Assembly (NCBI RefSeq): GCF_029227855.1
Contig: NZ_CP074356.1
Reading direction: 5' to 3' (one strand)
Length of the DNA: 64,000 nt
Source of the DNA: Escherichia coli
GTDB taxonomy: Bacteria > Pseudomonadota > Gammaproteobacteria > Enterobacterales > Enterobacteriaceae
Positions 1 to 64,000 of this stretch are shown here, piece by piece. A model generated the notes under the pieces. That model had not been told where the DNA came from, made no database searches, and saw only the letters and a list, made by a program, of their open reading frames with translations. The translations under genes were made by a program, and so were the position numbers. Numbering within the stretch: the first letter of the stretch is position 1; the number at the start of each line of letters is the position of its first letter.

Positions 1-334
1 GACGGGGTGTGTGATCACCCCGTGGATGCTGAGTGCAGTTATCTTCCCCGGCCCGGATCAACTCTGGCCGCTGCGCAAAGTGAGTGAAAAAATTGGTCTG
101 CAACTGCCGTATGGCACCATGACCTTTACCGTTGGCGAACTGGACGGTGTTTCGCAATACCTCTCCTGCTCGCTGATGTCGCCGCTTTCGCACAGCATGT
201 CGATTGAAGAGGGCCAACGCCTGACGGATGACTGCGCACGAATGATCCTTTCGCTGCCAGTCACGAATCCGGATGTACCACACGCAGGGCGTCGCGCCCT
301 GCTGTTTGGCCGCAGGAGTGGCGAAAATGCATGA
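1..334 (+). CDS. hybE: Hydrogenase-2 operon protein HybE, C-terminal part (5-prime end outside window)
   Basis: Open frame runs from window edge to stop at 334, directly upstream of and overlapping hybF start; position in hyb operon order. Identification by synteny and remembered C-terminus only. Confidence 0.65.
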   Translation, partial: TGCVITPWMLSAVIFPGPDQLWPLRKVSEKIGLQLPYGTMTFTVGELDGVSQYLSCSLMSPLSHSMSIEEGQRLTDDCARMILSLPVTNPDVPHAGRRALLFGRRSGENA

Positions 335-668
335 GTTGTCGCTTTGCCAGAGCGCCGTTGAAATTATCCAACGGCAGGCGGAGCAGCACGATGTTAAGCG
401 CGTCACCGCCGTGTGGCTGGAAATTGGCGCGCTCTCCTGCGTTGAGGAGAGCGCCGTCCGTTTTAGTTTTGAAATTGTCTGCCACGGAACGGTGGCGCAA
501 GGGTGCGATTTACATATCGTCTATAAACCCGCCCAGGCCTGGTGCTGGGATTGCAGCCAGGTGGTGGAGATTCATCAGCACGATGCGCAGTGTCCGCTCT
601 GTCATGGCGAGCGGTTGCGTGTCGATACCGGCGATTCGCTGATCGTCAAAAGTATTGAAGTTGAATAA
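327..668 (+). CDS. hybF: HybF, HypA-family Ni-insertion/maturation protein (113 aa)
   Basis: Start moved to internal ATG (MHELSLCQSAVEII...); two Cys pairs CWDC...CPLC typical of HypA zinc site; followed by hybG. Confidence 0.9.
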   Translation: MHELSLCQSAVEIIQRQAEQHDVKRVTAVWLEIGALSCVEESAVRFSFEIVCHGTVAQGCDLHIVYKPAQAWCWDCSQVVEIHQHDAQCPLCHGERLRVDTGDSLIVKSIEVE

Positions 669-680
669 CCGGAGTTAACA

Positions 681-929
681 ATGTGTATTGGCGTTCCAGG
701 CCAGGTGCTGGCTGTCGGTGAAGATATTCACCAGCTTGCGCAGGTTGAAGTATGTGGTATCAAGCGCGACGTGAATATCGCCCTGATTTGTGAAGGTAAC
801 CCTGCCGATCTGCTGGGCCAGTGGGTGCTGGTACACGTCGGATTTGCCATGAGCATCATCGACGAAGATGAAGCCAAAGCCACATTAGACGCGCTGCGCC
901 AAATGGATTACGACATTACCAGCGCGTGA
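681..929 (+). CDS. hybG: HybG, HypC-family hydrogenase maturation chaperone (82 aa)
   Basis: N-terminal MCIGVPGQV motif characteristic of HypC/HybG; size 82 aa; operon position. Confidence 0.9.
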
Positions 930-937
930 TGATTAAA

Positions 938-990
938 GCCGGATGCGGCGTAAATGCTTTATCCGGCTACATAGCGATAAGCCTGCCAAT
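938..990. repeat. REP-like palindromic element between convergent hybG and yghU
   Basis: gccggatgcggcg...tttatccggc imperfect palindrome of the REP type in the 3-prime intergenic space. Confidence 0.4.
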
Positions 991-998
991 GTTGCGAC

Positions 999-1865
999 TT
1001 ACCCCTGACGCTTATCTTCCGTATTCGTCTCGAAATCACTGGCGTCATGGCGTTCATGCAACTGCTCGTTCAGCGGTCCGTTGGTGCGGTTAACAATACG
1101 CCCACGCTTCACCGCCGGACGTTCGCCCACTTCTTTCGCCCAGCGTTGTACGTGTTTATAACTACCTGCATCAAGAAACTCTGCGGCATCATACACGCCG
1201 CCTAACACCACGTTGCCAAACCACGGCCAAATCGCCATATCCGCAATGGTGTACTCATCGCCCGCAACAAACTTATGCTGCGCCAGTTGCTTATCCAGCA
1301 CGTCGAGCAGGCGCTTGGCTTCCATGGTAAAGCGATTGATGGCGTACTCAATTTTCACCGGCGCGTAATGGTAAAAGTGACCAAAACCACCGCCGAGAAA
1401 CGGCGCAGCACCCTGTAACCAGAACAACCAGTTCATTGCTTCAGTACGCTTTGCCAGATCCTGCGGCAGGAAGTAGCCAAATTTCTCCGCCAGATAAAGC
1501 AGAATCGATCCAGACTCAAACACGCGGATCGGCGGATTATGCGTATGATCGCGCAGCGCCGGGATCTTCGAGTTTGGGTTTACTTCGACAAAACCGCTGG
1601 AGAATTGATCGCCATCGCCTATGCGTATCAGCCAGGCGTCGTACTCTGCACCCGTAACGCCCAGCGCCAGCAGCTCCTCAAGCATAATCGTTACTTTCTG
1701 ACCGTTCGGCGTTCCCAGCGAATAAAGTTGCAATGGATGTTTGCCAACGGGCAGCGTTTTTTCATGCGTCGGACCAGAAACCGGGCGATTGATATTGGCG
1801 AACGCGCCGCCAGCGGATTTATCCCACGTCCAGACTTTCGCGGGCTGATAAGTATTGTCTGTCAT
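999..1865 (-). CDS. yghU: YghU, glutathione S-transferase-like protein (288 aa)
   Basis: ORF track ORF 999..1913 trimmed to internal ATG (MTDNTYQPAKVWTWDK...); GST-like thioredoxin-fold N-terminal region; conserved neighbour of gss. Confidence 0.85.
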   Translation of the reverse strand: MTDNTYQPAKVWTWDKSAGGAFANINRPVSGPTHEKTLPVGKHPLQLYSLGTPNGQKVTIMLEELLALGVTGAEYDAWLIRIGDGDQFSSGFVEVNPNSKIPALRDHTHNPPIRVFESGSILLYLAEKFGYFLPQDLAKRTEAMNWLFWLQGAAPFLGGGFGHFYHYAPVKIEYAINRFTMEAKRLLDVLDKQLAQHKFVAGDEYTIADMAIWPWFGNVVLGGVYDAAEFLDAGSYKHVQRWAKEVGERPAVKRGRIVNRTNGPLNEQLHERHDASDFETNTEDKRQG

Positions 1866-2069
1866 AGTGAGTTGCCTTCTGAGTGGTAGTGTTGAAGCAG
1901 TGTAGCAGGTCACTTGCTGTACAGAATGTGAATTTTTTAACCCTTTGCGCCAGCCGCTGCGATGAGGTGTATGATTAGTCTGACCTCTGTCCGGTTAATG
2001 TCGCTGAGCAGGTAATCAGAGCACAACAATTACGCCAACTGCTTAGGTTGTATTGTTAAAGGTAAAGTG

Positions 2070-3929
2070 ATGAGCAAAGGAACGACCAGCCAGGATGCCC
2101 CGTTCGGGACATTATTGGGCTACGCCCCAGGTGGGGTAGCAATCTACTCTTCAGATTACAGTTCTCTCGATCCGCAGGAATACGAAGATGACGCCGTATT
2201 CCGTAGCTATATCGACGACGAATATATGGGCCACAAGTGGCAATGCGTTGAATTTGCTCGCCGTTTTCTCTTTCTGAATTACGGTGTGGTCTTTACTGAC
2301 GTGGGTATGGCGTGGGAGATTTTCTCGCTGCGCTTCCTGCGAGAAGTGGTTAATGACAACATCCTGCCATTGCAGGCATTTCCTAACGGCTCGCCGCGTG
2401 CGCCGGTCGCGGGTGCGCTTCTTATCTGGGATAAAGGCGGTGAATTTAAAGACACTGGCCATGTCGCCATCATTACCCAATTGCATGGCAACAAAGTCCG
2501 TATTGCGGAACAGAACGTGATTCATTCCCCGTTGCCGCAAGGGCAACAGTGGACGCGTGAGCTGGAGATGGTGGTCGAAAACGGCTGCTATACCCTGAAA
2601 GACACTTTTGATGACACCACCATTCTGGGCTGGATGATCCAGACGGAAGATACTGAATACAGCTTACCGCAGCCGGAAATTGCAGGCGAGCTGCTGAAAA
2701 TCAGCGGAGCGCGTCTGGAAAACAAAGGCCAGTTTGACGGTAAATGGCTGGATGAAAAAGATCCGCTGCAAAACGCCTATGTGCAGGCCAACGGTCAGGT
2801 GATCAATCAGGATCCGTATCATTACTACACCATTACCGAGAGCGCCGAGCAGGAGCTGATTAAAGCCACCAACGAGCTGCACCTGATGTATCTTCACGCA
2901 ACCGACAAGGTGCTGAAAGATGACAACCTGCTGGCGCTGTTCGACATTCCGAAAATCCTTTGGCCACGTTTGCGTCTCTCCTGGCAGCGTCGCCGTCACC
3001 ATATGATCACTGGTCGTATGGATTTCTGCATGGATGAGCGTGGCCTGAAGGTTTACGAATACAACGCCGACTCCGCCTCCTGTCATACCGAAGCTGGCTT
3101 GATCCTCGAACGTTGGGCGGAGCAGGGCTATAAAGGCAACGGCTTCAATCCGGCGGAAGGGCTGATTAACGAACTGGCCGGTGCCTGGAAACACAGTCGT
3201 GCACGTCCGTTTGTCCATATCATGCAGGACAAAGATATCGAGGAAAACTATCACGCGCAGTTTATGGAGCAGGCGCTGCACCAGGCGGGCTTTGAAACGC
3301 GTATCTTGCGCGGGCTGGATGAACTGGGCTGGGATGCTGCCGGGCAACTGATTGATGGGGAAGGGCGACTGGTTAACTGCGTGTGGAAAACCTGGGCGTG
3401 GGAAACCGCGTTTGATCAGATTCGTGAAGTTAGCGACCGTGAGTTTGCTGCGGTGCCGATCCGTACCGGTCATCCGCAAAATGAAGTGCGTCTTATCGAC
3501 GTATTGCTGCGCCCGGAAGTGCTGGTCTTTGAACCTCTGTGGACAGTGATCCCCGGCAACAAAGCGATTCTGCCGATCCTCTGGTCGCTGTTCCCGCACC
3601 ATCGTTACCTGCTGGATACCGATTTCTCCGTGAATGATGAACTGGTGAAAACCGGTTATGCAGTGAAACCGATCGCTGGTCGCTGTGGTAGCAATATCGA
3701 CCTGGTCAGCCATCATGAAGAGGTGCTGGACAAAACCAGCGGTAAATTTGCCGAGCAGAAAAACATCTATCAGCAACTGTGGTGTTTGCCGAAAGTGGAC
3801 GGTAAATACATTCAGGTATGTACCTTCACCGTTGGCGGCAACTACGGTGGGACGTGTTTGCGCGGTGATGAATCACTGGTCATTAAAAAAGAGAGTGATA
3901 TTGAACCGTTAATTGTGGTGAAAGAGTAA
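2070..3929 (+). CDS. gss: Bifunctional glutathionylspermidine synthetase/amidase (619 aa)
   Basis: Track ORF starts at GTG 2067; ATG at 2070 gives MSKGTTSQDAPFGTLLGYAPGG...; N-terminal CHAP-like amidase region (HKWQCVEFARRF) and C-terminal ATP-grasp-like synthetase; length matches. Confidence 0.9.
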   Translation: MSKGTTSQDAPFGTLLGYAPGGVAIYSSDYSSLDPQEYEDDAVFRSYIDDEYMGHKWQCVEFARRFLFLNYGVVFTDVGMAWEIFSLRFLREVVNDNILPLQAFPNGSPRAPVAGALLIWDKGGEFKDTGHVAIITQLHGNKVRIAEQNVIHSPLPQGQQWTRELEMVVENGCYTLKDTFDDTTILGWMIQTEDTEYSLPQPEIAGELLKISGARLENKGQFDGKWLDEKDPLQNAYVQANGQVINQDPYHYYTITESAEQELIKATNELHLMYLHATDKVLKDDNLLALFDIPKILWPRLRLSWQRRRHHMITGRMDFCMDERGLKVYEYNADSASCHTEAGLILERWAEQGYKGNGFNPAEGLINELAGAWKHSRARPFVHIMQDKDIEENYHAQFMEQALHQAGFETRILRGLDELGWDAAGQLIDGEGRLVNCVWKTWAWETAFDQIREVSDREFAAVPIRTGHPQNEVRLIDVLLRPEVLVFEPLWTVIPGNKAILPILWSLFPHHRYLLDTDFSVNDELVKTGYAVKPIAGRCGSNIDLVSHHEEVLDKTSGKFAEQKNIYQQLWCLPKVDGKYIQVCTFTVGGNYGGTCLRGDESLVIKKESDIEPLIVVKE

Positions 3930-3943
3930 TACATGTTGTAGCA

Positions 3944-3980
3944 ACCCCGCACTGATTATGAAGAATAATCAGTGCGGGGA
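3944..3980 (+). terminator. Stem-loop downstream of gss (probable intrinsic terminator)
   Basis: Near-perfect inverted repeat ccccgcactgattat / ataatcagtgcgggg immediately after the gss stop, followed by A/T-rich sequence. Confidence 0.5.
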
Positions 3981-4220
3981 TTAATCAAAATATTCAATAT
4001 TTATATATTCAAATATTTATTCATTTCATGTGTGAATGTATTAACCAGTGGAATGCCTGTGTTTTGATTATTTCTAAAGGTTTTGAATGAATGCTTATTA
4101 TCTGATACACAAGAAATAACACTCTTTTTATCGTTAAAAAATGATATTTCACTTTGCCCACGCCGTTAAAGTCACTGATAATGCGTCCGTTCGTAAATTC
4201 AAAATGGCGTAATCTAATAT

Positions 4221-5720
4221 ATGCTAAATTTATTTGTTGGCCTTGATATATACACGGGGCTTTTGTTATTACTTGCTCTGGCATTTGTGTTGTTCTACGA
4301 AGCAATCAATGGTTTTCATGATACGGCGAATGCGGTGGCAACCGTTATTTATACTCGTGCCATGCAACCACAACTTGCTGTGGTGATGGCGGCATTTTTT
4401 AACTTTTTTGGCGTATTGCTAGGCGGACTTAGCGTTGCCTATGCCATTGTCCATATGTTGCCAACCGATTTGTTGCTGAATATGGGGTCAACTCACGGCC
4501 TGGCGATGGTCTTTTCCATGCTGCTGGCGGCGATTATCTGGAACCTGGGAACGTGGTTCTTTGGTTTACCGGCCTCCAGTTCGCATACCTTGATTGGTGC
4601 GATTATCGGCATCGGTTTAACCAACGCGCTGTTAACCGGCTCATCGGTGATGGATGCGTTAAACCTGCGTGAAGTGACCAAAATTTTCTCCTCGCTGATT
4701 GTTTCCCCTATCGTCGGCCTGGTCATTGCGGGAGGCCTGATATTCCTGCTGCGCCGCTACTGGAGCGGGACGAAAAAGCGTGACCGTATTCACCGCATTC
4801 CGGAAGATCGCAAAAAGAAAAAAGGCAAACGTAAGCCACCATTCTGGACGCGTATTGCGCTGATTGTTTCCGCTGCGGGCGTGGCGTTTTCGCACGGTGC
4901 TAACGACGGGCAGAAAGGGATCGGCCTGGTGATGCTGGTACTGGTGGGGATTGCCCCTGCTGGCTTCGTCGTCAATATGAAAGCGTCCGGCTATGAAATT
5001 ACCCGTACCCGCGATGCCGTCACCAACTTCGAACACTACCTGCAACAGCATCCTGAACTGCCGCAGAAGTTGATTGCGATGGAACCTCCATTGCCTGCGG
5101 CATCGACTGATGGCACGCAAGTAACGGAGTTTCACTGTCATCCGGCAAATACCTTTGATGCGATTGCGCGCGTTAAAACGATGCTGCCAGGCAATATGGA
5201 AAGTTACGAGCCGTTAAGCGTGAGTCAGCGCAGCCAGCTGCGCCGCATTATGCTGTGCATCTCTGATACCTCCGCGAAGCTGGCGAAACTGCCAGGCGTC
5301 AGTAAAGAAGACCAGAACCTGCTGAAAAAACTGCGCAGCGATATGTTAAGCACCATTGAGTACGCTCCGGTGTGGATCATCATGGCAGTAGCTCTGGCGC
5401 TCGGCATTGGCACCATGATTGGCTGGCGTCGTGTAGCGATGACCATCGGTGAGAAGATTGGTAAGCGCGGCATGACGTATGCGCAAGGCATGGCGGCACA
5501 AATGACGGCGGCAGTGTCTATCGGCCTTGCCAGTTATATTGGGATGCCCGTCTCCACAACACACGTCCTCTCGTCTGCGGTAGCAGGGACGATGGTGGTG
5601 GACGGCGGTGGGTTACAGCGTAAAACGGTAACCAGCATCCTGATGGCGTGGGTGTTTACTTTACCGGCGGCGATTTTTCTTTCTGGTGGGTTGTACTGGA
5701 TAGCATTGCAGTTGATTTAA
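4221..5720 (+). CDS. pitB: Low-affinity inorganic phosphate transporter PitB (499 aa)
   Basis: Polytopic membrane protein; N-terminus [45 protein letters not shown] with the PiT-family GFHDTANAV signature; length 499 aa. Confidence 0.9.
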
Positions 5721-5768
5721 CCTTCCTGAAAATGCCCGGTCCTGGCGATCGGGCATTTCCATTTTTGA

Positions 5769-6461
5769 CTAGTGATAACCACGCGCGGTCATAAAATCCG
5801 TAATCGCTTTTTCCGCATCAACCAGCACTTGTTCCAGCGGTTGATTGGCATCGATATCAACCAGTTGCGCGCCTCCAAAGGTTAACTGTGGCATTATGGC
5901 TATCTTCCTTTCCAGCGATTCTCTTTTGTGGTCAGGCTTACGCGCGCAGGCCACGTCCAGATCGACATTGAGTTTGATGACCAGATCGGGCTTATGGCTC
6001 GCCATCCAGTGAAACGCTTTACGTTCCTGGCTTGCCAGCCATGAGACAAAACGACCACCTTCAACGTTAGGTGGGAACACCGTACCATCGTAAGCACCAG
6101 GAATTTGGTCCTGAGGATAACGGTCGGTTAGAACAATTAACCCGCGACGACGACAGGCAAGCATATGACGAAAGCGCAGTAAGCGACGGGCGACAAACGC
6201 TGTAATTACCAGCGCCGGAACAGGGCCAGGCAATTTTTTTGCTGTTTTCACCTGATTTCGTTCAATTGTTTTATGTAAGGATTTTCCCATCAACGGTAAT
6301 TTTGTCACTGCACGACCGACATTTCCGGCCTGTTTTCCTAAATGAACTCTTTCGGCAGCACCATATTTTTCGACAACGGTAATGAGATGTTCACACACCG
6401 TTGACTTGCCTGAACCATCGCTACCAATAACGGCAATTAATGGAGGTGTTATTGACTGCAT
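5769..6461 (-). CDS. yghT: YghT, P-loop NTPase of unknown function (230 aa)
   Basis: Walker [14 protein letters not shown] near N-terminus; DRYPQ and ARKPDH motifs shared with YghS and YghR (paralogs). Confidence 0.85.
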
Positions 6462-6634
6462 GAATATATCCTTTAATTTAAATATCCATTAAAAATATTT
6501 ATTTGGTTAATGTGTTTTTATGAAAGCGTAATTCAGGTCAATGTCACAATTAACCATTGTCACAATAAGGTTGAACGGATATTCTGAGCACGGACCACGT
6601 AATATTCAATACATTATTTGCTGCCGGGTTTTTC
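6462..6634. promoter_or_regulatory. Divergent intergenic region yghT <-> yghS (probable promoters)
   Basis: AT-rich 170-bp spacer between divergently oriented starts; no sites mapped by eye. Confidence 0.3.
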
Positions 6635-7348
6635 GTGAATCAACGTAATATGTCAATAATTAATTCCACGCCAGTGCGTGTTATTGCCATTGTAGGATAT
6701 GATGGTTCAGGTAAATCGACCCTCACGGCAAGCCTGGTAAATGAACTGGCAGCAACAATGCCAACAGAACACATTTATCTCGGGCAATCGTCCGGGCGAA
6801 TTGGCGAATGGATTTCACAGCTCCCTGTTATTGGCGCACCTTTTGGGCGTTATTTGCGAAGTAAAGCGGCACATGTGCACGAAAAGCCCTTAACACCGCC
6901 TGGCAATATTACTGCGCTGGTTATCTATCTGCTTTCCTGCTGGCGGGCGTACAAGTTTCGCAAAATGTTGTGTAAAAGCCAGCAAGGCTATCTGCTCATC
7001 ACCGACCGCTACCCGCAGGTTGAAGTGCCGGGTTTTCGCTTTGATGGCCCGCAATTGGCAAAAACCACGGGCGGTAACGGTTGGATAAAAATGTTAAGGC
7101 AGCGCGAGCTGAAGCTGTACCAATGGATGGCGTCTTATTTGCCCGTATTGTTGATTCGTCTTGGCATTGATGAACAAACGGCGTTTGCGCGTAAACCTGA
7201 CCACCAACTGGCGGCGTTACAGGAAAAAATCGCCGTTACGCCGCAACTGACATTCAATGGCGCAAAGATCCTTGAACTGGATGGTCGGCAACCAGCCGAT
7301 GAAATTATGCAAGCGTCACTACGTGCAATTCACGCCGCGCTTCCCTGA
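6635..7348 (+). CDS. yghS: YghS, P-loop NTPase of unknown function (237 aa; start may be GTG 6635 or ATG 6650)
   Basis: Walker A IAIVGYDGSGKSTL; DRYPQ and ARKPDH motifs; paralog of YghR/YghT. Confidence 0.85.
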   Translation: MNQRNMSIINSTPVRVIAIVGYDGSGKSTLTASLVNELAATMPTEHIYLGQSSGRIGEWISQLPVIGAPFGRYLRSKAAHVHEKPLTPPGNITALVIYLLSCWRAYKFRKMLCKSQQGYLLITDRYPQVEVPGFRFDGPQLAKTTGGNGWIKMLRQRELKLYQWMASYLPVLLIRLGIDEQTAFARKPDHQLAALQEKIAVTPQLTFNGAKILELDGRQPADEIMQASLRAIHAALP

Positions 7349-7379
7349 TCACCAAAATGGATAGGGGATGATTTAACGA

Positions 7380-8138
7380 ATGGATGCACTACAAACACAA
7401 ACTGTTAATAGTACAACCGCGCCGCAGCCCAACTACATTCCGGGGCTGATTGCGGTGGTCGGGTGTGATGGCACCGGTAAATCCACACTGACCACCGACC
7501 TGGTGAAATCGCTGCAACAACACTGGCAAACCGAGCGGCGCTATCTGGGGCTGCTCTCCGGCGAAGACGGCGACAAAATCAAACGATTGCCGTTGGTTGG
7601 CGTCTGGCTCGAACGGCGACTGGCGGCCAAATCCTCGAAAACCCAAAGCATGAAAACCAAATCTCCAGCGCTATGGGCGGCGGTGATTATGTACTGCTTC
7701 TCGCTGCGAAGAATGGCGAATCTACGCAAGGTTCAGCGACTGGCGCAAAGTGGCGTTCTGGTGGTCAGCGATCGCTTCCCGCAGGCTGAAATTTCGGGCT
7801 TTTATTATGACGGACCGGGGATCGGCGTCGAACGTGCGACCGGGAAAATCAGCATGTTTCTGGCGCAGCGCGAACGGCGTTTATACCAACAAATGGCGCA
7901 ATACCGTCCTGAATTAATCATTCGTTTGGGGATTGATATTGATACTGCCATCTCCCGCAAGCCTGACCATGACTATGCCGAGCTGCAGGACAAAATCGGC
8001 GTCATGTCGACGATTGGCTATAACGGCTCAAAAATTCTTGAGATTGATTCCAGAGCGCCCTACAGCGAAGTGCTGGAACAGGCACAGAAGGCGGTTTCTC
8101 TGGTTGCCATCGTTTCTGACCGCCGAAGTTTAACTTAA
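7380..8138 (+). CDS. yghR: YghR, P-loop NTPase of unknown function (252 aa)
   Basis: Walker A IAVVGCDGTGKSTL; DRFPQ and SRKPDH motifs; paralog of YghS/YghT. Confidence 0.85.
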   Translation: MDALQTQTVNSTTAPQPNYIPGLIAVVGCDGTGKSTLTTDLVKSLQQHWQTERRYLGLLSGEDGDKIKRLPLVGVWLERRLAAKSSKTQSMKTKSPALWAAVIMYCFSLRRMANLRKVQRLAQSGVLVVSDRFPQAEISGFYYDGPGIGVERATGKISMFLAQRERRLYQQMAQYRPELIIRLGIDIDTAISRKPDHDYAELQDKIGVMSTIGYNGSKILEIDSRAPYSEVLEQAQKAVSLVAIVSDRRSLT

Positions 8139-8183
8139 GGCTGGCGGGATACTTTTTACTATCAACGATAAGGTCAGGCTGAA

Positions 8184-9533
8184 TTGGCGGGTTTTAACAT
8201 CAAACATTGGTTTGCAGATGGCGCGTTTCGCACCATTATTCGCAATAGCGCCTGGTTAGGCTCCAGTAATGTCGTGAGCGCTTTGCTGGGTCTGTTGGCG
8301 CTCTCGTGTGCCGGTAAAGGGATGACGCCCGCCATGTTTGGCGTACTGGTGATTGTGCAATCGTACGCCAAGTCGATCAGCGATTTTATTAAGTTTCAGA
8401 CATGGCAGTTGGTGGTGCAGTACGGAACGCCAGCCTTGACCAACAATAATCCGCAGCAATTTCGCAATGTCGTCTCATTTTCCTTCTCGTTGGATATCGT
8501 CAGCGGCGCGGTGGCGATTGTCGGCGGCATTGCCTTACTCCCTTTTCTTTCCCATTCATTAGGTCTGGATGACCAAAGCTTTTGGCTGGCAGCGCTGTAT
8601 TGCACGCTCATTCCTTCAATGGCTTCCTCCACGCCGACCGGCATTCTGCGTGCGGTAGATCGCTTCGACTTAATTGCTGTACAGCAGGCGACGAAACCTT
8701 TTCTGCGCGCAGCGGGGAGCGTCGTTGCCTGGTATTTTGACTTTGGTTTTGCGGGTTTTGTTATTGCCTGGTACGCCTCGAATCTTGTTGGCGGCACCAT
8801 GTACTGGTGGTTTGCCGCACGTGAATTACGCCGCAGAAATATCCATAACGCGTTCAAATTGAATCTGTTTGAGTCTGCCCGACACATCAAAGGCGCGTGG
8901 AGTTTTGTCTGGTCAACCAACATTGCCCATTCCATCTGGTCGGCGCGTAATTCGTGCAGCACAGTGTTGGTGGGGATCGTGTTAGGACCCGCTGCCGCCG
9001 GGTTATTTAAAATCGCCATGACATTCTTCGACGCCGCCGGAACGCCAGCGGGTTTACTGGGTAAAAGTTTTTACCCAGAGGTGATGCGTTTAGATCCGCG
9101 CACCACCAGACCGTGGTTGTTAGGCGTGAAGTCCGGTTTACTGGCGGGCGGAATCGGTATTCTGGTGGCGCTCGCGGTGTTGATCGTCGGCAAGCCGCTC
9201 ATTTCGCTGGTGTTTGGCGTTAAGTATCTCGAAGCGTATGACCTGATTCAGGTGATGCTGGGCGCAATTGTGATCTCGATGCTGGGCTTCCCTCAGGAGT
9301 CATTGCTATTGATGGCGGGAAAACAGCGCGCTTTTCTCGTGGCGCAAACCATCGCCTCAATCGGCTACATCGTATTGCTGTTCATGTTCTGTCATCTGTT
9401 TGGCGTGCTGGGGGCTGCATTTGCTTACTTCGGTGGGCAATGTCTGGATGTGGTGTTCTCGCTAATTCCGACCTTAAAGGCATTTTTTCAGCGCCATTCC
9501 TTGCTTTATAACTCAGCCGGAGAGAAATCCTGA
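8184..9533 (+). CDS. yghQ: YghQ, polytopic inner-membrane protein, MOP/Wzx-like putative flippase (449 aa as called from TTG start; first in-frame ATG is codon 47)
   Basis: Many hydrophobic segments throughout; N-terminus resembles polysaccharide-transporter family; stop overlaps downstream ATG (ATGA). Confidence 0.8.
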   Translation: MAGFNIKHWFADGAFRTIIRNSAWLGSSNVVSALLGLLALSCAGKGMTPAMFGVLVIVQSYAKSISDFIKFQTWQLVVQYGTPALTNNNPQQFRNVVSFSFSLDIVSGAVAIVGGIALLPFLSHSLGLDDQSFWLAALYCTLIPSMASSTPTGILRAVDRFDLIAVQQATKPFLRAAGSVVAWYFDFGFAGFVIAWYASNLVGGTMYWWFAARELRRRNIHNAFKLNLFESARHIKGAWSFVWSTNIAHSIWSARNSCSTVLVGIVLGPAAAGLFKIAMTFFDAAGTPAGLLGKSFYPEVMRLDPRTTRPWLLGVKSGLLAGGIGILVALAVLIVGKPLISLVFGVKYLEAYDLIQVMLGAIVISMLGFPQESLLLMAGKQRAFLVAQTIASIGYIVLLFMFCHLFGVLGAAFAYFGGQCLDVVFSLIPTLKAFFQRHSLLYNSAGEKS

Positions 9534-10357
9534 TGATGAGAAAATATTTCCCGCTTGAGGCGAGCGAGCGTCTATTTGTTGCGATTGAAGAAGATGATGT
9601 TGTTGATGCACAGGTCAGTTTGCCGCCGACTATCGCACTAAGTTGTACCACCGAAATCATCCATGATAATTACGCGTTATGCCTGCAATTCTGGCTCAAT
9701 GGCGTCAATCGCCAGGAGTTACTGCGTTTAATATGCAAACAGGCCAAAGGCGATGAGCTGACTGCTGATGAGCGCAAACAATTTAAATACATGCGAGCGC
9801 GCTACAAGCACCTGCGTTTTGCGCAACGGCTGTATTTAAAAAAGCATCAGGCCGGATTTTTATTCGGCAAAACGACCGTTTTTTTGGGGCGTTTTCAGGA
9901 CGGCTTTCGTAACGGTAAGAAAAATATTGTGTCGTATTACGGCAACCTGTTACGGGTTTATTTAAGCTCTCCGGTCTGGTCGTTGGTGAACTATTCATTA
10001 CGCCATAGCCAGTTAGAAAGCGTAAGCGGTTTTATTGCCTATCGGCAAAAGCAAATGCATACCCTGAAAGAGATAATTGCCAAATCGCGACTAACTGGCA
10101 GGGAATTTCATGATGTGCGAAAAATCATCAGCCAGCAGGTTTCTTATTACGACACCCTAAGATCGCTTGATCCTGAAAATAAAGAGGCGTTACAGATTTC
10201 CCGCTTCCTCGCCGCCATTAATGGCCTGATGGGGGATAAACACGACGACATGGTGGCGGATGATATGGAAAACCGCCAGTCGTATGATGCACCGATGGCG
10301 CTGGATAGCGATATTCGTCAGCGCTTAGAACTGCTGATTTCGCGTTTTCCGCTATAA
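9533..10357 (+). CDS. Hypothetical soluble protein (274 aa), translationally coupled to yghQ
   Basis: ATG overlaps yghQ stop; no transmembrane segments or signal peptide evident; basic/aromatic-rich helical-looking sequence; no domain recognised by eye. Confidence 0.6.
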   Translation: MMRKYFPLEASERLFVAIEEDDVVDAQVSLPPTIALSCTTEIIHDNYALCLQFWLNGVNRQELLRLICKQAKGDELTADERKQFKYMRARYKHLRFAQRLYLKKHQAGFLFGKTTVFLGRFQDGFRNGKKNIVSYYGNLLRVYLSSPVWSLVNYSLRHSQLESVSGFIAYRQKQMHTLKEIIAKSRLTGREFHDVRKIISQQVSYYDTLRSLDPENKEALQISRFLAAINGLMGDKHDDMVADDMENRQSYDAPMALDSDIRQRLELLISRFPL

Positions 10358-10365
10358 CCGGAGCA

Positions 10366-10929
10366 ATGATGTCATCTCGTTTGATTATTGCGCTGGTTAT
10401 CATGCTCTTAGCCCCGGGTGTGCAGGCGCACAATTTCGTCACTGGTAAAACGGTTACCCCTGTTTATATCCAGGAAGGCGGCGAGCTGCTTCTGAATAGC
10501 GAAGACGAAATTCACTACCAAAAGTGGAACAGCACACAGCTGGCGGGAAAAGTCCGCATTATTCAGTATATCGCCGGGCGTAAGTCGGCGAAGAAAAAGA
10601 ACTCACTGTTAATTAAAGCGGTTGAAGCGGCAAACTTTCCGCAGGATCGTTTTCAGCCCACCACCATTGTGAACACTGATGATGCCATCTTTGGTACCGG
10701 CTATTTTGTCGTTGGCAAAATCGAAAAAAATAAACGCCGCTATCCATGGGCGCAATTCGTTATTGACGGCAATGGACAGGGACGCGTTGCCTGGCACTTG
10801 CAGGAGCAGAGTTCAACCATTCTGGTGCTGAATAAAACCGGGCAAATTCAGTGGGCAAAGGACGGCAGCCTGACGCCGGAAGAGGTAGAACATGTCATTG
10901 CGCTGGCGCAGAAACTGATCAATGAATAA
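10366..10929 (+). CDS. Hypothetical exported (periplasmic) protein, 187 aa
   Basis: N-terminal signal peptide MMSSRLIIALVIMLLAPGVQA followed by hydrophilic mature domain; starts 8 nt after the previous stop. Confidence 0.6.
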   Translation: MMSSRLIIALVIMLLAPGVQAHNFVTGKTVTPVYIQEGGELLLNSEDEIHYQKWNSTQLAGKVRIIQYIAGRKSAKKKNSLLIKAVEAANFPQDRFQPTTIVNTDDAIFGTGYFVVGKIEKNKRRYPWAQFVIDGNGQGRVAWHLQEQSSTILVLNKTGQIQWAKDGSLTPEEVEHVIALAQKLINE

Positions 10930-10959
10930 AAAATTCAAAGGATTGAGGGCGTTAGTGAG

Positions 10960-12030
10960 ATGAAGCTGGTTGAACACTACATCATGCGTGGTACGCGCCG
11001 TCTGGTGCTGATTATCGTCGGTTTTCTGATCTTTATTTTCGCCAGCTACTCCGCACAGCGTTATCTGACCGAAGCGGCAAATGGGACATTAGCTCTTGAT
11101 GTTGTGCTGGATATTGTTTTCTACAAGGTGCTGATTGCACTGGAGATGTTGTTACCTGTTGGACTGTATGTGTCAGTTGGCGTGACGCTAGGGCAGATGT
11201 ATACCGACTCGGAAATTACCGCTATTTCTGCGGCGGGGGGCAGTCCGGGACGCTTGTACAAAGCCGTTCTTTATCTGGCGATACCGCTAAGTATTTTTGT
11301 CACCCTTCTGTCGATGTATGGTCGTCCGTGGGCTTATGCGCAGATTTATCAACTGGAGCAACAGTCACAGTCGGAGCTGGATGTTCGCCAGTTGCGGGCA
11401 AAGAAATTTAACACTAACGATAACGGACGAATGATCCTTTCGCAGACGGTTGATCAGGATAATAATCGCCTGACTGACGCGCTGATTTATACTTCTACTG
11501 CCAATCGAACCCGCATTTTCCGCGCCCGTTCGGTTGATGTGGTTGACCCATCACCTGAGAAACCGACCGTTATGTTGCATAACGGGACCGCCTATCTTCT
11601 CGATCATCAGGGGCGTGACGACAACGAACAGATCTACCGTAATCTGCAATTACATCTGAATCCGCTGGATCAAAGCCCTAACGTCAAACGCAAAGCAAAA
11701 TCGGTCACGGAGCTGGCGCGCTCCGCCTTTCCTGCCGATCATGCCGAACTGCAATGGCGACAAAGCCGTGGCCTGACAGCGTTGTTGATGGCGCTGCTGG
11801 CCATTTCATTAAGTCGGGTAAAACCGCGGCAAGGGCGATTTTCAACGTTATTGCCACTGACGTTGCTGTTTGTTGCCATTTTTTATGGCGGCGACGTCTG
11901 CCGTACGCTGGTGGCTAACGGCGCGATTCCCCTCATTCCTGGTTTGTGGTTAGTACCCGGACTCATGCTAATGGGCCTGCTGATGCTGGTCGCACGCGAC
12001 TTCTCTTTGCTGCAGAAATTTTCCCGATGA
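10960..12030 (+). CDS. LptF-like permease (YjgP/YjgQ family), 356 aa
   Basis: N-terminus MKLVEHYIMRGTRRLVLIIVGFLIFIF typical of LptF/LptG; hydrophobic N- and C-terminal segments flanking a large hydrophilic loop; ~360 aa; RBS upstream. Confidence 0.75.
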   Translation: MKLVEHYIMRGTRRLVLIIVGFLIFIFASYSAQRYLTEAANGTLALDVVLDIVFYKVLIALEMLLPVGLYVSVGVTLGQMYTDSEITAISAAGGSPGRLYKAVLYLAIPLSIFVTLLSMYGRPWAYAQIYQLEQQSQSELDVRQLRAKKFNTNDNGRMILSQTVDQDNNRLTDALIYTSTANRTRIFRARSVDVVDPSPEKPTVMLHNGTAYLLDHQGRDDNEQIYRNLQLHLNPLDQSPNVKRKAKSVTELARSAFPADHAELQWRQSRGLTALLMALLAISLSRVKPRQGRFSTLLPLTLLFVAIFYGGDVCRTLVANGAIPLIPGLWLVPGLMLMGLLMLVARDFSLLQKFSR

Positions 12031-13106
12031 ATGTTTTCAGTCGCTATTTAATCCGTCATCTCTTTCTCGGTTTTGCCGCCGCCGCAGGGCTATTGCTGCC
12101 GCTTTTTACTACCTTCAACCTGATTAACGAACTGGATGATGTCAGCCCGGGCGGTTATCGCTGGACTCAGGCGGTGCTGGTGGTGCTGATGACCTTACCG
12201 CGTACACTGGTCGAACTTTCGCCGTTTATCGCCTTATTGGGAGGGATTGTTGGCCTGGGGCAGTTATCGAAAAACAGTGAGCTTACCGCCATTCGCAGCA
12301 CTGGGTTTTCTATCTTCCGTATTGCACTGGTGGCGCTGGTTGCCGGGATATTGTGGACTGTTTCGTTAGGCGCGATAGATGAGTGGGTGGCGTCGCCATT
12401 GCAGCAACAGGCGCTGCAAATCAAATCGACTGCCACCGCGTTGGGGGAGGACGATGACATTACCGGCAATATGCTTTGGGCCAGGCGCGGTAATGAATTT
12501 GTGACGGTGAAATCGCTGAACGAGCAGGGCCAGCCTGTGGGCGTGGAGATATTTCATTATCGCGACGATCTCTCGCTCGAATCCTACATTTTTGCACGCA
12601 GTGCCTCCATTGAAGACGACAAAACATGGATCCTGCATGGTGTGAATCATAAAAAATGGTTGAATGGCAAAGAAACGCTGGAAACATCAGATAATCTTGC
12701 CTGGCAATCGGCCTTCACCAGTATGAATCTTGAAGAGTTATCGATGCCGGGAAATACTTTTTCTGTCCGTCAACTTAATCATTACATCCATTATTTGCAG
12801 GAAACTGGGCAACCCAGCAGCGAATACCGCCTTGCACTGTGGGAAAAACTGGGACAACCCATCCTGACCCTGGCGATGATTTTGCTGGCTGTGCCGTTTA
12901 CCTTTAGTGCCCCGCGTTCGCCAGGGATGGGTAGCCGTCTCGCTGTAGGCGTCATCGTTGGCTTACTCACCTGGATCAGCTATCAAATCATGGTCAATCT
13001 GGGGTTGCTATTTGCGTTGAGCGCACCTGTTACCGCGCTCGGTTTACCGGTAGCGTTTGTGCTGGTGGCGTTGAGCCTGGTGTATTGGTATGACAGACAA
13101 CATTAA
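12027..13106 (+). CDS. LptG-like permease (YjgP/YjgQ family), 359 aa
   Basis: Track ORF trimmed to ATG overlapping upstream stop (ATGA); MNVFSRYLIRHLFLGFAAAAGLLLPLF typical LptF/G N-terminus; same topology pattern as partner. Confidence 0.75.
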   Translation: MNVFSRYLIRHLFLGFAAAAGLLLPLFTTFNLINELDDVSPGGYRWTQAVLVVLMTLPRTLVELSPFIALLGGIVGLGQLSKNSELTAIRSTGFSIFRIALVALVAGILWTVSLGAIDEWVASPLQQQALQIKSTATALGEDDDITGNMLWARRGNEFVTVKSLNEQGQPVGVEIFHYRDDLSLESYIFARSASIEDDKTWILHGVNHKKWLNGKETLETSDNLAWQSAFTSMNLEELSMPGNTFSVRQLNHYIHYLQETGQPSSEYRLALWEKLGQPILTLAMILLAVPFTFSAPRSPGMGSRLAVGVIVGLLTWISYQIMVNLGLLFALSAPVTALGLPVAFVLVALSLVYWYDRQH

Positions 13107-13107
13107 A

Positions 13108-13136
13108 CCCGCCGTGGCGCAGCGCCACAGCGGGCT
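13108..13136. terminator. Palindromic stem-loop between convergent operons (probable bidirectional terminator)
   Basis: cccgccgtggcgc a gcgccacagcggg inverted repeat in the 34-bp gap between the LptG-like stop and the alpha-oxoamine synthase stop. Confidence 0.45.
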
Positions 13137-13140
13137 CACA

Positions 13141-14313
13141 TTACTGCTTCAGAGTAGCGAACGCTTGAATGATGGCATCAATTTGCTCACGACTGTGGGC
13201 AGCGTTTACGCTACAGCGCAGCAGCGTGATGCCTGCAGGCGCGGCAGGTGGCAGGATAAGATTCACATAAACGCCCAGCGAAATAAGCTCGCGCCAGATG
13301 CGTAAACCGTCCTCTTTCGAACCGATTATTACTGGCACTACCGGGCTAATATGTGAACTTAACTCGTAACCCAGTTTTTGCAGACCGTCATACAGATGGT
13401 TGGCGTTATCCATCAGCTTTTGCCGCAGCTCTGGTTGTGAGGCAATGGTTCTTAACGACGAGCGCACGGTCGCAATGCAGGACGGAGAAGGAGAGGCGGT
13501 AAAAATATACGGGCGGCTGCCGTAGCGCAGCACTTCCATCGCTTCCGAACCGACAGCAAAACCGCCAATCGAGGCCAGACTTTTACTGAAAGTACCAACG
13601 ATAATATCCACATCATCTTCAACGCCAACGGCTTCAGCCAGTCCGCGCCCCGTTGCGCCTAACACGCCAAACGAATGCGCTTCATCGACAATCAAATAAC
13701 CACCGAGACGACGTTTGATATCAACAATTTCCGCCAGCGGCGCAACGTCACCGAGCATACTGTAGATGCCTTCAACGATGATAATCGCCTCTTTTGCCCG
13801 TTCACCGAGGCGAACCATGCGCCGTTCCAGATCTTTAGCATCGTTATGGCGGAAACGAATAATTTCCGCGCCACCGAGAGAACAGGCGTCATAAATACTG
13901 GCGTGGCTGTCGGCATCCAGTAACACCACGGCGTTATGGTCGGCAAGTGCGCTGATGACGCCTAAATTAGCGGTATAACCGGTTGAAAAAACGATAGCGG
14001 TAGGGCGATTAAAAAACTCGGCGATCTCTTTCTCTAACGCCAGATGCGGCGCATAACTGCCGTTTGCCATACGAGAACCGGTGGTGCCGGTGCCTTGGGC
14101 CGCTAACGCTGCCTGACCTTCGGCGATGGCATCATGATTAAAGGTTAAACCGAGATAATTATTGGTCCCGGCCAGAATCACTTTTTTATTGCCGATCCGA
14201 CCTTCGGTGGCGGAATACACTTCATCAATACAGGTGCCAAACGGTGTTAACCCGTTGTCACTAAATTGCAGTCGCTCGCCAGCAAGGCGCGCATATTTAT
14301 CGTATAGCCCCAT
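13141..14313 (-). CDS. PLP-dependent alpha-oxoamine synthase, serine palmitoyltransferase-like (390 aa)
   Basis: Class-II aminotransferase fold signature with Schiff-base lysine in GTFSKSLASIGGF (the TFSKS variant is typical of SPT rather than BioF/KBL); Gly-rich loop TGTTGSRMANGS; start overlaps ACP stop (TAATG). Confidence 0.85.
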   Translation of the reverse strand: MGLYDKYARLAGERLQFSDNGLTPFGTCIDEVYSATEGRIGNKKVILAGTNNYLGLTFNHDAIAEGQAALAAQGTGTTGSRMANGSYAPHLALEKEIAEFFNRPTAIVFSTGYTANLGVISALADHNAVVLLDADSHASIYDACSLGGAEIIRFRHNDAKDLERRMVRLGERAKEAIIIVEGIYSMLGDVAPLAEIVDIKRRLGGYLIVDEAHSFGVLGATGRGLAEAVGVEDDVDIIVGTFSKSLASIGGFAVGSEAMEVLRYGSRPYIFTASPSPSCIATVRSSLRTIASQPELRQKLMDNANHLYDGLQKLGYELSSHISPVVPVIIGSKEDGLRIWRELISLGVYVNLILPPAAPAGITLLRCSVNAAHSREQIDAIIQAFATLKQ

Positions 14314-14561
14314 TATTTATTCTCCAGCCATGGAAGTAGTGTTTCCATTAATTGCGCAGGGGTTTTGACATCCAGCAGAATATTAATAGGAATGGAAATA
14401 TCGAATCTGTCTTCCAGCATCATTAAGAGATCCATCACTTTGATCGACTCCAGGCCAAGATCGTTGACGAGATCGCTGTCGGGCTTAATTTCCACACCGT
14501 TTTCGACCAAATCCTGTAAACAGGAAAGGATGTAATCCATTACTATTTCACGATTTACCAT
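14313..14561 (-). CDS. Acyl carrier protein (82 aa)
   Basis: Small acidic protein with phosphopantetheine-attachment motif DLGLESIKVMDL; located between reductase and alpha-oxoamine synthase. Confidence 0.8.
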   Translation of the reverse strand: MVNREIVMDYILSCLQDLVENGVEIKPDSDLVNDLGLESIKVMDLLMMLEDRFDISIPINILLDVKTPAQLMETLLPWLENK

Positions 14562-14592
14562 AGAAACGTTAACACACCTTTAAACAAGACAA

Positions 14593-15507
14593 TCAAAATA
14601 GCCCGTTGCGTAATGCGTGTTCCAGGCTAATCCCGGGAAACCAATTAATATCTTCAGAAATACGGTTATTACTTGCCGACCAGTCGGCGTGGGTTAATTC
14701 ACGAATTTTCGAGCGGGTCAGCATAGGTTCTTTACCTGCCAGGCGACTCAACGCGGTACTGATATCCGCAAGGCAGGTGAGTACCGGCAGAGGAATACCA
14801 ACCATTCGCACGGAACCACAACGGGCGTCGGCGGCAAGCTGTCGTACGTGTTGCCAGTCATAGCCGCCGGGGACGCCATCGCATAATTCATAGGTTTGCG
14901 TCTGTACAGTTTCGGCGCTTAACCACTGCCCCACGGCTTGCGCAAAATCGGTGATGTGCAGGAAAGAGAGTTGTGTATCTGGCGCACCAAGTCGTGGCAG
15001 CAGGCCGCGCAGCATCCAGTCAAACAGCGGTTTTAACTCTTTATCGCCGGGACCATACACGGCTGTCGGGCGAAAAACGCCCAGCGTAATTTCATCAGCC
15101 ATTGCAGTCAGCCGTTGTTCGGCGACGTGTTTGGAATTTGCGTACCAGGAGAGTTCGGGATGGCGCGCCGCCAGCGAAGAGATAAACAGAAAACGTTGGC
15201 AAAAGCCGCTCTCTTTTGCCGCTTGCATCAGTCGCAGGCTGCCGTCAACGTTACAGCGGGTAAAAATCTCTTCTTTGTGCCCGCGCACTTGCCCGGCGCA
15301 ATGGACCACCGCGCTGGCTCCGGCAACCAGTTCGCTAAGTGAATGAGTATCTTCCAGAGAACCGCGCACCCAGGTGAGATTATCATTGACGTGAGCGCGG
15401 GCAGTACGCGTCAATGCGCGAACGTGAAAGCCGCGGGCGAGCAGGTTATCGATAATATATTTACCGATAAACCCGGTAGCGCCCGTCACCGCGACAGTTT
15501 GATTCAT
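14593..15507 (-). CDS. NAD(P)-dependent epimerase/dehydratase-family (extended SDR) reductase, 304 aa
   Basis: N-terminal Rossmann motif VTGATGFIG; catalytic YANSK (YxxxK); start overlaps upstream stop (ATGA). Confidence 0.8.
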   Translation of the reverse strand: MNQTVAVTGATGFIGKYIIDNLLARGFHVRALTRTARAHVNDNLTWVRGSLEDTHSLSELVAGASAVVHCAGQVRGHKEEIFTRCNVDGSLRLMQAAKESGFCQRFLFISSLAARHPELSWYANSKHVAEQRLTAMADEITLGVFRPTAVYGPGDKELKPLFDWMLRGLLPRLGAPDTQLSFLHITDFAQAVGQWLSAETVQTQTYELCDGVPGGYDWQHVRQLAADARCGSVRMVGIPLPVLTCLADISTALSRLAGKEPMLTRSKIRELTHADWSASNNRISEDINWFPGISLEHALRNGLF

Positions 15508-17228
15508 GCCAGGGATTCCTGCACATGAAGGCTTGCAGCATAAGCCTTCTGATAACGTTTTTTCGCTTCCGCACGGGCAGGCTTGCCGGAGGACGTTCGG
15601 GGAATACTGTGGGGCGGCAACAGATCGATAGCCGCGGTCACGCCAAATTCGCTTTGGATCCGTGCTGCCAGCGCGTGGATAAGCTGCCCGCGACGTTCTT
15701 CATCGCTGATCCGACACTGGATCTGCAAAATGATTTTTTCCTGGGCGGTAACAAAAGCAATCGCATCGCCAGAATGAATTTCCGGTTCCTGTTCCGCAAT
15801 ATATTCAATATCCTGCGGCCAGATATTACGGCCACGAATAATAATCAGATCTTTAATGCGTCCGGTGACATACAGATAACCGTCCAGCAGATAACCGAGG
15901 TCGCCGGTGTCTAACCAGCCCGTCGCGGCAATCTCGTCTTGTGAAATCTGGTCGCCAAAGTAACCGCTCATCAGGCTAGGGCCGGAGATGCAAATATGGC
16001 CTACCACACGTTCCGCGACAGGTATACCTGCTTCATTGCGGATTTCAATGCCATGTTCCGGCAACGCTTTACCGCAGTTGACGAAAGTCGATACGGCGCG
16101 TGTTTCAGCATCCGGCGCGACGGCTTTGCCCTGATATTCGAGGATGTCGCGATCCACTTCGTTAACCACAACCCCGGAAGCTTCATCAGAGAAGCTGACA
16201 GCCAGCGCATTTTCTGCCAGTCCGTAGCACGGCATGAAAGTTTTATCGTCAAAGTTGACCTGACGGAAACATTCAGCGAATTGATGGAGTTGTTCTGCGG
16301 AGATGGGTTCTGCACCAATACCAGCGACGCGCCAGCAGGAAAGATCCAGTTCAGCGAGATCTTTTTCATTCACGCGGCGCTGGCACAATTCATAGCCAAA
16401 CGGCGGCGCAACGGAAACGGTGCCGCGATTTTTACTGATCAATTTAAGCCATTGCAGAGGACGCATGGCAAAATCCTGAGTGCGCAAATAATCTACTGAA
16501 AGCTGCGTGGCGACGGGGGTCAGGAGAAAGCCGACCAGTCCCATATCATGGTAGAAAGGCAGCCAGGAGACGCAGCGGTCGCCAGGGCGTAATTTAATGC
16601 CATCGTGGCTTATAGCACGTAGATTAGCCATCACTTCGCGATGGGTGATAATGACGCCACGGGGAAAACGGGTGCTGCCGGAGGTGTACTGGAGGTAGGC
16701 GATATCGTTCGGAACTGGATGCTGGAGTGCAACATCGGCTTCCGGTAATGCCTTAAACCAGGCGTGGCTTAAAACATGTAATTCGGGGTTGTTGTTATGC
16801 GTCGCGGCATTGACCAGCGGTAACCACTCATCACCAGTGATAATGGCTGCGGGCTGGCAACTTGTCAGTAAACCCTGCAGTTTGGCGCTCCAGGAATCCC
16901 GCTGACCGACGCCCATTGGAATCGCCAACGGGACGGCGACTAAGCCGGCATACTGGCAGGAAAAAAAAGCCTCTACGAACCCGCTACTGGTTTCGGCAAT
17001 CAGCGCCACGCGATCGCCTTTTTTCAGGTTCAGCGATAACAACCGCTTCGCACCAGCTTCGGCACGCGCTTTTAACGTCTGATATTCCAGTTGATCTTCA
17101 AGTTGGCAACGTCTGTCATAAAAATTCATTCCGGCGCTACTCAGAGCGGCGTAGTCCAAAGCATCAACCAGCGTTGGAAAATCGGCATAGCGCATAGGTA
17201 GGGAATGCGTAAAGATTTTATTAGACAT
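15504..17228 (-). CDS. Fatty acyl-AMP ligase / acyl-ACP synthetase-like adenylating enzyme (~574 aa; track ORF extends to TTG at 17255)
   Basis: AMP-binding core YTSGSTRFPRGV; WLPFYHDMGLVG motif and overall length resemble FAAL-type enzymes; first gene of the minus-strand operon. Start chosen at first ATG (MSNKIFTHSL). Confidence 0.8.
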   Translation of the reverse strand: MSNKIFTHSLPMRYADFPTLVDALDYAALSSAGMNFYDRRCQLEDQLEYQTLKARAEAGAKRLLSLNLKKGDRVALIAETSSGFVEAFFSCQYAGLVAVPLAIPMGVGQRDSWSAKLQGLLTSCQPAAIITGDEWLPLVNAATHNNNPELHVLSHAWFKALPEADVALQHPVPNDIAYLQYTSGSTRFPRGVIITHREVMANLRAISHDGIKLRPGDRCVSWLPFYHDMGLVGFLLTPVATQLSVDYLRTQDFAMRPLQWLKLISKNRGTVSVAPPFGYELCQRRVNEKDLAELDLSCWRVAGIGAEPISAEQLHQFAECFRQVNFDDKTFMPCYGLAENALAVSFSDEASGVVVNEVDRDILEYQGKAVAPDAETRAVSTFVNCGKALPEHGIEIRNEAGIPVAERVVGHICISGPSLMSGYFGDQISQDEIAATGWLDTGDLGYLLDGYLYVTGRIKDLIIIRGRNIWPQDIEYIAEQEPEIHSGDAIAFVTAQEKIILQIQCRISDEERRGQLIHALAARIQSEFGVTAAIDLLPPHSIPRTSSGKPARAEAKKRYQKAYAASLHVQESLA

Positions 17229-17599
17229 ATACACCACGAAAAAATTGGATATCAAAAATAAAATGACAATAATGCGGTGGATTATATAGGCATAAAAGAT
17301 AAATGAGATAATATTTTCATCAGTGTGAAAATGAACATTGATTTAAATAATGAGTTTGAGTTTTTTTGTTTTTATTGTGAATGATATTTAATTTATGAAT
17401 GTATTAAGAAGAAGCCTTGTCCGGTCGCCTTAAATCGACAAAAGGCATTGTGGCGCTTCTGTGTAGTCTCTGACCTTATCGTAATCATTAATAAATACTA
17501 TTTATTCGTCGTTTGTATTCATTGGGTTGATTATTAAGGTGCCGTTCGTTGCTGTTGCAACCTGTTTTTCACCGTTAATTATTTGTTACCCACAGAACT
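17229..17599. promoter_or_regulatory. AT-rich divergent control region between lipid operon (-) and yghO (+)
   Basis: ~370 bp strongly AT-rich non-coding DNA with A/T tracts; no ORF with coding character; expected site of promoters for both flanking units. Confidence 0.35.
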
Positions 17600-18742
17600 A
17601 TGGAATGCGATCTGCTGATGATTAAAATTGAAAAAGTAATTAATAAAAATGACCTTAAGGCATTTATCGCTTTTCCGTCATCACTTTATCCCGACGATCC
17701 AAACTGGATACCCCCTTTATTCATTGAACGCAACGAGCATTTGTCTGCGAAAAATCCGGGGACGGACCATATCATCTGGCAGGCGTGGGTGGCAAAAAAA
17801 GCGGGGCAGATAGTTGGGCGTATTACCGCGCAAATAGATACCTTGCACCGCGAGCGTTACGGTGAAGATACCGGTCATTTCGGCATGATTGACGCCATTG
17901 ATGATCCGCAGGTTTTTGCCGCGTTGTTTGGCGCAGCGGAAGCGTGGTTGAAGTCACAAGGTGCAAGTAAGATCAGCGGTCCTTTCAGCCTGAATATCAA
18001 TCAGGAAAGCGGATTACTGATTGAAGGTTTCGATACACCACCCTGTGCGATGATGCCGCACGGTAAACCGTGGTATGCCGCGCATATTGAACAATTGGGT
18101 TATCACAAAGGCATTGATTTACTAGCGTGGTGGATGCAGCGAACCGATCTCACTTTCTCTCCGGCGCTAAAAAAACTGATGGATCAGGTGCGTAAGAAGG
18201 TGACCATTCGCTGCATCAATCGCCAGCGGTTTGCCGAAGAGATGCAGATCCTGCGTGAGATTTTCAACTCTGGCTGGCAGCACAACTGGGGATTTGTGCC
18301 GTTTACCGAACATGAATTCGCGACTATGGGCGATCAACTTAAATATCTGGTGCCGGACGATATGATCTACATCGCTGAGATTGATTCTGCACCCTGCGCG
18401 TTTATTGTTGGCTTGCCAAACATCAACGAGGCGATTGCCGATCTGAACGGATCGCTCTTTCCCTTCGGCTGGGCAAAATTGCTGTGGCGTTTAAAAGTCA
18501 GCGGTGTGCGAACTGCGCGAGTACCGCTGATGGGCGTGCGGGACGAGTATCAGTTTAGCCGCATCGGCCCGGTGATTGCGCTGTTATTGATTGAAGCCTT
18601 ACGCGATCCGTTTGCCCGCCGGAAGATCGATGCGCTGGAGATGTCATGGATCCTCGAAACCAATACAGGCATGAATAACATGCTGGAACGCATTGGGGCG
18701 GAGCCGTACAAGCGTTACCGATTGTATGAAAAGCAGATTTGA
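17600..18742 (+). CDS. yghO: YghO-family protein, intact (380 aa); possible acyl-CoA N-acyltransferase-like fold
   Basis: Uninterrupted ORF, soluble; position matches yghO next to glcC. Fold assignment is tentative. Confidence 0.7.
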   Translation: MECDLLMIKIEKVINKNDLKAFIAFPSSLYPDDPNWIPPLFIERNEHLSAKNPGTDHIIWQAWVAKKAGQIVGRITAQIDTLHRERYGEDTGHFGMIDAIDDPQVFAALFGAAEAWLKSQGASKISGPFSLNINQESGLLIEGFDTPPCAMMPHGKPWYAAHIEQLGYHKGIDLLAWWMQRTDLTFSPALKKLMDQVRKKVTIRCINRQRFAEEMQILREIFNSGWQHNWGFVPFTEHEFATMGDQLKYLVPDDMIYIAEIDSAPCAFIVGLPNINEAIADLNGSLFPFGWAKLLWRLKVSGVRTARVPLMGVRDEYQFSRIGPVIALLLIEALRDPFARRKIDALEMSWILETNTGMNNMLERIGAEPYKRYRLYEKQI

Positions 18743-18748
18743 TGGCAG

Positions 18749-19513
18749 TCACCCCTGCATCATCTCCAGCGGCACCGCCGAGCGAATCAAATGGTGGCCT
18801 TCCAGCTCGATATCGTGGAGATTCTTTTTCACGGTCCGCACATGATCGCGTGCTGCGCGCTGGGCGACGTGCGGCAGCCGCTGCAACACCGCGTTGTAGA
18901 TCCGCGCATGCTGGCGATCGATCTGCTTTTTTTGCTGTGGTCGATGGTAGAGATTATTTACGCTGGCAAACACTGAATTAAACATCAGATCGGTCAATGA
19001 TTGCAGCGTAAACACCAACACCTGATTGTGAGAAGCCTGACAAATGGCGAGATGGAAAGCGTGATCCAACTGCGCATGTTCGATCAGCGAAATCTCTTTG
19101 TTGTTCTCACTGGCGGCGAGCATTTTTTCATAACAGCGGGTTATCACAACAAAATCAGCCTGGGTTCCCAGCGTTGCCGCCAGCCTTGCCGATTCGCCCT
19201 CCAGCAATGCGCGAACGTCGAGCAGATCGTACAGCGTTCGCGGCTGCGTGCTGAACAGATGAATTAGCGGGCTGGTGTCCTGCACCCGATTAAGCCGTGC
19301 GACACGAGAATCGCGACCCTGCGCTGTTTCAATAATCCCGCGCCCGCGCAGCACGGTCAGCCCTTCACGCAGTGCGGAGCGTGAGAAGCCGAGCTTTTCA
19401 CACAGTCGACGTTCCGAGGGAAGCGGCTGACCGACCTTCAGTACGCCGTCGATAATTAACCGTTCGATACTCTCTGCAACCACTTCGCAAATAGGGCGAC
19501 GTTCATCTTTCAT
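18749..19513 (-). CDS. glcC: GlcC, GntR/FadR-family transcriptional activator of glc operon (254 aa)
   Basis: Track ORF trimmed to MKDERRPICEVVAESIERLI...; N-terminal winged-HTH; divergent from glcD. Confidence 0.9.
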   Translation of the reverse strand: MKDERRPICEVVAESIERLIIDGVLKVGQPLPSERRLCEKLGFSRSALREGLTVLRGRGIIETAQGRDSRVARLNRVQDTSPLIHLFSTQPRTLYDLLDVRALLEGESARLAATLGTQADFVVITRCYEKMLAASENNKEISLIEHAQLDHAFHLAICQASHNQVLVFTLQSLTDLMFNSVFASVNNLYHRPQQKKQIDRQHARIYNAVLQRLPHVAQRAARDHVRTVKKNLHDIELEGHHLIRSAVPLEMMQG

Positions 19514-19763
19514 TCCCGGACCTCGTGCACAGGTAGGACCAATTTTTCTGTTCTTAACTCGCAAAACACGCACATCACGTAAGTGATTATGTTACATCAA
19601 TTTAACATTAAGTTAACCAAGACAAGGTCACAGAGCTGGAAAAAAAATGGTCTGACCGGTAGCTAAAGAGATAGACGAAAACGAAAAGCCCGCTTAATAA
19701 CTGTTCACAGAAGCAGCGCGCAAAAATCAGCTGCCACACAACACAACAAAGCGAAGCCTACTC
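19514..19763. promoter_or_regulatory. glcC-glcD divergent promoter/operator region
   Basis: 250-bp intergenic region between divergent glcC and glcD starts; known architecture of glc locus; individual sites not mapped. Confidence 0.5.
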
Positions 19764-21263
19764 ATGAGCATCTTGTACGAAGAGCGTCTTGATGGCGCTT
19801 TACCCGATGTCGACCGCACATCGGTACTGATGGCACTGCGTGAGCATGTCCCTGGACTTGAGATCCTGCATACCGATGAGGAGATCATTCCTTATGAGTG
19901 TGACGGGTTGAGCGCGTATCGCACGCGTCCATTACTGGTTGTTCTGCCTAAGCAAATGGAACAGGTGACAGCGATTCTGGCTGTTTGTCACCGCCTGCGT
20001 GTATCGGTGGTGACCCGTGGTGCAGGCACCGGGCTTTCTGGTGGCGCGCTGCCGCTGGAAAAAGGTGTGTTGTTGGTGATGGCGCGCTTTAAAGAGATCC
20101 TCGACATTAACCCCGTTGGTCGCCGCGCGCGCGTGCAGCCGGGCGTGCGTAATCTGGCGATCTCCCAGGCCGTTGCGCCGCATAATCTCTATTACGCGCC
20201 GGATCCTTCCTCACAAATCGCCTGTTCAATTGGCGGCAATGTGGCGGAAAATGCCGGTGGCGTTCACTGCCTGAAATATGGTCTGACCGTACATAACCTG
20301 CTGAAAATTGAAGTGCAAACGCTGGACGGCGAGGCGCTGACGCTGGGATCGGATGCGCTGGATTCTCCTGGTTTTGACCTGCTGGCGCTGTTCACCGGAT
20401 CGGAAGGTATGCTCGGCGTGACCACCGAAGTGACGGTAAAACTGCTGCCGAAGCCGCCCGTGGCTCGGGTTCTGTTAGCCAGCTTTGACTCGGTAGAAAA
20501 AGCCGGACTTGCGGTTGGTGACATCATCGCCAATGGCATTATCCCCGGCGGGCTGGAGATGATGGATAACCTGTCGATCCGCGCAGCGGAAGATTTTATT
20601 CATGCCGGTTATCCCGTCGACGCCGAAGCGATTTTGTTATGCGAGCTGGACGGCGTGGAGTCTGACGTACAGGAAGACTGCGAGCGGGTTAACGACATCT
20701 TGTTGAAAGCGGGCGCGACTGACGTCCGTCTGGCACAGGACGAAGCAGAGCGCGTACGTTTCTGGGCCGGTCGCAAAAATGCGTTCCCGGCGGTAGGACG
20801 TATCTCCCCGGATTACTACTGCATGGATGGCACCATCCCGCGCCGCGCCCTGCCTGGCGTACTGGAAGGCATTGCCCGTTTATCGCAGCAATATGATTTA
20901 CGCGTTGCTAACGTCTTTCATGCCGGAGATGGCAACATGCACCCGTTAATCCTTTTCGATGCCAACGAACCCGGTGAATTTGCCCGCGCGGAAGAGCTGG
21001 GCGGGAAGATCCTCGAACTCTGCGTTGAAGTTGGCGGCAGCATCAGTGGGGAACATGGCATCGGGCGCGAAAAAATCAATCAAATGTGCGCCCAGTTCAA
21101 CAGCGATGAAATCACGACCTTCCATGCGGTCAAGGCGGCGTTTGACCCCGATGGTTTGCTGAACCCGGGGAAAAACATTCCCACGCTACACCGCTGTGCT
21201 GAATTTGGTGCCATGCATGTGCATCACGGTCATTTACCTTTCCCTGAACTGGAGCGTTTCTGA
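19764..21263 (+). CDS. glcD: Glycolate oxidase FAD-linked subunit GlcD (499 aa)
   Basis: FAD-binding PCMH-type domain, length and operon context. Confidence 0.92.
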   Translation: MSILYEERLDGALPDVDRTSVLMALREHVPGLEILHTDEEIIPYECDGLSAYRTRPLLVVLPKQMEQVTAILAVCHRLRVSVVTRGAGTGLSGGALPLEKGVLLVMARFKEILDINPVGRRARVQPGVRNLAISQAVAPHNLYYAPDPSSQIACSIGGNVAENAGGVHCLKYGLTVHNLLKIEVQTLDGEALTLGSDALDSPGFDLLALFTGSEGMLGVTTEVTVKLLPKPPVARVLLASFDSVEKAGLAVGDIIANGIIPGGLEMMDNLSIRAAEDFIHAGYPVDAEAILLCELDGVESDVQEDCERVNDILLKAGATDVRLAQDEAERVRFWAGRKNAFPAVGRISPDYYCMDGTIPRRALPGVLEGIARLSQQYDLRVANVFHAGDGNMHPLILFDANEPGEFARAEELGGKILELCVEVGGSISGEHGIGREKINQMCAQFNSDEITTFHAVKAAFDPDGLLNPGKNIPTLHRCAEFGAMHVHHGHLPFPELERF

Positions 21264-22315
21264 TGCTACGCGAGTGTGATTACAGCCAGGCGCTGCTGGA
21301 GCAGGTGAATCAGGCGATTAGCGATAAAACGCCGCTGGTGATTCAGGGCAGCAATAGCAAAGCCTTTTTAGGTCGTCCTGTCACCGGGCAAACGCTGGAT
21401 GTGCGTTGTCATCGCGGAATTGTTAATTACGACCCGACCGAGCTGGTGATAACCGCTCGTGCCGGAACGCCGCTGGTGGCGATTGAAGCGGCGCTGGAGA
21501 GCGCCGGGCAAATGCTCCCCTGCGAGCCGCCACATTATGGTGAAGAAGCTACCTGGGGCGGGATGGTCGCCTGCGGGCTGGCGGGGCCGCGTCGCCCGTG
21601 GAGCGGTTCGGTCCGCGATTTTGTCCTCGGCACGCGCATCATTACCGGCACTGGAAAACATCTGCGTTTTGGTGGCGAAGTGATGAAAAACGTTGCCGGA
21701 TACGATCTCTCACGGTTAATGGCCGGAAGCTACGGTTGTCTGGGTGTGCTCACTGAAATCTCGATGAAAGTGTTACCGCGACCACGCGCCACCCTGAGCC
21801 TGCGTCGGGAAATCAGCCTGCAAGAAGCTATGAACGAAATCGCCCAGTGGCAACTCCAGCCATTACCCATTAGTGGCTTATGTTACTTCGACAATGCGTT
21901 GTGGATCCGCCTTGAGGGCGGCGAAGGATCGGTAAAAGCAGCGCGTGAACTGCTGGGTGGCGAAGAGGTTGCGGGTCAGTTCTGGCAGAAATTGCGTGAA
22001 CAACAACTGCCGTTCTTCTCGTTACCAGGTACCTTATGGCGCATTTCCTTACCCTGCGATGCGCCGATGATGGATTTACCCGGCGAGCAACTGATCGACT
22101 GGGGCGGGGCGTTACGCTGGCTGAAATCGACAGCCGAGGACAATCAAATCCATCGCATCGCCCGCAACGCTGGCGGTCATGCGACCCGCTTTAGTGCCGG
22201 AGATGGTGGCTTTGCCCCGCTATCGGCTCCTTTATTCCGCTATCACCAGCAGCTTAAACAGCAGCTCGACCCTTGCGGCGTGTTTAATCCCGGTCGCATG
22301 TACGCGGAGCTTTAA
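21263..22315 (+). CDS. glcE: Glycolate oxidase FAD-binding subunit GlcE (350 aa)
   Basis: Start overlaps glcD stop; FAD-binding domain protein; operon position. Confidence 0.92.
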   Translation: MLRECDYSQALLEQVNQAISDKTPLVIQGSNSKAFLGRPVTGQTLDVRCHRGIVNYDPTELVITARAGTPLVAIEAALESAGQMLPCEPPHYGEEATWGGMVACGLAGPRRPWSGSVRDFVLGTRIITGTGKHLRFGGEVMKNVAGYDLSRLMAGSYGCLGVLTEISMKVLPRPRATLSLRREISLQEAMNEIAQWQLQPLPISGLCYFDNALWIRLEGGEGSVKAARELLGGEEVAGQFWQKLREQQLPFFSLPGTLWRISLPCDAPMMDLPGEQLIDWGGALRWLKSTAEDNQIHRIARNAGGHATRFSAGDGGFAPLSAPLFRYHQQLKQQLDPCGVFNPGRMYAEL

Positions 22316-22325
22316 GGAGCAGGCT

Positions 22326-23549
22326 ATGCAAACCCAATTAACCGAAGAGATGCGGCAGAACGCGCGGGCGCTGGAAGCCGACAGCATCCTGCGCGCCTGT
22401 GTTCACTGCGGATTTTGTACCGCAACCTGCCCAACCTATCAGCTCCTGGGCGATGAACTGGACGGGCCGCGCGGGCGCATCTATCTGATTAAACAGGTGC
22501 TGGAAGGTAACGAAGTCACGCTTAAAACACAGGAGCATCTCGATCGCTGTCTCACTTGCCGCAATTGTGAAACCACCTGTCCTTCTGGTGTGCGCTATCA
22601 CAATTTGCTGGATATCGGGCGTGATATTGTCGAGCAGAAAGTGAAACGCCCACTGCCGGAGCGAATGCTGCGCGAAGGATTGCGCCAGGTAGTGCCGCGT
22701 CCGGCGGTCTTCCGTGCGCTGACGCAGGTAGGGCTGGTGCTGCGACCGTTTTTACCGGAACAGGTCAGAGCAAAACTGCCTGCTGAAACCGTGAAAGCTA
22801 AACCGCGTCCACCGCTGCGCCATAAGCGTCGGGTTTTAATGCTGGAAGGCTGCGCCCAGCCTACGCTTTCGCCCAACACCAACGCGGCAACTGCGCGATT
22901 GCTGGATCGTCTGGGGATCAGCGTCATGCCAGCTAACGAAGCAGGCTGTTGTGGCGCGGTGGACTATCATCTTAATGCGCAAGAGAAAGGGCTGGCACGG
23001 GCGCGCAATAATATTGATGCCTGGTGGCCCGCGATTGAAGCAGGTGTCGAGGCAATTTTGCAAACCGCCAGCGGTTGTGGCGCGTTCGTCAAAGAGTATG
23101 GGCAGATGCTGAAAAACGATGCGTTGTATGCCGATAAAGCGCGTCAGGTCAGTGAACTGGCGGTCGATTTAGTCGAACTTCTGCGCAAGGAACCGCTGGA
23201 AAAACTGGCAATTCGCGGCGATAAAAAACTGGCCTTCCACTGCCCGTGTACCCTGCAACATGCGCAAAAGCTGAACGGCGAAGTGGAAAAAGTGTTACTT
23301 CGTCTTGGATTTACCTTAACGGACGTTCCCGACAGCCATCTGTGCTGCGGTTCTGCGGGAACATATGCGTTAACGCATCCCGATCTGGCGCGCCAGCTGC
23401 GGGATAACAAAATGAATGCGCTGGAAAGCGGCAAACCGGAAATGATCGTCACCGCCAACATTGGTTGCCAGACGCATCTGGCGAGCGCCGGTCGTACCTC
23501 TGTGCGTCACTGGATTGAAATTGTAGAACAAGCCCTTGAAAAGGAATAA
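22326..23549 (+). CDS. glcF: Glycolate oxidase iron-sulfur subunit GlcF (407 aa)
   Basis: Track ORF trimmed to MQTQLTEEMRQ; two 4Fe-4S ferredoxin Cys clusters CxxCxxCxxxCP (CVHCGFCTATCP and CLTCRNCETTCP); C-terminal CCG-type cysteine-rich regions. Confidence 0.9.
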   Translation: MQTQLTEEMRQNARALEADSILRACVHCGFCTATCPTYQLLGDELDGPRGRIYLIKQVLEGNEVTLKTQEHLDRCLTCRNCETTCPSGVRYHNLLDIGRDIVEQKVKRPLPERMLREGLRQVVPRPAVFRALTQVGLVLRPFLPEQVRAKLPAETVKAKPRPPLRHKRRVLMLEGCAQPTLSPNTNAATARLLDRLGISVMPANEAGCCGAVDYHLNAQEKGLARARNNIDAWWPAIEAGVEAILQTASGCGAFVKEYGQMLKNDALYADKARQVSELAVDLVELLRKEPLEKLAIRGDKKLAFHCPCTLQHAQKLNGEVEKVLLRLGFTLTDVPDSHLCCGSAGTYALTHPDLARQLRDNKMNALESGKPEMIVTANIGCQTHLASAGRTSVRHWIEIVEQALEKE

Positions 23550-23553
23550 CAAA

Positions 23554-23958
23554 ATGAAAACTAAAGTCATTCTTAGCCAGCAAATGGCGAGTGCAATTAT
23601 TGCCGCAGGTCAGGAAGAGGCGCAGAAAAATAACTGGTCTGTTTCCATTGCTGTTGCCGATGACGGCGGTCATCTGCTGGCGTTAAGTCGCATGGACGAT
23701 TGCGCGCCGATTGCGGCTTACATCTCCCAGGAGAAAGCGCGTACCGCCGCGCTGGGGCGTCGTGAAACTAAGGGCTATGAAGAGATGGTGAACAACGGAC
23801 GTACCGCGTTCGTGACTGCGCCGTTATTAACGTCGCTGGAAGGCGGCGTACCGGTTGTTGTTGATGGGCAAATTATTGGTGCCGTGGGCGTTTCTGGTTT
23901 AACCGGAGCACAGGATGCGCAGGTCGCGAAAGCGGCAGCAGCGGTGTTGGCGAAATAA
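23554..23958 (+). CDS. glcG: GlcG (134 aa), heme-binding-like protein of glc operon
   Basis: Track ORF trimmed to MKTKVILSQQ; size and position between glcF and glcB. Confidence 0.88.
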   Translation: MKTKVILSQQMASAIIAAGQEEAQKNNWSVSIAVADDGGHLLALSRMDDCAPIAAYISQEKARTAALGRRETKGYEEMVNNGRTAFVTAPLLTSLEGGVPVVVDGQIIGAVGVSGLTGAQDAQVAKAAAAVLAK

Positions 23959-23979
23959 GCGAAAACGAGGAGATAAATA

Positions 23980-26151
23980 ATGAGTGAAACCATAACCCAG
24001 GGCCGTTTACGCATTGACGCCAATTTTAAACGTTTTGTGGATGAAGAAGTTTTGCCGGGCGTGGAACTGGATGCTGCGGCGTTCTGGCGCAATTTTGATG
24101 AAATCGTTCACGATCTGGCACCAGAAAATCGTCAGTTGCTGGCAGAACGCGATCGCATTCAGGCGGCGCTTGATGAGTGGCATCGCAGCAATCCGGGGCC
24201 GGTAAAAGATAAAGCGGCCTATAAATCTTTCCTGCGTGAACTGGGCTACCTGGTGCCGCAACCGGAGCGCGTGACGGTGGAAACCACGGGCATTGACAGC
24301 GAAATCACCAGTCAGGCGGGGCCACAGCTGGTGGTTCCGGCAATGAACGCCCGCTACGCGCTGAACGCGGCGAACGCTCGCTGGGGCTCACTGTACGATG
24401 CGTTATACGGCAGCGACATCATCCCGCAGGAAGGGGCGATGGTCAGCGGCTACGATCCGCAACGCGGTGAGCAGGTTATCGCCTGGGTTCGGCGTTTCCT
24501 CGATGAATCTCTACCGCTGGAAAACGGCAGCTATCAGGATGTGGTGGCGTTTAAGGTGGTCGATAAACAATTACGCATCCAGTTGAAAAATGGTAAAGAA
24601 ACCACGTTACGTACCCTGGCGCAGTTTGTCGGTTACCGTGGCGATGCCGCTGCGCCGACCTGCATTTTGCTGAAAAATAACGGCCTGCATATTGAGCTGC
24701 AAATTGATGCCAACGGACGGATTGGCAAAGACGATCCGGCGCACATCAACGATGTTATCGTCGAAGCTGCCATCAGTACCATTCTCGACTGCGAAGATTC
24801 GGTCGCGGCGGTTGATGCGGAAGATAAAATCCTGCTGTACCGCAATCTGCTGGGCCTGATGCAGGGGACTCTGCAAGAGAAAATGGAGAAAAACGGTCGA
24901 CAAATCGTGCGTAAACTGAATGACGATCGTCATTACACCGCCGCCGATGGCTCTGAAATTTCTCTGCACGGACGCTCGCTGCTGTTTATCCGCAACGTGG
25001 GTCATTTGATGACCATTCCTGTGATTTGGGACAGCGAAGGCAATGAAATCCCGGAAGGCATTCTTGATGGCGTCATGACTGGCGCGATTGCCCTCTATGA
25101 TTTAAAAGTGCAGAAAAACTCGCGCACTGGCAGCGTCTATATTGTGAAACCGAAAATGCACAGTCCGCAGGAAGTGGCGTTCGCCAACAAACTGTTTACC
25201 CGCGTTGAGACAATGCTCGGTATGGCACCGAATACCCTGAAAATGGGCATTATGGATGAAGAACGCCGAACCTCGCTGAACTTGCGTAGCTGTATCGCTC
25301 AGGCGCGCAACCGCGTGGCGTTCATCAATACCGGTTTCCTCGACCGTACCGGCGATGAAATGCATTCGGTGATGGAAGCGGGCCCGATGCTGCGTAAAAA
25401 CCAGATGAAATCGACGCCGTGGATCAAAGCCTACGAGCGTAATAACGTGCTTTCCGGTCTGTTCTGTGGGCTGCGTGGCAAAGCGCAAATCGGTAAAGGC
25501 ATGTGGGCAATGCCGGATCTGATGGCAGACATGTACAGCCAGAAGGGCGACCAACTGCGTGCCGGGGCAAACACGGCCTGGGTTCCGTCGCCAACTGCCG
25601 CTACGCTCCATGCGCTGCACTACCACCAAACCAACGTACAGAGCGTGCAGGCCAACATTGCCCAGAGCGAGTTCAATGCTGAATTTGAACCGCTGCTGGA
25701 CGATCTGCTGACTATTCCGGTGGCTGAAAACGCTAACTGGTCGGTGGAAGAGATCCAACAAGAGCTGGATAACAACGTGCAGGGGATTCTGGGGTACGTG
25801 GTGCGTTGGGTGGAGCAGGGGATTGGTTGTTCAAAAGTGCCGGATATTCACAACGTGGCGCTGATGGAAGACCGCGCAACGCTGCGCATCTCCAGCCAGC
25901 ATATCGCCAACTGGTTACGTCACGGCATTCTGACCAAAGAACAGGTGCAGGCGTCGCTGGAGAATATGGCGAAAGTGGTTGATCAGCAAAACGCTGGCGA
26001 TCCGGCTTATCGTCCGATGGCGGGGAATTTCGCTAACTCGTGTGCTTTTAAAGCTGCCAGCGATTTAATTTTCCTCGGCGTGAAACAGCCAAACGGTTAT
26101 ACCGAACCGTTATTACACGCCTGGCGTTTACGCGAAAAAGAAAGTCATTAA
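23980..26151 (+). CDS. glcB: Malate synthase G (723 aa)
   Basis: Length 723 aa; N-terminus [27 protein letters not shown]; operon position. Confidence 0.95.
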
Positions 26152-26505
26152 TAGCGTCAAAAAAGCCCCGGCAAGTTTTATTGTCGGGGCTATGATAGTA
26201 ACTGCGGTAGTACATTTATCCCGGAAATAACCGGAGCGATTATCAGGGTTTAACAATATTAAATACCCGTAGCGCATTACTAGCGGGCCTAAAACAACAA
26301 TATGGACATCTTAACGATATTCTGCGCCTGCGTGTGCGGAACAGAAACCCTTACCCGATATACTTGTTATGCCAGAGGTAGCAATTGCGTTAGCAGCGTA
26401 CTGTTGCTGTAAAGTATAACGCCTATATTTTACAGTTCAGTCCTCTTTTGCTTATTACAACCTTAAGTATATCAAGCATATAAAGATAATAAGAGACTGA
26501 ACAAT

Positions 26506-28188
26506 ATGGTTACCTGGACCCAAATGTATATGCCGATGGGAGGACTGGGGCTATCCGCTCTGGTCGCCCTGATCCCGATAATATTCTTCTTCGTTGCACT
26601 CTCGGTATTACGTCTGAAAGGACATGTCGCTGGAGCAATAACCCTTATATTATCTATCCTGATTGCAATATTCGCCTTTAAAATGCCGATTGATATGGCA
26701 TTTGCTGCTGCGGGCTATGGCTTTATTTATGGATTATGGCCTATTGCGTGGATTATTGTTGCGGCGGTATTCCTGTATAAATTAACCGTTGCCAGCGGTC
26801 AGTTCGATATTATCCGCAGCTCGGTTATCTCCATCACTGACGATCAGCGTTTGCAGGTGTTACTGATTGGTTTCTCCTTTGGCGCATTGCTGGAAGGGGC
26901 GGCTGGCTTTGGTGCGCCGGTGGCGATTACTGGTGCTCTGCTGGTGGGCCTGGGCTTCAAACCGTTATACGCGGCGGGGCTGTGTCTGATTGCCAACACT
27001 GCGCCGGTGGCGTTTGGTGCGTTGGGCGTGCCGATTCTGGTCGCCGGTCAGGTAACGGGAATCGATCCGTTCCACATTGGCGCAATGGCGGGACGTCAGT
27101 TACCGTTCCTGTCGGTTCTTGTGCCGTTCTGGCTGGTAGCAATGATGGACGGCTGGAAAGGGGTGAAAGAGACGTGGCCAGCGGCGCTGGTTGCTGGGGG
27201 AAGCTTCGCTGTCACGCAGTTCTTTACCTCTAACTATATTGGTCCGGAACTGCCGGATATTACTTCGGCGCTGGTGAGTATCGTCTCACTCGCTTTATTC
27301 CTTAAAGTCTGGCGGCCGAAAAATACCGAAACGGCAATCAGCATGGGACAATCCGCAGGTGCGATGGTGGTGAATAAACCACCTTCTGGCGGTCCCGTGC
27401 CTTCAGAATATAGTCTGGGGCAAATCATTCGTGCGTGGTCACCGTTTTTAATCTTAACGGTGCTGGTCACCATCTGGACCATGAAGCCGTTTAAAGCGTT
27501 ATTTGCTCCGGGCGGCGCGTTTTATTCACTGGTGATTAATTTCCAGATCCCTCATTTGCATCAACAAGTGTTGAAAGCGGCACCCATTGTCGCCCAACCA
27601 ACGCCAATGGATGCGGTGTTTAAATTCGACCCTCTCTCGGCTGGCGGCACTGCTATTTTTATTGCGGCGATTATCTCTATCTTCATCCTCGGCGTGGGCA
27701 TCAAGAAAGGGATTGGCGTCTTTGCCGAAACGCTAATTAGTCTGAAGTGGCCGATATTGTCGATTGGCATGGTGCTGGCGTTCGCCTTCGTCACCAACTA
27801 TTCCGGTATGTCCACCACGCTGGCGCTGGTACTGGCAGGTACAGGCGTGATGTTCCCGTTCTTTTCGCCATTCCTCGGCTGGCTGGGGGTATTCCTTACC
27901 GGCTCGGACACTTCCTCTAACGCCCTGTTTGGTTCACTGCAATCGACCACGGCGCAGCAAATCAACGTCTCTGACACTCTGCTGGTGGCAGCAAACACCA
28001 GCGGCGGCGTAACTGGCAAGATGATCTCCCCGCAATCTATCGCCGTGGCCTGCGCCGCGACGGGCATGGTGGGCCGGGAATCTGAACTGTTCCGCTACAC
28101 CGTGAAGCACAGTCTGATTTTTGCCAGCGTTATCGGCATTATCACGCTGTTGCAGGCGTATGTGTTTACTGGGATGTTAGTCTCGTAA
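26506..28188 (+). CDS. glcA: Glycolate/lactate permease GlcA (560 aa)
   Basis: LctP-family polytopic transporter, 560 aa, downstream of glcB. Confidence 0.92.
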
Positions 28189-28197
28189 ATCAATAAT

Positions 28198-28226
28198 GCC
28201 GGATGATCGTTAATATCATCCGGCTT
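28198..28226 (+). terminator. Stem-loop after glcA (probable terminator)
   Basis: gccggatgat...atcatccggc inverted repeat directly after glcA stop followed by T-containing tract. Confidence 0.45.
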
Positions 28227-28673
28227 CATTTACATTATTCTGTCTTATTAATGGGAAATCATTTCCTGCTTTATTATCCATGAAATAATAATATTTTGCG
28301 TTCAGATAACCTGCTAAATAATTAAGAGCGTGAGAACATCTGTTTTTTTATCACGCAAAACAAGCCTGTATTAATTATGTTCGCTTGATGAGCAAACACC
28401 GTTCTATCTGTTGCTTTTGCAATCTTAATCGTTAAAACTACCAACAAATTTATATAGTTACGTTGTGAAAGATTGTTAATTTTTTGTTTATTGAAATTCC
28501 GTAAAAATAACCAGACAGACATCAAATAGGGGTTGTTCTTATAAATTTCACCTGTTTTTCTATCAGTGATGCCGTTTTCTTAAGAATGGAGGAAGTTATT
28601 AGAGAAGATAAAACATAAAACTATTTCTCCCAGTTACGAATTTTTTAACATTGTTTTGTCACTTGCGTTATTA

Positions 28674-50220: not shown

Positions 50221-52179
50221 TTATCCAATATTGTTTTTATAGTCAATGGTTTTTTTTATTAAGTTATAAGAAGCGATAGGGTTTCGTTTAACGCTTTTGA
50301 TAAAGACAAACGCCAAAGCTGTTTTCTTATTCTCTTGAGATAACATGATATGATTGGAGTTTAATAGACCAATAGGAGATTCAATATTTTTAGTTTTAAA
50401 AATACTGTTGTGAGTAAAATATAAGTTACATTCTTTTTTTGCGAACTTTTCGAACCCCAAATCACTTAATAATATTATGTCTGAATAGTCTTCAGTATAT
50501 ACTAAATTTGGATTGATAAGGTTGTATTCTTTATTCGGGTATTTAGAAACTAAAGTGTCTAGCAATAATTTGTCTGAGACAATATCTATACAATCAAAAC
50601 AATCGGTGTTGTCTAAGAGTGTATATAATTTATGTTGATTTATGTCTTTATACCCTTTCGCCCAGATAAGTAATCTTTTTGATAATTTATCCTTTAGTCT
50701 ATTGTTTCCTGCTTTTACTCTACGATAAAGTAAATCAGAATTCTCTCTGAATCCAAGAGGGTCTAATATATAATCATTCGAATCAATTGGTGACTTGAAA
50801 CTATAAAGAATTGGTTTGTTTGCTTTTTGTCTTATTCTATATAGATCATTTATGTGCAAGCTTAATGATTCATCAAAAATAATAAGTTCTGGGTTTTCTT
50901 TTGAAATGATTTTCAAAATGTCATCTTGAGCGAGATTTTGCGGGAGAATATGTTCACAAAATTGACTTACTTCTGAACCATATCGACCTGAATAAATAAA
51001 GACAGGGATAATATTACTATCATTATATAAATTAAAATAGAACTTAATTGCATGCACAGTGGATGCAGCAATTAACACTTTTACAGGGGTTATCGGTAAT
51101 GAAATATCCTGTTCATAAATCTCGTATGGGATATAATCCCTTTTATCATGTTCTGATTTAAATGTTATTCCTCTATATATTTTTTTCTCTAATCCCGTAA
51201 TAAATCTTTCAACGTGTCGCAACCCTTTTAAAAAATCCTTTCTTAATATGTTACATGCTGTTTCAAAACAGCTTGGGTTTACTGGTTGATTAATAAACTC
51301 AATGATTTCTTTTGCGAAGGTTGATATATCCCCATAAGGAACAACCCTAATAATTTCAGGAGGGGCTATTTCTGAGTTTCCGCCAACATCCCAACAGACT
51401 ACAGGTGTATATGTCGATAAAGACTCCAAAATAGCCATTGAGCAGTTTTCAAATTTGCTTAGAGATATAGCTACCTTAGCTCGGGATAGAAAATTAAATT
51501 TTTCATTTCCCTCAATATGTTCAAGGAAAGAAACATTAGAATACTCTTTAGATAAAGTGATTTTTTTCTCTTGTTTTCCGACAATAAAAATACTTAGATC
51601 ATTAGGTAAATTTTTTATGAGTGGTTCAATAAATTCAATTCCCTTAAGGTTGTTAAATCTGCTGAAGAAAATTACATCTATGTCTTTTTCAATTACACTT
51701 TTAAGAAGGTCTTTTTTTAGTGTGATTGGATTTTTATATACATGTATATTTGTAATGTCTAAATCATCTTTAAGTAGTTCTAACATGCCGTAAGATGGAG
51801 AGGAGACGGCTTTGGCTTTATAAATCGCTCTGCATTCATCTGAAAAACGAGCCTCATCAGGCTCTTCATTGATGATTCTTTTATATAGATGAAAGGGGCA
51901 ATGTAATCTGATATGTATATTTGCATCTTTTGGGAATAAAAGAGTTGGAGATTGTGATTCTGCTGCTTCAATTATTGTAGTGTGGTTTATTGCTTTTTTA
52001 TTTAAATTTAGATACGTGAATTTTCTAAAGTCTGGCATCGACATATCGTAAGGCTTTACAAACTCTTTATATGGGAAATCATAAACTTCATTGACTGTTT
52101 TAATATAATTAGTCACACCATTGCTGAATTCTGGATTATAGATAAAGTGATTGATGGATATTCTTTCAAGAGATTTCAT
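50221..52179 (-). CDS. Capsule region-2 protein (652 aa), probable glycosyltransferase (GT-B/GT4-like N-terminal part)
   Basis: Segment ...AISLSKFENCSMAILESLSTYTPVVCWDVGGNSEI resembles the GT4 E-x7-E/nucleotide-sugar binding region; AT-rich; between kpsT and the 800-aa gene. Confidence 0.6.
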   Translation of the reverse strand: MKSLERISINHFIYNPEFSNGVTNYIKTVNEVYDFPYKEFVKPYDMSMPDFRKFTYLNLNKKAINHTTIIEAAESQSPTLLFPKDANIHIRLHCPFHLYKRIINEEPDEARFSDECRAIYKAKAVSSPSYGMLELLKDDLDITNIHVYKNPITLKKDLLKSVIEKDIDVIFFSRFNNLKGIEFIEPLIKNLPNDLSIFIVGKQEKKITLSKEYSNVSFLEHIEGNEKFNFLSRAKVAISLSKFENCSMAILESLSTYTPVVCWDVGGNSEIAPPEIIRVVPYGDISTFAKEIIEFINQPVNPSCFETACNILRKDFLKGLRHVERFITGLEKKIYRGITFKSEHDKRDYIPYEIYEQDISLPITPVKVLIAASTVHAIKFYFNLYNDSNIIPVFIYSGRYGSEVSQFCEHILPQNLAQDDILKIISKENPELIIFDESLSLHINDLYRIRQKANKPILYSFKSPIDSNDYILDPLGFRENSDLLYRRVKAGNNRLKDKLSKRLLIWAKGYKDINQHKLYTLLDNTDCFDCIDIVSDKLLLDTLVSKYPNKEYNLINPNLVYTEDYSDIILLSDLGFEKFAKKECNLYFTHNSIFKTKNIESPIGLLNSNHIMLSQENKKTALAFVFIKSVKRNPIASYNLIKKTIDYKNNIG

Positions 52180-52372
52180 AATTTCTTTGCTCCTAACTAT
52201 TTGGGGTTATTGAAAATTATTTTTTGTTTGTTTCCACCTAAGGTTTATTTAGGATGATTGTGTAACTAACTATGTCTTAATTTACGTTTGATAAAATCAT
52301 TATTGTGTTGATAAATGTGATTAAAATAATATCATTTAAATTAAGTGTTAAGGTGCGTCAATATTATCGGCA

Positions 52373-53062
52373 TTACAGGTTAAATTCAGGGAGACATATG
52401 TTTTTTTCATCATGTCTATATTTGTCTATGGCAAGTGATATATCCTTGTAATATAAGGTGTGATTATTCCTCCCAAAGTAAATGGCCTCATCGCAATATT
52501 CTTTTAATAAGTTAAGACTATGAGAGACTATCAAAAAATTTGATTTTTCATGTTTTTCCCTAAATAAGGAAAAACATTTCTCTTTAAATCTGGCGTCTCC
52601 CACAGCCATAACTTCATCAACAAGATAATAATCAAAATCAAATGCCATGCTGAGTCCAAATCCTAACCGAGAACGCATGCCAGAAGAATATGTTTTTATT
52701 GGCATGTCAAAGTATTTCCCCAGTTCGGAAAATTCCTCTACAAATGAAACCTTATCTTGCAGCTCATCTTTTTTAGCATAAAGTCTTGCAACAAATTTAA
52801 CATTTTCACGCCCTGTCAGACTGCCTTGAAAACCACCAGCTAAACCTACTGGCCATGAAATGGTTTGATCAGTAAGTATTCTCCCCTTATCTGGTCGATC
52901 TATACCACCTATTATTCGAAGCAATGTTGATTTACCTGCACCATTGCGTCCAACTAAAGCAACACTTTTTCCTGTGGGTAATTCAATATTTAAATCTTTA
53001 AAAACATAATGTCTTCCTTTAGGTGTACGATATGATTTGGTGAGATTCTCAATACGTATCAT
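52373..53062 (-). CDS. kpsT: Capsule export ABC transporter ATP-binding protein KpsT (229 aa)
   Basis: Track ORF trimmed to MIRIENLTKSYRT; Walker A GRNGAGKST; ABC signature YSSGMRSRL; Walker B YYLVDE. Confidence 0.9.
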   Translation of the reverse strand: MIRIENLTKSYRTPKGRHYVFKDLNIELPTGKSVALVGRNGAGKSTLLRIIGGIDRPDKGRILTDQTISWPVGLAGGFQGSLTGRENVKFVARLYAKKDELQDKVSFVEEFSELGKYFDMPIKTYSSGMRSRLGFGLSMAFDFDYYLVDEVMAVGDARFKEKCFSLFREKHEKSNFLIVSHSLNLLKEYCDEAIYFGRNNHTLYYKDISLAIDKYRHDEKNICLPEFNL

Positions 53063-53838
53063 GAGGTTAACATAGCCTCCTCTTTGAAACGGTAAAGGCA
53101 AAGTCCTACGAAAAACACTACTAAAGAAAAAAATGCAAGATAATTAATACTAACACCTTCACTTATATATCCCGGTACAACAGATTGGCGACTTAACTCC
53201 ACAACATGTACTAAAGGATTCCATAATAAATATCCCCAGTATATTTTAGGGATAGAATGGAGAGGAAACATTACGCAAGATATGAAATAAAGAGGTTTAA
53301 TCATTATGGGCAAAAATTTTTCCGTTTCTGGGAAAGTTTTACCTAACACCATGAAAATTAAACCTATACCAAGAGAAAATATAATAAGTAATCCCCAAGT
53401 TGCAGCGAGTATAATGATGTTTAAAAATGAAAATTCTTCTCCAAGTAGACCTACAATTGACATGAGGATTATGTAAACACCACTATATATTAATGCTTCA
53501 AGAAGGGTTCGTGAAATTATGGTGTCAATAGGCTTTATAGGCCTGTAATTAAATAAGCCCTGATTAGAGTTTATTGCTCCAATAGAGCGGACAGCAATAT
53601 TACTAAAAAGAAAATAAGGGATAAGTCCGTTTAGAAGAAACACTGGGAACGATATATCTGGCATAGTTCTATGCATAATATATCCAAATATACCAATCAA
53701 GATTATCAAATGTGCTGTTGGCTCAAGGAGTGCCCATAAATACCCCAGACGATATTTACCAAAACGAGTCTTAATTTCACGAAGAAATAAAGCTTTTACT
53801 GCTGCTATTTGAACTTCAAAACCACTTCTTCTAGCCAT
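53059..53838 (-). CDS. kpsM: Capsule export ABC-2 permease KpsM (259 aa)
   Basis: Track ORF trimmed to MARRSGFEVQ; ABC-2 polytopic permease; immediately upstream of kpsT with overlapping stop/start. Confidence 0.9.
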   Translation of the reverse strand: MARRSGFEVQIAAVKALFLREIKTRFGKYRLGYLWALLEPTAHLIILIGIFGYIMHRTMPDISFPVFLLNGLIPYFLFSNIAVRSIGAINSNQGLFNYRPIKPIDTIISRTLLEALIYSGVYIILMSIVGLLGEEFSFLNIIILAATWGLLIIFSLGIGLIFMVLGKTFPETEKFLPIMIKPLYFISCVMFPLHSIPKIYWGYLLWNPLVHVVELSRQSVVPGYISEGVSINYLAFFSLVVFFVGLCLYRFKEEAMLTS

Positions 53839-53865
53839 TTGAGATATAACCTTAATATATTTTGG

Positions 53866-53877
53866 TACGCTACCGCC
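53866..53877 (-). promoter_or_regulatory. ops (GGCGGTAG) element in kpsM leader; RfaH antitermination site
   Basis: Plus-strand ctaccgcc (reverse complement GGCGGTAGCGT) about 30 nt upstream of the kpsM ATG on the coding strand. Confidence 0.5.
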
Positions 53878-54247
53878 CTTGGCTCTAGCTACCAGCATGC
53901 TCGGGCGTACCATATGAGACAAACCAGAATGGACAGATAAATATTTCGTCTGGTATTAGTTTGTCTTTTCTTTACGAAAATACTTATAGATTGGACAATG
54001 AAAAATTTGGTTTAAGGCAGTCCAACCTATGTAATGTTATTGAAACATCCTGCTAATAATCTTAAATTTAATGTTTCATTAAGTTCTATCAATTTAAACA
54101 CATTGATTTGCGAATTCTATCATTTAGACTTACAGATAACTCCAGTGTTTAATATGTAAACATGCCTCATAAATTGCAAGGTAGATTGCAGGTTGCTAAT
54201 CTTTTGTTACTTATATAAAATCTGTTTTGTTTATTTTATATCAAATT

Positions 54248-55480
54248 TTATTTATTGTTCAATGCAGAATTGGTTTCTAATGTAATAGTGTCGCAGTGTA
54301 ACTGTGACTCCCCATAATAAACCCCATTAACCTGCGTCTTCACCAATAAATACCCCCGAAACTTCTTAAACAGTTTCATATCCGGTTTAAAATCGGCCTG
54401 CCAGAACTGGTGCAAATGCCCTTGATACGTCAAGCCTTTGATGTCGTACAGGGCATTGCCCATCACTTTGAGTGGTTTGTTATGAATCAGCGCAGAGATC
54501 CCCGCCGTACTGTTAATCGTCACTACCGCTTTTGCATGGCGTAATAATTCCGGCATCGGGAGATCGTGCACATAAATGACTCGCTCATCTAAGCCATATT
54601 CCTTACTCAATCGCTTAATTAATGGTCGATAGAGTCTGTGACCACGATCCATCGGATGATGTTTGATCACCAAATAACTTTCTTTCGGCGCTTTACGTGA
54701 AAATGAGTACATGACTTCATTAATATAGTCACGCACATCGTTATAATTACTGTGGTTACGAATCTGGCTATCGTTATATACCTGCAAAACGGCAAGATAA
54801 TAACGCTGGTCCAGCTCGTTCATTAACCTCGGTAATACCTTACGCTGTGTTACCTTGTAAAGTTGCTTGCGCCAGTATGCACGAACCCAGCAACGAGCCT
54901 CATACCAGGGGGAAAACGATTTATGGTGGCGGTAGCGAGGGAACTCATGGCGGTAATGCCAGCCCATCAGGTAATACCACATCGCATGACCTATACGTTT
55001 CATCGTTGAAGGTTTAAAGTTCTCAACGTGCGGCGTAGGCATATCTGGTAACTTACGATAAAAATCCGGATCGCGCGGTAGCGATGAATATGCGTTTACT
55101 CCGCCTTCTTCAACGGTAATAAATTGCGGGCGTAAATATCCTTCCTCAAATGCCAGAAAGCGGATCCCTTTCGACTTTGCCCAACGTTTTGCTTCTTTGT
55201 GCAATGGGCGGCAGTCACCAAAGCAGAGGATGGTATCAAAGTCATATTGCCGGTGGAGATCCCGTAACCATCCGGGGAACTCTTTCGGCGTTTGGTAGTA
55301 AGCCAGGTATTGTCGATGGCGGCAGTAAAAACGATCCCCACCGTTGAATACAACATTCACAGCGTTACGTCCTAATGACTCTAACCATTCGGCGACGTCA
55401 TTGAAAAAAGGTCCCATCGGCCCCTGCAATAGCAGATATTTTTTACCGGATAATAAAACGGTTAGAGCATTACCTTGCAT
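54248..55480 (-). CDS. kpsS: Capsule biosynthesis protein KpsS (410 aa)
   Basis: N-terminus MQGNALTVLLSGKKYLLLQGPMGPFF; Capsule_synth-type protein downstream of kpsC. Confidence 0.88.
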   Translation of the reverse strand: MQGNALTVLLSGKKYLLLQGPMGPFFNDVAEWLESLGRNAVNVVFNGGDRFYCRHRQYLAYYQTPKEFPGWLRDLHRQYDFDTILCFGDCRPLHKEAKRWAKSKGIRFLAFEEGYLRPQFITVEEGGVNAYSSLPRDPDFYRKLPDMPTPHVENFKPSTMKRIGHAMWYYLMGWHYRHEFPRYRHHKSFSPWYEARCWVRAYWRKQLYKVTQRKVLPRLMNELDQRYYLAVLQVYNDSQIRNHSNYNDVRDYINEVMYSFSRKAPKESYLVIKHHPMDRGHRLYRPLIKRLSKEYGLDERVIYVHDLPMPELLRHAKAVVTINSTAGISALIHNKPLKVMGNALYDIKGLTYQGHLHQFWQADFKPDMKLFKKFRGYLLVKTQVNGVYYGESQLHCDTITLETNSALNNK

Positions 55481-55514
55481 AAATAATTTCCGTAATAGTC
55501 AACTATGAAATTGT

Positions 55515-57542
55515 TTAGCCAAATCTGACCTTGCAGAACATAATTAATTTGCGGTAATAACGTATTACTCGCCCCGCTTTTTTTCTGGTAATAAACAACG
55601 GCTTGCGCGGCGTCTGGATCAAATATTCCGCCGCCTCTTCAACCGTAATAGGTTGTAGCCGTGTTGGGTGGATATAGGTTGGATAAACAATCAACGCCTG
55701 ATAGATCAAATCTGCTAACGTTAATTTTTGCTCGCGGCGCGGGCAGTGATGTTCATCAACGGTTAAACCCCAACCGGCATAGAAGGGCAGGCCGTAACAA
55801 TGAACTTGCTTGCCATGTAATAACGCTTCAAACCCGGACAATGATGTCATGGTGTGCACTTCATCTGCGCGCTGAATGCATTGAATAATATCTGCGTCCA
55901 GTGCCTGATAATCAGCGAGTTCAGCAATTAGTTCTGCCGGAATGTCGCCCTTGCGATTCCCCACCAGTACATCCGGGTGCGGTTTATAAACAATGTAGGC
56001 GTGCGGATTACGCTCGCGTACTGTGCGTAATAACTCAAGGTTGCTCTTAATCGAGACAGTGCCTGTTTTAATAGAGGCATCGTCCTCTACCTGACCCGGC
56101 ACCAGGATAACTTTTTTATCTTTGGCTTCGGCTGGTAGAGAGAAATTGGCTCCCAGGTTGTACTTACTCAGTTTGCTTTCAACCAGTCGCTGGCGTAATT
56201 TTTCAGCTCGCATCTGCTGCGCCAGCGTTAACTGGCTGTGATTAAGCAGGACTTCCAGGTCGCTGGGGCGCGTGGCGTCATAGTAGATCCCGCGTTTATC
56301 CAGTACCAACGATAGCGGCGGCAGCAGGTCAGAGCCAAGTCCGGATGAACGCAGAAAACCATCTTCCATTCGCCATAACGGCAGTGATTTTTGTTGCGCT
56401 TCGGCTAGCCATTGCTGTTCTCCCTTTACACCCCATACCACGCAAGCCGTCGCCGCAGTACAGCGGCGTGAATAACTCAGTCTGTTTGTTGCGGTACGCA
56501 AGAAAGGTTTCAGGATTGCCGACTTCCACAGCGTTAAGCCTGGCGACCATAAATAGCCATTACGCTGTTGCTGATGGTTGCGCTGTAATTGCAGCCATTG
56601 CAGTACGGTAAACAGATCGCTTGCGGCCCCCGTGAGCGGGTCGATATAGCGACAGTAACGCAGGTATGCAGCGGCAAAAAGTTCTTCCAGCGTGGCAGAA
56701 CCGCGTCGGGCAGATAACAAAGCGGACTGCGGATGGCGATCGTCGGTTAAGCCCCAGCCTGCATACCAGGGCTGGCCGAAACATGTTACTGGTTTTCCTG
56801 CCAGCAAGGCTTCAAAGCCGTATTGGGATGTCACGACGTAAACCCGGGAAACGTGTCGCAACAGCGACTGCGGGCTGACATTCTCGGCAATCAAACGTAC
56901 TCGTTGCGTGGCGCGCAGATCAGCGAAATAACCTGTTTTCTTTCCTTCCAGGACATCCGGATGCACCTTCACCCAAATTTCGGCTTGAGGATTTTCCGCC
57001 ATCGCGGCTTCCAGCATGGCAGCAAACTCATGCGGGCCAGCATTGCCATACGTCACTGACATATCATTAAATGTCTGATCGACAACCAGAACGATGTCTG
57101 AACGTTCTGACTCATCAGCCACAAACGCAGGTGCCAGGTTATATTTCGACAAATCCCCGGTCACGATGGTGTGCATCGCTTCTCTGGCCAGGCTTATCAG
57201 AGCTGTATTTCCGGCTTTATCCTGTACCAGTTTCTCCAGTGCTGAAGGCTTGCTGGCATCGTAGTAAATGCCACAATCATCCACCACCAGAGAAAGCGGC
57301 GGCTCGCCATTGACGCCAAGATCCAGCGAACGCACAAATCCATCTTCCAGACGAATGACGGGTTTTCCCGCTGCTTTGGCGATGGCGACTGGTTTCGCCG
57401 CGCTGGGACGATGTCCCCACACGGCGATAGCATCAACTTCTTGTGGAACAGGGCGCAGCAGAGAAAGTTTCTGGCACGGTTGCGCCAGAAATTTCTCCAG
57501 ATGCGGAATACGCCAGATACCGGACGAGAAAATGCCAATCAT
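55515..57542 (-). CDS. kpsC: Capsule biosynthesis protein KpsC (675 aa), beta-Kdo transferase
   Basis: Duplicated domains each with HPDV and FYAGWGLT motifs; 675 aa; overlaps kpsU stop. Confidence 0.92.
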
Positions 57543-58279
57543 GCGTTTTCAGCCAGTTCCTGTGCCATCAGGGCGCGCACTTTTTCCAGGCATGCTGGGG
57601 TGTCGACGCCCGGACCGGTTGCGGCAACCTCAAATGTGCGGATGTTGATCCCCGCGCTCATCAACCGCAGCTGCTCCAGTGATTCTGCCTGCTCCGGCAT
57701 GGACTCCGGTAACTGGCTGTAGTTTTGCAGCACATCACGACGATAAGCATAAATACCGACGTGTTTCAGGTAGCGCGCTTTTTCAGCATTACGCGGATAC
57801 GGAATCGGCGAACGGCTGAAATAAAGTGCATCCTGGCGGGTATTCACAACCACTTTTACCGTGCTTGGCTCGGCCGCTTCTTCGGCAGAAATCGCGTGGC
57901 ATAGCGTTGCCACTGGCAACGCGGGATCGTCACGCATTCCTTGTAGCAGCGTTTCTACATCCCGCGGGCGAATCATTGGTTCATCGCCCTGCAAGTTAAT
58001 GTAGATATCTGCTTCCACCGTATGCATTACCTCGACCAGCCGATCGGTGCCGGATTCATGATCGTTGCGCGTCATGATGGCTTTCCCGCCAAATGCCTGC
58101 ACGGCCTTTTCAACACGCGGGTCGTCTGTTGCCACCCAAACTTCCGCAACGCCCGCCACCTGTAACGCACGCTCGTAAACATGCTGGATCATCGGTTTAC
58201 CAACAATATCGAGCAGTGGCTTACCCGGCAGACGCGATGAGCCATAACGAGCCGGGATGACAATAACAGCTTTGCTCAT
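57539..58279 (-). CDS. kpsU: CMP-Kdo synthetase KpsU (246 aa)
   Basis: N-terminus [22 protein letters not shown] typical of KdsB/KpsU. Confidence 0.92.
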
Positions 58280-58288
58280 TTCAACTCC

Positions 58289-59965
58289 TTACAAAGACAG
58301 AATCACTTTTGCACCCACCGCCAGCTGATAGAGGATGGTGGAAATACCACGGGTAACTTCAATATTTTTCGATTCATATTTCGGTAGAACCATAATCTCA
58401 TCGCCCGGCTTGAGTGAATCCACGTCTTCTGCGTTGACGGCTGCACCGTTCTGACGAATGACGATAATTCTGGCGTTACCCGATTTCTGCGTCAGGCCAC
58501 CACATTTCTCGATGTAATCCTCGGTGGTCATACCCTTCTGCCAGCTCACCGCGTTCGGGAACAGCACTTCGCCATGAACCATAACCAGCGATGTTTTCTC
58601 CGGAATATTGATGACGTCGCCATCTTCAAGCAGAACAGAATCAATATTGGATTCGTTGAGGATCACTTCACCTTTCGGAACCACGGTGCGTGCTTTCGCC
58701 ACAAAGCGGCTGATCAGTTGTGCTTCCTGCATTCGCAGGCTGGCTTCTTCTTTGGTGGATGACTGGGCAGAAAGTGAGGCTTCCTCCAGTTTTTGCAGCG
58801 AGAGATTCAGCATCTCTTTCTGACGCTGAGCTACTGATGGGCGATAAAGCTGAACCGCGTTCATCTGCGACATGCTGTTCGGGCGGACTTTTTCCAGAAC
58901 CGCACGCATAGTGGAACCATAAGGCAGTACCATGGCATGTTCACCGGAGTGCGCGCCTTCAACCCGCACCTGAATGGTGCCGGCATAGCGGTCAGTGCTC
59001 ACGATTAAGGTATCGCCATTTTGCAACATACGGCCTGGTGCAGAACTGATCGGATAGTATTCGCTGCGTTTTTGCAGCCCCTGTTTACGCATAATCGTAA
59101 TGTGAGTCGCGCCAGGCTTAGGGCGCGCCCAGCTCAACGCTTCCGTTACGGGAATGCTGCTTTCGCGGAACTCAAAGTCGTAGCTGTTAAAGACATCGCC
59201 CTGAACGCTGAAAGTATGCTGACGCGGCCCGACGATGATGGTGTCACCATCGGCGAACTGCGAAAGCCCCAGTTTGCCGTTCAGCAGGAAGTCGTACAGG
59301 TTGACGTTGGAGCGCACGCGGTTACCGCGCTTGACCACAATATCAACGTAACTTCCGCGCTCTGGATCAACGCCGCCAGCCTTGATCAGATAATTGAGTA
59401 ACGAATCAGACGTCACACCGCCATACAGACCAGGATTACGCACAAATCCGGTCACGTACACTTTTACTGGCTGCGCCTGTAATAAGGAGGCGTAGACGTT
59501 GACGTTGGACTGGTACACTTCCTTCACTTTTGATGTAACCAGAGTGTTCAACTGACTATTGCTAACCCCGGCAACTTTCACCGGACCAACGTTTGGCAGA
59601 AAAATATTACCTTTGGGATCAATCTGTAATGCACCATCAAAGGTGAACGCACCCCACAAGCGAACCTGAATGCTATCACCCGGATTCAGAATATAGTCAG
59701 GGTTGAATCCTACCGTCGCACCGCTATCCGCGCTGGTGCCGTTGAAAAGTTGAGCACCAAACATACGGCTCATTACCACCGGCGGTGCGGGGGGTGGAGT
59801 ATTGTCGAAGCCGCTCATGTTTTGCGTATCCGACTGTTGCCCGTTCAGAATACCGGTAAGCGGCGCGGCTCCTGTCAGGTTTGGGTCAGCGTTAATATCA
59901 ATGGCCGCGCTGGCCTGCGCCGCGTGACAGGCGGCAATCAGTAAAATTGATTTAAATAATTTCAT
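58289..59965 (-). CDS. kpsD: Capsule export outer-membrane/periplasmic protein KpsD (558 aa)
   Basis: Signal peptide MKLFKSILLIAACHAAQASA; size; region-1 order. Confidence 0.9.
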   Translation of the reverse strand: MKLFKSILLIAACHAAQASAAIDINADPNLTGAAPLTGILNGQQSDTQNMSGFDNTPPPAPPVVMSRMFGAQLFNGTSADSGATVGFNPDYILNPGDSIQVRLWGAFTFDGALQIDPKGNIFLPNVGPVKVAGVSNSQLNTLVTSKVKEVYQSNVNVYASLLQAQPVKVYVTGFVRNPGLYGGVTSDSLLNYLIKAGGVDPERGSYVDIVVKRGNRVRSNVNLYDFLLNGKLGLSQFADGDTIIVGPRQHTFSVQGDVFNSYDFEFRESSIPVTEALSWARPKPGATHITIMRKQGLQKRSEYYPISSAPGRMLQNGDTLIVSTDRYAGTIQVRVEGAHSGEHAMVLPYGSTMRAVLEKVRPNSMSQMNAVQLYRPSVAQRQKEMLNLSLQKLEEASLSAQSSTKEEASLRMQEAQLISRFVAKARTVVPKGEVILNESNIDSVLLEDGDVINIPEKTSLVMVHGEVLFPNAVSWQKGMTTEDYIEKCGGLTQKSGNARIIVIRQNGAAVNAEDVDSLKPGDEIMVLPKYESKNIEVTRGISTILYQLAVGAKVILSL

Positions 59966-59988
59966 CACAAACTCATTCAGCGACAGCG

Positions 59989-61137
59989 TTAGTCTCGGTG
60001 ATCTTCAATAACAGCCAGCAACAGTTTCAGGGTGCCGAACAGCAGGCAGCACACCAGTAACCAGCAGGCGATCAAATAAGGGATATTTGGAAAAGACGAT
60101 TCCTGCGGCAACTGTGGCGAACTGATCACTGACAGCACCTTGAGCTTACGAGCCGCTTCTACACGGGTCTTTTCAATGGAGGTCAGGGTCAGTTTGTACA
60201 GCTCGGTGTTGAACTCTACTTTTGATTTGATTTCTTCAAAATCCACCGCCATACGGTTTAGCTTGTCACCCTGCGGCGCTGTGATTTTGCTTTTTTCTTC
60301 GTCAATTTGTGCCTGCAATGACTGAATCGCATTACGCGCACTCACAACTTGCGGGGCGTCCTCACGCAGATACGTCAGCAAGTTCCGCAGGTCCGCTTCC
60401 ATCTGGATCTTCTGGCCCATCAGCGTATTCACTAACGTGCTCGCCGCCTGTGCCTGTGCCTGTGGATCCAGAACGTTGTTGTTGTCTTGATAAGAGAGCA
60501 ATTCCGCTTTGCTGGCGTCCAGACGCTGGCGTGCCTTTTCCATCTCCGTTTCTGCAAAGGCAAGCTGGTCACGCGCGATGCGATGTGACATCTCATTGAT
60601 AAAGCGCTCTGACTCTTTCAGCACGGTTTGGTTAAACTTAAGCGCAAATTCCGGGCTAAAGCCCTGCGTCTGAATATTCAGTAATCCGGTTTTATCGTCA
60701 TACGAGACGTTGATACGGTCCTTGTAGTACTTCAGGAAGCCTTCTGCGGTTTCATCCTTGCTAAGATGATTAAGAAAATCGAGCCCGCTGTGGCTAAACG
60801 CTTCACGAAAATTTAGTTGCTTATCCAGCGCCGCCAGCATATCCGGCGAGTTGATGTACTCTTTCAGATACAACGCATCTTCTGCGGAACTGGGGTTAGA
60901 GGCACCCAGAAGCAGACCAAAATTCAGGCTGCCGCTGTTTAAATCATCCGAGCGTTTAATGGCGACTTTCGACTCGCTCATATAGCGAGGCTGGCTGAAG
61001 ATAGCCAGATAGATCAGCAGCACCGCCATCGGTGCCAGAATGATGATTTTCGCCAGGTGTTTTTGGATATCTGCCAGTGAGATGGCAGACAGACGAGCAC
61101 GCATCCAGGATACGGCAGACTTCACTTTTATCAACAT
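59989..61137 (-). CDS. kpsE: Capsule export inner-membrane protein KpsE (382 aa)
   Basis: N-terminal TM, long coiled-coil periplasmic region, C-terminal TM; 382 aa. Confidence 0.9.
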   Translation of the reverse strand: MLIKVKSAVSWMRARLSAISLADIQKHLAKIIILAPMAVLLIYLAIFSQPRYMSESKVAIKRSDDLNSGSLNFGLLLGASNPSSAEDALYLKEYINSPDMLAALDKQLNFREAFSHSGLDFLNHLSKDETAEGFLKYYKDRINVSYDDKTGLLNIQTQGFSPEFALKFNQTVLKESERFINEMSHRIARDQLAFAETEMEKARQRLDASKAELLSYQDNNNVLDPQAQAQAASTLVNTLMGQKIQMEADLRNLLTYLREDAPQVVSARNAIQSLQAQIDEEKSKITAPQGDKLNRMAVDFEEIKSKVEFNTELYKLTLTSIEKTRVEAARKLKVLSVISSPQLPQESSFPNIPYLIACWLLVCCLLFGTLKLLLAVIEDHRD

Positions 61138-61208
61138 GTAACGATTATCAAAGTTTCAGTGGGGCGCAAACTCAATGAGAGACTAACCTCTCGCACCCCG
61201 TTGCTTAA

Positions 61209-64000: not shown

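What the first reader, a model, noticed from the sequence alone, without database searches (positions are those of the whole stretch)
5769..18742. Candidate undescribed lipid biosynthesis and export system at the yghT-yghO locus
Between yghQ and yghO lies a ~7.7 kb block that I believe is absent from K-12, where I recall an IS5 copy at this junction and yghO annotated as a pseudogene. The block has chromosome-like base composition, so it looks ancestral and lost from K-12 rather than newly acquired. Two convergent operons share one terminator hairpin. One encodes an FAAL-like adenylating enzyme, SDR reductase, ACP and an SPT-like alpha-oxoamine synthase; the other encodes YghS/YghR kinases, YghQ flippase-like protein, two unknown proteins and an LptF/LptG-like pair. 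Together with intact YghO this matches the logic of bacterial sphingoid-base or ceramide synthesis plus flipping and extraction from the inner membrane. I am not aware of a functional description in E. coli.
Basis: partly seen in the sequence, partly recalled or inferred. Interest (0 to 1): 0.92.

Follow-up and report, generated by a model that had tools for sequence, protein, structure and literature searches.

The report
E. coli sphingolipid synthesis-and-export locus
This is the real, intact ceramide (sphingolipid) synthesis and export gene cluster that most natural E. coli carry and K-12 lost to an IS5 deletion; its core is already published, but the lipid it makes in E. coli and the role of its three kinases are still unknown.

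Summary
Window 5769-18742 carries 13 intact genes between pitB and glcC. K-12-type genomes replace window 9253-17639 (8.4 kb) with IS5. The full locus is in 4051 of 5426 complete E. coli genomes; the K-12 junction is in 347.

The oxoamine synthase passes NCBI's serine palmitoyltransferase model and fails BioF and Kbl. The adenylase is a fatty acyl-AMP ligase. The LptF/LptG paralogues pass their models.

The locus is not undescribed. Padilla-Gómez et al. 2022 characterised the BL21(DE3) Spt, AcpR and AasR biochemically and assigned the reductase and YghO (44% identical to Caulobacter bCerS). A 2026 preprint shows Caulobacter LptF2/LptG2 working with LptB and draws the E. coli UTI89 locus. PGAP already names the gene spt.

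New here:
- All 13 genes move as one module across Enterobacterales.
- The three YghT/S/R kinases, YghQ and the 274-aa protein sit within 10 kb of spt in 14 of 45 non-enterobacterial loci, mostly beta- and gammaproteobacteria.
- The 274-aa protein has a CHAD fold.
- The kinases have a thymidylate-kinase fold but are not dTMP kinases.
- All 13 genes are under purifying selection.

The native E. coli lipid remains unknown.

The parts
5769..6461 (-). yghT: P-loop kinase, paralogue 1 of 3. PGAP calls it 'dTMP kinase', which the scores do not support.
   Evidence: ORF. dTMP-kinase model 25 bits against a cutoff of 83. 33-36% identical to YghS and YghR, with invariant Walker A, DR(Y/F)PQ and RKPDH motifs.
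6635..7348 (+). yghS: P-loop kinase, paralogue 2; first gene of the + strand operon.
   Evidence: A promoter-like site lies at 6557-6585 (consensus match only).
7380..8138 (+). yghR: P-loop kinase, paralogue 3.
8184..9533 (+). yghQ (full length, 449 aa): MOP/Wzx-type flippase-like membrane protein. Truncated by IS5 in K-12.
   Evidence: Pfam Polysacc_synt E 2.7e-8. MOP flippase model 33 bits, below its cutoff of 273. At least 6 strongly hydrophobic segments. K-12 truncation.
9533..10357 (+). 274-aa protein with a CHAD-like all-helical fold (annotated hypothetical).
10366..10929 (+). YtfJ-family periplasmic protein (paralogue of ytfJ) with an N-terminal signal-like hydrophobic segment.
   Evidence: TIGR01626 215 bits against a cutoff of 151. 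Hydrophobic residues 1-19. Found only in the Enterobacterales versions of the module.
10960..12030 (+). lptF paralogue (LptF2).
   Evidence: TIGR04407 320 bits against a cutoff of 230. 94-114 bits to solved LptF chains, aligned across nearly the full length of both proteins, with the coupling-helix Glu retained.
12027..13106 (+). lptG paralogue (LptG2); its start overlaps the lptF2 stop.
   Evidence: TIGR04408 305 bits against a cutoff of 240. 141-148 bits to solved LptG chains, with the coupling-helix Glu retained.
13104..13138 (.). 16-bp-stem hairpin filling the gap between the two convergent operons; a presumed bidirectional terminator.
   Evidence: No clean T-tract, so the function is inferred.
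13141..14313 (-). spt: serine palmitoyltransferase.
   Evidence: NF047599 599 bits against a cutoff of 500; below cutoff on the BioF and Kbl models. Best PDB match is S. paucimobilis SPT, 375 bits, against 202 for KBL. The GTFSKS PLP-lysine motif is present. The BL21 orthologue makes 3-oxo-sphinganine (PMC9386255).
14313..14561 (-). acpR: dedicated acyl carrier protein.
   Evidence: ACP models at E about 1e-8 to 1e-9. A GLES serine motif is present. The BL21 orthologue carries 4'-phosphopantetheine.
14593..15507 (-). Extended-SDR reductase (epi / CerR orthologue).
   Evidence: Epimerase/SDR hits only. GATGFIG Rossmann motif. 34% identity to Caulobacter CC_1164, as published.
15504..17228 (-). 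aasR: fatty acyl-AMP ligase acting as an acyl-AcpR synthetase.
   Evidence: NF006624 871 bits against a cutoff of 600. BL21 AasR supports 3-oxo-sphinganine formation in vivo with its own AcpR but not with Caulobacter AcpR, from which acylation of AcpR(Ec) was inferred.
17600..18742 (+). yghO: N-acyltransferase, orthologue of bacterial ceramide synthase (bCerS/Aca). The true start is probably 17618.
   Evidence: No Pfam, NCBIfam or PDB sequence match. 44% identity and E 1e-107 to CC_1154, as published. Homologues are 374 aa. Linked to spt in beta- and gammaproteobacteria.
9253..17639 (.). Span absent from K-12-type genomes, where a 1194-bp IS5 takes its place.
   Evidence: (alignment of L002 to the window), and (junction found in 347 of 5426 genomes).

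Best explanation
The 13 genes are the E. coli version of the proteobacterial sphingolipid module.

Synthesis:
1. AasR activates a free fatty acid and loads it on the dedicated carrier AcpR.
2. Spt condenses acyl-AcpR with L-serine to give 3-oxo-sphinganine. Steps 1-2 were shown with the BL21(DE3) orthologues (Spt in cell extracts, the AasR/AcpR/Spt trio by co-expression in E. coli).
3. YghO (the bCerS orthologue) N-acylates the base and the SDR (the CerR orthologue) reduces the 3-keto group, giving dihydroceramide. This step is inferred from orthology to the Caulobacter enzymes, which have been tested.

Head group (inferred). The module contains no glycosyltransferase and no CDP-alcohol transferase. 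The only candidate head-group enzymes are the three conserved thymidylate-kinase-fold P-loop kinases YghT, YghS and YghR. My inference is that they phosphorylate the ceramide, possibly in successive steps, to give an anionic phospho-sphingolipid. The basic CHAD-fold protein would bind that phosphate-rich head group or regulate the kinases.

Export (inferred):
- YghQ, a MOP/Wzx-type protein, would flip the lipid across the inner membrane.
- LptF2/LptG2 would dock on the housekeeping ATPase LptB, extract the lipid and pass it to the Lpt bridge for the outer membrane. LptB binding was shown in Caulobacter.
- The periplasmic YtfJ paralogue has no assigned role. It may assist hand-over.

The locus is ancestral in Escherichia and was deleted in K-12 by an IS5-associated event.
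For: Enzyme identities:
- Spt 599 bits (cutoff 500); BioF and Kbl models below cutoff.
- FAAL 871 bits (cutoff 600).
- LptF 320 bits (cutoff 230); LptG 305 bits (cutoff 240).
- Best solved relative of the synthase is Sphingomonas SPT.

Published biochemistry on the same locus in BL21(DE3), PMC9386255:
- holo-AcpR was demonstrated.
- AasR(Ec) supports 3-oxo-sphinganine formation in vivo with AcpR(Ec) but not with AcpR(Cc), from which the authors infer that it acylates AcpR(Ec).
- SPT(Ec) makes 3-oxo-sphinganine and prefers acyl-AcpR.
- YghO is 44% identical to bCerS and the SDR is 34% identical to CerR.
- A B-strain genome carries the whole query at 97.4% identity (H18).

Transport:
- Caulobacter LptF2/G2 bind each other and LptB.
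- They are essential only when the anionic lipid CPG2 is made.
- The E. coli paralogues keep the coupling-helix glutamates.

One module:
- The same 13 genes occur in Serratia and Pantoea in a different internal order and with different flanking genes.
- Of 35 Enterobacterales loci, 33 have spt, 34 have yghQ and 33 have the CHAD-like gene.
- Outside Enterobacterales, 14 of 45 kinase loci have spt within 10 kb, mostly beta- and gammaproteobacteria, often together with yghO, yghQ and the CHAD-like gene.
- All three kinase orthogroups are present in 60 of 80 loci.

Support for a lipid or anionic substrate:
- Each kinase has a hydrophobic-plus-basic helix and a pI of 9.6-9.8.
- The family is fused to MOP flippases elsewhere.

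Selection and distribution:
- dN/dS is 0.03-0.15 for all 13 genes against E. whittamii.
- 4051 of 5426 genomes carry the full locus.
Against: - No sphingolipid has been reported from E. coli in the library searched.
- In PMC9386255, BL21(DE3) with empty vectors, or overexpressing SPT(Ec) alone, gave no 3-oxo-sphinganine-like spot. The chromosomal genes therefore seem not to be expressed enough in LB at 30 C.
- The kinase substrate is untested.
- The characterised Caulobacter ceramide kinase CpgB is of a different fold (LCB5/DAG-kinase type), and no CpgA/B/C homologue is in the module.
- The kinase family also occurs in Wzx/Wzy polysaccharide clusters. In 31 of 45 non-enterobacterial loci no spt lies within 10 kb.
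- The CHAD HMM of Pfam does not detect the 274-aa protein.
- YghQ scores far below the MOP-flippase cutoff.
Confidence: 0.8

Rival explanations
1. The kinase-YghQ-CHAD cassette is a separate glycan or glycolipid modification and flipping unit that merely sits next to the ceramide genes. On this reading it does not act on the sphingolipid.
For: - The kinase family is found fused to MOP flippases and to a GT4 glycosyltransferase.
- The roughly 500-aa fusion proteins sit in Wzx/Wzy polysaccharide clusters.
- A kinase-kinase-flippase cassette occurs with no spt nearby.
- 31 of 45 non-enterobacterial loci lack spt within 10 kb.
Against: - The cassette stays with spt, acpR, cerR, aasR and yghO through rearrangements in Enterobacterales. 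It is also found with them in Rhodanobacter, Carnimonas, Sulfuritalea, Methylotenera and Rhodocyclaceae.
- Many of the loci without spt come from Sphingomonadales and Acetobacter. These are sphingolipid-producing groups, and in Sphingomonadaceae the pathway genes are known to be scattered over the genome.
- No glycosyltransferase or sugar-nucleotide gene is present in the E. coli module.
Confidence: 0.15
2. The locus is functionally silent in E. coli. The genes are retained but no lipid is made under any natural condition.
For: - No E. coli sphingolipid is reported in the library searched.
- BL21(DE3) controls show no 3-oxo-sphinganine-like product, and overexpressing SPT(Ec) alone does not help.
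- The promoter-like consensus sites are no more frequent than chance.
Against: - All 13 ORFs are intact, with dN/dS 0.03-0.15 against E. whittamii.
- 75% of complete genomes keep the full locus.
- The module sits at the same pitB-adjacent position in Hafnia, Citrobacter and Pseudocitrobacter.
- The cloned E. coli genes encode active proteins.
Confidence: 0.1
3. The pathway makes a different amino-lipid: either a free or N-acylated long-chain base built from an amino acid other than serine, or a soluble signal rather than an outer-membrane sphingolipid.
For: - Bacterial SPT-like enzymes have relaxed substrate specificity. PMC9386255 has a section on this.
- Close structural relatives include cysteate acyltransferase and CAI-1 synthase.
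Against: - SPT(Ec) forms 3-oxo-sphinganine from L-serine and palmitoyl-AcpR.
- It passes the SPT equivalog model and no other family model.
- A dedicated LptF/LptG pair points to a membrane lipid bound for the outer membrane.
Confidence: 0.07

Closest known systems
E. coli BL21(DE3) ECD_02850-ECD_02854 (yghO/aca, aasR, epi, acpR, spt); Padilla-Gómez et al. 2022, PMC9386255
   Same: It is the same chromosomal locus. A B-strain genome matches the whole query at 97.4% identity. The five ceramide genes are in the same order. Biochemistry has been done for Spt, AcpR and AasR.
   Different: That work covers only the five biosynthetic genes expressed from plasmids. It does not treat yghT/S/R, yghQ, the 274-aa protein, ytfJ2 or lptF2/G2, and it does not report the native lipid.
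Caulobacter crescentus sphingolipid locus CC_1152-CC_1168 (CCNA_01210-01226)
   Same: - Spt, AcpR, AasR, CerR and bCerS orthologues, at 53, not read, 42, 34 and 44% identity respectively.
- A Wzx-like candidate flippase, CC_1166.
- An LptF2/LptG2 pair that uses the housekeeping LptB.
   Different: - Caulobacter builds ceramide (di)phosphoglycerate using an LCB5-type ceramide kinase (CpgB), a CDP-alcohol-type transferase, nucleotidyltransferases and LptC2.
- E. coli has none of these.
- E. coli instead has three thymidylate-kinase-fold kinases, a CHAD-fold protein and a YtfJ paralogue.
LptB2FGC lipopolysaccharide extractor
   Same: LptF2 and LptG2 pass the LptF and LptG equivalog models. They align across nearly the full length of solved LptF/LptG chains and keep the coupling-helix glutamates.
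   Different: - They are only distant paralogues of the housekeeping pair (94-148 bits to solved chains).
- No lptB, lptC or lptA is in the module.
- The presumed cargo is a sphingolipid rather than LPS.
Thymidylate kinase / deoxynucleoside kinase P-loop fold
   Different: - The scores are far below the dTMP-kinase cutoffs (25-31 bits against 83).
- A helical hydrophobic-plus-basic insertion is predicted between the P-loop and the DR(Y/F)PQ motif; how it maps onto the TMPK substrate site was not examined.
- The family is linked or fused to lipid and glycan flippases.
CHAD domains (polyphosphate-binding helical bundles; 6qv5, 6rn5, 3e0s, YgiF)
   Different: - It is not detected by the Pfam CHAD model.
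- It has no CYTH partner domain.
- The context is a lipid-synthesis operon rather than polyphosphate granules.
- Ligand binding is untested.

Membership tests
Serine palmitoyltransferase (alpha-oxoamine synthase subfamily) | Scores above the curated SPT equivalog cutoff and above the sister families BioF, Kbl and ALAS | tested here: met
   NF047599 599 bits against a cutoff of 500. BioF 334 (cutoff 426) and Kbl 297 (cutoff 460). PDB: SPT 375 bits, KBL 202, BioF 176.
Serine palmitoyltransferase (alpha-oxoamine synthase subfamily) | PLP-binding lysine in the conserved GTFSKS motif | tested here: met
   The sequence reads ...IIVGTFSKSLASIGG.... Identifying this as the PLP-lysine motif rests on established knowledge of bacterial SPT.
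Serine palmitoyltransferase (alpha-oxoamine synthase subfamily) | Catalyses serine + acyl-thioester -> 3-oxo-sphinganine | not testable with these tools
   Published for the BL21(DE3) orthologue ECD_02854, in cell extracts and by co-expression in E. coli (PMC9386255).
Rhodobacterial AcpR/AasR pair | A small ACP gene immediately upstream of spt, plus a FAAL-type ligase nearby | tested here: met
   acp at 14313-14561 abuts spt. The FAAL model scores 871 bits against a cutoff of 600.
Bacterial ceramide synthase bCerS (Aca, CC_1154) | Full-length homology to the characterised Caulobacter enzyme | not tested
The published BLAST gives 44% identity, E 1e-107 and 98% coverage. No Pfam, NCBIfam or PDB sequence match exists.
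Bacterial ceramide synthase bCerS (Aca, CC_1154) | Conserved genomic linkage to spt | tested here: met
   yghO homologues at 47-82% identity lie beside spt clusters in Enterobacterales, beta- and gammaproteobacteria.
CerR (ceramide reductase, CC_1164) | Extended SDR encoded within the aasR-acp-spt operon | tested here: met
   Epimerase/SDR hits and a GATGFIG motif; the gene lies between aasR and acp. The published identity to CC_1164 is 34%. Activity is untested.
LptF / LptG permeases | Scores above the equivalog cutoffs, with near full-length alignment to solved LptF/LptG | tested here: met
   320 bits (cutoff 230) and 305 bits (cutoff 240). The alignments cover almost the whole length of solved LptF/LptG chains.
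LptF / LptG permeases | Coupling-helix glutamate needed to engage LptB | tested here: met
   ...DSEITAISAAG... in LptF2 and ...NSELTAIRSTG... in LptG2 align to the SEM/SEL of solved chains. The role of this Glu is from established knowledge. LptB binding has been shown only for Caulobacter.
dTMP kinase (the PGAP name for YghT and YghS) | Scores above the TIGR00041 / NF005923 cutoffs | tested here: not met
   25-31 bits against cutoffs of 83 and 193. Only the fold is shared. These should not be called dTMP kinases.
Bacterial ceramide kinase CpgB (LCB5/DAG-kinase type) | LCB5/DAGK catalytic domain with a GGDG motif | tested here: not met
   YghT/S/R are P-loop proteins with a TMPK fold. CpgB is LCB5-type. 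If they act on ceramide, they do so as a different enzyme class.
CHAD domain | Detected by the Pfam CHAD HMM | tested here: not met
   No Pfam hit at all apart from one chance match at E 0.48.
CHAD domain | CHAD helical-bundle fold | tested here: met
MOP/Wzx flippase | Polysacc_synt domain and a multi-spanning membrane topology | tested here: inconclusive
   Pfam Polysacc_synt E 2.7e-8 and at least 6 strong hydrophobic segments. The NCBIfam MOP model scores only 33 bits against a cutoff of 273.
YtfJ family (TIGR01626) | Scores above the curated cutoff | tested here: met
   215 bits against a cutoff of 151.

The most novel reading that the evidence does not exclude
Most natural E. coli and many other Enterobacterales make an as yet unseen anionic sphingolipid. 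Its head group would be built not by the Caulobacter Cpg enzymes but by a conserved trio of thymidylate-kinase-fold lipid kinases (YghT, YghS, YghR). These would add one or more phosphates in turn, giving ceramide mono- or oligophosphate. A CHAD-fold protein would bind the phosphate-rich head group. The lipid would be flipped by YghQ and sent to the outer membrane by LptB-LptF2G2. K-12 would then have misled the field about the E. coli envelope lipidome.
Probability: 0.2. Interest if true: 0.8.

Novelty: already known. Interest (0 to 1): 0.4.

Why it matters
E. coli is the reference organism for envelope lipid biology, and that reference is K-12, which has lost this locus. Three quarters of complete E. 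coli genomes keep an intact, selectively maintained ceramide pathway with its own Lpt-type exporter. A locus-dependent outer-membrane lipid in clinical and commensal strains could therefore affect barrier function, sensitivity to polymyxin and other cationic peptides, and host recognition. Anionic sphingolipids do this in Caulobacter.

The identification itself is not new. What is worth following is the conserved kinase trio, CHAD-fold protein and flippase cassette, because it points to a head-group chemistry different from any characterised bacterial sphingolipid.

Tried and rejected
- **YghT/S/R as homologues of the Caulobacter ceramide kinase.** Rejected. CpgB is LCB5/DAG-kinase type, whereas these are P-loop proteins with a TMPK fold.
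- **YghT/S/R as true dTMP kinases, as PGAP names them.** Rejected on score.
- **The oxoamine synthase as BioF or Kbl.** Rejected.
- **Sequence searches that gave nothing.**
  - YghO has no Pfam, NCBIfam or PDB relative.
  - The 274-aa protein has none either; only fold comparison worked.
  - The N-terminal 260 aa of the roughly 500-aa kinase fusions has no Pfam match.
- **A direct in-session alignment of YghO to Caulobacter bCerS.** Not possible, because no Caulobacter sequence was fetched. I relied on the published table.
- **Stankeviciute et al. 2022 (Nat Chem Biol).** Not held in the library.
- **Literature searches for an E. coli sphingolipid product, or for any link of these kinases or of CHAD to sphingolipids.** Nothing found.
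- **Promoter consensus scan.** Not above chance, so it is uninformative.
- **dS against Hafnia.** Saturated, so only the E. whittamii comparison was used.

Full report
**1. Observation**

The window is E. coli chromosome. Positions 5769-18742 are 100% identical to strain JNEC-KY178. RefSeq annotates the region there as pitB, yghT, yghS, yghR, a full-length yghQ ('lipopolysaccharide biosynthesis protein'), a hypothetical protein, a YtfJ-family protein, lptF, lptG, spt, an ACP, an epimerase-family SDR, a fatty acyl-AMP ligase, yghO and glcC. The mechanical ORF list agrees.

The + strand operon ends at 13106 and the - strand operon ends at 13141. The 34-bp gap between them is one hairpin with a 16-bp stem (13104-13138). 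It has no clean T-tract, so 'terminator' is an inference.

A K-12-type genome aligns to window 2769-9252 and 17640-21740, with a 1194-bp IS5 between them. The missing block is therefore 8387 bp. It begins inside yghQ and ends 40 nt into yghO. GC of the region is 0.501.

**2. Distribution**

- The whole query is covered at 80% or more in 4051 of 5426 complete E. coli genomes.
- The K-12-type yghQ::IS5 junction is in 347 genomes, led by K-12 laboratory strains such as MG1655, C600 and J53.
- The module sits next to pitB in E. whittamii and another Escherichia lineage, and also in Pseudocitrobacter, Hafnia and Citrobacter.
- Against E. whittamii, all 13 genes have dN/dS of 0.03-0.15 and no stop codons.

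'Ancestral and lost from K-12' is supported.

**3. What the genes are**

- **Spt.** The oxoamine synthase passes NCBI's serine palmitoyltransferase equivalog (599 bits, cutoff 500). It fails BioF (334, cutoff 426) and Kbl (297, cutoff 460). Its best solved relative is Sphingomonas paucimobilis SPT at 375 bits, against 202 for KBL and 176 for BioF. It carries the GTFSKS lysine motif.
- **AasR.** The adenylase passes a fatty acyl-AMP ligase model (871 bits, cutoff 600).
- **AcpR and reductase.** The 82-aa protein is an ACP. The reductase is an extended SDR.
- **LptF2 and LptG2.** The two permeases pass the LptF (320, cutoff 230) and LptG (305, cutoff 240) models. They align almost end to end with solved LptF/LptG chains and keep the coupling-helix glutamates.
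- **YtfJ paralogue.** The 187-aa protein is a YtfJ-family member with a signal-like N-terminus.
- **YghQ.** It has a weak but real Polysacc_synt/MOP signature.
- **YghO.** It has no family in Pfam, NCBIfam or the PDB.

**4. It is already described**

Padilla-Gómez et al. 2022 (PMC9386255) worked on exactly this locus in BL21(DE3), which E. coli B strains share (H18). Their findings:

- ECD_02853 is a holo-ACP (AcpR).
- ECD_02851 is a specialised acyl-AcpR synthetase (AasR). In co-expression experiments it supported 3-oxo-sphinganine formation with its own AcpR but not with the Caulobacter one, from which the authors inferred that it acylates AcpR(Ec).
- ECD_02854 is an SPT that makes 3-oxo-sphinganine and prefers acyl-AcpR.

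They also assign ECD_02852 (epi) and yghO/ECD_02850 (aca) as the reductase and N-acyltransferase. They note that the five dihydroceramide genes are clustered only in Caulobacter and E. coli BL21. Their Table S2 gives identities to the Caulobacter proteins: YghO to bCerS 44% (E 1e-107), Spt 53%, AasR 42%, SDR 34%. That paper traces the presence of spt in E. coli B and ETEC B7A to earlier reviews.

For export, Olea-Ozuna et al. 2024 proposed LptC2/F2/G2 and a Wzx-like CC_1166 as the Caulobacter sphingolipid transport system. The 2026 preprint of Uchendu, Isom and Klein adds three results:

- LptF2 and LptG2 bind each other and the housekeeping LptB.
- They can be deleted only when spt or the ceramide kinase is absent.
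- The figure of sphingolipid loci includes E. coli UTI89.

The claim that the system is undescribed does not stand.

*The 13 genes are one module.*
- In Serratia liquefaciens and a Pantoea-group genome the same set occurs in a different internal arrangement: yghO diverges from aasR-SDR-acp-spt, and spt converges on yghT.
- The flanking genes also differ between these genomes.

*Linkage across species.* A scan of one genome per species with a kinase profile returned 80 loci. I searched them with the 13 E. coli proteins.
- Of 35 Enterobacterales loci, 33 have spt, 34 have yghQ and 33 have the 274-aa gene.
- Of 45 other loci, 14 have spt within 10 kb. These include Rhodanobacter, Luteibacter, Carnimonas, Sulfuritalea, Gallionellaceae, Methylotenera and Rhodocyclaceae, usually together with yghO, a YghQ-like gene and the 274-aa gene.
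- Sphingomonadales loci carry the kinases-yghQ-274-aa cassette on its own. This fits the scattered layout of the sphingolipid genes in Sphingomonadaceae.
- One member of each of the three kinase orthogroups is present in 60 of 80 loci.

*The kinases are not dTMP kinases.*
- All three paralogues keep the Walker A, DR(Y/F)PQ and RKPDH motifs.
- Each has a hydrophobic stretch followed by a basic helix, and a pI of 9.6-9.8.
- The wider family has 186 representatives at E <= 1e-30. It occurs fused to MOP flippases and to a GT4 transferase, and it sits in Wzx/Wzy clusters.

*The 274-aa protein has a CHAD fold.*
- It has many invariant His/Arg/Lys residues.
- Pfam's CHAD model does not see it.

*Accessory genes in other genera.* These are absent from this window.
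- A DgkA-like gene lies beside yghO in 16 loci.
- A highly conserved LpxO-like hydroxylase is present in 18 loci.

I found no paper linking these kinases or CHAD proteins to sphingolipids.

**6. Mechanism, with what is shown and what is inferred**

Shown, on the cloned E. coli genes: AcpR is a holo-ACP, and Spt condenses acyl-AcpR with serine to give 3-oxo-sphinganine. That fatty acid is loaded on AcpR by AasR was inferred from co-expression.

Inferred from orthology to tested Caulobacter enzymes: N-acylation by YghO and reduction by the SDR, giving dihydroceramide.

Inferred from context:
- The module has no glycosyltransferase or CDP-alcohol transferase. The three kinases are therefore the only plausible head-group enzymes, and the product is probably a phosphorylated, anionic ceramide.
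- This fits the Caulobacter result that LptF2/G2 matter only when the anionic lipid is made.
- YghQ would flip the lipid. LptF2/G2 with LptB would extract it.
- The roles of the CHAD-fold protein and of the YtfJ paralogue are guesses.

A DgkA-like gene next to yghO in other genera suggests that the first phosphate may come from a DgkA-type enzyme. E. coli DgkA is known to phosphorylate ceramide (from general knowledge, not tested here). The thymidylate-kinase-fold trio would then extend a phosphate, but this is speculation.

**7. Evidence against, and rivals**

- No E. coli sphingolipid is on record in the library searched.
- In the 2022 paper, BL21(DE3) with empty vectors, or with SPT(Ec) alone, showed no 3-oxo-sphinganine-like spot. 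The chromosomal locus is therefore not expressed enough in LB at 30 C.
- A silent relic is unlikely, given the purifying selection and the conservation across genera.
- The strongest rival for the second operon is that the kinase-flippase cassette serves another glycan or lipid and is only a neighbour. The repeated linkage to spt through rearrangements argues against it.

**8. Verdict**

- The feature is real.
- Its function was read correctly by the first stage.
- The identification is already in the literature and in RefSeq annotation, so it ranks as already known.
- The remaining interest lies in the unknown native lipid of wild E. coli, and in the conserved kinase trio, CHAD-fold protein and flippase cassette. 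That cassette points to an uncharacterised head-group chemistry.

Noticed in passing
window 17600-17639: The yghO start is ambiguous. PGAP uses the ATG at 17600 (380 aa), but homologues in other genera are 374 aa and cover 98% of the query, which points to the ATG at 17618. In K-12-type genomes the homology begins only at 17640, so the annotated K-12 YghO start comes from IS5 sequence (L002 7645 against 7679).
   Followed up: partly
L006:233-595, L007:580-942 and 14 other loci: A 120-aa DgkA-family gene (PF01219) sits directly beside yghO in most non-Escherichia Enterobacterales modules and in Carnimonas. There is none in this 64-kb window. It is a candidate dedicated ceramide kinase.
   Followed up: partly
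L007:15272-16030, L008:1044-1766 and 16 other loci: An LpxO-like Asp/Arg-hydroxylase-family gene accompanies the module in 18 loci. It is unusually conserved (67-79% identity from Pantoea to betaproteobacteria). E. coli lacks it here. It probably hydroxylates an acyl chain.
   Followed up: partly
P0272; H30 and H26: Some E. coli genomes carry other rearrangements of this locus. One protein fuses GspM to the 274-aa protein. One genome matches only 172 bp, next to gspL. Another stops after 4759 bp. This suggests deletions joining the locus to the nearby T2SS-beta cluster.
   Followed up: no
L024 ('Pseudomonas sp.' MAG), L039 ('Martelella alba'): Both carry Enterobacterales-like modules (about 70-79% protein identity to E. 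coli) under names from other orders. L024 also has a different gene order and a more diverged spt operon. The cause could be mis-binning, mislabelling or horizontal transfer.
   Followed up: no
P0125: A YghS/YghR-like 'atp-binding protein' is recorded from the ant Lasius niger. It is most likely bacterial DNA in a eukaryote assembly.
   Followed up: no
P0383: A 2487-aa protein matches the kinase profile in 39 separate stretches; the best-scoring one covers only profile positions 22-56, around the P-loop. This is a giant repeat protein of unknown nature.
   Followed up: no
window 14313-14561: acpR has a much lower GC (0.406) than its operon neighbours (0.52-0.55).
   Followed up: no
window ~24100-64000: The rest of the window holds glcB-glcA, sslE, a complete T2SS-beta (pppA, gspS2, gspC-L, yghD) and a kps-type capsule region with GT29 and GT4 transferases. 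It ends at an IS110 fragment. K-12 also has only remnants of the T2SS cluster (from general knowledge).
   Followed up: no
window 3501-4500: GC drops to 0.425 in the gss-pitB intergenic region and at the start of pitB.
   Followed up: no

Follow-up and report, generated by a model that had tools for sequence, protein, structure and literature searches.

YghT, YghS and YghR are candidate head-group kinases of the Escherichia coli sphingolipid locus

The three paralogous proteins YghT, YghS and YghR, encoded in a sphingolipid (ceramide) synthesis and transport cluster within the 64-kb stretch of Escherichia coli DNA analysed here (the 'window'), share a thymidylate-kinase-type fold and probably phosphorylate the head group of a sphingolipid. 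We put at about even the chance that they are the head-group kinases of the E. coli-type sphingolipid locus and there take the place of the unrelated CpgB pathway of Caulobacter.

Three intact open reading frames occupy positions 5769-8138 (Table 1), each of them 100% identical to its counterpart among RefSeq yghT, yghS and yghR of E. coli JNEC-KY178; yghT is divergent from yghS, and yghR follows yghS after 31 bp. An earlier note on this DNA had listed a Walker A, a DR[YF]PQ and a C-terminal ARKPDH/SRKPDH motif in each product and had taken the three for paralogues. All of these motifs are present (Walker A at residues 13-21 of YghT, as GYDGSGKST at 21-29 of YghS and as GCDGTGKST at 28-36 of YghR; DRYPQ in YghT and YghS, DRFPQ in YghR; ARKPDH in YghT and YghS, SRKPDH in YghR), and pairwise BLASTP over ~218 aligned residues bears the paralogy out: the identity is 44% for YghS and YghR (E = 3e-60), 36% for YghT and YghS (E = 5e-53) and 35% for YghT and YghR (E = 2e-49), and 55 columns are invariant when all three are aligned. 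With similarity so far above chance, the three are to be regarded as real, ancient paralogues; a fourth is not found in the 64-kb window.

The orthogroups of YghT (T, 26 sequences), YghS (S, 24) and YghR (R, 26) each keep all catalytic-type residues. At least 90% conserved within each are the motifs GxDGxGKST, DR[YF] and [AS]RKPDH and, residue by residue, G-x-D-G-x-G-K, R111, D131-R132, P-Q, D144-G, E165, R193-K194-P-D-H and K205. The dN/dS ratios of 0.045-0.094 across the three orthogroups indicate strong purifying selection (0.04-0.06 for yghT; 0.08-0.15 for yghS). Group-specific residues, that is, H40/K43 in T, Y48/Q51 in S and Y55/L58 in R, fall in a segment whose counterpart in the alignment is the 'REPGG' loop by which thymidylate kinase binds its acceptor, suggesting that the acceptors of the three proteins differ.

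The note's preference for a kinase fold over that of an ABC ATPase is confirmed by the fold search. YghT, YghS and YghR all exhibit a P-loop, a DRX motif and a basic lid in an NMP-kinase-type three-layer fold whose nearest relatives are small-molecule kinases, and by sequence as well as by fold these are the thymidylate kinases (E = 4.6e-11 for canonical enzymes). ABC proteins match over only ~25 P-loop residues, and the full nucleotide-binding domain with Walker B, signature and corresponding fold is absent. Among defence-system families, PADLOC yields only matches of P-loop length, and among phage families there is just a weak match to the PHROG 'thymidylate kinase'. Nevertheless, the three proteins do not appear to be dTMP kinases: (i) with TIGR00041 they score 25.1 (YghT), 25.1 (YghS) and 30.8 bits (YghR), well under the curated dTMP kinase equivalog cut-off of 83.25 bits (193 for NF005923), and the match to Pfam Thymidylate_kin (PF02223) is weak (i-E 0.43); (ii) past DRY the alignment with thymidylate kinase breaks down, and an invariant, family-specific P-Q...D-G-P occupies that region; (iii) a ~40-residue helical insertion, modelled in part with low confidence, lies between beta-2 and the pre-DRY helix; and (iv) they occur as three co-conserved paralogues within a lipid export operon. 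The P-loop aspartate is invariant, and an S-x-x-R element of thymidylate kinase is partly retained. On sequence grounds, the RefSeq label 'dTMP kinase' on yghS and yghT would need correction.

The 'lipid operon' that the note had placed beside the kinase genes is likewise real, although its identity as the ceramide locus already known from E. coli (comprising spt, acpR, cerR, aasR, yghO and lptF2G2), the CHAD-like partner and the parallel to PPK3 considered below had been missed. The ceramide-backbone enzymes have been characterised for E. coli B, and yghO is the orthologue of CC_1154 (PMC9386255). From yghS the order runs through yghR, yghQ, the CHAD-like gene and the ytfJ-like gene to lptF2 and lptG2 with gaps of at most 45 bp or overlaps, a layout from which we conclude that yghS and yghR belong to the same operon as the sphingolipid flippase and export genes and are co-transcribed with them. 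The yghQ product gives a weak match to an NCBIfam MOP flippase model, and its Serratia orthologue matches Pfam Polysacc_synt/Polysacc_synt_3. The YtfJ-family gene is found at such loci in Enterobacterales only; an N-terminus that by eye resembles a signal peptide suggests that its product is periplasmic.

Table 1. Features of the yghTSR region and the adjoining sphingolipid genes (window coordinates).
Feature	Position	Strand	Remarks
Hairpin	5730-5758		12-bp stem and T-run, between convergent pitB and yghT
yghT	5769-6461	-	230 aa; T-type paralogue, thymidylate-kinase superfamily; ORF and annotation
yghT motifs	Walker A 6399-6425; DRYPQ 6111-6125; ARKPDH 5928-5945	-	
yghT/yghS control region	6462-6634		divergent; 173 bp, 31% G+C
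yghS	6635-7348	+	237 aa; S-type paralogue; opens plus-strand operon
yghS motifs	Walker A 6695-6721; DRYPQ 7004-7018; ARKPDH 7187-7204	+	
yghR	7380-8138	+	252 aa; R-type paralogue, sister of S
yghR motifs	Walker A 7461-7487; DRFPQ 7770-7784; SRKPDH 7953-7970	+	
yghQ-type flippase	8184-9533	+	449 aa; MOP family (Wzx/MurJ-like); starts 45 bp past yghR
CHAD-like gene	9533-10357	+	274 aa; unannotated; start overlaps yghQ stop
YtfJ-family protein	10366-10929	+	187 aa; TIGR01626 215 bits (cut-off 151)
lptF2	10960-12030	+	second copy of LPS-export permease; NCBIfam LptF 320 bits
lptG2	12027-13106	+	second copy of LPS-export permease; NCBIfam LptG 305 bits
spt	13141-14313	-	NCBIfam serine palmitoyltransferase 599 bits (cut-off 500)
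acpR	14313-14561	-	ceramide-backbone gene; annotation
cerR-like epimerase/reductase	14593-15507	-	ceramide-backbone gene; annotation
aasR	15504-17228	-	fatty acyl-AMP/ACP ligase; NCBIfam acyl-AMP ligase 870 bits
yghO	17600-18742	+	bacterial ceramide synthase-type N-acyltransferase ('aca'/bCerS orthologue); ORF; co-occurs with cluster

On its other side, yghT faces pitB across a hairpin that is probably a terminator common to both genes, in which case yghT is not co-transcribed with pitB. The yghT/yghS control region contains a single weak sigma-70-like match (6557-6585, plus strand), and a promoter scan of it performed no better than on shuffled sequence. For yghT, yghS and yghR the searched literature offers entries in screen tables only: a FlhDC gSELEX peak at this control region in K-12, a 3.1-fold increase of yghS upon SlyA over-expression in K-12, and a silkworm-virulence screen in which K-12 knock-outs of yghTSR had no phenotype, K-12 itself being devoid of the lipid genes. 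That state, with the lipid genes lost and yghQ truncated by IS5, is a recent IS5-associated deletion. Among 5426 complete E. coli genomes, spt-aasR, and with it an intact sphingolipid locus, is matched in 4183 (about three quarters) and yghTSR in 4784, so that K-12 and ~600 others carry yghTSR without spt.

The gene overlapping the end of yghQ encodes a basic, all-helical protein with 14 conserved Lys/Arg/His columns; as in CHAD domains, its helices form two bundles, and a basic surface is conserved. It is by this modelled fold that we call the protein CHAD-like and predict it to bind polyphosphate. A sequence-level match to CHAD domains (PF05235; RcCHAD 6qv5, CtCHAD 3e0s, PptA 6rn5) is lacking: none of its 26 family members matches the Pfam family, PDB sequences give no match at E-values up to 10, and hhalign against YgiF returns a probability of 0.1%. 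In contrast to the genes for CHAD domains, moreover, it sits with a flippase and not with PPK, PPX or TTM enzymes. Two further candidate relationships were discarded. The protein is not the free-standing counterpart of the N-terminal domain of distant fused YghTSR homologues (nothing by BLASTP; hhalign probability 1%), and what look like fusions of MOP and CHAD-like proteins in Sphingomonas and Luteibacter are artefacts of long stop-free frames in high-G+C DNA, their N-terminal part showing no similarity to YghQ in that frame.

The association of kinases, flippase and CHAD-like protein extends far beyond E. coli. Among 53 core loci, at least two kinase genes are found in 41, a MOP flippase in 36, a CHAD-like gene in 36, and spt within 10 kb in 20. 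The spt block of Serratia, Mangrovibacter and Cedecea has been turned round and relocated beside yghT, and in Rosenbergiella and Xanthomonadales the gene order differs again; in all of them the kinase genes remain inside the cluster. Most carriers belong to taxa for which sphingolipid production is known or has been predicted from genes (Sphingomonadales, Acetobacteraceae, Nitrosomonas, and spt-positive Enterobacterales, Xanthomonadales and Pseudomonas), although in Sphingomonadales and Acetobacteraceae the module lies apart from spt amid unrelated genes. Pseudomonas marginalis has other partners: after its spt cluster come genes for an MsbA-like ABC exporter, for two kinases and for a CptA-like phosphoethanolamine transferase (815 bits). 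This variant contains no CHAD-like gene, and the 236-residue ORF next to the transferase gene, on its far side, matches nothing in Pfam or NCBIfam. PAP2 lipid-phosphate phosphatases (LpxE-, PgpB- and SepP-like) also recur in the kinase clusters. Taken together, two to three kinases, a flippase and a CHAD-like protein constitute a module that recurs in sphingolipid-making Proteobacteria despite rearrangements. The note had speculated that the kinases phosphorylate either the head group of a lipid or some precursor. Their place within a flippase/export operon, a linkage that survives rearrangement across orders, and the CptA-like transferase and PAP2 phosphatases beside them in other lineages clearly strengthen this proposal, short of proving it.

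More distant relatives (25-34% identity) reside in exopolysaccharide clusters devoid of sphingolipid genes, so that the ancestral substrate need not have been a sphingolipid. These proteins often comprise ~500 residues with an extra N-terminal domain that has no Pfam match; some distant homologues are fused to a nucleotidyltransferase-like G-x-T-D-L-D-L-L-V domain or to a GT4 glycosyltransferase, and in one database protein (P0214) a MOP flippase is fused to a YghTSR-type domain.

It is then of interest to compare the E. coli locus with that of Caulobacter, where the head-group enzymes CpgA-D are encoded among spt, acpR, cerR, aasR, cerS, lptF2G2 and a MOP-type flippase gene. The two loci have backbone genes, LptF2G2 and the flippase in common, and Caulobacter LptF2/G2 have been found to be needed for sphingolipid transport and to use the sole LptB, in a study that also depicts the locus of E. 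coli UTI89. The head-group genes, however, differ. The Caulobacter ceramide kinase CpgB is of the DAG/sphingosine-kinase type with a GGDG motif (PMC10331486) and unrelated to P-loop kinases; the DAGK catalytic domain with GGDG is absent from YghRST, whose fold is that of a P-loop kinase, and E. coli lacks all of CpgA-D. Conversely, the Caulobacter locus contains neither a YghRST homologue nor a CHAD-like gene; it encodes a HIT protein (CC_1157), a phosphoesterase (CC_1158) and a glycerophosphotransferase-like protein (CC_1167).

It is tempting to propose the following sequence of events for E. coli. Dihydroceramide would be made on the cytoplasmic side of the inner membrane by Spt, AcpR, AasR, CerR and YghO. 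The three kinases, each acting on a different acceptor, would then transfer phosphate(s) from ATP onto ceramide or its phosphorylated intermediates to yield an anionic head group, standing in for both the DAG-kinase-type CpgB and the CpgA/C/D enzymes. The CHAD-like protein might bind the phosphate-rich head group and pass it to the YghQ flippase, whereupon LptB-LptF2G2 would extract the lipid in the direction of the outer membrane. As a rule, enzymes of the thymidylate-kinase type act on a nucleotide phosphate and not on a lipid, which counts against such a role. A precedent is LpxK, the lipid A 4'-kinase, a P-loop kinase that phosphorylates a membrane lipid on the cytoplasmic side, ahead of its flipping and its transport by Lpt. 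On LPS, CptA attaches phosphoethanolamine to a heptose phosphate made by a kinase. The same WaaP-to-CptA/EptC logic, in which a cytoplasmic kinase makes a phosphate that a periplasmic transferase decorates, is matched by the kinases and CptA-like protein of Pseudomonas marginalis, even though WaaP has a protein-kinase-like fold and acts on the LPS core, whereas the acceptor of YghTSR is presumably a sphingolipid and the E. coli locus lacks a transferase.

A more specific version, which we consider unlikely, is that the kinases, instead of simply making ceramide-1-phosphate, would lengthen the ceramide by an oligo- or polyphosphate chain through phosphate-to-phosphate transfer of the thymidylate-kinase/PPK3 type, with the CHAD-like protein holding the chain, the MOP flippase flipping it and LptB-F2G2 exporting it; the searched literature makes no mention of a ceramide di-, tri-, bis- or polyphosphate. 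PPK3 is a heteromeric polyphosphate kinase of Crenarchaeota (Saci_2019/Saci_2020; S. tokodaii ST1543, PDB 2plr/5h70); that of Sulfolobus consists of two proteins formerly called 'thymidylate kinase', shares an operon with a gene for a CHAD protein, and has a regulatory subunit in which the DRX arginine is replaced (PMC12995831). The same parallel leads to a second alternative, decidedly improbable in our judgment, that YghTSR form a PPK3-like heteromeric polyphosphate kinase interconverting ATP/ADP and free polyphosphate, with the CHAD-like protein as polyphosphate-binding partner and a polyphosphate metabolism that merely adjoins the lipid genes or feeds them phosphate. As in PPK3, adjacent thymidylate-kinase-like paralogues (three here) lie beside a gene for a protein of CHAD-like fold, dTMP-site residues do not appear to be kept, and ST1543 is in the top three structural matches; the kinases are basic (pI 9.6-9.8), and the phosphate transporter gene pitB adjoins in E. 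coli, Hafnia, Pseudocitrobacter and Citrobacter, though in E. coli beyond the probable terminator. Yet the DRX arginine is kept in all three paralogues, leaving no obvious regulatory subunit of the PPK3 type, and no special sequence closeness is seen, 2plr (E = 8e-5) being further off than canonical thymidylate kinases (5e-11). The genomic context is one of co-transcription with a lipid flippase and LptF2G2, with no PPX, SixA or Pst genes near E. coli yghTSR, and the Pseudomonas variant has a lipid phosphoethanolamine transferase and no CHAD-like gene. E. coli, moreover, already possesses PPK1.

Phosphorylation of a soluble nucleotide or other small metabolite, which another enzyme would attach to the lipid, corresponds to the 'precursor' option of the note and to the RefSeq label, and we deem it very unlikely. 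The kinship with thymidylate kinases, the invariant P-loop aspartate and the remnant of S-x-x-R are in line with it, and the nucleotidyltransferase-like and GT4 fusions hint that the wider family may work with activated precursors. The sub-threshold family scores and the replaced post-DRY segment nonetheless speak against it, as does the lack, within the E. coli cluster, of a nucleotidyltransferase, CDP-alcohol transferase or glycosyltransferase able to use an activated precursor. A single soluble substrate would poorly explain three conserved paralogues, and the canonical tmk is located elsewhere in E. coli.

Highly improbable is a role as non-kinase accessory NTPases whose ATP hydrolysis would drive or regulate either YghQ-mediated flipping or the extraction step of LptF2G2, for instance in place of LptB, of which sphingolipid loci contain no homologue. 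The kinase genes always adjoin a flippase gene, and P0214 joins both in one chain, but a phosphotransferase fold with lid and DRX is not an ABC nucleotide-binding domain, and LptF2G2 of Caulobacter employ the housekeeping LptB at a locus without YghRST. MOP flippases are not known to be driven by ATP. Least probable of all is that yghTSR serve an unrelated pathway and neighbour the lipid genes incidentally: their presence without spt in K-12 and other E. coli and the separation from spt in alpha-proteobacteria would fit, but the operon runs on into flippase, CHAD-like and lptF2G2 genes, the linkage has been kept through several independent rearrangements across classes, and the K-12 state is of recent origin.

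The literature searched contains no description of the E. coli sphingolipid or of its head group, nor any biochemical or lipidomic datum on YghT, YghS or YghR. In Caulobacter, anionic sphingolipids can replace LPS, govern sensitivity to polymyxin and detergent, and contribute to virulence. Considering YghT, YghS and YghR together with YghQ and the CHAD-like protein as a putative head-group and flipping module offers a concrete and testable way of working out the enterobacterial sphingolipid's structure, and takes further an idea of recent date, namely that paralogues resembling thymidylate kinase, when paired with CHAD proteins, carry out non-nucleotide phosphate chemistry. Finally, if polyphosphate were indeed assembled on ceramide, a lipid-anchored (poly)phosphate at the enterobacterial surface would represent a new class of lipid, and a new role for CHAD proteins and thymidylate-kinase-like enzymes.

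The three proteins YghT, YghS and YghR, whose intact genes lie in a stretch 100% identical to the chromosome of E. coli JNEC-KY178, are unambiguous paralogs as judged from their sequences: pairwise BLASTP yields 35–44% identity over ~218 residues (E 2e-49 to 3e-60), 55 columns of their alignment are invariant, and no fourth paralog is found within the 64-kb window. The earlier note had claimed paralogy from motifs that indeed occur in all three at the positions assigned to them (for YghT, YghS and YghR, respectively, Walker A GSDGSGKST, GYDGSGKST and GCDGTGKST; DRYPQ, DRYPQ and DRFPQ; ARKPDH, ARKPDH and SRKPDH). Its inference of a kinase fold is likewise correct, since searching with a profile built on 47 diverse members retrieves structurally characterised thymidylate kinases (E 4.6e-11) and none of the ABC, AAA and GTPase folds competes. 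In single-sequence searches, dTMP-kinase matches are weak: TIGR00041 (NCBIfam), whose curated cut-off is 83 bits, scores 25–31, the other matches span the P-loop only, and Pfam returns nothing at E up to 0.001; the RefSeq name ‘dTMP kinase’ for yghS and yghT is an over-annotation. The family carries a signature consisting of a helical insertion past strand 2 with [HY]-L-G-x-x-x-G...L-P-x-x-G, and an invariant P-Q...D-G-P following DR[YF], at the point where the thymidylate-kinase alignment ends. Other RefSeq names at the locus, as annotated in L001 and L080, also look misleading (‘lipopolysaccharide biosynthesis protein’ for yghQ and ‘LPS export ABC transporter permease LptF/LptG’ for the second-copy permeases; ‘putative DNA-binding transcriptional regulator’ in K-12 for yghO, a ceramide-synthase-type acyltransferase).

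Family genes (142, taken from 76 genomic loci) sort into three orthogroups, of which S and R are sisters and T is the third. Their distribution makes the paralogy an old one: two kinds (T-type and S/R-type) are present in Sphingomonadales, Acetobacteraceae and Pseudomonas, and the T/S/R triplet in Enterobacterales, Xanthomonadales and several further gamma- and beta-proteobacteria. In each group (T, n=26; S, n=24; R, n=26), conservation reaches at least 90% at every catalytic-type position, namely, in YghR numbering, the P-loop G-x-D-G-x-G-K, R111, D131-R132, P-Q, D144-G, E165, R193-K194-P-D-H and K205, and dN/dS of the three genes is 0.045–0.094 against another E. coli lineage and 0.04–0.15 against other genera. 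None of the three has the look of a degenerated regulatory copy. Conserved group-specific residues (H40/K43 in T, Y48/Q51 in S, Y55/L58 in R) fall within the part of the sequence aligned to the thymidylate-kinase acceptor loop, and different acceptors for each paralog would fit this pattern. The allele at 5500–8400 is uncommon: most of the 4784 E. coli genomes match it at 95–99%, and no more than 68 do so at 99% or above. At ~0.33–0.38, the synonymous divergence between it and a second E. coli (L004) is high within one species.

The ‘lipid operon’ which the earlier note had seen beside the kinases is real, and its ceramide-synthesis genes and LptF2/G2 paralogs identify it as the sphingolipid locus (Table). 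The four genes at 13141–17228 and yghO make up the set of five ceramide-synthesis genes that has been characterised for Caulobacter and E. coli B (PMC9386255). LptF2/G2 have recently proved necessary for moving sphingolipids in Caulobacter, and the authors of that study also depict the locus of E. coli UTI89 (bioRxiv 10.64898/2026.04.12.717747). Seven plus-strand genes (yghS, yghR, yghQ, the 274-aa gene, the YtfJ-family gene, lptF2 and lptG2) follow one another with gaps of at most 45 bp or overlapping ends. The low G+C content of the yghT/yghS spacer and the 3.1-fold increase of yghS upon over-expression of SlyA in K-12 fit a normally silenced locus, the silencing possibly being exerted by H-NS. 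The position of pitB beside yghT, seen also in Hafnia, Pseudocitrobacter and Citrobacter youngae, may be a coincidence or a link to phosphate supply. Further along, the window (~28600–64000, L081) carries sslE with a T2SS-beta gsp operon and a group-2-type kps capsule locus with GT29 (sialyltransferase-family) and GT4 genes, followed by an IS110 remnant.

Features of the kinase and sphingolipid locus and of related loci (window positions unless a locus is named)
Feature	Position	Strand	Remark
pitB	4221-5720		low-affinity phosphate transporter; convergent with yghT
Hairpin	5730-5758		strong, 12-bp stem; between pitB and yghT
yghT	5769-6461	-	230 aa, intact
yghT/yghS spacer	6462-6634		divergent; 173 bp, 31% G+C
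yghS	6635-7348	+	237 aa, intact
yghR	7380-8138	+	252 aa, intact
yghQ	8184-9533	+	MOP-family flippase
274-aa protein gene	9533-10357	+	unannotated ‘hypothetical protein’; start overlaps yghQ stop
YtfJ-family gene	10366-10929	+	between CHAD-like gene and lptF2
lptF2 and lptG2	10960-13106	+	
spt, acyl carrier protein, CerR-like reductase, fatty acyl-AMP ligase	13141-17228		convergent with + strand genes
yghO	17600-18742	+	beyond fatty acyl-AMP ligase
PAP2-family genes and Serratia DAGK_prokar gene	L044 11885-12451; L018 6655-7374; L002 18401-19228 and 1422-1784		
Distant ~500-aa relatives	P0164, P0168, P0173, P0214, P0249, P0250; L060 9188-10630		exopolysaccharide-type clusters

In MG1655 (L080, 3130146–3131340, corresponding to window ~9250–17600), yghQ is truncated and an IS5 separates it from yghO; the 274-aa, CHAD-like gene, ytfJ-like, lptF2G2, spt, acpR, cerR and aasR are missing. 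K-12 thus retains the three kinases, unable to make the lipid, and this loss of the rest of the cluster accounts for the absence of a function from K-12 work. A survey of 5426 complete E. coli genomes finds yghTSR in 4784 and the spt block in 4183, with ~600 having the former without the latter.

We are confident that the 274-aa protein has a CHAD-like (polyphosphate-binding type) fold, an assignment made by fold only because comparison of the family profile with E. coli YgiF found nothing; sequence profiles likewise fail to link it to CHAD. With a median pI of ~9.2 the family is basic; it has 14 columns that are at least 85% Lys/Arg/His, among them the invariant R88, K92, H105, H193, R196, K197 and H237, and CHAD domains bind polyphosphate and tripolyphosphate through Lys/Arg/His residues of that kind (PMC6537752). 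The combination of tandem thymidylate-kinase-like paralogs and a CHAD-like protein is strikingly similar to PPK3, the heteromeric polyphosphate kinase of Crenarchaeota, and raises the alternative that the three proteins make or use free polyphosphate. However, (i) the DRX arginine is kept in every paralog, (ii) neither PPX nor SixA is encoded near the kinases, and (iii) the PPK3-type structure 2plr (S. tokodaii ST1543) is more distant from them by sequence than ordinary thymidylate kinases, and we consider this alternative unlikely.

For the wider family, searching 1.84 billion representatives with a profile brought up 2170 relatives (E up to 0.001). In many distant relatives of ~500 aa, the kinase domain stands behind an N-terminal domain of ~250 aa with the motif C-H-W-K-S-N...G-x-T-D-L-D-L-L-V, which has no match in Pfam and is reminiscent of nucleotidyltransferases. 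Fusions to a MOP flippase and to a GT4 glycosyltransferase occur in one relative each, another is a tandem duplication, and in Pontibacter a gene of the ~500-aa kind lies in a glycosyltransferase-rich exopolysaccharide cluster. The fusions and the exopolysaccharide context thus indicate that this branch of the superfamily functions in making envelope glycoconjugates or lipids, the clade linked to sphingolipids and associated with CHAD being one part of it. That the E. coli proteins are kinases acting on a soluble nucleotide or precursor appears quite unlikely.

Backbone genes, LptF2G2 and a flippase of MOP type are common to the Caulobacter and E. coli loci. Caulobacter alone has the DAG-kinase-type ceramide kinase CpgB with a GGDG motif, together with CpgA, CpgC, CpgD, a phosphoesterase and a HIT protein, none with a counterpart in the E. 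coli cluster; conversely, its locus contains neither YghRST nor the CHAD-like gene. The E. coli-specific genes (the three kinases, the CHAD-like protein and YtfJ) take the place that the head-group genes have in Caulobacter. The YtfJ-family protein could be a periplasmic transport component, because Caulobacter LptC2 has no counterpart here; its N-terminus is signal-peptide-like by eye, and its gene belongs to the cluster only in Enterobacterales versions. The P-loop proteins might instead be accessory ATPases, but Caulobacter LptF2G2 work with the housekeeping LptB (bioRxiv 10.64898/2026.04.12.717747), so that this transporter does not require the P-loop proteins as its ATPase, and we regard such a role as very improbable.

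Gene order varies around the kinases, which stay in the cluster in Serratia, Mangrovibacter and Cedecea, where the spt block is inverted and adjoins yghT, as well as in Rosenbergiella and Dyella/Luteibacter, with other orders again. A second DAGK_prokar (DgkA-like) gene adjoins yghO in Serratia. Among 53 ‘core’ loci (kinases at least ~35% identical; neighbours counted within 10 kb), 41 have at least two kinase genes, the MOP flippase and the 274-aa gene are each present in 36, spt in 20 and lptF2/G2 in 15. The majority of kinase-bearing taxa are sphingolipid producers, known or genetically predicted. In Sphingomonadales and Acetobacteraceae, with their scattered sphingolipid genes, the kinases, MOP flippase and 274-aa gene are isolated as a module. 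In a variant from Pseudomonas marginalis (L043 7046–13905; also L037), the spt cluster leads on to genes for an ABC exporter of MsbA type, two kinases, a CptA-like phosphoethanolamine transferase (815 bits) and a 236-aa ORF that matches no family; the MOP flippase and the CHAD-like gene are missing. CptA itself modifies phosphates that kinases have put on LPS. PAP2 lipid-phosphate phosphatases resembling LpxE, PgpB or SepP are found repeatedly in or beside kinase clusters, and flippases, a CptA-like transferase and lipid phosphatases are the company expected of enzymes phosphorylating lipids at the cytoplasmic face. That the gene adjacency is incidental is scarcely credible.

Lipid head-group phosphorylation is hence the best-supported candidate function, and the best explanation, to which we give about an even chance, is that YghT, YghS and YghR are lipid head-group kinases of the sphingolipid locus. 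Dihydroceramide would be formed on the cytoplasmic side of the inner membrane, YghR, YghS and YghT would move phosphate from ATP onto the lipid or phosphorylated intermediates, with a different acceptor for each paralog, the CHAD-like protein would bind the phosphate-rich head group and present it to YghQ for flipping, and LptB–LptF2G2 would extract the product towards the outer membrane. It is also conceivable, but unlikely, that the kinases extend ceramide by an oligo- or polyphosphate chain, and the literature searched contains no mention of ceramide carrying such a chain. The genes had been named and the locus was known as a sphingolipid locus; the membership of YghT/S/R in a conserved kinase/flippase/CHAD-like head-group module, the CHAD-like neighbour and the PPK3 analogy appear to be new relative to the literature searched. 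Taken together, the kinase module, the CHAD-like identity and the PPK3 analogy open the structure of the E. coli sphingolipid to direct testing.

Follow-up and report, generated by a model that had tools for sequence, protein, structure and literature searches.

The block at positions 8184–10929 of the 64,000-nucleotide stretch of Escherichia coli DNA analyzed here (the window) lies inside a sphingolipid island (spt, acpR, cerR, aasR, yghO), and its three open reading frames, yghQ, orf274 and ytfJ2, are probably part of a seven-gene transcription unit, yghS-yghR-yghQ-orf274-ytfJ2-lptF2-lptG2. We propose, at a probability of roughly 60%, a model in which this unit is one half of the island, responsible for the head group and for export, its genes acting jointly to build, flip and export an anionic phosphorylated ceramide. 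New to this analysis are the membership of the block in the island, the coupling of yghQ to orf274 across taxa, the assignment of orf274 as a putative CHAD-type protein and the recognition of YtfJ2 as a paralogue of YtfJ.

Gene organization and conserved linkage

Two of three P-loop kinase-like paralogues stand at the head of the predicted unit, namely yghS (6635–7348, + strand, 237 aa) and yghR (7380–8138, + strand, 252 aa; domain searches and motif comparison), while yghT (5769–6461, − strand, 230 aa) is divergent from the operon. YghS shares 44% identity with YghR and 36% with YghT; Walker A and DRY motifs are present in YghS as well as in YghT, where Walker A reads GSDGSGKS. These motifs, and matches of dTMP-kinase models to YghT that stay under the cut-offs of those models, make the three proteins kinase-like. 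No relative of YghR was found by sequence in the PDB, and homology of the three to CpgB, the Caulobacter ceramide kinase, was rejected, CpgB being of the LCB5/DAG-kinase type.

The yghQ gene (8184–9533, + strand) follows yghR after 45 nt. Its stop codon (TGA, 9531–9533) shares one base with the ATG of orf274 (9533–10357, + strand, 274 aa) in the sequence TGATG (9531–9535, + strand), and a GGAG is found 9 nt upstream of this ATG. Gaps of 8 and 30 nt separate orf274 from ytfJ2 (10366–10929, + strand) and ytfJ2 from lptF2 (10960–12030, + strand, 356 aa), whose product is paralogous to the LPS-export permease LptF (PF03739, TIGR04407). The start of lptG2 (12027–13106, + strand, 359 aa), an LptG paralogue by annotation and Pfam/NCBIfam, overlaps lptF2 by 4 nt. 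A hairpin with a 16-bp stem (13104–13138) lies between the convergent lptG2 and spt genes and is likely to be a two-way terminator. Upstream of yghS, a consensus scan returned a weak promoter-like site (6557–6585, + strand, 9/12), in a region where the number of such sites does not exceed the shuffled expectation. A previous interpretation of the window, made from the letters alone (the sequence-only reading), had pointed out the stop/start overlap, which is present as described, and had placed the block in one transcription unit with the LptFG-like pair; tight spacing and the single terminator-like hairpin after lptG2 fit this second proposal and render co-transcription plausible.

Convergent to the unit, the spt-acpR-cerR-aasR operon (13141–17255, − strand) makes the sphingoid base according to its ORFs and annotation, and yghO (17600–18742, + strand) encodes a ceramide synthase-type N-acyltransferase (annotation; PMC9386255). 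The sequence-only reading had missed that the block belongs to this island encoded just downstream.

Physical linkage with spt, acpR, cerR, aasR and cerS (yghO) was found in both Enterobacterales and Rhodanobacteraceae. Among the Enterobacterales loci retrieved through orf274, spt lies at most 10 kb away in 43 of 50, most of the others being truncated contigs or solitary paralogues. All 13 genes remain linked across at least four gene orders in Enterobacterales, the association therefore surviving rearrangement. All five Rhodanobacteraceae loci carry aasR-cerR-acpR-spt-yghQ-orf274 on a single strand, with spt within 10 kb. In Sphingomonadales, where sphingolipid genes are scattered according to the literature, a four-gene block stands apart from spt (linkage in 0/15). 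In place of the ytfJ2 and lptF2/G2 of Enterobacterales, Rhodanobacter carries the genes of an RND/MFP/OMF efflux system in a string with yghO, apparently a non-orthologous replacement.

Adjacency of yghQ and orf274, nearly always with overlap and usually beside YghT-like P-loop kinases, recurs in Enterobacterales, Rhodanobacteraceae and Sphingomonadales. To quantify this arrangement we considered the 63 loci, from three orders in these searched groups, in which homologues of both genes are present and adjacent. An in-frame orf274 start situated between 26 nt inside yghQ and 4 nt past its stop was found in 61 of the 63; the yghQ stop and the nearest such start overlap or abut in 56 loci and are at most 4 nt apart in four more, the commonest configurations being −4 (32 loci), −1 (12) and 0 (6). 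The coupling of yghQ to the two following genes, as put forward in the sequence-only reading, thus holds, and, as the related loci show for orf274, it long predates E. coli. In most of the taxa that yielded members of the orf274 family, these occur together with YghT-like genes, which directly adjoin them in Novosphingobium, Sphingobium, Acetobacter, Pseudomonas, Azotobacter and Desulfuromusa.

The proposed pathway and the role of orf274

In the pathway that we infer, substrates and steps alike, from gene structure, linkage, selection and family assignments, the other half of the island (spt, acpR, cerR, aasR, yghO) would make ceramide on the cytoplasmic side of the inner membrane, and YghR, YghS and YghT, thymidylate-kinase-like P-loop proteins, would equip this ceramide with an anionic, phosphate-containing head group. 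The orf274 protein, made in step with YghQ, would bind this head group or the kinases and work with the flippase; YghQ would move the lipid to the periplasmic leaflet, and LptF2 and LptG2, for which LptB is the presumed source of energy, would pull it out of the membrane. In the periplasm, the thioredoxin-fold protein YtfJ2, which bears a basic motif at the inferred position of the redox cysteines, may handle the anionic head group. In K-12, the pathway was lost with the IS5-associated deletion of 8.4 kb.

Several points count against this reading, among them the dispensability of the locus, the sub-threshold matches behind the orf274 and kinase assignments and the retention of YtfJ in K-12, which are detailed elsewhere in this text. 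The usual cargo of MOP flippases consists of undecaprenyl-diphosphate-linked glycans. Moreover, the Caulobacter Tam41-like protein, LCB5 kinase and CDP-alcohol transferase have no counterpart here, and the Caulobacter chemistry is therefore not transferable. The literature searched contained no report of a lipid product of the locus, and nothing that connects yghQ/R/S/T or CHAD domains with sphingolipids or that concerns sphingolipids in Serratia or Enterobacteriaceae.

As had been surmised from its sequence, the orf274 product appears to be a soluble protein: it is basic (pI 9.2), all-helical and predicted to be cytoplasmic, with neither a signal peptide nor a hydrophobic segment. The protein itself has no match in Pfam or NCBIfam and stays under the gathering cut-off of PF05235 (CHAD), and one of 24 close relatives matches CHAD (E 0.003). 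Among distant family representatives, CHAD is matched by 27 of 81 at E <0.01 (best E 1.7e-8, Pfam), and the fusion relatives P0429, P0490, P0498 and P0507 score 31–41 bits against a cut-off of 25.6. Two of these distant relatives, P0490 and P0507, are fused to APH/choline-kinase-type phosphotransferase domains; the genomic neighborhoods of the distant CHAD-type fusions gave no further information. Searches with phmmer and two profiles returned no relative of orf274 among PDB sequences, and hhalign gave no match between two family profiles and E. coli YgiF. Comparison with the PDB using Foldseek placed CHAD domains as the closest folds (E ≥0.1, TM 0.42–0.46, no significant E-value), in agreement with a CHAD-type helical fold. 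The conserved histidines and basic residues of CHAD are also found: over 81 sequences of the orf274 family, R88, H193 and R196 are invariant, and K92, R95, H105, K197 and H237 are conserved to 90% or more. Linked through the intermediate sequences, orf274 appears to be a divergent CHAD-type protein for which polyphosphate binding is predicted. CHAD domains are polyphosphate-binding modules, and we know of no catalysis by them.

This last point bears on an alternative that keeps the pathway as proposed and makes orf274 a catalytic head-group enzyme, for instance a phosphotransferase or phosphohydrolase that depends on metal and has the lipid phosphate as its target, instead of a protein that binds to YghQ or serves it as an adaptor. 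Such a role would be consistent with the joint conservation of D21, D22, D123, D207 and H237-D238 in a 17-sequence alignment, with D123 being invariant, like H193, in the 81 family sequences, and with the occurrence of orf274 homologues beside a kinase only, without yghQ, in Pseudomonas, Azotobacter and Desulfuromusa. However, the closest folds are those of binding modules, and the conserved stop/start overlap with the gene of a membrane transporter suggests a stoichiometric partner, so that we regard catalysis by orf274 as rather unlikely and retain the binding or adaptor role within the proposed pathway.

An elaboration of this pathway, which we put forward as doubtful, would have enterobacteria, Rhodanobacteraceae and sphingomonads share a hitherto undescribed module composed of kinases with a thymidylate-kinase fold, a CHAD-type protein and a dedicated MOP flippase. 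In it, the kinases would form phosphoanhydride bonds in the manner of nucleotide-monophosphate kinases, yielding a ceramide di- or oligophosphate head group, the CHAD-type protein would hold this chain and dock on the flippase, and the flippase would carry a lipid diphosphate-like substrate, as Wzx does with units linked to undecaprenyl diphosphate; in Enterobacterales, YtfJ2 would then be a new periplasmic component of the LptF2/G2 route, replacing the missing LptC2.

YghQ, its truncation in K-12 and the exported protein YtfJ2

Full-length yghQ encodes 449 aa from a TTG start, and would encode 403 aa from its first in-frame ATG (codon 47), in line with the lengths first given for this frame (449 and about 400 aa). 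Both ends coincide with those of WP_000896871.1 in the NCBI annotation of a strain that is 100% identical across the region. Because residues 7–46 are strongly conserved in an alignment with Serratia, Rhodanobacter and Novosphingobium orthologues and the Pfam match begins at residue 19, the upstream TTG is the real start; initiation at codon 47 was rejected on account of the conserved N-terminus.

YghQ scores 42.0 bits against PF01943 (Polysacc_synt; gathering cut-off 28.2) over residues 19–280, corresponding to the N-terminal lobe, and 31.6 bits against PF13440 (cut-off 23), with weak matches of its C-terminal part to SpoVB and MATE-type models. Its orthologues are 444–450 aa long and cover 98–100% of the protein, and both termini are conserved across orders. 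MOP flippases have 12–14 transmembrane helices arranged in two lobes; a simple hydropathy scan of YghQ gave about 10 or more hydrophobic stretches, three of them beyond residue 355. YghQ thus appears to be a member of the MOP/Polysacc_synt flippase family, which bears out the earlier label 'flippase-like', lipid translocation itself being predicted.

Membership in this family could also mean that YghQ flips, like any ordinary Wzx, a sugar unit linked to undecaprenyl diphosphate, the block being unrelated to sphingolipids and its proximity to spt accidental, a product of the island's structure. The family indeed comprises polysaccharide flippases, the NCBI annotation names the protein 'lipopolysaccharide biosynthesis protein', and a glycosyltransferase adjoins a distant YghQ homologue in Acetobacter. 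We nevertheless consider this very unlikely, since the Enterobacterales, Rhodanobacteraceae and Sphingomonadales blocks hold no glycosyltransferase, initiating phosphotransferase, polymerase or chain-length gene, since linkage with spt outlasts four rearrangements, with yghQ directly after spt in Rhodanobacteraceae, and since the score against the WzxC (colanic-acid) equivalog NF007773 of NCBIfam (33.4 bits) is far under its cut-off of 273.

The K-12 yghQ gene aligns to window positions 8184–9252 only. Its frame is exact over codons 1–355 and then runs into TAG, after which comes the terminal repeat of IS5, GGAAGGTGCGAATAAG, the breakpoint falling at codon 356 (9249–9252, + strand). Comparison of the K-12 locus with the window by blastn, and of both annotations, established that the 8.39 kb between 9253 and 17639 are missing from K-12, with IS5 in their place; in yghO, about the first 13 codons are gone (blastn). 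K-12 YghQ is accordingly a 355-aa remnant, neither full length nor identical, produced via an IS5-associated deletion and devoid of the 94 C-terminal residues (356–449), which are highly conserved across orders and contain three hydrophobic helices. The sequence-only reading had given a length of about 355 aa and suspected an alteration at a deletion/IS junction; the first figure proves exact and the second supposition correct, the difference from the window sitting at the C-terminus and not at the start codon. Knockout and over-expression studies treat the 355-aa K-12 'YghQ' as a normal gene, when it is in fact truncated. The two-fold change in chlorhexidine MIC reported for a K-12 yghQ deletion likewise concerns the truncated gene and was not taken as evidence.

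The exact K-12 junction occurs in 347 of 5426 complete E. coli genomes, whereas at least 80% of 8184–10929, including the downstream ORFs, is held by 4128 (76%). The locus is dispensable, as a full copy is missing in the other 24%, with several different breakpoints (H27, H28, H30), and aasR is frameshifted in strain GN06156. These losses, and the lack of a reported product mentioned above, would be compatible with a remnant that is silent or in decay in E. coli, its three ORFs intact and out of use. Against this, dN/dS relative to other Escherichia lineages amounts to 0.03–0.16 in all eleven genes tested (dS 0.2–0.8; 0.03 for yghQ), a sign of purifying selection, the ORFs are intact in the 4128 genomes, and the Spt, AcpR and AasR proteins of E. 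coli B have been shown to be active (PMC9386255), making a remnant highly improbable. Because of the same dN/dS values and of homologues in several orders, with identities from 97% down to about 30%, the three ORFs are not chance ORFs.

The ytfJ2 gene encodes a 187-aa protein (186 aa in the NCBI annotation, where the start is one codon later) for which export had been suggested. This is supported by a predicted signal peptide (10366–10428, + strand; MMSSRLIIALVIMLLAPGVQA) with a hydrophobic N-terminus, a VQA cleavage motif immediately before HN and no lipobox cysteine, as is typical of Sec signals. Over its full length YtfJ2 scores 203.6 bits against PF09695 (cut-off 24) and 215.3 bits against TIGR01626 (cut-off 151.1), and it is 54% identical to YtfJ. 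No sequence relative was found in the PDB, and the YtfJ literature searched gave no function. K-12, a strain devoid of sphingolipid genes, retains YtfJ, the closest relative; the base function of the family is therefore not sphingolipid-specific. The thioredoxin fold assigned to YtfJ2 might suggest a periplasmic thiol-disulfide oxidoreductase or peroxiredoxin, a role refuted by the sequence, as mature YtfJ2 is cysteine-free, the family has no conserved cysteine column, and the inferred CxxC position reads GRKSAKKKN, within the conserved basic family motif GRxSAKKKN.

Comparison with known systems

The mechanism of Gram-negative sphingolipid flipping and export beyond LptF2/G2 has been described as still unknown (bioRxiv 10.64898/2026.04.12.717747). 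YghQ, its coupled CHAD-type partner and YtfJ2 would represent three concrete and widely conserved export candidates in a genetically easy organism. Roughly three in four complete E. coli genomes, among them those of pathogens and of BL21, carry the pathway, which is absent from the reference strain K-12; an anionic outer-membrane lipid could alter susceptibility to polymyxin and detergents as well as immune recognition.

In Caulobacter, sphingolipid export requires LptF2 and LptG2, which clear anionic sphingolipid from the inner membrane; both bind LptB and are deletable only without anionic sphingolipid synthesis, and a sphingolipid change upon gene loss, or tolerance of such loss only without spt, has been shown only for LptF2, LptG2 and LptC2 of this organism (bioRxiv 10.64898/2026.04.12.717747). 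The Caulobacter crescentus region CC_1152–CC_1168 resembles the E. coli locus in carrying a Polysacc_synt-family protein and a second LptF/LptG pair beside spt, acpR, cerR, aasR and cerS. CC_1166, proposed as a sphingolipid flippase (PMC11324152, S1 Text), is like YghQ by shared InterPro/Pfam family alone. The E. coli locus, however, has no LptC2, CpgA-D, phosphoesterase or HIT protein, and encodes in their stead the P-loop kinase-like YghR, YghS and YghT together with the CHAD-type orf274 and the YtfJ paralogue, which predicts a head-group chemistry unlike that of Caulobacter.

With the MOP flippases Wzx, MurJ and SpoVB, YghQ shares PF01943 and PF13440, and its length and hydrophobic pattern would fit a multi-helix flippase, but it is the orthologue of no named Wzx (WzxC, 33 bits vs 273) and has no glycan genes nearby. 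To our knowledge, translational coupling to a soluble CHAD-type protein has been reported for neither Wzx nor MurJ.

Compared with CHAD domains (PF05235; Ricinus CHAD 6qv5, Chlorobium 3e0s, Streptomyces PptA 6rn5 and the C-terminus of E. coli YgiF), orf274 and its close relatives fall under the Pfam threshold and do not match the YgiF profile. The genomic partners differ as well: orf274 is accompanied in lipid loci by a flippase together with P-loop kinases, and CHAD domains by CYTH triphosphatases or polyphosphate kinases. YtfJ2 shares its signal peptide and conserved motifs with the YtfJ/HI0045 family (PF09695, TIGR01626; E. coli YtfJ, b4216); in contrast to YtfJ, it is a second copy that occurs only where the sphingolipid island does and that K-12 has lost. 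Finally, unlike TlpA/DsbE/ResA and the peroxiredoxins, YtfJ2 carries a basic motif in place of cysteines at the inferred active site.

Gene structures and the K-12 deletion

ORF calling in the region 8184-10929 identified three co-oriented ORFs, namely yghQ (8184-9533, + strand, 449 aa from a TTG start), orf274 (9533-10357, +, 274 aa) and ytfJ2, a paralogue of ytfJ (10366-10929, +, 187 aa), which is exactly the layout proposed by the sequence-only reading, whose overall picture is likewise supported. In a strain with 100% identity across the region, the NCBI annotation places yghQ at these coordinates as well (WP_000896871.1), and lists orf274 as 'hypothetical protein' and the 187-aa ORF as 'YtfJ family protein' with a start one codon later. 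The first in-frame ATG of yghQ is codon 47. Residues 7-46 are among the best-conserved stretches in the alignment with Serratia, Rhodanobacter and Novosphingobium orthologues, the Pfam match begins at residue 19, and orthologues of 444-450 aa span 98-100% of the query, which indicates that the TTG start is correct.

Upstream of yghQ come the oppositely oriented yghT, followed by yghS and yghR; their three products are paralogues of one another, P-loop proteins that bear Walker A and DR(Y/F) motifs and match dTMP-kinase models only below cut-offs. Downstream of ytfJ2 follow a second LptF/LptG pair (lptF2, lptG2) and a hairpin with a 16-bp stem, past which spt-acpR-cerR-aasR is convergent, with yghO following it. 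The intergenic gaps from yghS to lptG2 are 31, 45, -1, 8, 30 and -4 nt, and a single transcript across these genes appears plausible. NCBI names LptF2 and LptG2 (10960-13106) 'LPS export ABC transporter permease LptF/LptG', since they pass the equivalog cut-offs (320 vs 230; 305 vs 240), and yghT and yghS (5769-7348) 'dTMP kinase' at a TIGR00041 score of 25 bits against a cut-off of 83; these names are probably misleading.

That K-12 YghQ is shorter and altered at an IS junction, as had been suggested, was borne out: K-12 derivatives align to query bases 1-1069 only, and the K-12 frame runs through codons 1-355 into a TAG at the IS5 end (GGAAGGTGCGAATAAG). By blastn, IS5 occupies the place of window positions 9253-17639 (8.39 kb), the deletion taking the last 94 yghQ codons, orf274, ytfJ2, lptF2, lptG2, spt, acpR, cerR and aasR, as well as approximately the first 13 yghO codons (window 17600-17639; K-12 locus L002 10230-10263). 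The annotated start of K-12 yghO falls within the IS5 end and thus gives K-12 YghO a foreign N-terminus. The 4-base flanks of IS5 do not match each other (TTAG versus TTAA), which rules out a simple insertion. The exact junction is present in 347 of 5426 complete genomes, and 4128 of them have 80% or more of the full block; the K-12 copy is not full length, and the downstream ORFs are widely present elsewhere. The missing tail is strongly conserved and carries three hydrophobic segments, which marks K-12 YghQ as a stump. NCBI already annotates the K-12-derivative gene as 'missing C-terminus', and papers still handle it as an ordinary gene.

Other genomes (H27, H30) carry different partial deletions of the block, and the island decays repeatedly. 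The window aasR (15504-17255, - strand) is an intact ORF, annotated as frameshifted in strain GN06156 (L001 19321-21010).

A CHAD-type protein and a cysteine-free YtfJ paralogue

The orf274 product matched no Pfam or NCBIfam family, and neither a transmembrane segment nor a signal peptide was detected in it; its pI is 9.2. An AlphaFold2 model built from 24 homologues is all-helical and of high confidence (pLDDT 92), and Foldseek ranked two CHAD entries with high probability, at non-significant E-values. The family is small (205 clusters at E <=0.001 when 1.84 billion representatives were searched exhaustively with HMMER); Pfam CHAD (PF05235) is matched by 27 of 81 distant members, with no other family recurring, and several longer relatives exceed its cut-off. 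In two of these, the metagenomic P0490 and P0507 (976-983 aa), an APH/choline-kinase-type phosphotransferase is fused to two CHAD-type repeats. Profile comparison of the family with E. coli YgiF found nothing. Based on the fold, the matching distant members and the longer relatives above cut-off, we consider orf274 a divergent CHAD-type protein, linked to CHAD by its predicted fold and indirectly by sequence, its own score lying below the Pfam threshold. Invariant R88, D123, H193 and R196 and near-invariant K92, R95, H105, K197, H237 and D238 are compatible with an anion-binding or metal-phosphate site. At locus L091 (6781-9272), a 423-aa CHAD-type relative adjoins a gene for DUF3419, the BtaA-like family of betaine-lipid synthesis; this is possibly another lipid link.

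Judged by its sequence, YtfJ2 is clearly a member of the YtfJ/HI0045 family, 54% identical to canonical YtfJ, which K-12 retains. A Sec signal peptide is predicted at its N-terminus, in keeping with the export previously proposed for it. Cysteine is absent from mature YtfJ2, which excludes a redox role; in the thioredoxin fold, CxxC would sit where YtfJ2 carries the conserved motif IAGRxSAKKKN, in the loop and the beginning of the helix that follow strand 63-70.

Conserved linkage across lineages

The overlap of the yghQ stop with the orf274 ATG, noted from the sequence, corresponds to a gap of -1 nt in the window and recurs widely. When the nearest in-frame orf274 start was compared with the yghQ stop in 63 loci with yghQ upstream, the two overlapped or abutted in 56 (32 of the ATGA type, 12 sharing a single base, 6 directly adjoining and 6 overlapping further) and lay within 4 nt in four more.

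Scanning the orf274 family alignment against one genome per species yielded 79 loci, every ORF of which was compared with the proteins of the window. In Enterobacterales (50 loci, about 16 genera) all 13 genes are clustered inside 20 kb, and at least four arrangements occur (spt operon downstream and convergent, or upstream and co-directional; lptF2G2 split to the far side; kinases relocated), such that the association survives rearrangement. In this data set ytfJ2 is confined to Enterobacterales, which are also the taxa whose locus includes lptF2/G2, and it remains beside orf274 where lptF2/G2 relocate. All five Rhodanobacteraceae loci have yghT, yghS, yghR, aasR, cerR, acpR, spt, yghQ and orf274 in that order; ytfJ2 and lptF2/G2 are not present, and in their place an MdtABC-like OMF-RND-RND-MFP efflux set is strung with yghO, which may constitute an alternative sphingolipid export route. 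In Rhodanobacter sp. L36 (L056 10804-20758) OMF, RND, RND, MFP and the ceramide-synthase gene yghO are convergent to orf274, and the same string is likely found in L059, L060 and L062. Sphingomonadales carry a kinase-kinase-yghQ-orf274 block on its own in 13 of 15 loci, at 50-57% (YghQ) and 38-47% (orf274) identity to the E. coli proteins. In Acetobacter, Azotobacter, Azomonas, Pseudomonas and Desulfuromusa a YghT-like kinase adjoins orf274, sometimes accompanied by an LptF/G permease and a distantly related MOP flippase. Pluralibacter gergoviae (L026) and a Pluralibacter MAG (L035) carry an additional, isolated orf274 paralogue (57-60% identity) with no island genes within 10 kb.

Against other Escherichia lineages, dS is 0.5-0.78 for yghQ, orf274, ytfJ2 and lptG2 and 0.24-0.38 for the flanking yghRST, spt and yghO. 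This roughly twofold excess of the island centre (8184-13106) over its flanks (5769-8138, 13141-18742) suggests a mosaic or recombined centre, in line with the restriction of window-GN06156 identity to 8184-10929.

A proposed role in sphingolipid head-group formation and export

The best-supported interpretation places yghQ, orf274 and ytfJ2 in that half of the sphingolipid island which serves head-group formation and export. The genes on the spt side are the sphingolipid genes already known from E. coli B, where Spt, AcpR and AasR have been shown to be active (PMC9386255). The analysis itself establishes the gene structures, the K-12 truncation, purifying selection, linkage, overlap and the fold and family assignments. 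For all substrates and steps we infer a pathway in which ceramide would be phosphorylated by YghR, YghS and YghT, orf274 would partner the kinases and YghQ on the cytoplasmic side, YghQ would flip the lipid, LptF2 and LptG2 would extract it, and YtfJ2 would act on its anionic head group in the periplasm. Alternatively, orf274 could be an enzyme inside this same pathway. YghQ could also be an unrelated glycan flippase, but glycan genes are absent nearby and yghQ shows conserved linkage to spt. Purifying selection on all eleven genes tested within Escherichia (dN/dS 0.03-0.16) argues against the locus being a silent remnant.

The K-12 truncation (RefSeq annotation), the island (E. coli B work) and LptF2/G2, newly characterised in Caulobacter, were on record; yghQ, orf274 and the YtfJ paralogue are not treated in a sphingolipid setting by the papers found. 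Taken together, the ancient yghQ-orf274 coupling, the putative CHAD-type identity of orf274 with its constant kinase partnership, and the basic, cysteine-free YtfJ paralogue are new and point to a distinct variant of the bacterial sphingolipid export system whose candidate components can be tested. In Caulobacter, export of anionic sphingolipid requires LptF2 and LptG2, which bind LptB, as shown in a 2026 preprint that also includes the E. coli UTI89 locus in one of its figures (bioRxiv 10.64898/2026.04.12.717747). The proposed Caulobacter sphingolipid flippase CC_1166 shares the Polysacc_synt signature with YghQ. No counterpart of the head-group enzymes of Caulobacter is present in the E. coli locus, and the enterobacterial lipid is thus probably different from that of Caulobacter.

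Follow-up and report, generated by a model that had tools for sequence, protein, structure and literature searches.

A second pair of LptF/LptG-type permeases has been described in Caulobacter crescentus, in which LptF2 and LptG2 (CCNA_01214/CCNA_01213; CC_1156/CC_1155) are likewise encoded side by side in a locus that also carries spt, acp, acyl-ACP synthetase, reductase and N-acyltransferase genes; the names LptC2, LptF2 and LptG2 are given in PMC11324152. The Caulobacter pair is needed for sphingolipid export and is essential only while the cell produces the anionic sphingolipid, deletion succeeding only where spt or cpgB has also been removed (bioRxiv 10.64898/2026.04.12.717747). LptF2 and LptG2 are recovered together on purification, along with the sole LptB, and Fig. 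2B of the same preprint (bioRxiv 10.64898/2026.04.12.717747) draws the locus of E. coli UTI89 as homologous to that of Caulobacter; the homology of the Caulobacter and E. coli pairs rests on this figure. The sphingolipid-export concept for LptF2/LptG2 has already been published for Caulobacter, and the finding that we report here is confirmatory.

Both species lack a linked LptB and encode the canonical LptFG elsewhere in the genome. LptC2 is found in Caulobacter but absent from E. coli, and the head-group genes also differ: Caulobacter has CpgA (PgsA-like), CpgB (LCB5/DAG-kinase-like) and CpgC, whereas E. coli instead has the P-loop proteins YghR/S/T, YghQ, a 274-aa protein and a YtfJ-like protein. 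Because of this difference in head-group genes, the final lipid of the E. coli locus is probably something other than ceramide diphosphoglycerate. Compared with the canonical E. coli LptB2FG(C) complex (PDB 6MHU, 6S8H), the pair has the same family, length, topology, TM3–TM4 beta-jellyroll and coupling-helix glutamates, but it is only 25–29% identical, lies in a ceramide locus and is missing from some strains of the species; where canonical LptG has cationic TM1 residues that contact the lipid A phosphates and core, LptG2 has N, D and D. Sphingomonas wittichii likewise has sphingolipid-linked LptFG homologues next to spt. These are reported to be the sole LptFG of an LPS-free, glycosphingolipid-bearing organism, whereas the E. 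coli pair is an accessory second one beside the essential LPS system.

An intact second LptF/LptG-type pair in E. coli

The window, which is the whole stretch of 64 kb that was analysed, is the yghT–glcC region of a non-K-12 E. coli. It contains lptF2 (10960..12030, plus strand; ATG start, 356 aa) and lptG2 (12027..13106, plus strand; 359 aa from its ATG), which encode permeases of the LptF and LptG families, respectively. The initial annotation had described two adjacent permeases of about 360 aa from the YjgP/YjgQ family, coupled by an ATGA and located away from the canonical lptFG, and each of these points held. The ATGA at 12027–12030 is the stop codon of lptF2 overlapping the start of lptG2; this start, 12027, is the one used by RefSeq and by all homologues, the mechanical ORF call being longer and reaching a GTG at 11946. 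The neighbours in the window are pitB, yghTSRQ and the glc operon. Against the curated NCBIfam profiles, LptF2 scores 319.8 bits with TIGR04407 (LptF; cut-off 230) and LptG2 scores 304.7 bits with TIGR04408 (LptG; cut-off 240), and each protein clearly prefers its own subfamily over the other (320 versus 69 bits for LptF2, 305 versus 85 bits for LptG2). PF03739 (YjgP/YjgQ) is annotated on database proteins identical to LptF2 and LptG2, and a different transporter family is not indicated.

Structural comparison gives the same assignment. The pair matches LptF and LptG chains in the PDB at E values of 1e-20 to 1e-42, with 25–29% identity to those of E. coli and Shigella, and LptG2 aligns end to end with E. 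coli LptG (6mhu_G; 146 bits, 28% identity). The AF2 model of LptF2 (pLDDT 82.6) has six TM helices (residues 3–40, 46–82, 97–138, 258–284, 297–319 and 328–355), a coupling helix and, between TM3 and TM4, a periplasmic beta-jellyroll with strands at 149–232; its best Foldseek match is LptF (9dok_F, TM-score 0.78). LptF2/LptG2 is a real and intact second LptF/LptG-type permease pair in E. coli.

Among 5426 complete E. coli genomes, 4131 (76%) have the pair, 4105 have at least 80% of it and 1295 (about 24%) lack it. K-12 MG1655 also lacks it, the deletion adjoining an IS5 that truncates yghQ. This deletion, the 1295 genomes without the pair, the rearrangement of the locus in some others, the existence of truncated forms (Shigella included) and the lack, in the literature that we found, of any report of native sphingolipid production by E. 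coli could together describe a decaying remnant that no longer functions in the species. We consider such a remnant very improbable, as the pair is retained in most genomes and its reading frames evolve slowly: against a strain that is about 4.6% divergent in nucleotide sequence, neither gene contains a stop and dN/dS is 0.023 for lptF2 and 0.058 for lptG2. Full-length sequences number about 5,800 members in the protein clusters, versus about 550 in the main truncated clusters, and many enterobacterial genera, as well as Pseudomonas, have full-length 356-aa orthologues (55–76% identity) with preserved synteny. The pair is under strong purifying selection, and the possibility raised with the initial annotation, that the ORFs might be pseudogenised in most strains, turned out not to be the case.

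Ceramide genes and linkage of the pair to spt

The lipid-synthesis operon that had been noted beside the pair consists of ceramide genes. Convergent to lptF2–lptG2, on the minus strand, are spt, encoding serine palmitoyltransferase (13141..14313; NF047599, 597 bits with a cut-off of 500; RefSeq name spt), acpR, for a specialised acyl carrier protein (14313..14561; ACP family matches; ECD_02853 in PMC9386255), cerR/epi, for an NAD-dependent epimerase-family reductase of the ceramide pathway (14593..15507; family matches; ECD_02852 in PMC9386255), and aasR, for a fatty acyl-AMP ligase or acyl-AcpR synthetase (15504..17228 with the RefSeq start; NF006624, 870 bits; ECD_02851 in PMC9386255). Nearby on the plus strand is yghO (17600..18742), which encodes an N-acyltransferase homologous to bacterial ceramide synthase and named 'aca' (ECD_02850) in PMC9386255, so that 13141–18742 holds all five ceramide-synthesis genes. 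Spt, AcpR and AasR of E. coli BL21 have been characterised biochemically, with Spt assayed (PMC9386255). CerR homologues (35–73% identity) sit in the spt loci of other species, and YghO, without a match in Pfam or NCBIfam, has homologues of 44–83% identity at the spt loci of other species. The gap of 34 nt between the convergent lptG2 and spt holds a GC-rich 16-bp inverted repeat (13104..13138, unstranded), a consensus match from the terminator-like scan that is likely to be a bidirectional terminator. The promoter-like scan returned 11 sites, not above the 13.9 expected from shuffling, so that no promoter is called.

Upstream of the pair are genes for three P-loop, NMP-kinase-like proteins: yghT (5769..6461, minus strand; Walker A GSDGSGKS), which is divergent from yghS (6635..7348, plus strand; GYDGSGKS), and yghR (7380..8138, plus strand; GCDGTGKS), all three with only weak matches to the dTMP-kinase family. 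They are followed, all on the plus strand, by a full-length yghQ (8184..9533), encoding a membrane protein that resembles MOP-superfamily flippases through a weak match and whose Hafnia and Serratia homologues carry Pfam Polysacc_synt; by the gene for the 274-aa protein (9533..10357), part of the same operon-like block; and, directly upstream of lptF2, by the gene for a YtfJ-family protein (10366..10929; TIGR01626, 215 bits) with an N-terminal signal-like sequence. The 274-aa protein has no match in Pfam or NCBIfam and its family is unassigned; it is kept in enterobacterial loci at 51–90% identity and its gene has a dN/dS of 0.10. The YtfJ-family gene holds the same position in Hafnia, Serratia and more than 20 enterobacterial loci. 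As a set, YghT/S/R, YghQ, the 274-aa protein and the YtfJ-like protein have no counterpart in the Caulobacter CPG2 pathway.

Linkage in other species was examined from both sides. From the spt side, a scan with an Spt alignment gave the best 80 spt loci, among which there were no alphaproteobacteria, and counts were made on the 45 other-species loci with both 10-kb flanks. An adjacent F–G pair lies beside spt in 38 of these 45 loci, across many taxa, and seven have no linked pair; for a single lptFG locus, the chance of falling within such flanks, some 20 kb out of several Mb of genome, would be roughly 0.5%. From the LptF2 side, sphingolipid genes adjoin the pair in all six long contigs sampled, while the three best distant LptF2 representatives are contigs of 1.7–5.5 kb and stand outside the linkage count. 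By score, the linked LptF is closer to LptF2 than to canonical LptF in 51 of 51 loci and the linked LptG closer to LptG2 than to canonical LptG in 40 of 47, with the linked LptG of Nitrospirota and delta-proteobacterial MAGs being equally close to both.

The gene order in Enterobacterales would also fit an extractor for a product of the yghTSRQ side, a glycolipid or lipid-linked polymer handled by YghQ, with the ceramide genes as mere neighbours. There yghS, yghR, yghQ, the 274-aa gene, the YtfJ-family gene and the pair all run in one direction with little space between them (−4 to 45 nt), converging on spt, and in Serratia the spt operon is on the other side of this block. Outside Enterobacterales, however, yghTSRQ genes are missing altogether from most loci in which the pair lies beside spt or yghO homologues (for example in most Pseudomonas species, Azotobacter, Arhodomonas and Nitrospira), and beta-proteobacterial loci with yghTSR-like genes have no pair within 10 kb. 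The constant partner of the pair is therefore the ceramide pathway, and we regard an extractor dedicated to a yghTSRQ-side product as improbable.

The ATPase, the substrate pocket and a proposed route for the lipid

The pair had also been noted to lack a nearby ABC ATPase, and the P-loop proteins of the locus to lack ABC signatures. A six-frame scan of the whole 64 kb for Walker A plus ABC signature agrees: no LptB-like ATPase is linked to the pair in the window, and the sole ABC ATPase candidate, at 52376–53143 on the minus strand, is of the Wzt/TagH/KpsT type for polysaccharide export. In YghT, YghS and YghR the Walker A motif is not accompanied by an ABC signature. Six annotated loci from other species likewise contain no standalone LptB-like ATPase. 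Three candidate partners were rejected: the KpsT-like protein, which has its own permease alongside in a capsule locus 40 kb away; YghR/S/T as energising subunits, being NMP-kinase-like and missing from most non-enterobacterial loci that bear the pair; and the 274-aa protein as a hidden ATPase, in which the Walker-A-like AGFLFGKT comes with neither a family match nor an ABC signature.

The alignments point to the housekeeping LptB. The coupling helices contain positions, including a strictly conserved glutamate, with a described role in LptB coupling (PMC5082905); E85 of LptF2 corresponds to LptF E84 and E85 of LptG2 to LptG E88, and every linked homologue examined has this glutamate. Overall, Y81, E85, A91 and G93 of LptF2 and E85 and G93 of LptG2 match LptB-coupling positions. 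The LPS contacts that we checked (LptG K34, K40, K41, K62, R133 and R136; LptF R33, K317, K322 and R263) have a different fate. LptG K40 and K41 bind the 4′-phosphate and inner core of LPS, K34 is a 1′-phosphate contact, and the K34E mutant is lethal (PMC6744409). LptG K34, D37, K40, K41 and R133 are replaced by N, N, D, D and L in LptG2 (N31, D37 and D38 for K34, K40 and K41), and the K34/K40/K41 positions are acidic or neutral in eight of eight linked homologues. Positive charge is kept only at the equivalents of LptF R33, LptG K62 and LptG R136, the C-terminal LptF sites either differing or, as with K317 and K322, being alignment-dependent (V and I with HMMER, R and N with MAFFT). As far as the aligned residues tell, the LptB-docking residues of LptF2/LptG2 are retained and part of the LPS-phosphate-binding set is lost, leaving the pair without the full cationic set that contacts the inner core and the phosphates of lipid A in LPS exporters.

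This bears on whether LptF2/LptG2 could be a redundant or specialised exporter of LPS or modified LPS, as the RefSeq names imply. Such a role would agree with the scores above the curated equivalog cut-offs, with a fold and coupling helices like those of LptFG, and with the positive charge kept at three 1′-phosphate contacts. Nevertheless, the low identity to E. coli LptF/G, the clade-wide loss of basic residues at the K34/K40/K41 positions and the association of the pair with spt rather than with LPS genes all argue against it. Moreover, K-12 and about a quarter of E. coli genomes make LPS normally without the pair, which is not the universal presence expected of an essential LPS exporter, and in Caulobacter the homologous pair is no longer required when sphingolipid synthesis is abolished. 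An LPS-exporting role is accordingly very unlikely in our judgement, and the naming of the pair as LPS export permeases by the RefSeq/NCBI equivalogs is very likely a functional over-annotation.

We consider it likely, with good confidence, that LptF2/LptG2 forms the transmembrane half of a second LptB2FG-type extractor for the ceramide or sphingolipid of the locus, a gene cluster reaching from yghT to yghO, and that it is powered by the housekeeping LptB. The initial annotation had suggested dedicated transport of a non-LPS lipid from the adjacent operon, possibly with a borrowed LptB or other ATPase; the first part gains support from the linkage to spt, the lost LptG lysines and the Caulobacter precedent, and the second from the conserved docking residues and the co-purification with the sole LptB in Caulobacter. 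The literature that we found holds no experiment on the E. coli proteins, and for this species we infer which lipid is carried, that LptB drives the pair and how the lipid travels past the inner membrane. Under this model, Spt, AcpR, AasR, YghO and CerR would make (dihydro)ceramide at the inner membrane, and its head group would probably be modified by enzymes of the locus (YghR/S/T, the 274-aa protein and perhaps others). A flippase, for which YghQ is the candidate in the locus, would bring the lipid to the periplasmic leaflet. The LptF2–LptG2 heterodimer, with two copies of the single LptB docked on its conserved coupling helices, would then extract the lipid and pass it through the beta-jellyroll domains of LptF2 and LptG2 towards the outer membrane.

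A more specific version for Enterobacterales is possible, though on balance we lean against it. Here the pair would export an undescribed sphingolipid whose head group is built by YghT/S/R, YghQ, the 274-aa protein and the YtfJ-like protein, and the acidic TM1 patch of LptG2 (N31, D37, D38) would exclude LPS and select this lipid. As E. coli has no LptC2, the pair would then have to feed the housekeeping LptC–LptA–LptDE bridge, and in most natural E. coli the export of LPS and that of sphingolipid would compete both for LptB and for this bridge.

Most natural E. coli, and not K-12, have a complete ceramide pathway together with its own Lpt-like extractor, and the best-studied model of outer-membrane biogenesis may therefore lack a class of lipid that can reach the cell surface in its wild relatives. 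If LptB, and perhaps the bridge, is shared with LPS export, this would bear on envelope homeostasis, polymyxin susceptibility and antibiotics that target Lpt. A different type of transporter, an MsbA-like fused ABC exporter, lies beside spt in two of the loci from other species (L010 and L013).

Family assignment and genomic setting

The two genes, lptF2 (10960-12030, +; 356 aa) and lptG2 (12027-13106, +; 359 aa), are joined by an ATGA at 12027-12030, in which the lptF2 stop codon overlaps the lptG2 start. RefSeq and all homologues place this start at ATG 12027; a mechanical list of open reading frames reached back to a GTG at 11946. Consistent with the initial annotation, which had assigned both products to the LptF/LptG permease family, LptF2 scores 319.8 bits against NCBIfam TIGR04407 (LptF; cut-off 230) and 68.9 bits against the LptG model, and LptG2 scores 304.7 bits against TIGR04408 (LptG; cut-off 240) and 85.4 bits against the LptF model. 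Sequence searches of the PDB gave strong matches to LptF chains only for LptF2 (77-114 bits) and matches to LptG chains for LptG2 (126-148 bits). An AlphaFold2 model of LptF2 (mean pLDDT 82.6) has six transmembrane helices, three on either side of a beta-sandwich at 149-232, as well as a short helix at 85-91. Foldseek matched this model to LptF chains (TM-score 0.78 against P. aeruginosa 9dok_F), and its jellyroll also gave weak local matches to LptA.

The canonical lptFG genes are essential and occupy their own operon at another chromosomal site. LptF2 shares 25-29% identity with E. coli/Shigella LptF, and LptG2 shares 28% with E. coli LptG. LptF2 scores higher against Pseudomonas and Vibrio LptF (114 bits) than against the LptF of E. 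coli itself (94 bits), and therefore does not stem from a recent duplication. Judged from sequence comparison, the pair is a paralogue distinct from the housekeeping LptF/LptG.

The window belongs to the chromosome of a non-K-12 Escherichia coli, which strain LR-31 matches at 100% identity over the query. Its gene order runs hyb, yghU, gss, pitB, yghT (-), yghS, yghR, yghQ, a 274-aa orphan, a YtfJ-family gene and the pair. Next come four minus-strand genes: spt, then those for an acyl carrier protein, an NAD-dependent epimerase-family protein and a fatty acyl-AMP ligase. Beyond the ligase lie yghO (+), glcC and the glc operon, sslE, T2SS-beta genes and the kps capsule locus. Between the convergent lptG2 and spt, a GC-rich, perfect-looking 16-bp hairpin (13104-13138) occupies the 34-nt gap and is probably a bidirectional terminator common to both genes. 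The YtfJ-family gene (10366-10929), whose product has a signal-peptide-like N-terminus (MMSSRLIIALVIMLLAPGVQA), lies immediately 5' of lptF2 in every enterobacterial locus seen, and some automated gene calls fuse the two into 553-aa products with PF09695 and PF03739. The YtfJ-family protein could contribute to periplasmic steps of the pathway.

Linkage to ceramide synthesis

The operon adjoining the pair encodes the bacterial ceramide pathway. Against the serine palmitoyltransferase equivalog, Spt reaches 597 bits (cut-off 500); AasR, the ligase, reaches 870 bits against a fatty acyl-AMP ligase model. The same genes have been cloned from E. coli BL21 (ECD_02851-02854), where the acyl carrier protein is phosphopantetheinylated, the ligase acylates it and Spt prefers acyl-AcpR; the epimerase-family gene ECD_02852 and yghO (ECD_02850) are listed as the other two dihydroceramide genes (Padilla-Gomez et al. 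2022, PMC9386255).

This association extends well beyond E. coli. Starting from LptF2, an exhaustive profile-free search recovered more than 140 cluster representatives at 135-226 bits, scores exceeding those of every canonical LptF in the PDB set. Six contigs were of sufficient length to show the surroundings of the pair (Nitrosovibrio, Arhodomonas, a gammaproteobacterial MAG, Hafnia, Serratia and a metagenome contig), and in every one sphingolipid genes adjoin it, with tblastn identities of 57% for Spt, ~41% for AcpR, 44% for CerR, 45-46% for AasR and 47-49% for YghO. We also approached the linkage from the spt side, using an Spt alignment, one genome per species and the best 80 loci, 45 of which had both 10-kb flanks. 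An adjacent LptF-then-LptG pair is present in 38 of these 45: 19 of 21 in Enterobacterales, eight of nine in Pseudomonadaceae and 11 of 15 in others, including Nitrospirota and delta-proteobacterial MAGs. Chance alone would place a lone lptFG locus within 20 kb of spt in ~0.5% of several-Mb genomes. In 51/51 loci the spt-linked LptF resembles E. coli LptF2 more closely than canonical LptF, and in 40/47 the spt-linked LptG is nearer to LptG2; the exceptions fall in Nitrospirota and delta-proteobacterial MAGs. Serratia sp. M24T3 carries two spt copies on separate contigs (L036, L020), one in a full locus with lptF2G2 and the other with only an acyl carrier protein gene alongside within 10 kb.

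Candidate head-group genes vary among these loci. Many gamma- and betaproteobacterial loci contain DAGK_cat, CDP-OH_P_transf and NTP_transf_3 genes; in Enterobacterales, yghT/S/R, yghQ, the 274-aa orphan and the YtfJ-like gene instead form a conserved block with lptF2G2. The pair might export a non-sphingolipid product of yghTSRQ, a reading disfavoured by most non-enterobacterial loci, which combine the pair and ceramide genes without yghTSRQ. The three paralogous P-loop NMP-kinase-like genes yghT, yghS and yghR (5769-8138) are not confined to E. coli: homologues with 37-56% identity occur in spt loci (L069, L072, L082, L095, L043, L044) of several betaproteobacteria (Sulfuritalea, Rhodocyclaceae, Methylotenera), Pseudomonas mandelii and P. 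bohemica, which suggests a recurrent putative head-group-modifying module. The orphan (9533-10357), which separates yghQ from the YtfJ-like gene in the sphingolipid loci of Enterobacterales, is conserved there (51-90% identity; dN/dS 0.10) and had no match in Pfam and NCBIfam searches. In a gammaproteobacterial MAG (L010, 417-2117) and a metagenome contig (L013, 1682-3406), a fused MsbA-like ABC exporter (ABC_membrane plus ABC_tran, ~570 aa) directly adjoins spt, and is a candidate ceramide flippase in place of the enterobacterial MOP-family YghQ.

Predicted ATPase docking, substrate cavity and published precedent

A six-frame scan of the 64-kb window for Walker A plus ABC signature found no LptB-like ATPase linked to the pair. 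Its one candidate (52376-53143, -) is a Wzt/TagH/KpsT-type polysaccharide-export ATPase beside its own permease, 40 kb away in a low-GC capsule region. YghT, YghS and YghR have Walker A without an ABC signature and weak dTMP-kinase-family similarity. The scan thus bears out the earlier claim that the locus has no linked ABC ATPase and that its P-loop proteins lack the signature. The segment holding the window's only ABC ATPase (44000-56000) has 30-34% GC against ~51% elsewhere; in its LR-31 counterpart, two frameshifted IS1 copies flank kps region-2 glycosyltransferase genes, and next come KpsT/KpsM-type ABC exporter genes.

In the coupling helices, strict conservation and a crucial role in assembly with LptB have been shown for LptF E84 and LptG E88; in LptF, positions 80, 84, 90 and 91 also matter (Simpson et al. 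2016, PMC5082905). LptF2 Y81, E85, A91 and G93 and LptG2 E85 and G93 occupy matching positions, and the glutamates are invariant among all linked homologues examined. These residues are consistent with docking of an LptB-type ATPase on the transporter.

LPS is contacted at its 1'-phosphate by LptG K34, K62, R133 and R136 and LptF R33, at its 4'-phosphate by LptG K40 and LptF K317, at glucosamine by LptG D37, and at the inner core by LptG K41 and LptF K322, R263 and Q248; K34E is lethal (Tang et al. 2019, PMC6744409). LptG K34, D37, K40, K41 and R133 are replaced by N, N, D, D and L in LptG2, and the K34, K40 and K41 positions are acidic or neutral in 8/8 aligned spt-linked homologues. Positive charge is kept at LptF R33, LptG K62 and LptG R136; the C-terminal LptF contact positions are alignment-dependent and were given no weight. 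We infer from these alignments that part of one anionic-group site may be kept and the 4'-phosphate and core sites lost, as would be expected for a small two-chain lipid, not LPS. A second LPS exporter is disfavoured by these changes in LptG2, by the linkage to spt and by the dispensability of the pair in the species.

Transport of a non-LPS lipid, possibly borrowing LptB, had been the initial interpretation, drawn purely from the sequence, and it closely matches published Caulobacter work. CC_1168, CC_1156 and CC_1155 were named LptC2, LptF2 and LptG2, with selective phosphosphingolipid transport proposed (Olea-Ozuna et al. 2024, PMC11324152). Caulobacter lptF2, lptG2 and lptC2 can be deleted only after deletion of spt or cpgB, and LptF2 co-purifies with LptG2, and both with the sole LptB; these genes are found in many alpha- and gammaproteobacterial sphingolipid loci, and the E. 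coli UTI89 locus is drawn in Figure 2B (Uchendu, Isom and Klein, bioRxiv 10.64898/2026.04.12.717747, April 2026). The feature is real and its interpretation probably correct, and it has already been described in the literature. The candidate E. coli head-group set differs from Caulobacter CpgA, CpgB and CpgC, and E. coli lacks LptC2, which the same preprint describes as Caulobacter-restricted. Our literature search found no report of a native E. coli sphingolipid, nor an experiment on the E. coli pair.

Spread and selection in E. coli

Of 5426 complete E. coli genomes, 4131 carry the pair, and 4105 have it at ≥80% coverage and ≥95% identity. Both genes are intact in a strain ~4.6% divergent, with dN/dS of 0.023 (lptF2) and 0.058 (lptG2), and database clusters of the full-length protein hold ~5,800 member sequences, compared with ~550 for the main clusters of truncated forms, some of them from Shigella. 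A decaying remnant is disfavoured by these selection and conservation data, and the pair is not pseudogenised in most strains. In K-12 MG1655 (L015, 3130146-3131340, compared with 9533-17255 of the window), IS5 separates yghO from a truncated yghQ and eight genes, from the 274-aa orphan through the acyl-AMP ligase, are missing; the standard laboratory strain therefore lacks both ceramide synthesis and LptF2G2. Strain SW07091 (L003) has independent deletions, one running from just past yghQ to the final 65 bp of lptG2, and a second that joins an acyl-AMP ligase remnant to gspD, with loss of yghO, the glc operon and sslE.

Follow-up and report, generated by a model that had tools for sequence, protein, structure and literature searches.

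What does a four-gene operon that combines a fatty acyl-AMP ligase (FAAL), a short-chain dehydrogenase/reductase (SDR), an acyl carrier protein (ACP) and an alpha-oxoamine synthase (AOS) make in Escherichia coli? The operon lies in the window analysed here, a stretch of 64,000 nucleotides from the hyb–gss–pitB–ygh–glc–sslE region of the E. coli chromosome, which matches E. coli LR-31 at 100%. We propose, with a probability of roughly 0.88, that aasR-cerR-acpR-spt and the divergent gene yghO constitute the dihydroceramide (sphingolipid core) pathway of E. coli. Names, annotation and a partial characterisation of the operon already exist in the literature and in RefSeq, where its genes are labelled fatty acyl-AMP ligase, NAD-dependent epimerase, ACP and "spt serine palmitoyltransferase". 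The main inferences of a first-pass annotation of this DNA agree with experiments that have been published for practically identical proteins; this reading is supported and was already known.

The operon and its divergent neighbour

The features of the core locus are as follows.

13104..13138, minus strand: probable terminator hairpin, directly 3' of the spt stop codon and overlapping the end of the convergent lptG2
13141..14313, minus strand: spt, serine palmitoyltransferase (SPT), 390 aa (NF047599; Schiff-base Lys244; BL21 ECD_02854)
14313..14561, minus strand: acpR, dedicated ACP, 82 aa (phosphopantetheine serine Ser39; BL21 ECD_02853)
14593..15507, minus strand: cerR (epi), extended SDR, NDUFA9-like putative 3-keto reductase, 304 aa (Pfam, synteny)
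15504..17228, minus strand: aasR, acyl-AcpR synthetase (EcFAAL), 574 aa (NF006624, 3PBK, BL21 ECD_02851)
17229..17599, no strand: divergent intergenic region aasR/yghO, AT-rich, presumed promoter/control region
17600..18742, plus strand: yghO (aca/bCerS homologue), putative ceramide synthase, 380 aa (tandem-GNAT N-acyltransferase)

All four open reading frames of the operon were recovered on the minus strand (17228..13141), and the five motifs quoted in the first-pass annotation were found in the proteins to which it had assigned them. It had also described the four genes as translationally coupled by overlapping stop and start codons. This is the case for FAAL/SDR (4 nt, ATGA) and ACP/AOS (1 nt, TAATG) but not for SDR/ACP, which a spacer of 31 nt (14592-14562) separates, so that two of the three junctions overlap. 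The hairpin downstream of spt has a 16-bp stem with 10 GC pairs and a free energy of -30.2 kcal/mol (z = -5.7 relative to shuffled sequences). Because the T tract that follows is short and broken, we only infer from the sequence that it is a probable terminator. On the other side, the aasR/yghO intergenic region has a GC content of 19-40%, against about 50% in the flanks. It is presumably a promoter and control region, and a promoter-pattern scan of the wider region gave nothing above chance.

The same locus was described in BL21(DE3) as ECD_02850-02854 (Padilla-Gómez et al. 2022, PMC9386255), where yghO is ECD_02850 (aca) and ECD_02851-02854 are aasR, epi/cerR, acpR and spt. Gene order is identical, and so are the flanks, with yghQ/lptFG at one end and yghO/glcC at the other; protein identity is 96.7-100%, and the differences are only allelic.

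Acyl activation and condensation with serine

AasR scores 870 bits with the curated FAAL model NF006624 (cut-off 600), is about 98% identical over 574 residues to EcFAAL (PDB 3PBK) and 97.6% identical to ECD_02851, and has the FAAL-specific insertion (aa 347-386). The ATG at 17228, also chosen in the first-pass annotation, gives 574 aa, whereas the longest reading frame opens with a TTG at 17255 and the BL21 RefSeq start is 12 codons further downstream. The enzyme had been called FAAL-type from YTSGSTRFPRGV (aa 181-192). The call holds on the model, the insertion and the structure; the motif does not serve as its marker, since it is the adenylation core motif common to all ANL-family adenylate-forming enzymes.

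EcFAAL loads EcACP, a stand-alone carrier, and rejects CoA (PMC8460268), and crystals of it were obtained with C12 and C14 adenylates. The FAAL and the sphingolipid work on this one protein appear not to have been cross-referenced: words beginning with "sphingo" are absent from the FAAL papers PMC8460268 and PMC11837247, as are "FAAL" and "acyl-AMP ligase" from the sphingolipid paper PMC9386255. The carrier, AcpR, is identical (100%) to ECD_02853 and has the DLGLES site at aa 34-39. ACP models match it below their cut-offs, which marks it as a divergent ACP. AcpR_Ec (ECD_02853) incorporates beta-alanine and carries phosphopantetheine, and AasR_Ec is unable to acylate the AcpR of Caulobacter (PMC9386255). 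In the first step of the pathway, as demonstrated for near-identical proteins, AasR would thus adenylate a free fatty acid and, being unable to use CoA, transfer the acyl chain to AcpR by way of its phosphopantetheine arm.

The AOS had been assigned to the serine palmitoyltransferases from the TFSKS form of its lysine motif, GTFSKSLASIGGF (aa 240-252, window positions 13558-13596). Model searches point the same way: the curated SPT model NF047599 gives 599 bits (cut-off 500), and the BioF, KBL, CqsA-type and ALAS models all stay below their cut-offs. Among SPT models, the beta-type passes, whereas the alpha-proteobacterial NCBIfam model does not (429 bits, cut-off 670). The closest solved structures are the SPTs of Sphingomonas paucimobilis and S. 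wittichii (PDB 2JG2, 2X8U; 375 bits), followed at a distance by cysteate acyltransferase (203), KBL (about 200), BioF (176) and CqsA (126). The E. coli enzyme shares with the Sphingomonas SPTs the GTFSKS motif and the His, Asp, His, Lys, Arg set (H137, D210, H213, K244 and R366, corresponding to H159, D231, H234, K265 and R390 of S. paucimobilis). It differs from them by being about 20 residues shorter at the N terminus and by having Leu354 in place of Arg378 in the RPPATP loop, likewise Leu in the orthologues of Serratia and of a distant metagenome-assembled genome (MAG). Arg378 is a contact for the carboxylate of serine; this clade of SPTs is evidently active despite the substitution.

The BL21 enzyme (ECD_02854, 99.5% identical) is active with serine (PMC9386255). 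Co-expression of AasR_Ec, AcpR_Ec and SPT_Ec yielded 3-oxo-sphinganine in vivo, and when an SPT_Ec extract was given L-[14C]serine, the label appeared in a product that ran like 3-oxo-sphinganine, with palmitoyl-AcpR, tested with the Caulobacter carrier, preferred to palmitoyl-CoA (PMC9386255). Together with the rejection of CoA by EcFAAL (PMC8460268), this bears out the earlier suggestion that acyl-ACP rather than acyl-CoA is the substrate. In the second step, SPT, a PLP enzyme with Lys244 as the Schiff-base residue, would hence condense acyl-AcpR with L-serine to 3-oxo-sphinganine and CO2, as its near-identical counterpart does.

Other identities of the AOS have to be weighed against this evidence. 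The model of 5-aminolevulinate synthase (ALAS) scores too low (218 bits, cut-off 339). We give almost no credence to a BioF or KBL paralogue acting in biotin or threonine metabolism. General family similarity (334 bits with the BioF model, 297 with that of KBL) and the database entries that still say 8-amino-7-oxononanoate synthase would suit it, but these scores fall short of the cut-offs (426 and 460) and, as the first-pass annotation had noted when naming a BioF-like enzyme beside biotin genes as the finding that would overturn it, no biotin genes lie nearby. E. coli also has bioF and kbl elsewhere. The enzyme itself yields 3-oxo-sphinganine (PMC9386255).

A product other than a sphingoid base, such as a CqsA/LqsA-type alpha-hydroxyketone signal precursor, capnine (a sulfonolipid precursor) made from cysteate, or another amino-ketone lipid, is very improbable. 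The AOS family is versatile, with cysteate acyltransferase and CqsA among the solved relatives; Leu occupies the Arg378 position in the substrate loop; and the E. coli product described so far was recognised by its co-migration on TLC (PMC9386255). These points are outweighed by the score of the CqsA-type model (221 bits, cut-off 428), by the distance of the CqsA and cysteate acyltransferase structures given above, by the incorporation of labelled serine and by the linkage of the AOS to a full ceramide gene set (cerR, yghO).

Proposed N-acylation and keto reduction

The first-pass annotation stopped at four genes, short of yghO and of the linked transport genes. We add yghO as the putative fifth, a ceramide synthase homologue according to sequence and model. 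Pfam and NCBIfam searches with YghO gave no match. Its AlphaFold2 model (pLDDT 95) matches tandem GNAT proteins in structure comparison, with 43% identity and a TM score of 0.96 to D5VLY1 of Caulobacter segnis, and YghO was named an orthologue of aca (CC_1154) in PMC9386255. The divergent yghO/operon synteny recurs in Serratia and in the distant MAG. By analogy with Caulobacter, YghO would place the second acyl chain on the amine in the third step.

Caulobacter crescentus offers a close parallel. CC_1165-CC_1162 have the identical aasR-cerR-acpR-spt order, with CC_1164 in the position of cerR, and share the dedicated ACP and acyl-ACP synthetase; the N-acyltransferase CC_1154 (cerS/bCerS) is homologous to YghO, and a flippase and additional LptF/LptG copies lie in the neighbourhood. 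The native lipid of Caulobacter is known, whereas the dihydroceramide of E. coli is a predicted one. Caulobacter also has head-group genes (CC_1152, 1153, 1158-1161), described as being of the DAG-kinase-type ceramide kinase, CDP-alcohol transferase and nucleotidyltransferase types. None of the E. coli cluster proteins screened resembled any of these described types; what the E. coli flank has instead is yghR/S/T, the 274-aa orphan and the YtfJ-family protein.

The SDR motifs noted earlier, GATGFIG (aa 9-15) and YANSK (aa 122-126), are both present in CerR, which matches the Pfam families Epimerase, NmrA and NAD_binding_10 and has NDUFA9-family proteins as its nearest solved relatives. From homology and synteny we infer that it is the 3-keto reductase of the pathway. 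In the fourth step, which may precede the third, this NDUFA9-like SDR would reduce the 3-keto group to give dihydroceramide. The order of reduction and N-acylation is disputed even in Caulobacter (PMC11087976). The first-pass annotation had the SDR reduce the 3-keto amine, which corresponds to a eukaryote-like order: free 3-oxo-sphinganine would be reduced to sphinganine in the cytoplasm before YghO N-acylates it. We regard this order as the less probable one. According to PMC9386255 and PMC11324152, Olea-Ozuna et al. 2021 put it forward for Caulobacter, and cerR sits between aasR and acpR. Cytoplasmic reduction would also fit a protein that has no visible signal peptide (the Rossmann motif begins at residue 9) and is translationally coupled to a cytoplasmic ligase. 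On the other hand, the Caulobacter CerR, likewise NDUFA9-like, behaves as a periplasmic, inner-membrane-associated protein, and deletion of cerR leads to the accumulation of oxidised ceramide (PMC11087976), which favours acylation first. By this analogy, the E. coli SDR may act on 3-oxo-ceramide, already N-acylated, and not on the free 3-keto amine.

Distribution, selection and the co-inherited flank

The strains for which PMC9386255 names the locus are all E. coli B strains (BL21(DE3), ETEC B7A). We found the complete four-gene operon in 4059 of 5426 complete E. coli genomes (about 75%), and in Serratia. Nucleotide identity of the operon genes is 95-100% across thousands of genomes, and comparison of the window with BL21 gives dN/dS values of 0.015-0.14 for those genes of the operon and yghO that could be aligned (four genes; aasR, with a 3-nt length difference, is left out), so that the four reading frames are real genes rather than chance ones. 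In Serratia the five-gene cluster has the same divergent layout and the whole island 60-82% protein identity; in the distant MAG the layout is again the same, at 35-53%.

Is the pathway used in nature? The literature searched contains no report of a native sphingolipid of E. coli, and the operon appears silent in BL21 under standard laboratory growth: empty-vector controls of BL21(DE3) lacked 3-oxo-sphinganine although the strain has the cluster (PMC9386255). The cluster could then be a silent or decaying remnant, which works when over-expressed and yields nothing in nature. The very AT-rich upstream region would suit silencing, about a quarter of complete genomes are without the full operon, and K-12-type strains have lost the cluster without obvious harm, an IS5 element replacing the operon and part of the flank. 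We nevertheless consider this unlikely, because genes intact in 4059 genomes, with low dN/dS and an island kept in Serratia, look like genes under selection; close YghO homologues also occur in many Enterobacterales genera.

The flank carries the following genes, candidates for transport among them.

5769-6461, minus strand: yghT, P-loop protein
6635-7348, plus strand: yghS, P-loop protein
7380-8138, plus strand: yghR, P-loop protein
8184..9533, plus strand: full-length yghQ, MOP-family flippase-like membrane protein, 449 aa (weak MOP flippase match)
9533-10357, plus strand: orphan 274-aa protein, kept beside the cluster in Serratia
10366-10929, plus strand: YtfJ-family protein (TIGR01626, 215 bits), with an N-terminal hydrophobic, signal-peptide-like segment
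10960-12030, plus strand: lptF2 (TIGR04407, 320 bits, above cut-off)
12027-13106, plus strand: lptG2 (TIGR04408, 305 bits, above cut-off), convergent on spt

This co-inherited flank (YghQ, the LptF/LptG paralogues, YghR/S/T) belongs with the operon. LptF2 and LptG2 are second copies of the LPS-exporter permeases, also found with the Caulobacter ceramide cluster (PMC11324152), and by association they are a candidate sphingolipid exporter. YghQ, tied to the pathway as a candidate by the same reasoning, has at least seven hydrophobic segments, and its Serratia orthologue matches Pfam Polysacc_synt; in a K-12-type strain the gene is shortened and followed by an IS5 element. Speculatively, YghQ and LptF2/LptG2 might carry the lipid towards the outer membrane in a fifth step. 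The 274-aa orphan had no Pfam match. YghR, YghS and YghT, also candidates by association, are three paralogues with the Walker A motif GxDGxGKST and weak similarity to dTMP kinases; in Serratia, too, all three lie beside it, with about 69-70% identity to the E. coli proteins.

Operon layout and the identity of the oxoamine synthase

The operon is already known: its four genes carry names in RefSeq (fatty acyl-AMP ligase; NAD-dependent epimerase/dehydratase family protein; acyl carrier protein; "spt: serine palmitoyltransferase"), assays exist for three of the four proteins and a crystal structure for one. As a discovery, it adds little. Its broader meaning is that K-12 is an atypical E. coli: in about three quarters of the complete genomes the ceramide pathway is intact and under purifying selection, with a second LptF/LptG pair beside it, and this pathway has been lost from K-12-type strains. 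In BL21(DE3), Padilla-Gómez et al. 2022 (PMC9386255) named the genes aasR (ECD_02851), epi (ECD_02852), acpR (ECD_02853), spt (ECD_02854) and, for yghO/ECD_02850, aca. The corresponding features of the window are as follows.

17228..15504, minus strand: aasR, adenylate-forming enzyme (ligase), 574 aa, ORF from the ATG preferred by the first-pass annotation
15507..14593, minus strand: short-chain dehydrogenase/reductase (SDR), 304 aa, ORF
14561..14313, minus strand: acyl carrier protein (ACP, AcpR), 82 aa, ORF
14313..13141, minus strand: alpha-oxoamine synthase (AOS), 390 aa, ORF
17600..18742, strand opposite to the operon: divergent gene yghO, 380 aa, ORF

The four minus-strand ORFs that the first-pass annotation had read from the sequence alone were borne out by their positions (17228..13141), and its five quoted motifs all lie where it had placed them. 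The translational coupling that it claimed for all four genes holds at the ligase/SDR junction (ATGA) and at the ACP/AOS junction (TAATG), but the stop of the SDR and the start of the ACP are separated by a gap of 31 nt. The ligase start has been annotated in different ways. The longest ORF begins at TTG 17255 (583 aa), RefSeq uses the ATG at 17228 in strain LR-31 (574 aa) and, in BL21, a later ATG lying 12 codons inside it (562 aa). The alignment with the PDB 3PBK construct begins at the residue encoded by ATG 17228. A scan for promoter and terminator patterns was overall at chance level, its sole standout being a very stable hairpin (13104-13138, -30.2 kcal/mol, z = -5.7) that follows the stop codon of the AOS gene and overlaps the end of a convergent gene. 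A search of 6-20 kb against Rfam returned no RNA family.

The AOS had been proposed to be a serine palmitoyltransferase (SPT), and several lines of evidence agree. It passes the curated SPT model NF047599 (599 bits, cut-off 500), while the models of the other enzymes of the family all score below their cut-offs: 334 of 426 bits for BioF, 297 of 460 for KBL, 218 of 339 for ALAS and 221 of 428 for the CqsA type. Its nearest solved structures are the Sphingomonas SPTs (375 bits), well ahead of KBL (about 200), BioF (176) and CqsA (126). In the alignment, H159, D231, H234, K265 and R390 of the Sphingomonas paucimobilis enzyme correspond to H137, D210, H213, K244 and R366, i.e., the His/Asp/His set that binds PLP, the Schiff-base lysine (K244) and the catalytic arginine common to the whole family. 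One residue differs. Arg378 of Sphingomonas, in the RPPATP loop, contacts the carboxylate of serine, and its counterpart here is Leu354 (LPPAAP, window 13252-13254). The orthologues from Serratia and from a distant metagenome-assembled genome (MAG) also have Leu at this position, which makes it a trait of the clade. Since the BL21 enzyme is active with serine, Arg378 does not define the clade. The BL21 protein, 99.5% identical to the one in the window, makes 3-oxo-sphinganine from serine and a long-chain acyl thioester (PMC9386255).

Acyl transfer, condensation and probable conditional expression

How does the acyl chain reach the SPT? The ligase passes the fatty acyl-AMP ligase (FAAL) model NF006624 (870 bits, cut-off 600) and is about 98% identical to PDB 3PBK. 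The FAAL-specific insertion between its N- and C-terminal domains (aa 347-386) aligns with 3PBK without gaps and with a single substitution (D373G). The crystallized protein, EcFAAL, moves fatty acids onto an E. coli holo-ACP, which may differ from AcpR, and rejects CoA (Patil et al. 2021, PMC8460268); crystals with C12 and C14 adenylates have been described (PMC11837247). The carrier AcpR (82 aa) has a DLGLES motif with the phosphopantetheine serine at position 39, is encoded directly upstream of spt, and its stop codon overlaps the spt start. It matches ACP models, always under their cut-offs, consistent with a divergent and specialized carrier. As a side remark, the papers on EcFAAL and 3PBK (PMC8460268, PMC11837247) contain no word that begins with "sphingo", and PMC9386255 contains neither "FAAL" nor "acyl-AMP ligase", even though they deal with the same protein (15504-17228).

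The identities between the BL21 proteins and those of the window are 99.5% (SPT), 100% (AcpR), 96.7% (SDR), 97.6% (ligase) and 99.7% (YghO). The E. coli AcpR is labelled by beta-alanine, and the cognate ligase acylates it and not the Caulobacter AcpR (PMC9386255). Extracts with the E. coli SPT, given L-[14C]serine, use palmitoyl-AcpR (with the Caulobacter carrier) far better than palmitoyl-CoA, and the co-expression of ligase, AcpR and SPT yields a lipid migrating like 3-oxo-sphinganine (PMC9386255). The first two steps of the proposed pathway, which have been demonstrated with near-identical proteins, are the conversion of a fatty acid to acyl-AMP and then to acyl-AcpR by the ligase and the carrier, and the condensation of acyl-AcpR with serine to 3-oxo-sphinganine by the SPT. 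Caulobacter genetics suggests two further steps: the N-acylation of the sphingoid amine by YghO and the reduction of the 3-keto group, either of an oxidized ceramide or of 3-oxo-sphinganine, by the SDR, in an order that is disputed.

BL21 cells with empty vectors gave no 3-oxo-sphinganine, though the strain has the cluster (PMC9386255), and the literature searched yielded no record of a sphingolipid native to E. coli. Most likely, the pathway is expressed conditionally in nature. The 371 bp between the ligase gene and yghO (17229-17599) have a GC content of 19-40%, compared with about 50% for the locus. One may speculate that such a low GC content could suit silencing by nucleoid proteins, and this speculative idea would fit the absence of the product in laboratory cultures of BL21.

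YghO and the proposed final steps

The interpretation of the first-pass annotation, in which an acyl-ACP is condensed by an SPT-like enzyme, is supported overall; it overlooked the fifth gene, yghO, and the substrate of the SDR is uncertain. Sequence searches with YghO in Pfam, NCBIfam and PDB gave no match, so we turned to structure prediction. The AlphaFold2 model, built with 44 homologues, has a pLDDT of 95 and a pTM of 0.91. Its matches in the PDB are tandem GNAT acyltransferases (E about 1e-15), and those in AFDB50 are full-length homologues, including D5VLY1 of Caulobacter segnis (43% identity, TM 0.96). The family is large, with 6516 representative clusters at E ≤ 0.001. PMC9386255 treats YghO as orthologous to CC_1154 (bCerS), the N-acyltransferase of Caulobacter, and the genomic context supports this published orthology, since the divergent arrangement recurs. 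In Serratia liquefaciens, yghO is divergent from the same ligase-SDR-ACP-AOS series (YghO 82%, proteins 69-82% identical), and the distant MAG has the same layout (YghO 41%, SPT 53% identical). A YghO homologue with 36% identity has an aminotransferase-class gene two genes away; gene context could be read on two of the four contigs with distant homologues, the other two being too short. These data support YghO being a GNAT-fold homologue of CC_1154 (through the comparison with C. segnis D5VLY1 and the orthology given in PMC9386255) that is genomically linked to spt. We found no functional study of yghO or yghQRST in the literature searched.

The SDR, the candidate CerR (bacterial ceramide reductase), has the motifs expected of its class, GATGFIG (aa 9-15, the GxxGxxG NAD site) and YANSK (aa 122-126, the YxxxK pair). 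It matches the Pfam families Epimerase and NmrA, as an extended SDR, and its top solved matches are complex I subunits of the NDUFA9 type. In E. coli, Serratia and the distant MAG, its gene follows aasR and precedes acpR, and CC_1164 occupies the same slot in Caulobacter (PMC9386255). When would it act? According to PMC9386255 and PMC11324152, Olea-Ozuna et al. proposed that reduction comes first in Caulobacter. The Klein laboratory found that a Caulobacter cerR mutant accumulates oxidized ceramide and that CerR is periplasmic (PMC11087976), which argues for acylation before reduction and against the reverse order. In the E. coli SDR, however, no signal peptide can be recognized (the Rossmann motif begins at residue 9), and the protein is translationally coupled to the cytoplasmic ligase. 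For these reasons we keep a minority share, a little under a third, on reduction first, and regard acylation before reduction as the preferred order.

Flanking genes, distribution and loss in K-12

The ceramide genes lie within the following gene order: hybC-G, yghU, gss, pitB, yghT, yghS, yghR, full-length yghQ, a hypothetical gene, a YtfJ-family gene, the lptF and lptG paralogues, the four genes, yghO, glcC-A and sslE. The flank of interest comprises the following.

5769-13106: conserved flank, apparently inherited with the ceramide genes, encoding YghT/S/R, YghQ, a 274-aa orphan, a YtfJ-family protein and an additional LptF and LptG
Within it, plus strand: convergent operon of a MOP-flippase-like full-length YghQ, the 274-aa orphan, the YtfJ-family protein and the LptF and LptG paralogues

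The LptF and LptG paralogues pass curated models, the YtfJ-family protein begins with a hydrophobic segment resembling a signal peptide, and the 274-aa neighbour has neither a Pfam nor a family match. YghR, YghS and YghT are three paralogous P-loop proteins whose genes adjoin the cluster in E. coli and likewise in Serratia. In the latter, the yghT/S/R, yghQ and 274-aa genes also adjoin the operon, and the contig window ends short of any LptF/LptG or YtfJ position. The flank appears to be inherited together with the ceramide genes. In Caulobacter, too, the sphingolipid cluster encodes LptC2/F2/G2 and a flippase, which have been proposed to bring sphingolipids to the outer membrane (PMC11324152). 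None of the cluster proteins screened looks like the kinds of enzyme ascribed to the head-group genes of Caulobacter. Homology of YghR/S/T with CpgB, the Caulobacter ceramide kinase, was considered and dropped, as the latter has a DAG-kinase-type (LCB5) domain and the former are P-loop proteins.

Across E. coli chromosomes, matches to the 4.7-kb segment have 95-100% identity (100% in LR-31), and the segment is present in 4059 of 5426 complete E. coli genomes (about 75%), counting those where a single place covers at least 80% of it. The dN/dS values between the window and BL21 range from 0.015 to 0.14, leaving out aasR, whose alleles differ by 3 nt in length. Homologues of YghO with about 80% identity occur in Serratia, Citrobacter amalonaticus, Pluralibacter, Pantoea, Erwinia, Kosakonia, Mangrovibacter and Sodalis. 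The intact genes in most genomes, the low dN/dS and the spread across genera all argue against decay. In the K-12-type strain CAR, an IS5 element (7952-8932 of its locus, L002) lies between a truncated yghQ and yghO. The deletion corresponds to about 9250-17540 of the window, from the middle of yghQ to just upstream of yghO, and with IS5 in place of that stretch the entire operon and the LptF2/G2 pair are missing from CAR, which has a truncated yghQ.

These observations allow a broader and tentative proposal, to which we give roughly one chance in five: most natural E. coli and their relatives, e.g., Serratia, may make an as yet undetected ceramide-based outer-membrane lipid under non-laboratory conditions, with a head group other than the ceramide phosphoglycerate of Caulobacter. 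It would be built and exported by YghR/S/T, the 274-aa orphan, the YtfJ-family protein, YghQ and LptF2/LptG2, and K-12 would lack a whole class of membrane lipids through an IS5-associated deletion. In Caulobacter, sphingolipids influence the stability of the outer membrane, the sensitivity to polymyxin and detergents, and virulence (PMC11324152). By these effects, a native E. coli lipid could matter for a gut commensal and pathogen.

Elsewhere in the window, a group 2 (kps) capsule locus has its serotype-specific region 2 at about 44000-56000 (GC about 30%), which is ordinary. This block encodes glycosyltransferases as well as a Kdo transferase, has a frameshifted IS1 copy on either side, and adjoins sslE and the gsp genes for type II secretion.

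Follow-up and report, generated by a model that had tools for sequence, protein, structure and literature searches.

The closest described counterparts of the genes considered here are the ceramide genes of Caulobacter crescentus, namely aasR (CC_1165), cerR (CC_1164), acpR (CC_1163), spt (CC_1162) and cerS, also called bCerS (CC_1154) (PMC9386255, PMC11324152, PMC11087976). In E. coli BL21(DE3), Padilla-Gomez et al. 2022 named ECD_02851-02854 aasR, epi, acpR and spt, and gave the name aca to ECD_02850 (yghO), a proposed N-acyltransferase and orthologue of CC_1154 (PMC9386255); the names cerR and cerS were adopted in later work (PMC11324152). Overexpressed together, the E. coli proteins AasR, AcpR and Spt give rise to 3-oxo-sphinganine (PMC9386255). 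The Caulobacter and BL21(DE3) papers (PMC9386255, PMC11324152, PMC11087976) treat the enzymes, and the literature that we searched contained neither a publication on the regulatory spacer or native expression of the ceramide locus nor a report of a native E. coli sphingolipid. Sphingolipids are also missing from the standard textbook list of E. coli membrane lipids (PMC10191378).

Two further classes of described systems bear on the DNA between these genes. Enterobacterial regions silenced by H-NS and StpA, such as the bgl and proU regulatory regions, and the kps capsule genes, which are H-NS-bound in strain CFT073, likewise combine an AT-rich promoter with genes that are off in culture, and homologues of kps lie within the same stretch of DNA as the locus analysed here. 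Bidirectional promoters, which Warman and colleagues are said to have described in 2021, are reportedly built on a near-symmetrical -10 region.

The window, a stretch of 64,000 nucleotides of Escherichia coli DNA (contig NZ_CP074356.1), contains 371 bp of non-coding sequence at positions 17229-17599, with the minus-strand gene aasR on its left and the plus-strand gene yghO on its right according to both the list of open reading frames and PGAP. Positions 17129-17699 are 100% identical to strain JNEC-KY178 (NZ_AP045174.1; window position = record position - 768,900), and the PGAP annotation of that record was carried over to window coordinates. The leftward operon consists of four genes, aasR-cerR/epi-acpR-spt, and yghO is transcribed rightward:

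13141-14313, minus strand: spt, serine palmitoyltransferase (NCBIfam equivalog NF047599, 599 bits, cut-off 500)

14313-14561, minus strand: acpR, specialised acyl carrier protein of 82 aa (249 nt, 40.6% GC; Pfam PP-binding domain)

14593-15507, minus strand: epi/cerR, reductase of the NAD-dependent epimerase/dehydratase family (Pfam PF01370, E = 3e-23; ECD_02852, PMC9386255)

15504-17228, minus strand: aasR, the operon's first gene, coding for a fatty acyl-AMP ligase / specialised acyl-ACP synthetase (NCBIfam NF006624, 870 bits, cut-off 600; ECD_02851 of BL21(DE3), PMC9386255)

17600-18742, likely start 17618, plus strand: yghO, predicted tandem-GNAT N-acyltransferase, proposed ceramide synthase (aca/cerS)

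The spacer is therefore bordered by the same five gene functions as in the Caulobacter crescentus set, with the difference that E. coli yghO is directly divergent from the operon. The gene for the PP-binding acyl carrier protein, acpR, lies directly upstream of spt, whose product belongs to the proteobacterial subgroup, and both an acyl-ACP synthetase and an SDR-type reductase are encoded alongside. The sequence of YghO had no match in Pfam, NCBIfam or PDB. Its AlphaFold2 model (mean pLDDT 79.5) found tandem-GNAT acyltransferases as top Foldseek matches in the PDB (E = 1e-14 to 1e-9), and on the basis of this model YghO is predicted to be a tandem-GNAT N-acyltransferase of the cerS type. The predicted product of the pathway is (dihydro)ceramide. 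The statement in the preliminary description that the product of the locus is unknown is thus outdated in kind, since the E. coli ceramide/sphingolipid genes have been published, with assays of AasR, AcpR and Spt (PMC9386255).

The same description likened the spacer to promoters bound by a xenogeneic silencer, but a xenogeneic origin is at odds with the composition of the locus, its distribution and the selection on its genes. Coding GC is 50-55%, the genome average, with acpR (40.6%) as the exception. The conserved divergent layout spt-acpR-cerR-aasR / yghO recurs in about 35 further species, found in Serratia, Pluralibacter, Citrobacter, Pseudocitrobacter, Erwinia, Rosenbergiella, Hafnia, Cedecea, Sodalis, Shimwellia, Klebsiella indica and two pseudomonads, and at every locus with both aasR and yghO the spacer measures 288-1113 bp and lies 6-26 GC points under the flanking coding DNA. 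Between Escherichia lineages all five genes have dN/dS values of 0.03-0.13 at dS 0.1-0.5, which indicates strong purifying selection and therefore that they are used in nature. By these comparisons the ceramide locus is an old, maintained one and not recent foreign DNA.

Within E. coli, 4138 of 5426 complete genomes hold at least 80% of 17129-17699, that is, the control region and the flanking gene ends. K-12-type genomes lack 8.4 kb (window 9253-17639) and carry IS5 in its place (also PMC11677980); the gap removes all of the operon and the spacer, together with three putative export genes, the 3' end of yghQ and the first codons of yghO. Data from K-12 are therefore uninformative on the spacer. 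Three independent IS events were seen in or beside the spacer: the IS5 near 17640 in K-12, an IS1 near 17468 (strain PCP06238, at about 17466-17471 in the middle segment described below), and IS1 near 17518 and 17785. Elements of the IS1/IS5 type prefer AT-rich, H-NS-bound DNA as target, and the three events, although anecdotes, are consistent with DNA of this kind. Among 4533 matching genomes the matched places exceed the records by only 10, and large insertions in the spacer are accordingly rare.

The AT-richness of the spacer is real. Its 371 bp have 31.3% GC, compared with 48.8% in the window as a whole and some 50-53% in coding DNA, and contain ten runs of at least four A or T bases, among them A6, T7 and T5, so that the preliminary description of some 370 bp of AT-rich non-coding DNA with A/T tracts between a divergent lipid operon and yghO is borne out. 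None of the other three divergent spacers in the window is as long. By GC it ranks only 9th lowest among the 17 window intergenic regions of at least 50 bp, close to yghT-yghS (30.6%), gss-pitB (30.9%) and glcA-sslE (30.5%), and about 8% of all 371-bp windows are equally or more AT-rich, chiefly in the capsule cluster. Its composition is far from the coding average, yet typical for intergenic DNA of the window. Two divergent transcription units have the spacer as their common upstream control region, and in this capacity it is a fairly ordinary AT-rich divergent promoter region. Its right-hand limit probably lies further to the right than annotated: YghO homologues of other genera have 374 aa and align from residue 7, and the true start of yghO is therefore more likely the ATG at 17618 than the PGAP start at 17600, in which case the spacer would measure 389 bp and end at 17617.

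When the window was aligned with five strains of E. coli and with four further lineages of Escherichia, the spacer divided into three zones, which are given here with the further features found in it:

17229-17345, minus strand: nearly invariant block, 117 bp, about 74% AT, 108 of 117 columns invariant across 5 Escherichia lineages

17281-17286, minus strand: predicted -10 hexamer (TATAAT) for transcription of the aasR operon, 52 nt before the ATG, top minus-strand PWM match

17229-17399, no strand assigned: AT-rich core, 171 bp, 22.8% GC (77% AT), with most of the A/T runs

17405-17480, no strand assigned: fast-evolving middle segment, 29 of 76 columns invariant, under the level of 4-fold sites

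17481-17617, plus strand: yghO-proximal part, moderately conserved, about 65% of columns invariant

17548-17571, plus strand: terminator-like GTTGC/GCAAC hairpin followed by a T run, its second arm deleted in two Escherichia lineages

The right half of the spacer (17400-17599) is less extreme in composition than the core (38.5% GC). What is new here is the 92% invariance of the 117 bp next to aasR together with a perfect TATAAT that has no usable -35. The block is invariant at 108 of 117 columns, compared with 214 of 400 (54%) 4-fold sites of aasR and yghO (Fisher p = 2e-16). When only A/T positions were counted, the excess persisted (80 of 87 in the block and 59 of 140 at 4-fold sites, p = 5e-15), and mutation bias is therefore not the explanation. 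No open reading frame of at least 20 aa occurs in the conserved block beyond 17255.

The predicted -10 hexamer of aasR is a perfect match to TATAAT and is invariant within Escherichia. The best candidate for its -35 element, ATCTCA at 17309-17304, is poor. In the corresponding stretch of other genera we found -10-like hexamers as well: TATAAT in Hafnia, 75 nt from the ATG, and TATATT in Pseudocitrobacter in the range of 53-62 nt, where a second reading by eye in the printed sequence gives TATAAC. From the position of the hexamer, transcription of aasR is predicted to start near 17274 with a 5' UTR of about 46 nt. With a start there, the extent of the block agrees with that of a core promoter plus proximal operator, and we read it as the putative aasR 5' UTR, core promoter and proximal operator, reaching to about -71 from the predicted start. 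A consensus scan of the spacer returned one promoter-like site compared with 2.6 in shuffled sequences, that is, fewer than in the shuffles. The conservation over 117 bp points to specific control in addition to any effect of H-NS.

The -10 region also resembles the near-symmetrical bidirectional promoters mentioned above. At 17281-17289 the sequence is ATTATATAG, in which the minus strand gives the hexamer TATAAT and the plus strand TATATA, and the divergent starts it implies would lie about 21 bp apart between two divergent genes; these are predicted starts and serve as a lead only. The site differs from the bidirectional class in that its plus-strand hexamer matches at 4 of 6 positions and the resulting yghO leader would be about 320 nt long.

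On the yghO side, a PWM scan yielded no convincing sigma-70 promoter candidate within 220 bp, and the best plus-strand candidates lie 226-354 bp upstream of 17618, in the AT-rich core. A clear Shine-Dalgarno sequence is absent before both candidate start codons of yghO; in other genera an AGG precedes the yghO ATG by 7-9 nt, whereas E. coli has none. The terminator-like hairpin at 17548-17571 is probably not functional, judging by its loss of an arm in some lineages. The middle segment exists in two very different, unrelated-looking alleles among the Escherichia lineages.

Sites for known regulators and sigma factors were sought in the spacer with 20 consensus strings (CRP, FNR, Fur, PhoB, RcsAB, IHF, ArcA, OmpR, CpxR, PhoP, FadR, Lrp, Fis, NarL, LexA, sigma-E, sigma-54, LeuO, SlyA and MarA/Rob), and none of them did better than in mononucleotide shuffles (best P = 0.15). 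Nor was there a motif above chance common to the spacer and the other intergenic regions of the window, including yghT-yghS, which lies upstream of the neighbouring putative export genes.

H-NS generally binds DNA such as a 171-bp stretch of 23% GC, and the AT content of the spacer is well above average over at least 100 bp. We searched the spacer for TCGATAAATT, which we take to be the H-NS high-affinity motif, and found one match with two mismatches where 1.1 are expected from shuffles, hence no excess. The AA/TT periodicity of 10-11 bp that marks phased A-tracts was not found in the spacer. As far as its sequence can tell, the spacer carries no H-NS signature beyond its AT-richness: a nucleation motif and a curvature signal are both absent. 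Nor does the locus look like horizontally acquired DNA that is more AT-rich than its host.

Binding data come from Hustmyer et al. 2022, who performed ChIP-seq of H-NS and StpA in the uropathogenic strain CFT073 grown in rich defined medium (PMC9765446). Their analysis averages the signal per gene, so that intergenic DNA, and hence the spacer, falls outside the scoring (PMC9765446). Between kpsM and yghS/yghT the list of 798 H-NS-bound genes holds a single one, c3714, of 249 nt (PMC9765446, Data set S1E), which we assigned to acpR, the sole unnamed 249-nt gene in the interval on the CFT073 map. Its H-NS value of 0.216 in the wild type drops to 0.042 when hns is mutated and to 0.020 when both hns and stpA are (PMC9765446). 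The list does not include aasR, cerR, spt or yghO (PMC9765446). The acpR signal of H-NS and StpA thus lies 2.7 kb from the spacer, in the same operon and on less AT-rich DNA. A useful comparison is offered by yghS and yghT, which count as H-NS-bound at 48-51% GC and whose only AT-rich part is their 174-bp spacer (31% GC); a similar peak on the aasR-yghO spacer would be diluted over the longer aasR and yghO genes. In the same CFT073 table, acpR occupancy (0.22) compares with 0.56-0.80 for c3694-c3696 of kps region 2. The ceramide locus also differs from the bgl, proU and kps type in that its gene bodies are not AT-rich and, except for the 249-bp acpR, are not listed as bound, and in being without nucleation motif or curvature and ancestral, not recently acquired. 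A second data set, H-NS ChAP-seq of strains SE11 and SE15, provides in its supplement only spacers between K-12 orthologues, which excludes this spacer (PMC4720273). We found no literature linking yghO or spt to H-NS.

The proposal that the spacer is an H-NS-bound promoter, to be checked in H-NS ChIP data, is upheld only in part. The AT-richness and the bound acpR of CFT073 speak for it; the lack of a nucleation motif and of phasing, and the absence of aasR, cerR, spt and yghO from the bound-gene list, speak against it.

Indirect evidence on expression comes from work in BL21(DE3), a strain that carries the locus on its chromosome. Production of Spt only, or of AcpR and AasR only, left the lipid profile as with the empty vector, and extracts of the empty-vector strain had zero detectable Spt activity even when acyl-AcpR was given as substrate (PMC9386255). 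The chromosomal copy supplied no missing component and yielded no detectable product, and the ceramide operon appears to be functionally off in laboratory culture of BL21(DE3), in line with the earlier suggestion that the locus is silent in the laboratory. The authors suggest that the chromosomal copies of ECD_02852 and yghO may be at work in BL21(DE3), converting the overproduced intermediate (PMC9386255), and the silence may therefore be incomplete.

The observations to be accounted for are the anatomy, composition and selection pattern of the region, the identities of its genes and the functional silence of the operon on the BL21(DE3) chromosome. We favour, with about even confidence, a composite control region in which a sequence-constrained, activator-dependent aasR promoter and operator is combined with an AT-rich core occupied by H-NS and StpA. 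A TATAAT without a usable -35 would make an aasR promoter that requires an activator or relief of repression. H-NS and StpA probably occupy the AT-rich core in laboratory culture, and the operon would be off in standard laboratory growth through the combination of this occupancy with an intrinsically weak, activator-dependent promoter. In nature a specific factor or signal may turn the pathway on. It is possible, and we propose it tentatively, that the 117-bp block acts as promoter and operator through which a dedicated regulator or signal switches on ceramide synthesis in most natural E. coli.

Other accounts of the same facts give one of these two parts the whole weight. H-NS filaments on foreign AT-rich DNA could be the main cause of silence, with no need for a locus-specific sequence, and a core of 77% AT, an acpR gene bound by H-NS and StpA in CFT073, an operon that is functionally silent in BL21(DE3) and the IS1 and IS5 insertions at the locus would all agree with this. 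Three things make silencing of this purely xenogeneic kind less likely: the locus is not foreign, its flanking genes are not listed as bound in CFT073, and binding by composition alone does not need, and so fails to explain, a 92% invariance over 117 bp. Coding GC of 50-55% save for acpR, a layout shared across Enterobacterales and two pseudomonads, dN/dS values of about 0.03-0.13, the lack of a nucleation motif and of a curvature signal in the spacer, and a spacer GC that is ordinary within the window all add to this, and we consider the account unlikely. If instead H-NS had no meaningful role, the spacer would be an ordinary regulated divergent promoter whose -35-less aasR promoter awaits an activator or an alternative sigma factor. 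The strongly conserved block with its TATAAT and poor -35 fits this well, as do the mid-table GC of the spacer among intergenic regions, the absence of aasR and yghO from the CFT073 H-NS-bound list and the lack of an H-NS motif or phasing signal. It is rendered doubtful by the core itself, which at 171 bp and 23% GC is DNA of the type generally bound by H-NS, by the H-NS/StpA signal 2.7 kb off in the same operon on less AT-rich DNA, and by the failure of the 20 consensus strings to reveal an activator site or an alternative sigma motif.

Finally, the conservation could reflect a product encoded in the spacer itself, for example a small RNA, a riboswitch or leader, or a small protein. The block is indeed conserved far over neutral expectation, and the yghO leader may be long, with the best promoter candidates more than 220 bp upstream. 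An Rfam search of 16500-18500 at permissive E-values gave no match (the best was a snoRNA model, E = 0.66), and nine related loci gave none at gathering thresholds. Folding of the yghO leader and the aasR UTR produced z-scores of -0.41, -1.5 and -0.86, within the range of shuffles, and the reading of the spacer as a cis-regulatory RNA or small RNA was rejected on these grounds. The only spacer open reading frames of at least 20 aa encode 29-32 aa and all lie in poorly conserved DNA, those in the longer spacers of other genera show no conservation between genera, and no terminator follows the conserved block. A spacer-encoded product is very improbable.

For the composite region that we favour, "H-NS silencing of foreign DNA" would be half the answer at best. 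Its interest lies in its target, a maintained ceramide pathway of most E. coli that is missing from K-12; we read the loss of spacer and operon in that strain as an IS5-associated deletion, and about three quarters of complete genomes keep the control region. With enzymes that are active when overexpressed and a native locus that is seemingly silent, the spacer would decide whether and when E. coli makes a sphingolipid. If the block does serve a dedicated regulator, E. coli would be a conditional sphingolipid producer and the spacer a handle for finding the inducing condition. The search is narrowed to the conserved block of 117 bp, a piece suited to reporter fusions and DNA pull-downs.

A separate observation concerns the spacers of other genera. 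A strongly conserved element in yghO-sense orientation is present in the spacer of at least 11 genera or lineages other than Escherichia; it has the core GCATTWAGTGGTAAA and a second conserved patch about 40 nt upstream of the core. Each locus has a single copy, which lies 118-585 bp upstream of yghO. The element has neither a consensus RNA structure nor an Rfam match, which makes a DNA site the likelier reading. No match to a profile HMM made from 16 copies was found in Escherichia, Pseudocitrobacter, Citrobacter youngae, Rosenbergiella or the pseudomonads, and a look-alike at 17438-17461 was dropped as an Escherichia copy, as nhmmer finds none there. The same HMM also finds the element in Pluralibacter, which was absent from the model. 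Escherichia would have lost or replaced the element, and its fast-evolving segment lies roughly at the place where the element is expected.

In many Enterobacterales outside Escherichia, the non-coding spacer between the divergent aasR and yghO genes holds a strongly conserved non-coding element with the core GCATTWAGTGGTAAA in the yghO-sense orientation, and a second conserved patch, AAAAGTGAATGG, lies about 40 nt upstream of this core. The element occurs as a single copy per locus and was located at the following positions, each in the coordinates of its own locus, as well as in further loci:

L009:6648-6662, yghO-sense, GCATTWAGTGGTAAA element
L010:6879-6893, yghO-sense, GCATTWAGTGGTAAA element
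L014:5866-5880, yghO-sense, GCATTWAGTGGTAAA element
L020:6412-6426, yghO-sense, GCATTWAGTGGTAAA element
L023:6692-6706, yghO-sense, GCATTWAGTGGTAAA element
L035:6658-6672, yghO-sense, GCATTWAGTGGTAAA element
L038:6671-6685, yghO-sense, GCATTWAGTGGTAAA element

A search of the Escherichia spacers for the GCATTWAGTGGTAAA element found it absent. We looked for a consensus RNA structure in the element and found none, and its comparison with Rfam gave no match. For the sphingolipid genes, the element may act as a promoter or be bound by a protein.

The start of yghO itself is ambiguous in E. coli (window 17600-17620). The PGAP annotation places the ATG at 17600, giving a protein of 380 aa, and the match to the YghO homologues of other genera, which are 374 aa long, begins at 17618. 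A clear Shine-Dalgarno sequence was sought before both E. coli ATGs and found before neither; in the other genera an AGG stands 7-9 nt upstream of the yghO ATG. Shimwellia pseudoproteus carries two homologues (L009, L031), one with 84% identity that is divergent from the ceramide operon and a second with 75% identity on a separate contig, where no operon lies within 7 kb of it. A contig of 430 bp deposited as Macrococcus sp. DPC7161 (L042) also codes for an E. coli-type YghO N-terminus, 100% identical in protein and 99% identical in DNA to that of E. coli, and this contig is almost certainly a contamination of the Macrococcus assembly.

In K-12-type genomes an IS5 stands in the place of 8.4 kb (window 9253-17639) that take in the yghQ 3' end, one hypothetical gene, one gene of the YtfJ family, the lptF/lptG paralogues, the spacer and the entire ceramide operon as well as the first yghO codons. 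Because of this replacement, the yghQ of K-12 is truncated and its yghO lacks the 5' end. Independent IS1 insertions are found in the spacer or the yghO start of natural isolates, within the spacer at window ~17466-17471 in strain PCP06238 (L004) and at window ~17518 and ~17780-17789 in a second isolate (L003), where one IS1 is linked to loss of the whole ceramide operon. Annotations of single strains list aasR and yghO as pseudogenes with internal stops.

Part of the DNA replaced in K-12 belongs to an operon convergent with spt:

Window 8184-13106, convergent with spt: yghQ, one hypothetical protein, a member of the YtfJ family, a second LptF and a second LptG

The yghQ product is a Wzx-like “lipopolysaccharide biosynthesis protein”, and this operon may represent a dedicated machinery for sphingolipid flipping and export. 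Putative transport genes have also been reported in the Caulobacter ceramide cluster.

Within the ceramide operon, GC content shows a local dip to about 40% over acpR and the sequence that directly follows it (window 14313-14700), the rest of the operon being at 52-55%. acpR is the sole gene of the locus on the list of H-NS/StpA-bound genes of CFT073 (PMC9765446). The most AT-rich DNA of the window is the capsule cluster:

Window 45137-62192, genes oriented towards yghD: kps-type capsule cluster

Its GC minimum is 21% at window 45862-46232. The shared orientation covers kpsF-E-D-U-C-S, the ABC transporter pair and the serotype-specific genes, among them a GT29-family glycosyltransferase. The CFT073 capsule cluster differs in that the ABC transporter pair adjoins yghD. 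At the CFT073 locus (L051; 3,530,466-3,535,938) the gsp type II secretion cluster is mostly missing, as is sslE, and an IS4 element lies between a truncated gspK and glcA.

Follow-up and report, generated by a model that had tools for sequence, protein, structure and literature searches.

YghO of Escherichia coli, a probable tandem-GNAT N-acyltransferase orthologous to bacterial ceramide synthase, beside a candidate sphingolipid gene island lost from K-12

The yghO locus and its counterpart in K-12

The stretch of E. coli DNA analysed here, 64,000 nucleotides of contig NZ_CP074356.1 (hereafter the window), carries yghO tail-to-tail with glcC and, on the other side of yghO, a set of genes of sphingolipid type (Table 1). 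In the open reading frame list of the window, yghO was a single uninterrupted frame that starts with ATG and runs for 380 codons with no internal stop, and the annotation of the 100% identical strain JNEC-KY178 agreed with it, giving a RefSeq yghO of 1143 nt, a 6-bp gap and then glcC. The intact 380-aa frame of the original prediction was thereby borne out, with the qualification that translation probably begins further in. Homologues outside Escherichia are 374 aa long and start at the ATG equivalent to position 17618, which in other Enterobacterales is preceded by TAAGGnTnTTT and, in most cases, closely by a stop codon. The upstream ATG at 17600, by comparison, occurred in none of the aligned sequences but the two from Escherichia (the window and locus L005). 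On this alignment, ATG 17618 is probably the conserved start and the 374-aa product the true one.

Table 1. Features of the yghO region, in window coordinates
Feature	Coordinates	Strand	Basis and remarks
Full-length yghQ (MOP-flippase-like, 449 aa), 274-aa hypothetical, YtfJ-family protein	8184..10929	+	NCBIfam, RefSeq
Segment absent from K-12 MG1655, IS5 in its place	9253..17639		8,387 bp; 3' part of yghQ to first yghO codons
lptF/lptG paralogues (second copies)	10960..13106	+	TIGR04407 320 bits, TIGR04408 305 bits; candidate sphingolipid export permeases
spt, serine palmitoyltransferase	13141..14313	-	NCBIfam NF047599 equivalog, 599 bits (cutoff 500)
acpR, specialised acyl carrier protein	14313..14561	-	Sub-threshold ACP family matches; WP_000248097.1, identical in BL21
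cerR-like NAD-dependent epimerase/dehydratase-family reductase	14593..15507	-	NCBIfam SDR/epimerase-family matches; = ECD_02852 'epi'
aasR-type fatty acyl-AMP ligase / acyl-ACP synthetase	15504..17228	-	NCBIfam NF006624, 870 bits; = ECD_02851
AT-rich divergent intergenic region aasR/yghO	17229..17617		389 bp; presumed promoters of both units
yghO CDS, RefSeq form	17600..18742	+	380 aa, TGA 18740-18742; ORF list and JNEC-KY178 annotation
yghO CDS, conserved-start form	17618..18742	+	374 aa; probable; aligned ATG in other genera
N-terminal GNAT-like domain (predicted)	17618..18157	+	Residues 1 to ~180 of 374; AlphaFold2 elements E2-6 to E163-174
C-terminal GNAT domain (predicted)	18194..18739	+	Residues ~193-374; motif A/B-like stretch LMGVRDEYQFSRIGPV...SWILETNTGMNNMLERIG; AlphaFold2 model
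Spacer TGGCAG between convergent stops	18743..18748		6 bp, read from sequence
glcC, GntR-family glycolate regulator, 254 aa	18749..19513	-	NCBIfam NF007442 GlcC, 510 bits (cutoff 301); RefSeq

At E<=1e-3 the YghO family counts 6,489 cluster representatives, and at the stricter E<=1e-30 it counts 1,128; almost all of these proteins have the full length of about 375-390 aa. The dN/dS of the gene is 0.015-0.06 (0.015 within E. coli, about 0.05 across Enterobacterales genera). The gene is under strong purifying selection and, given this large full-length family and these ratios, is not a chance open reading frame. It lies on the strand opposite to the aasR-cerR-acpR-spt operon and is thus a separate transcription unit. 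The region between the two units contains a weak consensus promoter match, and the GC content of the interval 17000-17999 is 0.41. The neighbouring genes have been studied in BL21 (PMC9386255), where ECD_02851 was examined as AasR(Ec), ECD_02853 (AcpR) was found to carry 4'-phosphopantetheine, and ECD_02854 (Spt) was assayed as an enzyme. The adjacent P-loop kinases YghR/S/T were considered as ceramide-kinase homologues, but the idea was not kept up; they are annotated as dTMP-kinase-like, and the descriptions set them apart from Caulobacter CpgB, a GGDG-motif lipid kinase that has been compared with sphingosine, diacylglycerol and YegS-type kinases.

In the blastn comparison, the K-12 locus matched the window at 17640-29774 and 4592-9252 only, and IS5LO is annotated at the gap. 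The IS5 replacement removed the yghO promoter, the first yghO codons and the whole spt cluster; because of this IS5-associated 8.4-kb deletion, K-12 yghO (b2981) is left without its native start, its promoter and its cluster, and is a 5'-truncated, IS5-fused remnant. The original prediction called the gene a K-12 pseudogene, which is apt as to structure and not as to annotation: current RefSeq gives b2981 as a 390-aa CDS whose 5' end lies 70 nt into IS5, carries no pseudogene flag, and is named 'putative DNA-binding transcriptional regulator YghO'. Among 5,426 complete genomes, yghO with its upstream region was at least 80% retained in 4,139 and had no match in 875; in strain 21AH057, yghO and the glc operon were lost together through an IS1-associated rearrangement.

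Predicted fold, orthology and gene linkage of YghO

Searches with the single YghO protein were uniformly negative: Pfam returned no match even at E<=10, DNA-binding and TLC domains included, NCBIfam no family, and the PDB sequences only chance matches (E>=0.1). It is to be noted that the GNAT signal emerged only from the family profile and from structure, not from single-sequence searches. In the family profile, positions 311-380 aligned with GNAT motif A/B of 3tt2 (E 0.0045) and 2ge3 (E 0.039), the motif A loop being atypical in that four residues are inserted in it as compared with 3tt2. Within the family, G306 and N349 do not vary, and R301, E341 and W344 hardly do. PF00583 was matched by 6 of 82 relatives at E<=1e-3 and by 27 of them at E<=0.1, and a precomputed match to it exists for some close homologues.

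The AlphaFold2 model (pLDDT 95.9, pTM 0.92) is tandem GNAT throughout, with domain limits that are approximate, having been taken from its list of secondary-structure elements. In Foldseek, the N-terminal and C-terminal domains were covered by whole-chain matches to tandem GNAT proteins, of which the best in the PDB were 2wpw/2wpx (E 1.6e-15, probability 1.00), followed by 5kf1, 7q3a, MshD (1ozp/2c27), VipF, Eis and FemX, all of them tandem GNATs; the 50 best fold matches listed were GNAT/Fem-type acyltransferases or uncharacterised proteins, and none was a DNA-binding protein. The model, the fold search and the family profile bear out the GNAT-like N-acyltransferase fold that had been suggested for YghO, with the whole modelled chain covered by two GNAT domains. 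The model is globular alpha/beta, and its element list holds no long hydrophobic helices, which suggests a soluble or peripheral protein. In tandem GNATs, the C-terminal domain is usually the catalytic one, as in MshD.

YghO shares its two-domain architecture with the solved tandem GNATs, namely the clavulanic-acid-pathway protein 2wpw/2wpx, glucosamine N-acetyltransferase 5kf1, MAB_4324 (7q3a) and mycothiol synthase MshD, to which it aligned over the whole chain at Foldseek E 1e-15 to 1e-11 and TM 0.5-0.7. Nonetheless, it is longer than these by 40-60 residues and only 10-14% identical to them, and its predicted substrates differ: the acyl donor would be long-chain and the acceptor the amine of a lipid, in place of the acetyl-CoA and the small polar acceptors of the solved enzymes. 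Because the identity to solved GNATs is so low, the fold does not reveal the substrate.

The orthology of YghO to the bacterial ceramide synthase is on record. Padilla-Gómez et al. 2022 (PMC9386255) list 'aca: CC_1154, yghO ECD_02850' as orthologues, with 44% identity, 61% similarity, 98% coverage and E 1e-107 between CC_1154 and ECD_02850, the latter being yghO by BL21 gene order. YghO is thus reported to be a full-length orthologue of the Caulobacter crescentus enzyme known as bCerS, CerS or Aca (CC_1154 = CCNA_01212; Olea-Ozuna et al. 2021; Stankeviciute et al. 2022). This protein is encoded by one of five genes needed for dihydroceramide formation; it is peripheral in its behaviour, and no transmembrane region is predicted in it. 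bCerS resembles YghO in having no predicted membrane-spanning fold, and its gene resembles yghO in forming its own transcription unit beside, but apart from, the spt operon; cerS is described elsewhere as always lying in an operon other than that of spt (PMC11324152). The Caulobacter cluster and the E. coli island have spt, acpR, aasR, cerR, lptF2/lptG2 and a flippase-like gene in common. They differ in that bCerS is tied to ceramide by genetics, whereas YghO is known here from sequence and predicted fold; E. coli, in contrast to Caulobacter, is not known to contain sphingolipids, glcC downstream of yghO is an Escherichia-only feature, and an unsystematic look over the stretch of the E. coli island examined recognised no cpgABC-type head-group genes. 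With the eukaryotic ceramide synthases (Lag1/CerS, TLC domain), YghO would share the chemistry, i.e., N-acylation of a sphingoid base with acyl-CoA, but they are integral membrane proteins, whereas YghO has an unrelated alpha/beta GNAT fold and no Pfam TLC match; the title of the bCerS description puts the relation between the bacterial and eukaryotic enzymes down to convergent evolution.

Homologues in other genera were also found by tblastn to align nearly end to end, with 50% identity over residues 2-374 at a Nitrosomonas eutropha locus (L059) and 60% over residues 4-374 at an Azotobacter vinelandii locus (L029). Neut_1100 is listed in the literature as the aca orthologue of N. eutropha, and an orthologue table has been published for A. 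vinelandii; these are matched to our loci by species only. The names attached to YghO relatives are inconsistent (N-acetyltransferase, DNA-binding protein, dATP pyrophosphohydrolase), and none of the AFDB50 matches is labelled 'ceramide synthase'; one homologue is named at its source 'Hypothetical protein associated with Serine palmitoyltransferase'.

That last name fits the gene neighbourhoods. Linkage was surveyed in the best 80 species-level loci of a 12-sequence genome scan, counting neighbours within 10 kb; these loci belong to gamma- and beta-proteobacteria and metagenome-assembled genomes (MAGs), and Caulobacter is not among them. A homologue of aasR was near that of yghO in 48, of spt in 44, of cerR in 42 and of acpR in 41, and LptF2 in 49, while aasR was not found within 10 kb in the remaining 32. 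The divergent layout is kept in most linked loci, from Enterobacterales, Pseudomonas, Azotobacter and Nitrococcus to Gemmatimonadota and Desulfobacterota MAGs. In Nitrosomonas-type loci only lptF2/lptG2 adjoin the homologue, with no spt within 10 kb, and Shimwellia has a second copy (L019) away from any cluster. The yghQ, 274-aa hypothetical and YtfJ-family genes each lie near a homologue in 13-16 of the 80 best loci, nearly all Enterobacterales, and glcC as the downstream neighbour is Escherichia-specific (1 of 80). Taken with the published orthology to CC_1154, this linkage points to a closer relation than the amide-forming step merely analogous to that of bacterial ceramide synthase that had been proposed from the sequence.

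A putative ceramide pathway and its competitors

We consider it likely that YghO is a soluble, acyl-CoA-dependent N-acyltransferase of the tandem-GNAT type and the Escherichia orthologue of bCerS, acting in the following pathway, and that the 3' end of its transcript overlaps with that of the glcC transcript. In the proposed pathway, AasR would charge the dedicated carrier AcpR with a fatty acid, and Spt would condense acyl-AcpR with serine to 3-oxo-sphinganine. YghO would then place a second acyl chain on the amine at C2, by which the amide bond of (oxo)dihydroceramide is made, and the SDR-type CerR may reduce the 3-keto group before or after this step. Candidates for export are the LptF2/LptG2 paralogues and YghQ, which is flippase-like. 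The reading frame, fold, family, purifying selection, gene linkage and K-12 deletion come from the present analysis, and the CC_1154 orthology and the activities of BL21 Spt, AcpR and AasR from the literature; from these we infer the substrates of YghO and the running of the pathway in E. coli. A hint of such activity comes from BL21(DE3), which, when forced to form 3-oxo-sphinganine, gave TLC spots with the mobility of sphinganine and ceramide, made 'possibly by intrinsic enzymes' (PMC9386255), of which YghO may be one.

Whether the pathway ordinarily runs is a separate matter. The island may be intact yet cryptic in E. coli, i.e., silent or used only in some niche, with no lipid made ordinarily and loss free of cost; this is somewhat unlikely, though it deserves serious weight. 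It would accommodate the loss of the cluster to IS5 in K-12, that of yghO with the glc operon in 21AH057, and the 875 complete genomes without a match, and the AT-rich intergenic region could fit silencing by H-NS. The BL21 experiments can be read in the same sense, in that 3-oxo-sphinganine was obtained there through plasmid co-expression of Spt, AcpR and AasR (PMC9386255). A silent island, however, is at odds with the low dN/dS, both within E. coli (0.015) and between genera (about 0.05), and with the retention of at least 80% of the region in 4,139 of 5,426 genomes; the host-like GC content, in turn, argues against a decaying recent import. Since crypticity concerns when the enzyme works and not what YghO does, it is compatible with YghO being the bCerS orthologue.

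The identity of the substrate is questioned more directly if YghO is a GNAT acting on another amine (e.g., that of an amino sugar, of an amino-acid lipid or of a lysine in a protein), with the spt neighbourhood reflecting a different though related reaction, for instance modification of the head group or of the long-chain base. Its closest solved folds do acetylate small molecules or proteins (5kf1, MshD, Eis, VipF), although at the low identity given above, and both the Nitrosomonas-type loci with no spt within 10 kb and the solitary Shimwellia copy would be natural under such a role. Against it stand the place of the Caulobacter orthologue among the five dihydroceramide genes, its reported 44% full-length identity, and the tight, orientation-conserving linkage to spt, acpR, cerR and aasR over a wide phylogenetic distance. 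In addition, the K-12 protein (ASKA clone), one of 25 GNATs in a lysine-acetylation screen, is absent from those for which acetylated bands were obtained. We therefore regard another amine substrate as distinctly unlikely and retain N-acylation of the sphingoid base as the probable activity.

If so, it is tenable, though somewhat doubtful, that most natural E. coli (about three-quarters of complete genomes) carry a working ceramide/sphingolipid pathway with LptF2/LptG2/flippase export, active outside laboratory conditions. Such a pathway, if real, would have escaped the field owing to the IS5-mediated loss of the island from K-12. An E. coli sphingolipid pathway was proposed earlier by the Geiger/Sohlenkamp group; our literature search on native sphingolipids in Enterobacteria returned nothing relevant.

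The junction with glcC and the meaning of the locus

The stop codons of yghO and glcC had been placed a few nucleotides apart, and the sequence puts the distance at exactly 6 bp: ...ATT TGA (18740-18742) is followed by TGGCAG (18743-18748) and by TCA (18749-18751), which on the opposite strand reads TGA, the stop of glcC. K-12 and BL21(DE3) also have the 6-bp spacing, but their spacer is TACCAG, and their junction haplotype differs from that of the window at 10 of 19 positions. A terminator scan at the junction found no terminator-like site. Since the stops stand only 6 bp apart and no intrinsic terminator is conserved at the junction, the 3' ends of the two transcripts should overlap. The pair glcC-yghO is indeed among the 165 convergent overlapping pairs of the MG1655 RNA-seq 'excludome' (ExcludonFinder, PMC12288877, 2025), where overlap was called for it in at least 50% of the 58 MG1655 samples. 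Short spacers are typical of these convergent excludon pairs, that of glcC-yghO being very short, and the window sequence, with its 6 bp and its empty scan, is compatible with overlap. The transcript evidence stems from K-12, whose yghO has no promoter of its own, and a regulatory role of the overlap is not implied.

The original prediction had allowed for either overlapping 3' ends or a very compact terminator shared by the two genes; the MG1655 pair favours the first, and the second was rejected as very unlikely. What speaks for a bidirectional terminator is that, in the window haplotype, both stop codons lie inside an imperfect 8-bp inverted repeat (TGATG-G-CAG...CTG-CATCA) that folds at -9.1 kcal/mol on the plus strand and -12.6 on the minus strand (z -0.9 and -1.9). 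This stem is adjoined by no U-tract, however, and folding of the wider junction region was not better than that of shuffled sequences (z +0.39 and -0.55). Furthermore, the K-12/BL21 haplotype is free of the hairpin (-1.9 and -4.5 kcal/mol, z>0), and yet the pair overlaps in the MG1655 samples. Overlap of the yghO and glcC transcripts thus remains the preferred reading of the junction.

Both yghO as a ceramide synthase orthologue (2021-2022) and the yghO-glcC convergent overlap (2025, PMC12288877) are already in print; the present analysis adds the predicted fold, the cross-species linkage survey, the exact K-12 breakpoints and the likely true start codon. That YghO is a DNA-binding transcriptional regulator is hardly credible and was rejected on the predicted fold (AlphaFold2 and Foldseek), for it has only annotation on its side (K-12 RefSeq, many UniProt entries and several AFDB relatives named 'DNA-binding protein') and against it the empty Pfam search, the confident tandem-GNAT model with no DNA-binding protein among the 50 best fold matches listed, and the discordant names of its relatives, typical of propagated guesses. 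The label 'DNA-binding regulator' of b2981, and 'DNA-binding protein' or 'dATP pyrophosphohydrolase' of its relatives, are annotation errors worth correcting.

At this locus, K-12 is a deletion mutant. For 'bacteria that have only glycerophospholipids and LPS', E. coli serves as the reference organism; it would be a sphingolipid producer if the products of yghO and the adjoining genes are active. Such production, if true, would bear on outer-membrane biology, on polymyxin and detergent sensitivity, and on host signalling by gut Enterobacteria.

Integrity and genomic linkage of yghO

The original prediction had described yghO as an uninterrupted frame of 380 codons, and this frame was indeed present, with a matching RefSeq annotation in E. 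coli JNEC-KY178, which is identical (100%) to the window across the yghO/glcC stretch and carries both genes at the same relative coordinates. The annotated start, ATG 17600 (380 aa), probably lies six codons upstream of the true one, as comparison of the sequences suggests: the homologues of other genera are 374 aa long and start at an ATG aligned with position 17618, with TAAGGnTnTTT directly 5' and an in-frame stop mostly upstream, and ATG 17600 was seen only in the two Escherichia sequences that were compared. From the low dN/dS in comparisons with BL21 (0.015), a divergent E. coli (0.059) and Pluralibacter (0.05), the gene is judged to be under strong purifying selection.

Features of the yghO region, with the evidence for each
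Feature	Position	Strand	Evidence or content
yghO	17600..18742	+	ORF listing; ATG start, 380 aa
glcC	stop-codon end at 18749	-	NCBIfam NF007442 (GlcC), 510 bits vs cutoff 301
yghO/glcC junction	ATT TGA (18740-18742), TGGCAG (18743-18748), TCA (18749-18751)		sequence
fatty acyl-AMP ligase (aasR)	divergent from yghO		NF006624, 870 bits
NAD-dependent epimerase/dehydratase-family reductase (cerR-like)	divergent from yghO		NCBIfam and RefSeq annotation
acyl carrier protein (acpR), 82 aa	divergent from yghO		NCBIfam and RefSeq annotation
serine palmitoyltransferase (spt)	divergent from yghO		NF047599 equivalog, 599 vs cutoff 500 bits
island	8184-13106		second copies of lptF and lptG, YtfJ-family protein, 274-aa hypothetical protein, full-length MOP-flippase-like YghQ

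Linkage was counted by tblastn with the window proteins, within 10 kb of the yghO homologue, in a scan that took one genome from each species. The best 80 species loci encoded YghO relatives of 47-96% identity, and the partner genes found were lptF2 (49/80), aasR (48/80), spt (44/80), cerR (42/80) and acpR (41/80). The linked loci, most of which retained the divergent layout of the window, span Enterobacterales, Pseudomonas, Azotobacter, Nitrococcus, and metagenome-assembled genomes of Gemmatimonadota and Desulfobacterota. As downstream neighbor, glcC occurred in E. coli only (one locus of the 80); thus, the tail-to-tail junction is an Escherichia-specific edge of the island, the GC content of which (0.47-0.54) equals that of the host. 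The Caulobacter sphingolipid cluster is described as likewise containing LptF2/LptG2 and a putative flippase. The 274-aa island protein matched no family.

In Nitrosomonas-type loci, the genes directly 3' of the yghO homologue are lptF2/lptG2, and spt is absent within 10 kb. Shimwellia pseudoproteus has two homologues (loci L006 and L019; 84% and 75% identity), one in a full cluster and the other lacking any partner gene within 10 kb. Beside the E. coli island, and kept in K-12, are yghT, yghS and yghR (window ~5770-8140), three P-loop paralogues of the 'dTMP kinase / nucleoside kinase family'; the Caulobacter ceramide kinase CpgB, described as having a GGDG motif, is a different kind of kinase.

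Fold of YghO and its proposed assignment as a ceramide synthase

Searched as a single sequence, YghO found neither a Pfam family, even at E<=10, nor an NCBIfam model, and by sequence it matched none of the PDB chains. At E<=1e-3, an exhaustive HMMER scan retrieved 6,489 cluster representatives, of which 1,128 also passed E<=1e-30, nearly all about 375-390 aa and aligned end to end, which by sequence is a large and uniform family. Some members far exceed 380 aa, namely P0121 (784 aa), P0132 (630 aa), P0191 (940 aa) and AFDB A0A258FMV3 (701 aa); P0121 matched the family in two stretches, and in others the YghO module forms one end of a bigger protein, so that fusion or tandem duplication is suggested.

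An AlphaFold2 model built from an 82-sequence alignment of YghO relatives (A1) reached a mean pLDDT of 95.9 and a pTM of 0.92. Its top Foldseek match in the PDB was the tandem GNAT of the clavulanic acid pathway (2wpw/2wpx, E 1.6e-15); other leading matches were the tandem GNATs glucosamine N-acetyltransferase 5kf1, MAB_4324 (7q3a) and mycothiol synthase MshD, followed by VipF, Eis and FemX, with a few uncharacterized proteins lower down. The family profile also had weak matches to GNAT chains, located in the C-terminal motif A/B region (3tt2, E 0.0045), and PF00583 was detected in 6 of the 82 relatives at E<=1e-3 and in 27 at E<=0.1. In the model, YghO indeed has the GNAT fold considered at the outset, in tandem form, and not the fold of a DNA-binding regulator. 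The K-12 label 'DNA-binding transcriptional regulator' is unsupported, given this fold and the lack of any DNA-binding protein among the top 50 PDB matches listed.

The amide-forming role suggested at the outset, analogous to bacterial ceramide synthase, is a sound idea and coincides with the published view. Padilla-Gómez et al. 2022 (PMC9386255) experimentally tested Spt (ECD_02854), AcpR (ECD_02853) and AasR (ECD_02851) of BL21(DE3), and their orthologue list gives 'aca: CC_1154, yghO ECD_02850', the published values for this pair being 44% identity at 98% coverage (E 1e-107). The BL21 RefSeq gene order (yghO, FAAL, epimerase, ACP, spt) is consistent with the consecutive ECD numbers, and the paper describes clustering of the five dihydroceramide genes as limited to C. 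crescentus and E. coli BL21. CC_1154 (bCerS/CerS) is reported among the five genes needed for dihydroceramide formation in Caulobacter. Its product is described as a protein of the cytoplasm, peripherally attached to the membrane, and has been proposed to acylate 3-ketodihydrosphingosine ahead of reduction by CerR; Spt, bCerS and CerR jointly serve as the signature by which sphingolipid-producing bacteria are recognized in genomes. The assignment of YghO is, therefore, already in the literature and not new.

From orthology, fold and linkage, it is quite likely that YghO N-acylates a long-chain base in a ceramide pathway. AasR would load a fatty acid on AcpR and Spt would condense the acyl-AcpR with serine, two steps shown for the BL21 enzymes (PMC9386255); the C-terminal GNAT domain of YghO would then N-acylate the resulting long-chain base with an acyl thioester as donor, CerR would reduce the 3-keto group either before or after acylation, and LptF2/LptG2 and YghQ are speculative candidates for export. 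Plasmid co-expression of Spt, AcpR and AasR in BL21 is reported to yield 3-oxo-sphinganine, along with ceramide-like spots made 'possibly by intrinsic enzymes' (PMC9386255). K-12 YghO reportedly gave no positive score in a lysine-acetylation screen of 25 GNATs, a mild argument against a protein-acetyltransferase role. No report of native sphingolipid production by E. coli was found in the literature searched.

Loss of the locus in K-12 and other E. coli

The K-12 MG1655 locus (L001) matches the window by blastn only at 17640-29774 and 4592-9252; the intervening 8,387 bp (9253-17639) are absent, and one IS5 copy stands instead (L001 12147-13341). Lost with them are the 3' portion of yghQ, the genes for the hypothetical and YtfJ-like proteins, lptF2, lptG2, spt, acpR, cerR, aasR, the intergenic region and the first yghO codons. 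The K-12 yghO (b2981) is a 390-aa RefSeq CDS, the 5' 70 nt of which lie inside IS5LO; by BLASTP its product is 98% identical to the window protein from residue 14 of the 380 onward and is preceded by unrelated, IS5-derived residues. One BW25113 IS5 copy is likewise reported to have yghO as its target gene (PMC11677980). Judged from these alignments, yghQ and yghO of K-12 are both cut (3' and 5', respectively) by the IS5 replacement, though annotated as ordinary CDSs. The description of yghO as a K-12 pseudogene was, thus, right as to a truncated remnant devoid of promoter and partners, but current annotation does not flag it as such.

In complete E. coli genomes, the yghO region was matched in 4,551 of 5,426 and covered to at least 80% in 4,139, counted by coverage of the region; yghO with its upstream region had no match in 875. 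Strain 21AH057 (L085; NZ_AP043965.1, 9001-9749) keeps the spt-aasR operon with IS1 immediately past aasR and lacks yghO, glcC and the glc operon at that place, a tRNA-Phe/integrase region coming next. Rearrangement by IS elements appears to occur readily at this locus.

The yghO-glcC junction and the meaning of the intact gene

The few nucleotides predicted between the opposing stop codons are exactly 6 bp, read directly from the sequence. Of the two 3' arrangements envisaged, transcript overlap is the supported one, since ExcludonFinder places glcC-yghO among 165 convergent overlapping pairs, with overlap in 50% or more of the 58 RNA-seq samples from MG1655, although these data come from K-12, whose yghO has no promoter of its own. 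Short convergent spacers with overlap are frequent in E. coli, so the junction is ordinary, and nothing shows the overlap to be regulatory.

A shared compact terminator, the other arrangement, is unsupported as a conserved feature. A consensus scan of both strands returned no terminator-like site in or close to the junction, and two segments surrounding it, 141 and 161 nt long, folded no better than shuffled controls (z +0.39 and -0.55). Alignment of four strains revealed two haplotypes, distinguished by 10 of the 19 positions at window 18741-18759 between otherwise identical flanks, both with the 6-bp spacing: TGA-TGGCAG-TCA in the window and strain SCPM (stops TGA/TGA, GlcC ending ...EMMQG), and TAA-TACCAG-CTA in K-12 and BL21 (stops TAA/TAG, ...EMNLS), the last three GlcC residues being MQG and NLS, respectively. 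The window haplotype forms a weak 8-bp hairpin over both stop codons (-9.1 and -12.6 kcal/mol, z -0.9 and -1.9), with no U-tract next to its stem, and the K-12 haplotype does not form it (-1.9 and -4.5 kcal/mol, z>0). Among 30 spread matches listed, the window type was the minority, as judged by alignments reaching the query end. Patch replacement or relaxed constraint could account for the two haplotypes.

YghO relatives are named N-acetyltransferase, DNA-binding protein or regulator, dATP pyrophosphohydrolase and VagC in the databases, and one is named 'Hypothetical protein associated with Serine palmitoyltransferase'. 'Ceramide synthase' was not a name among the matches listed; public annotation therefore lags behind the literature of 2021-2022. 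Overall, the intact yghO is a real feature, correctly read from the outset and already known, and the value of its analysis is modest, consisting of confirmation and a correction of annotation. The more interesting question, beyond the reach of sequence analysis, is that of sphingolipid production by wild E. coli.
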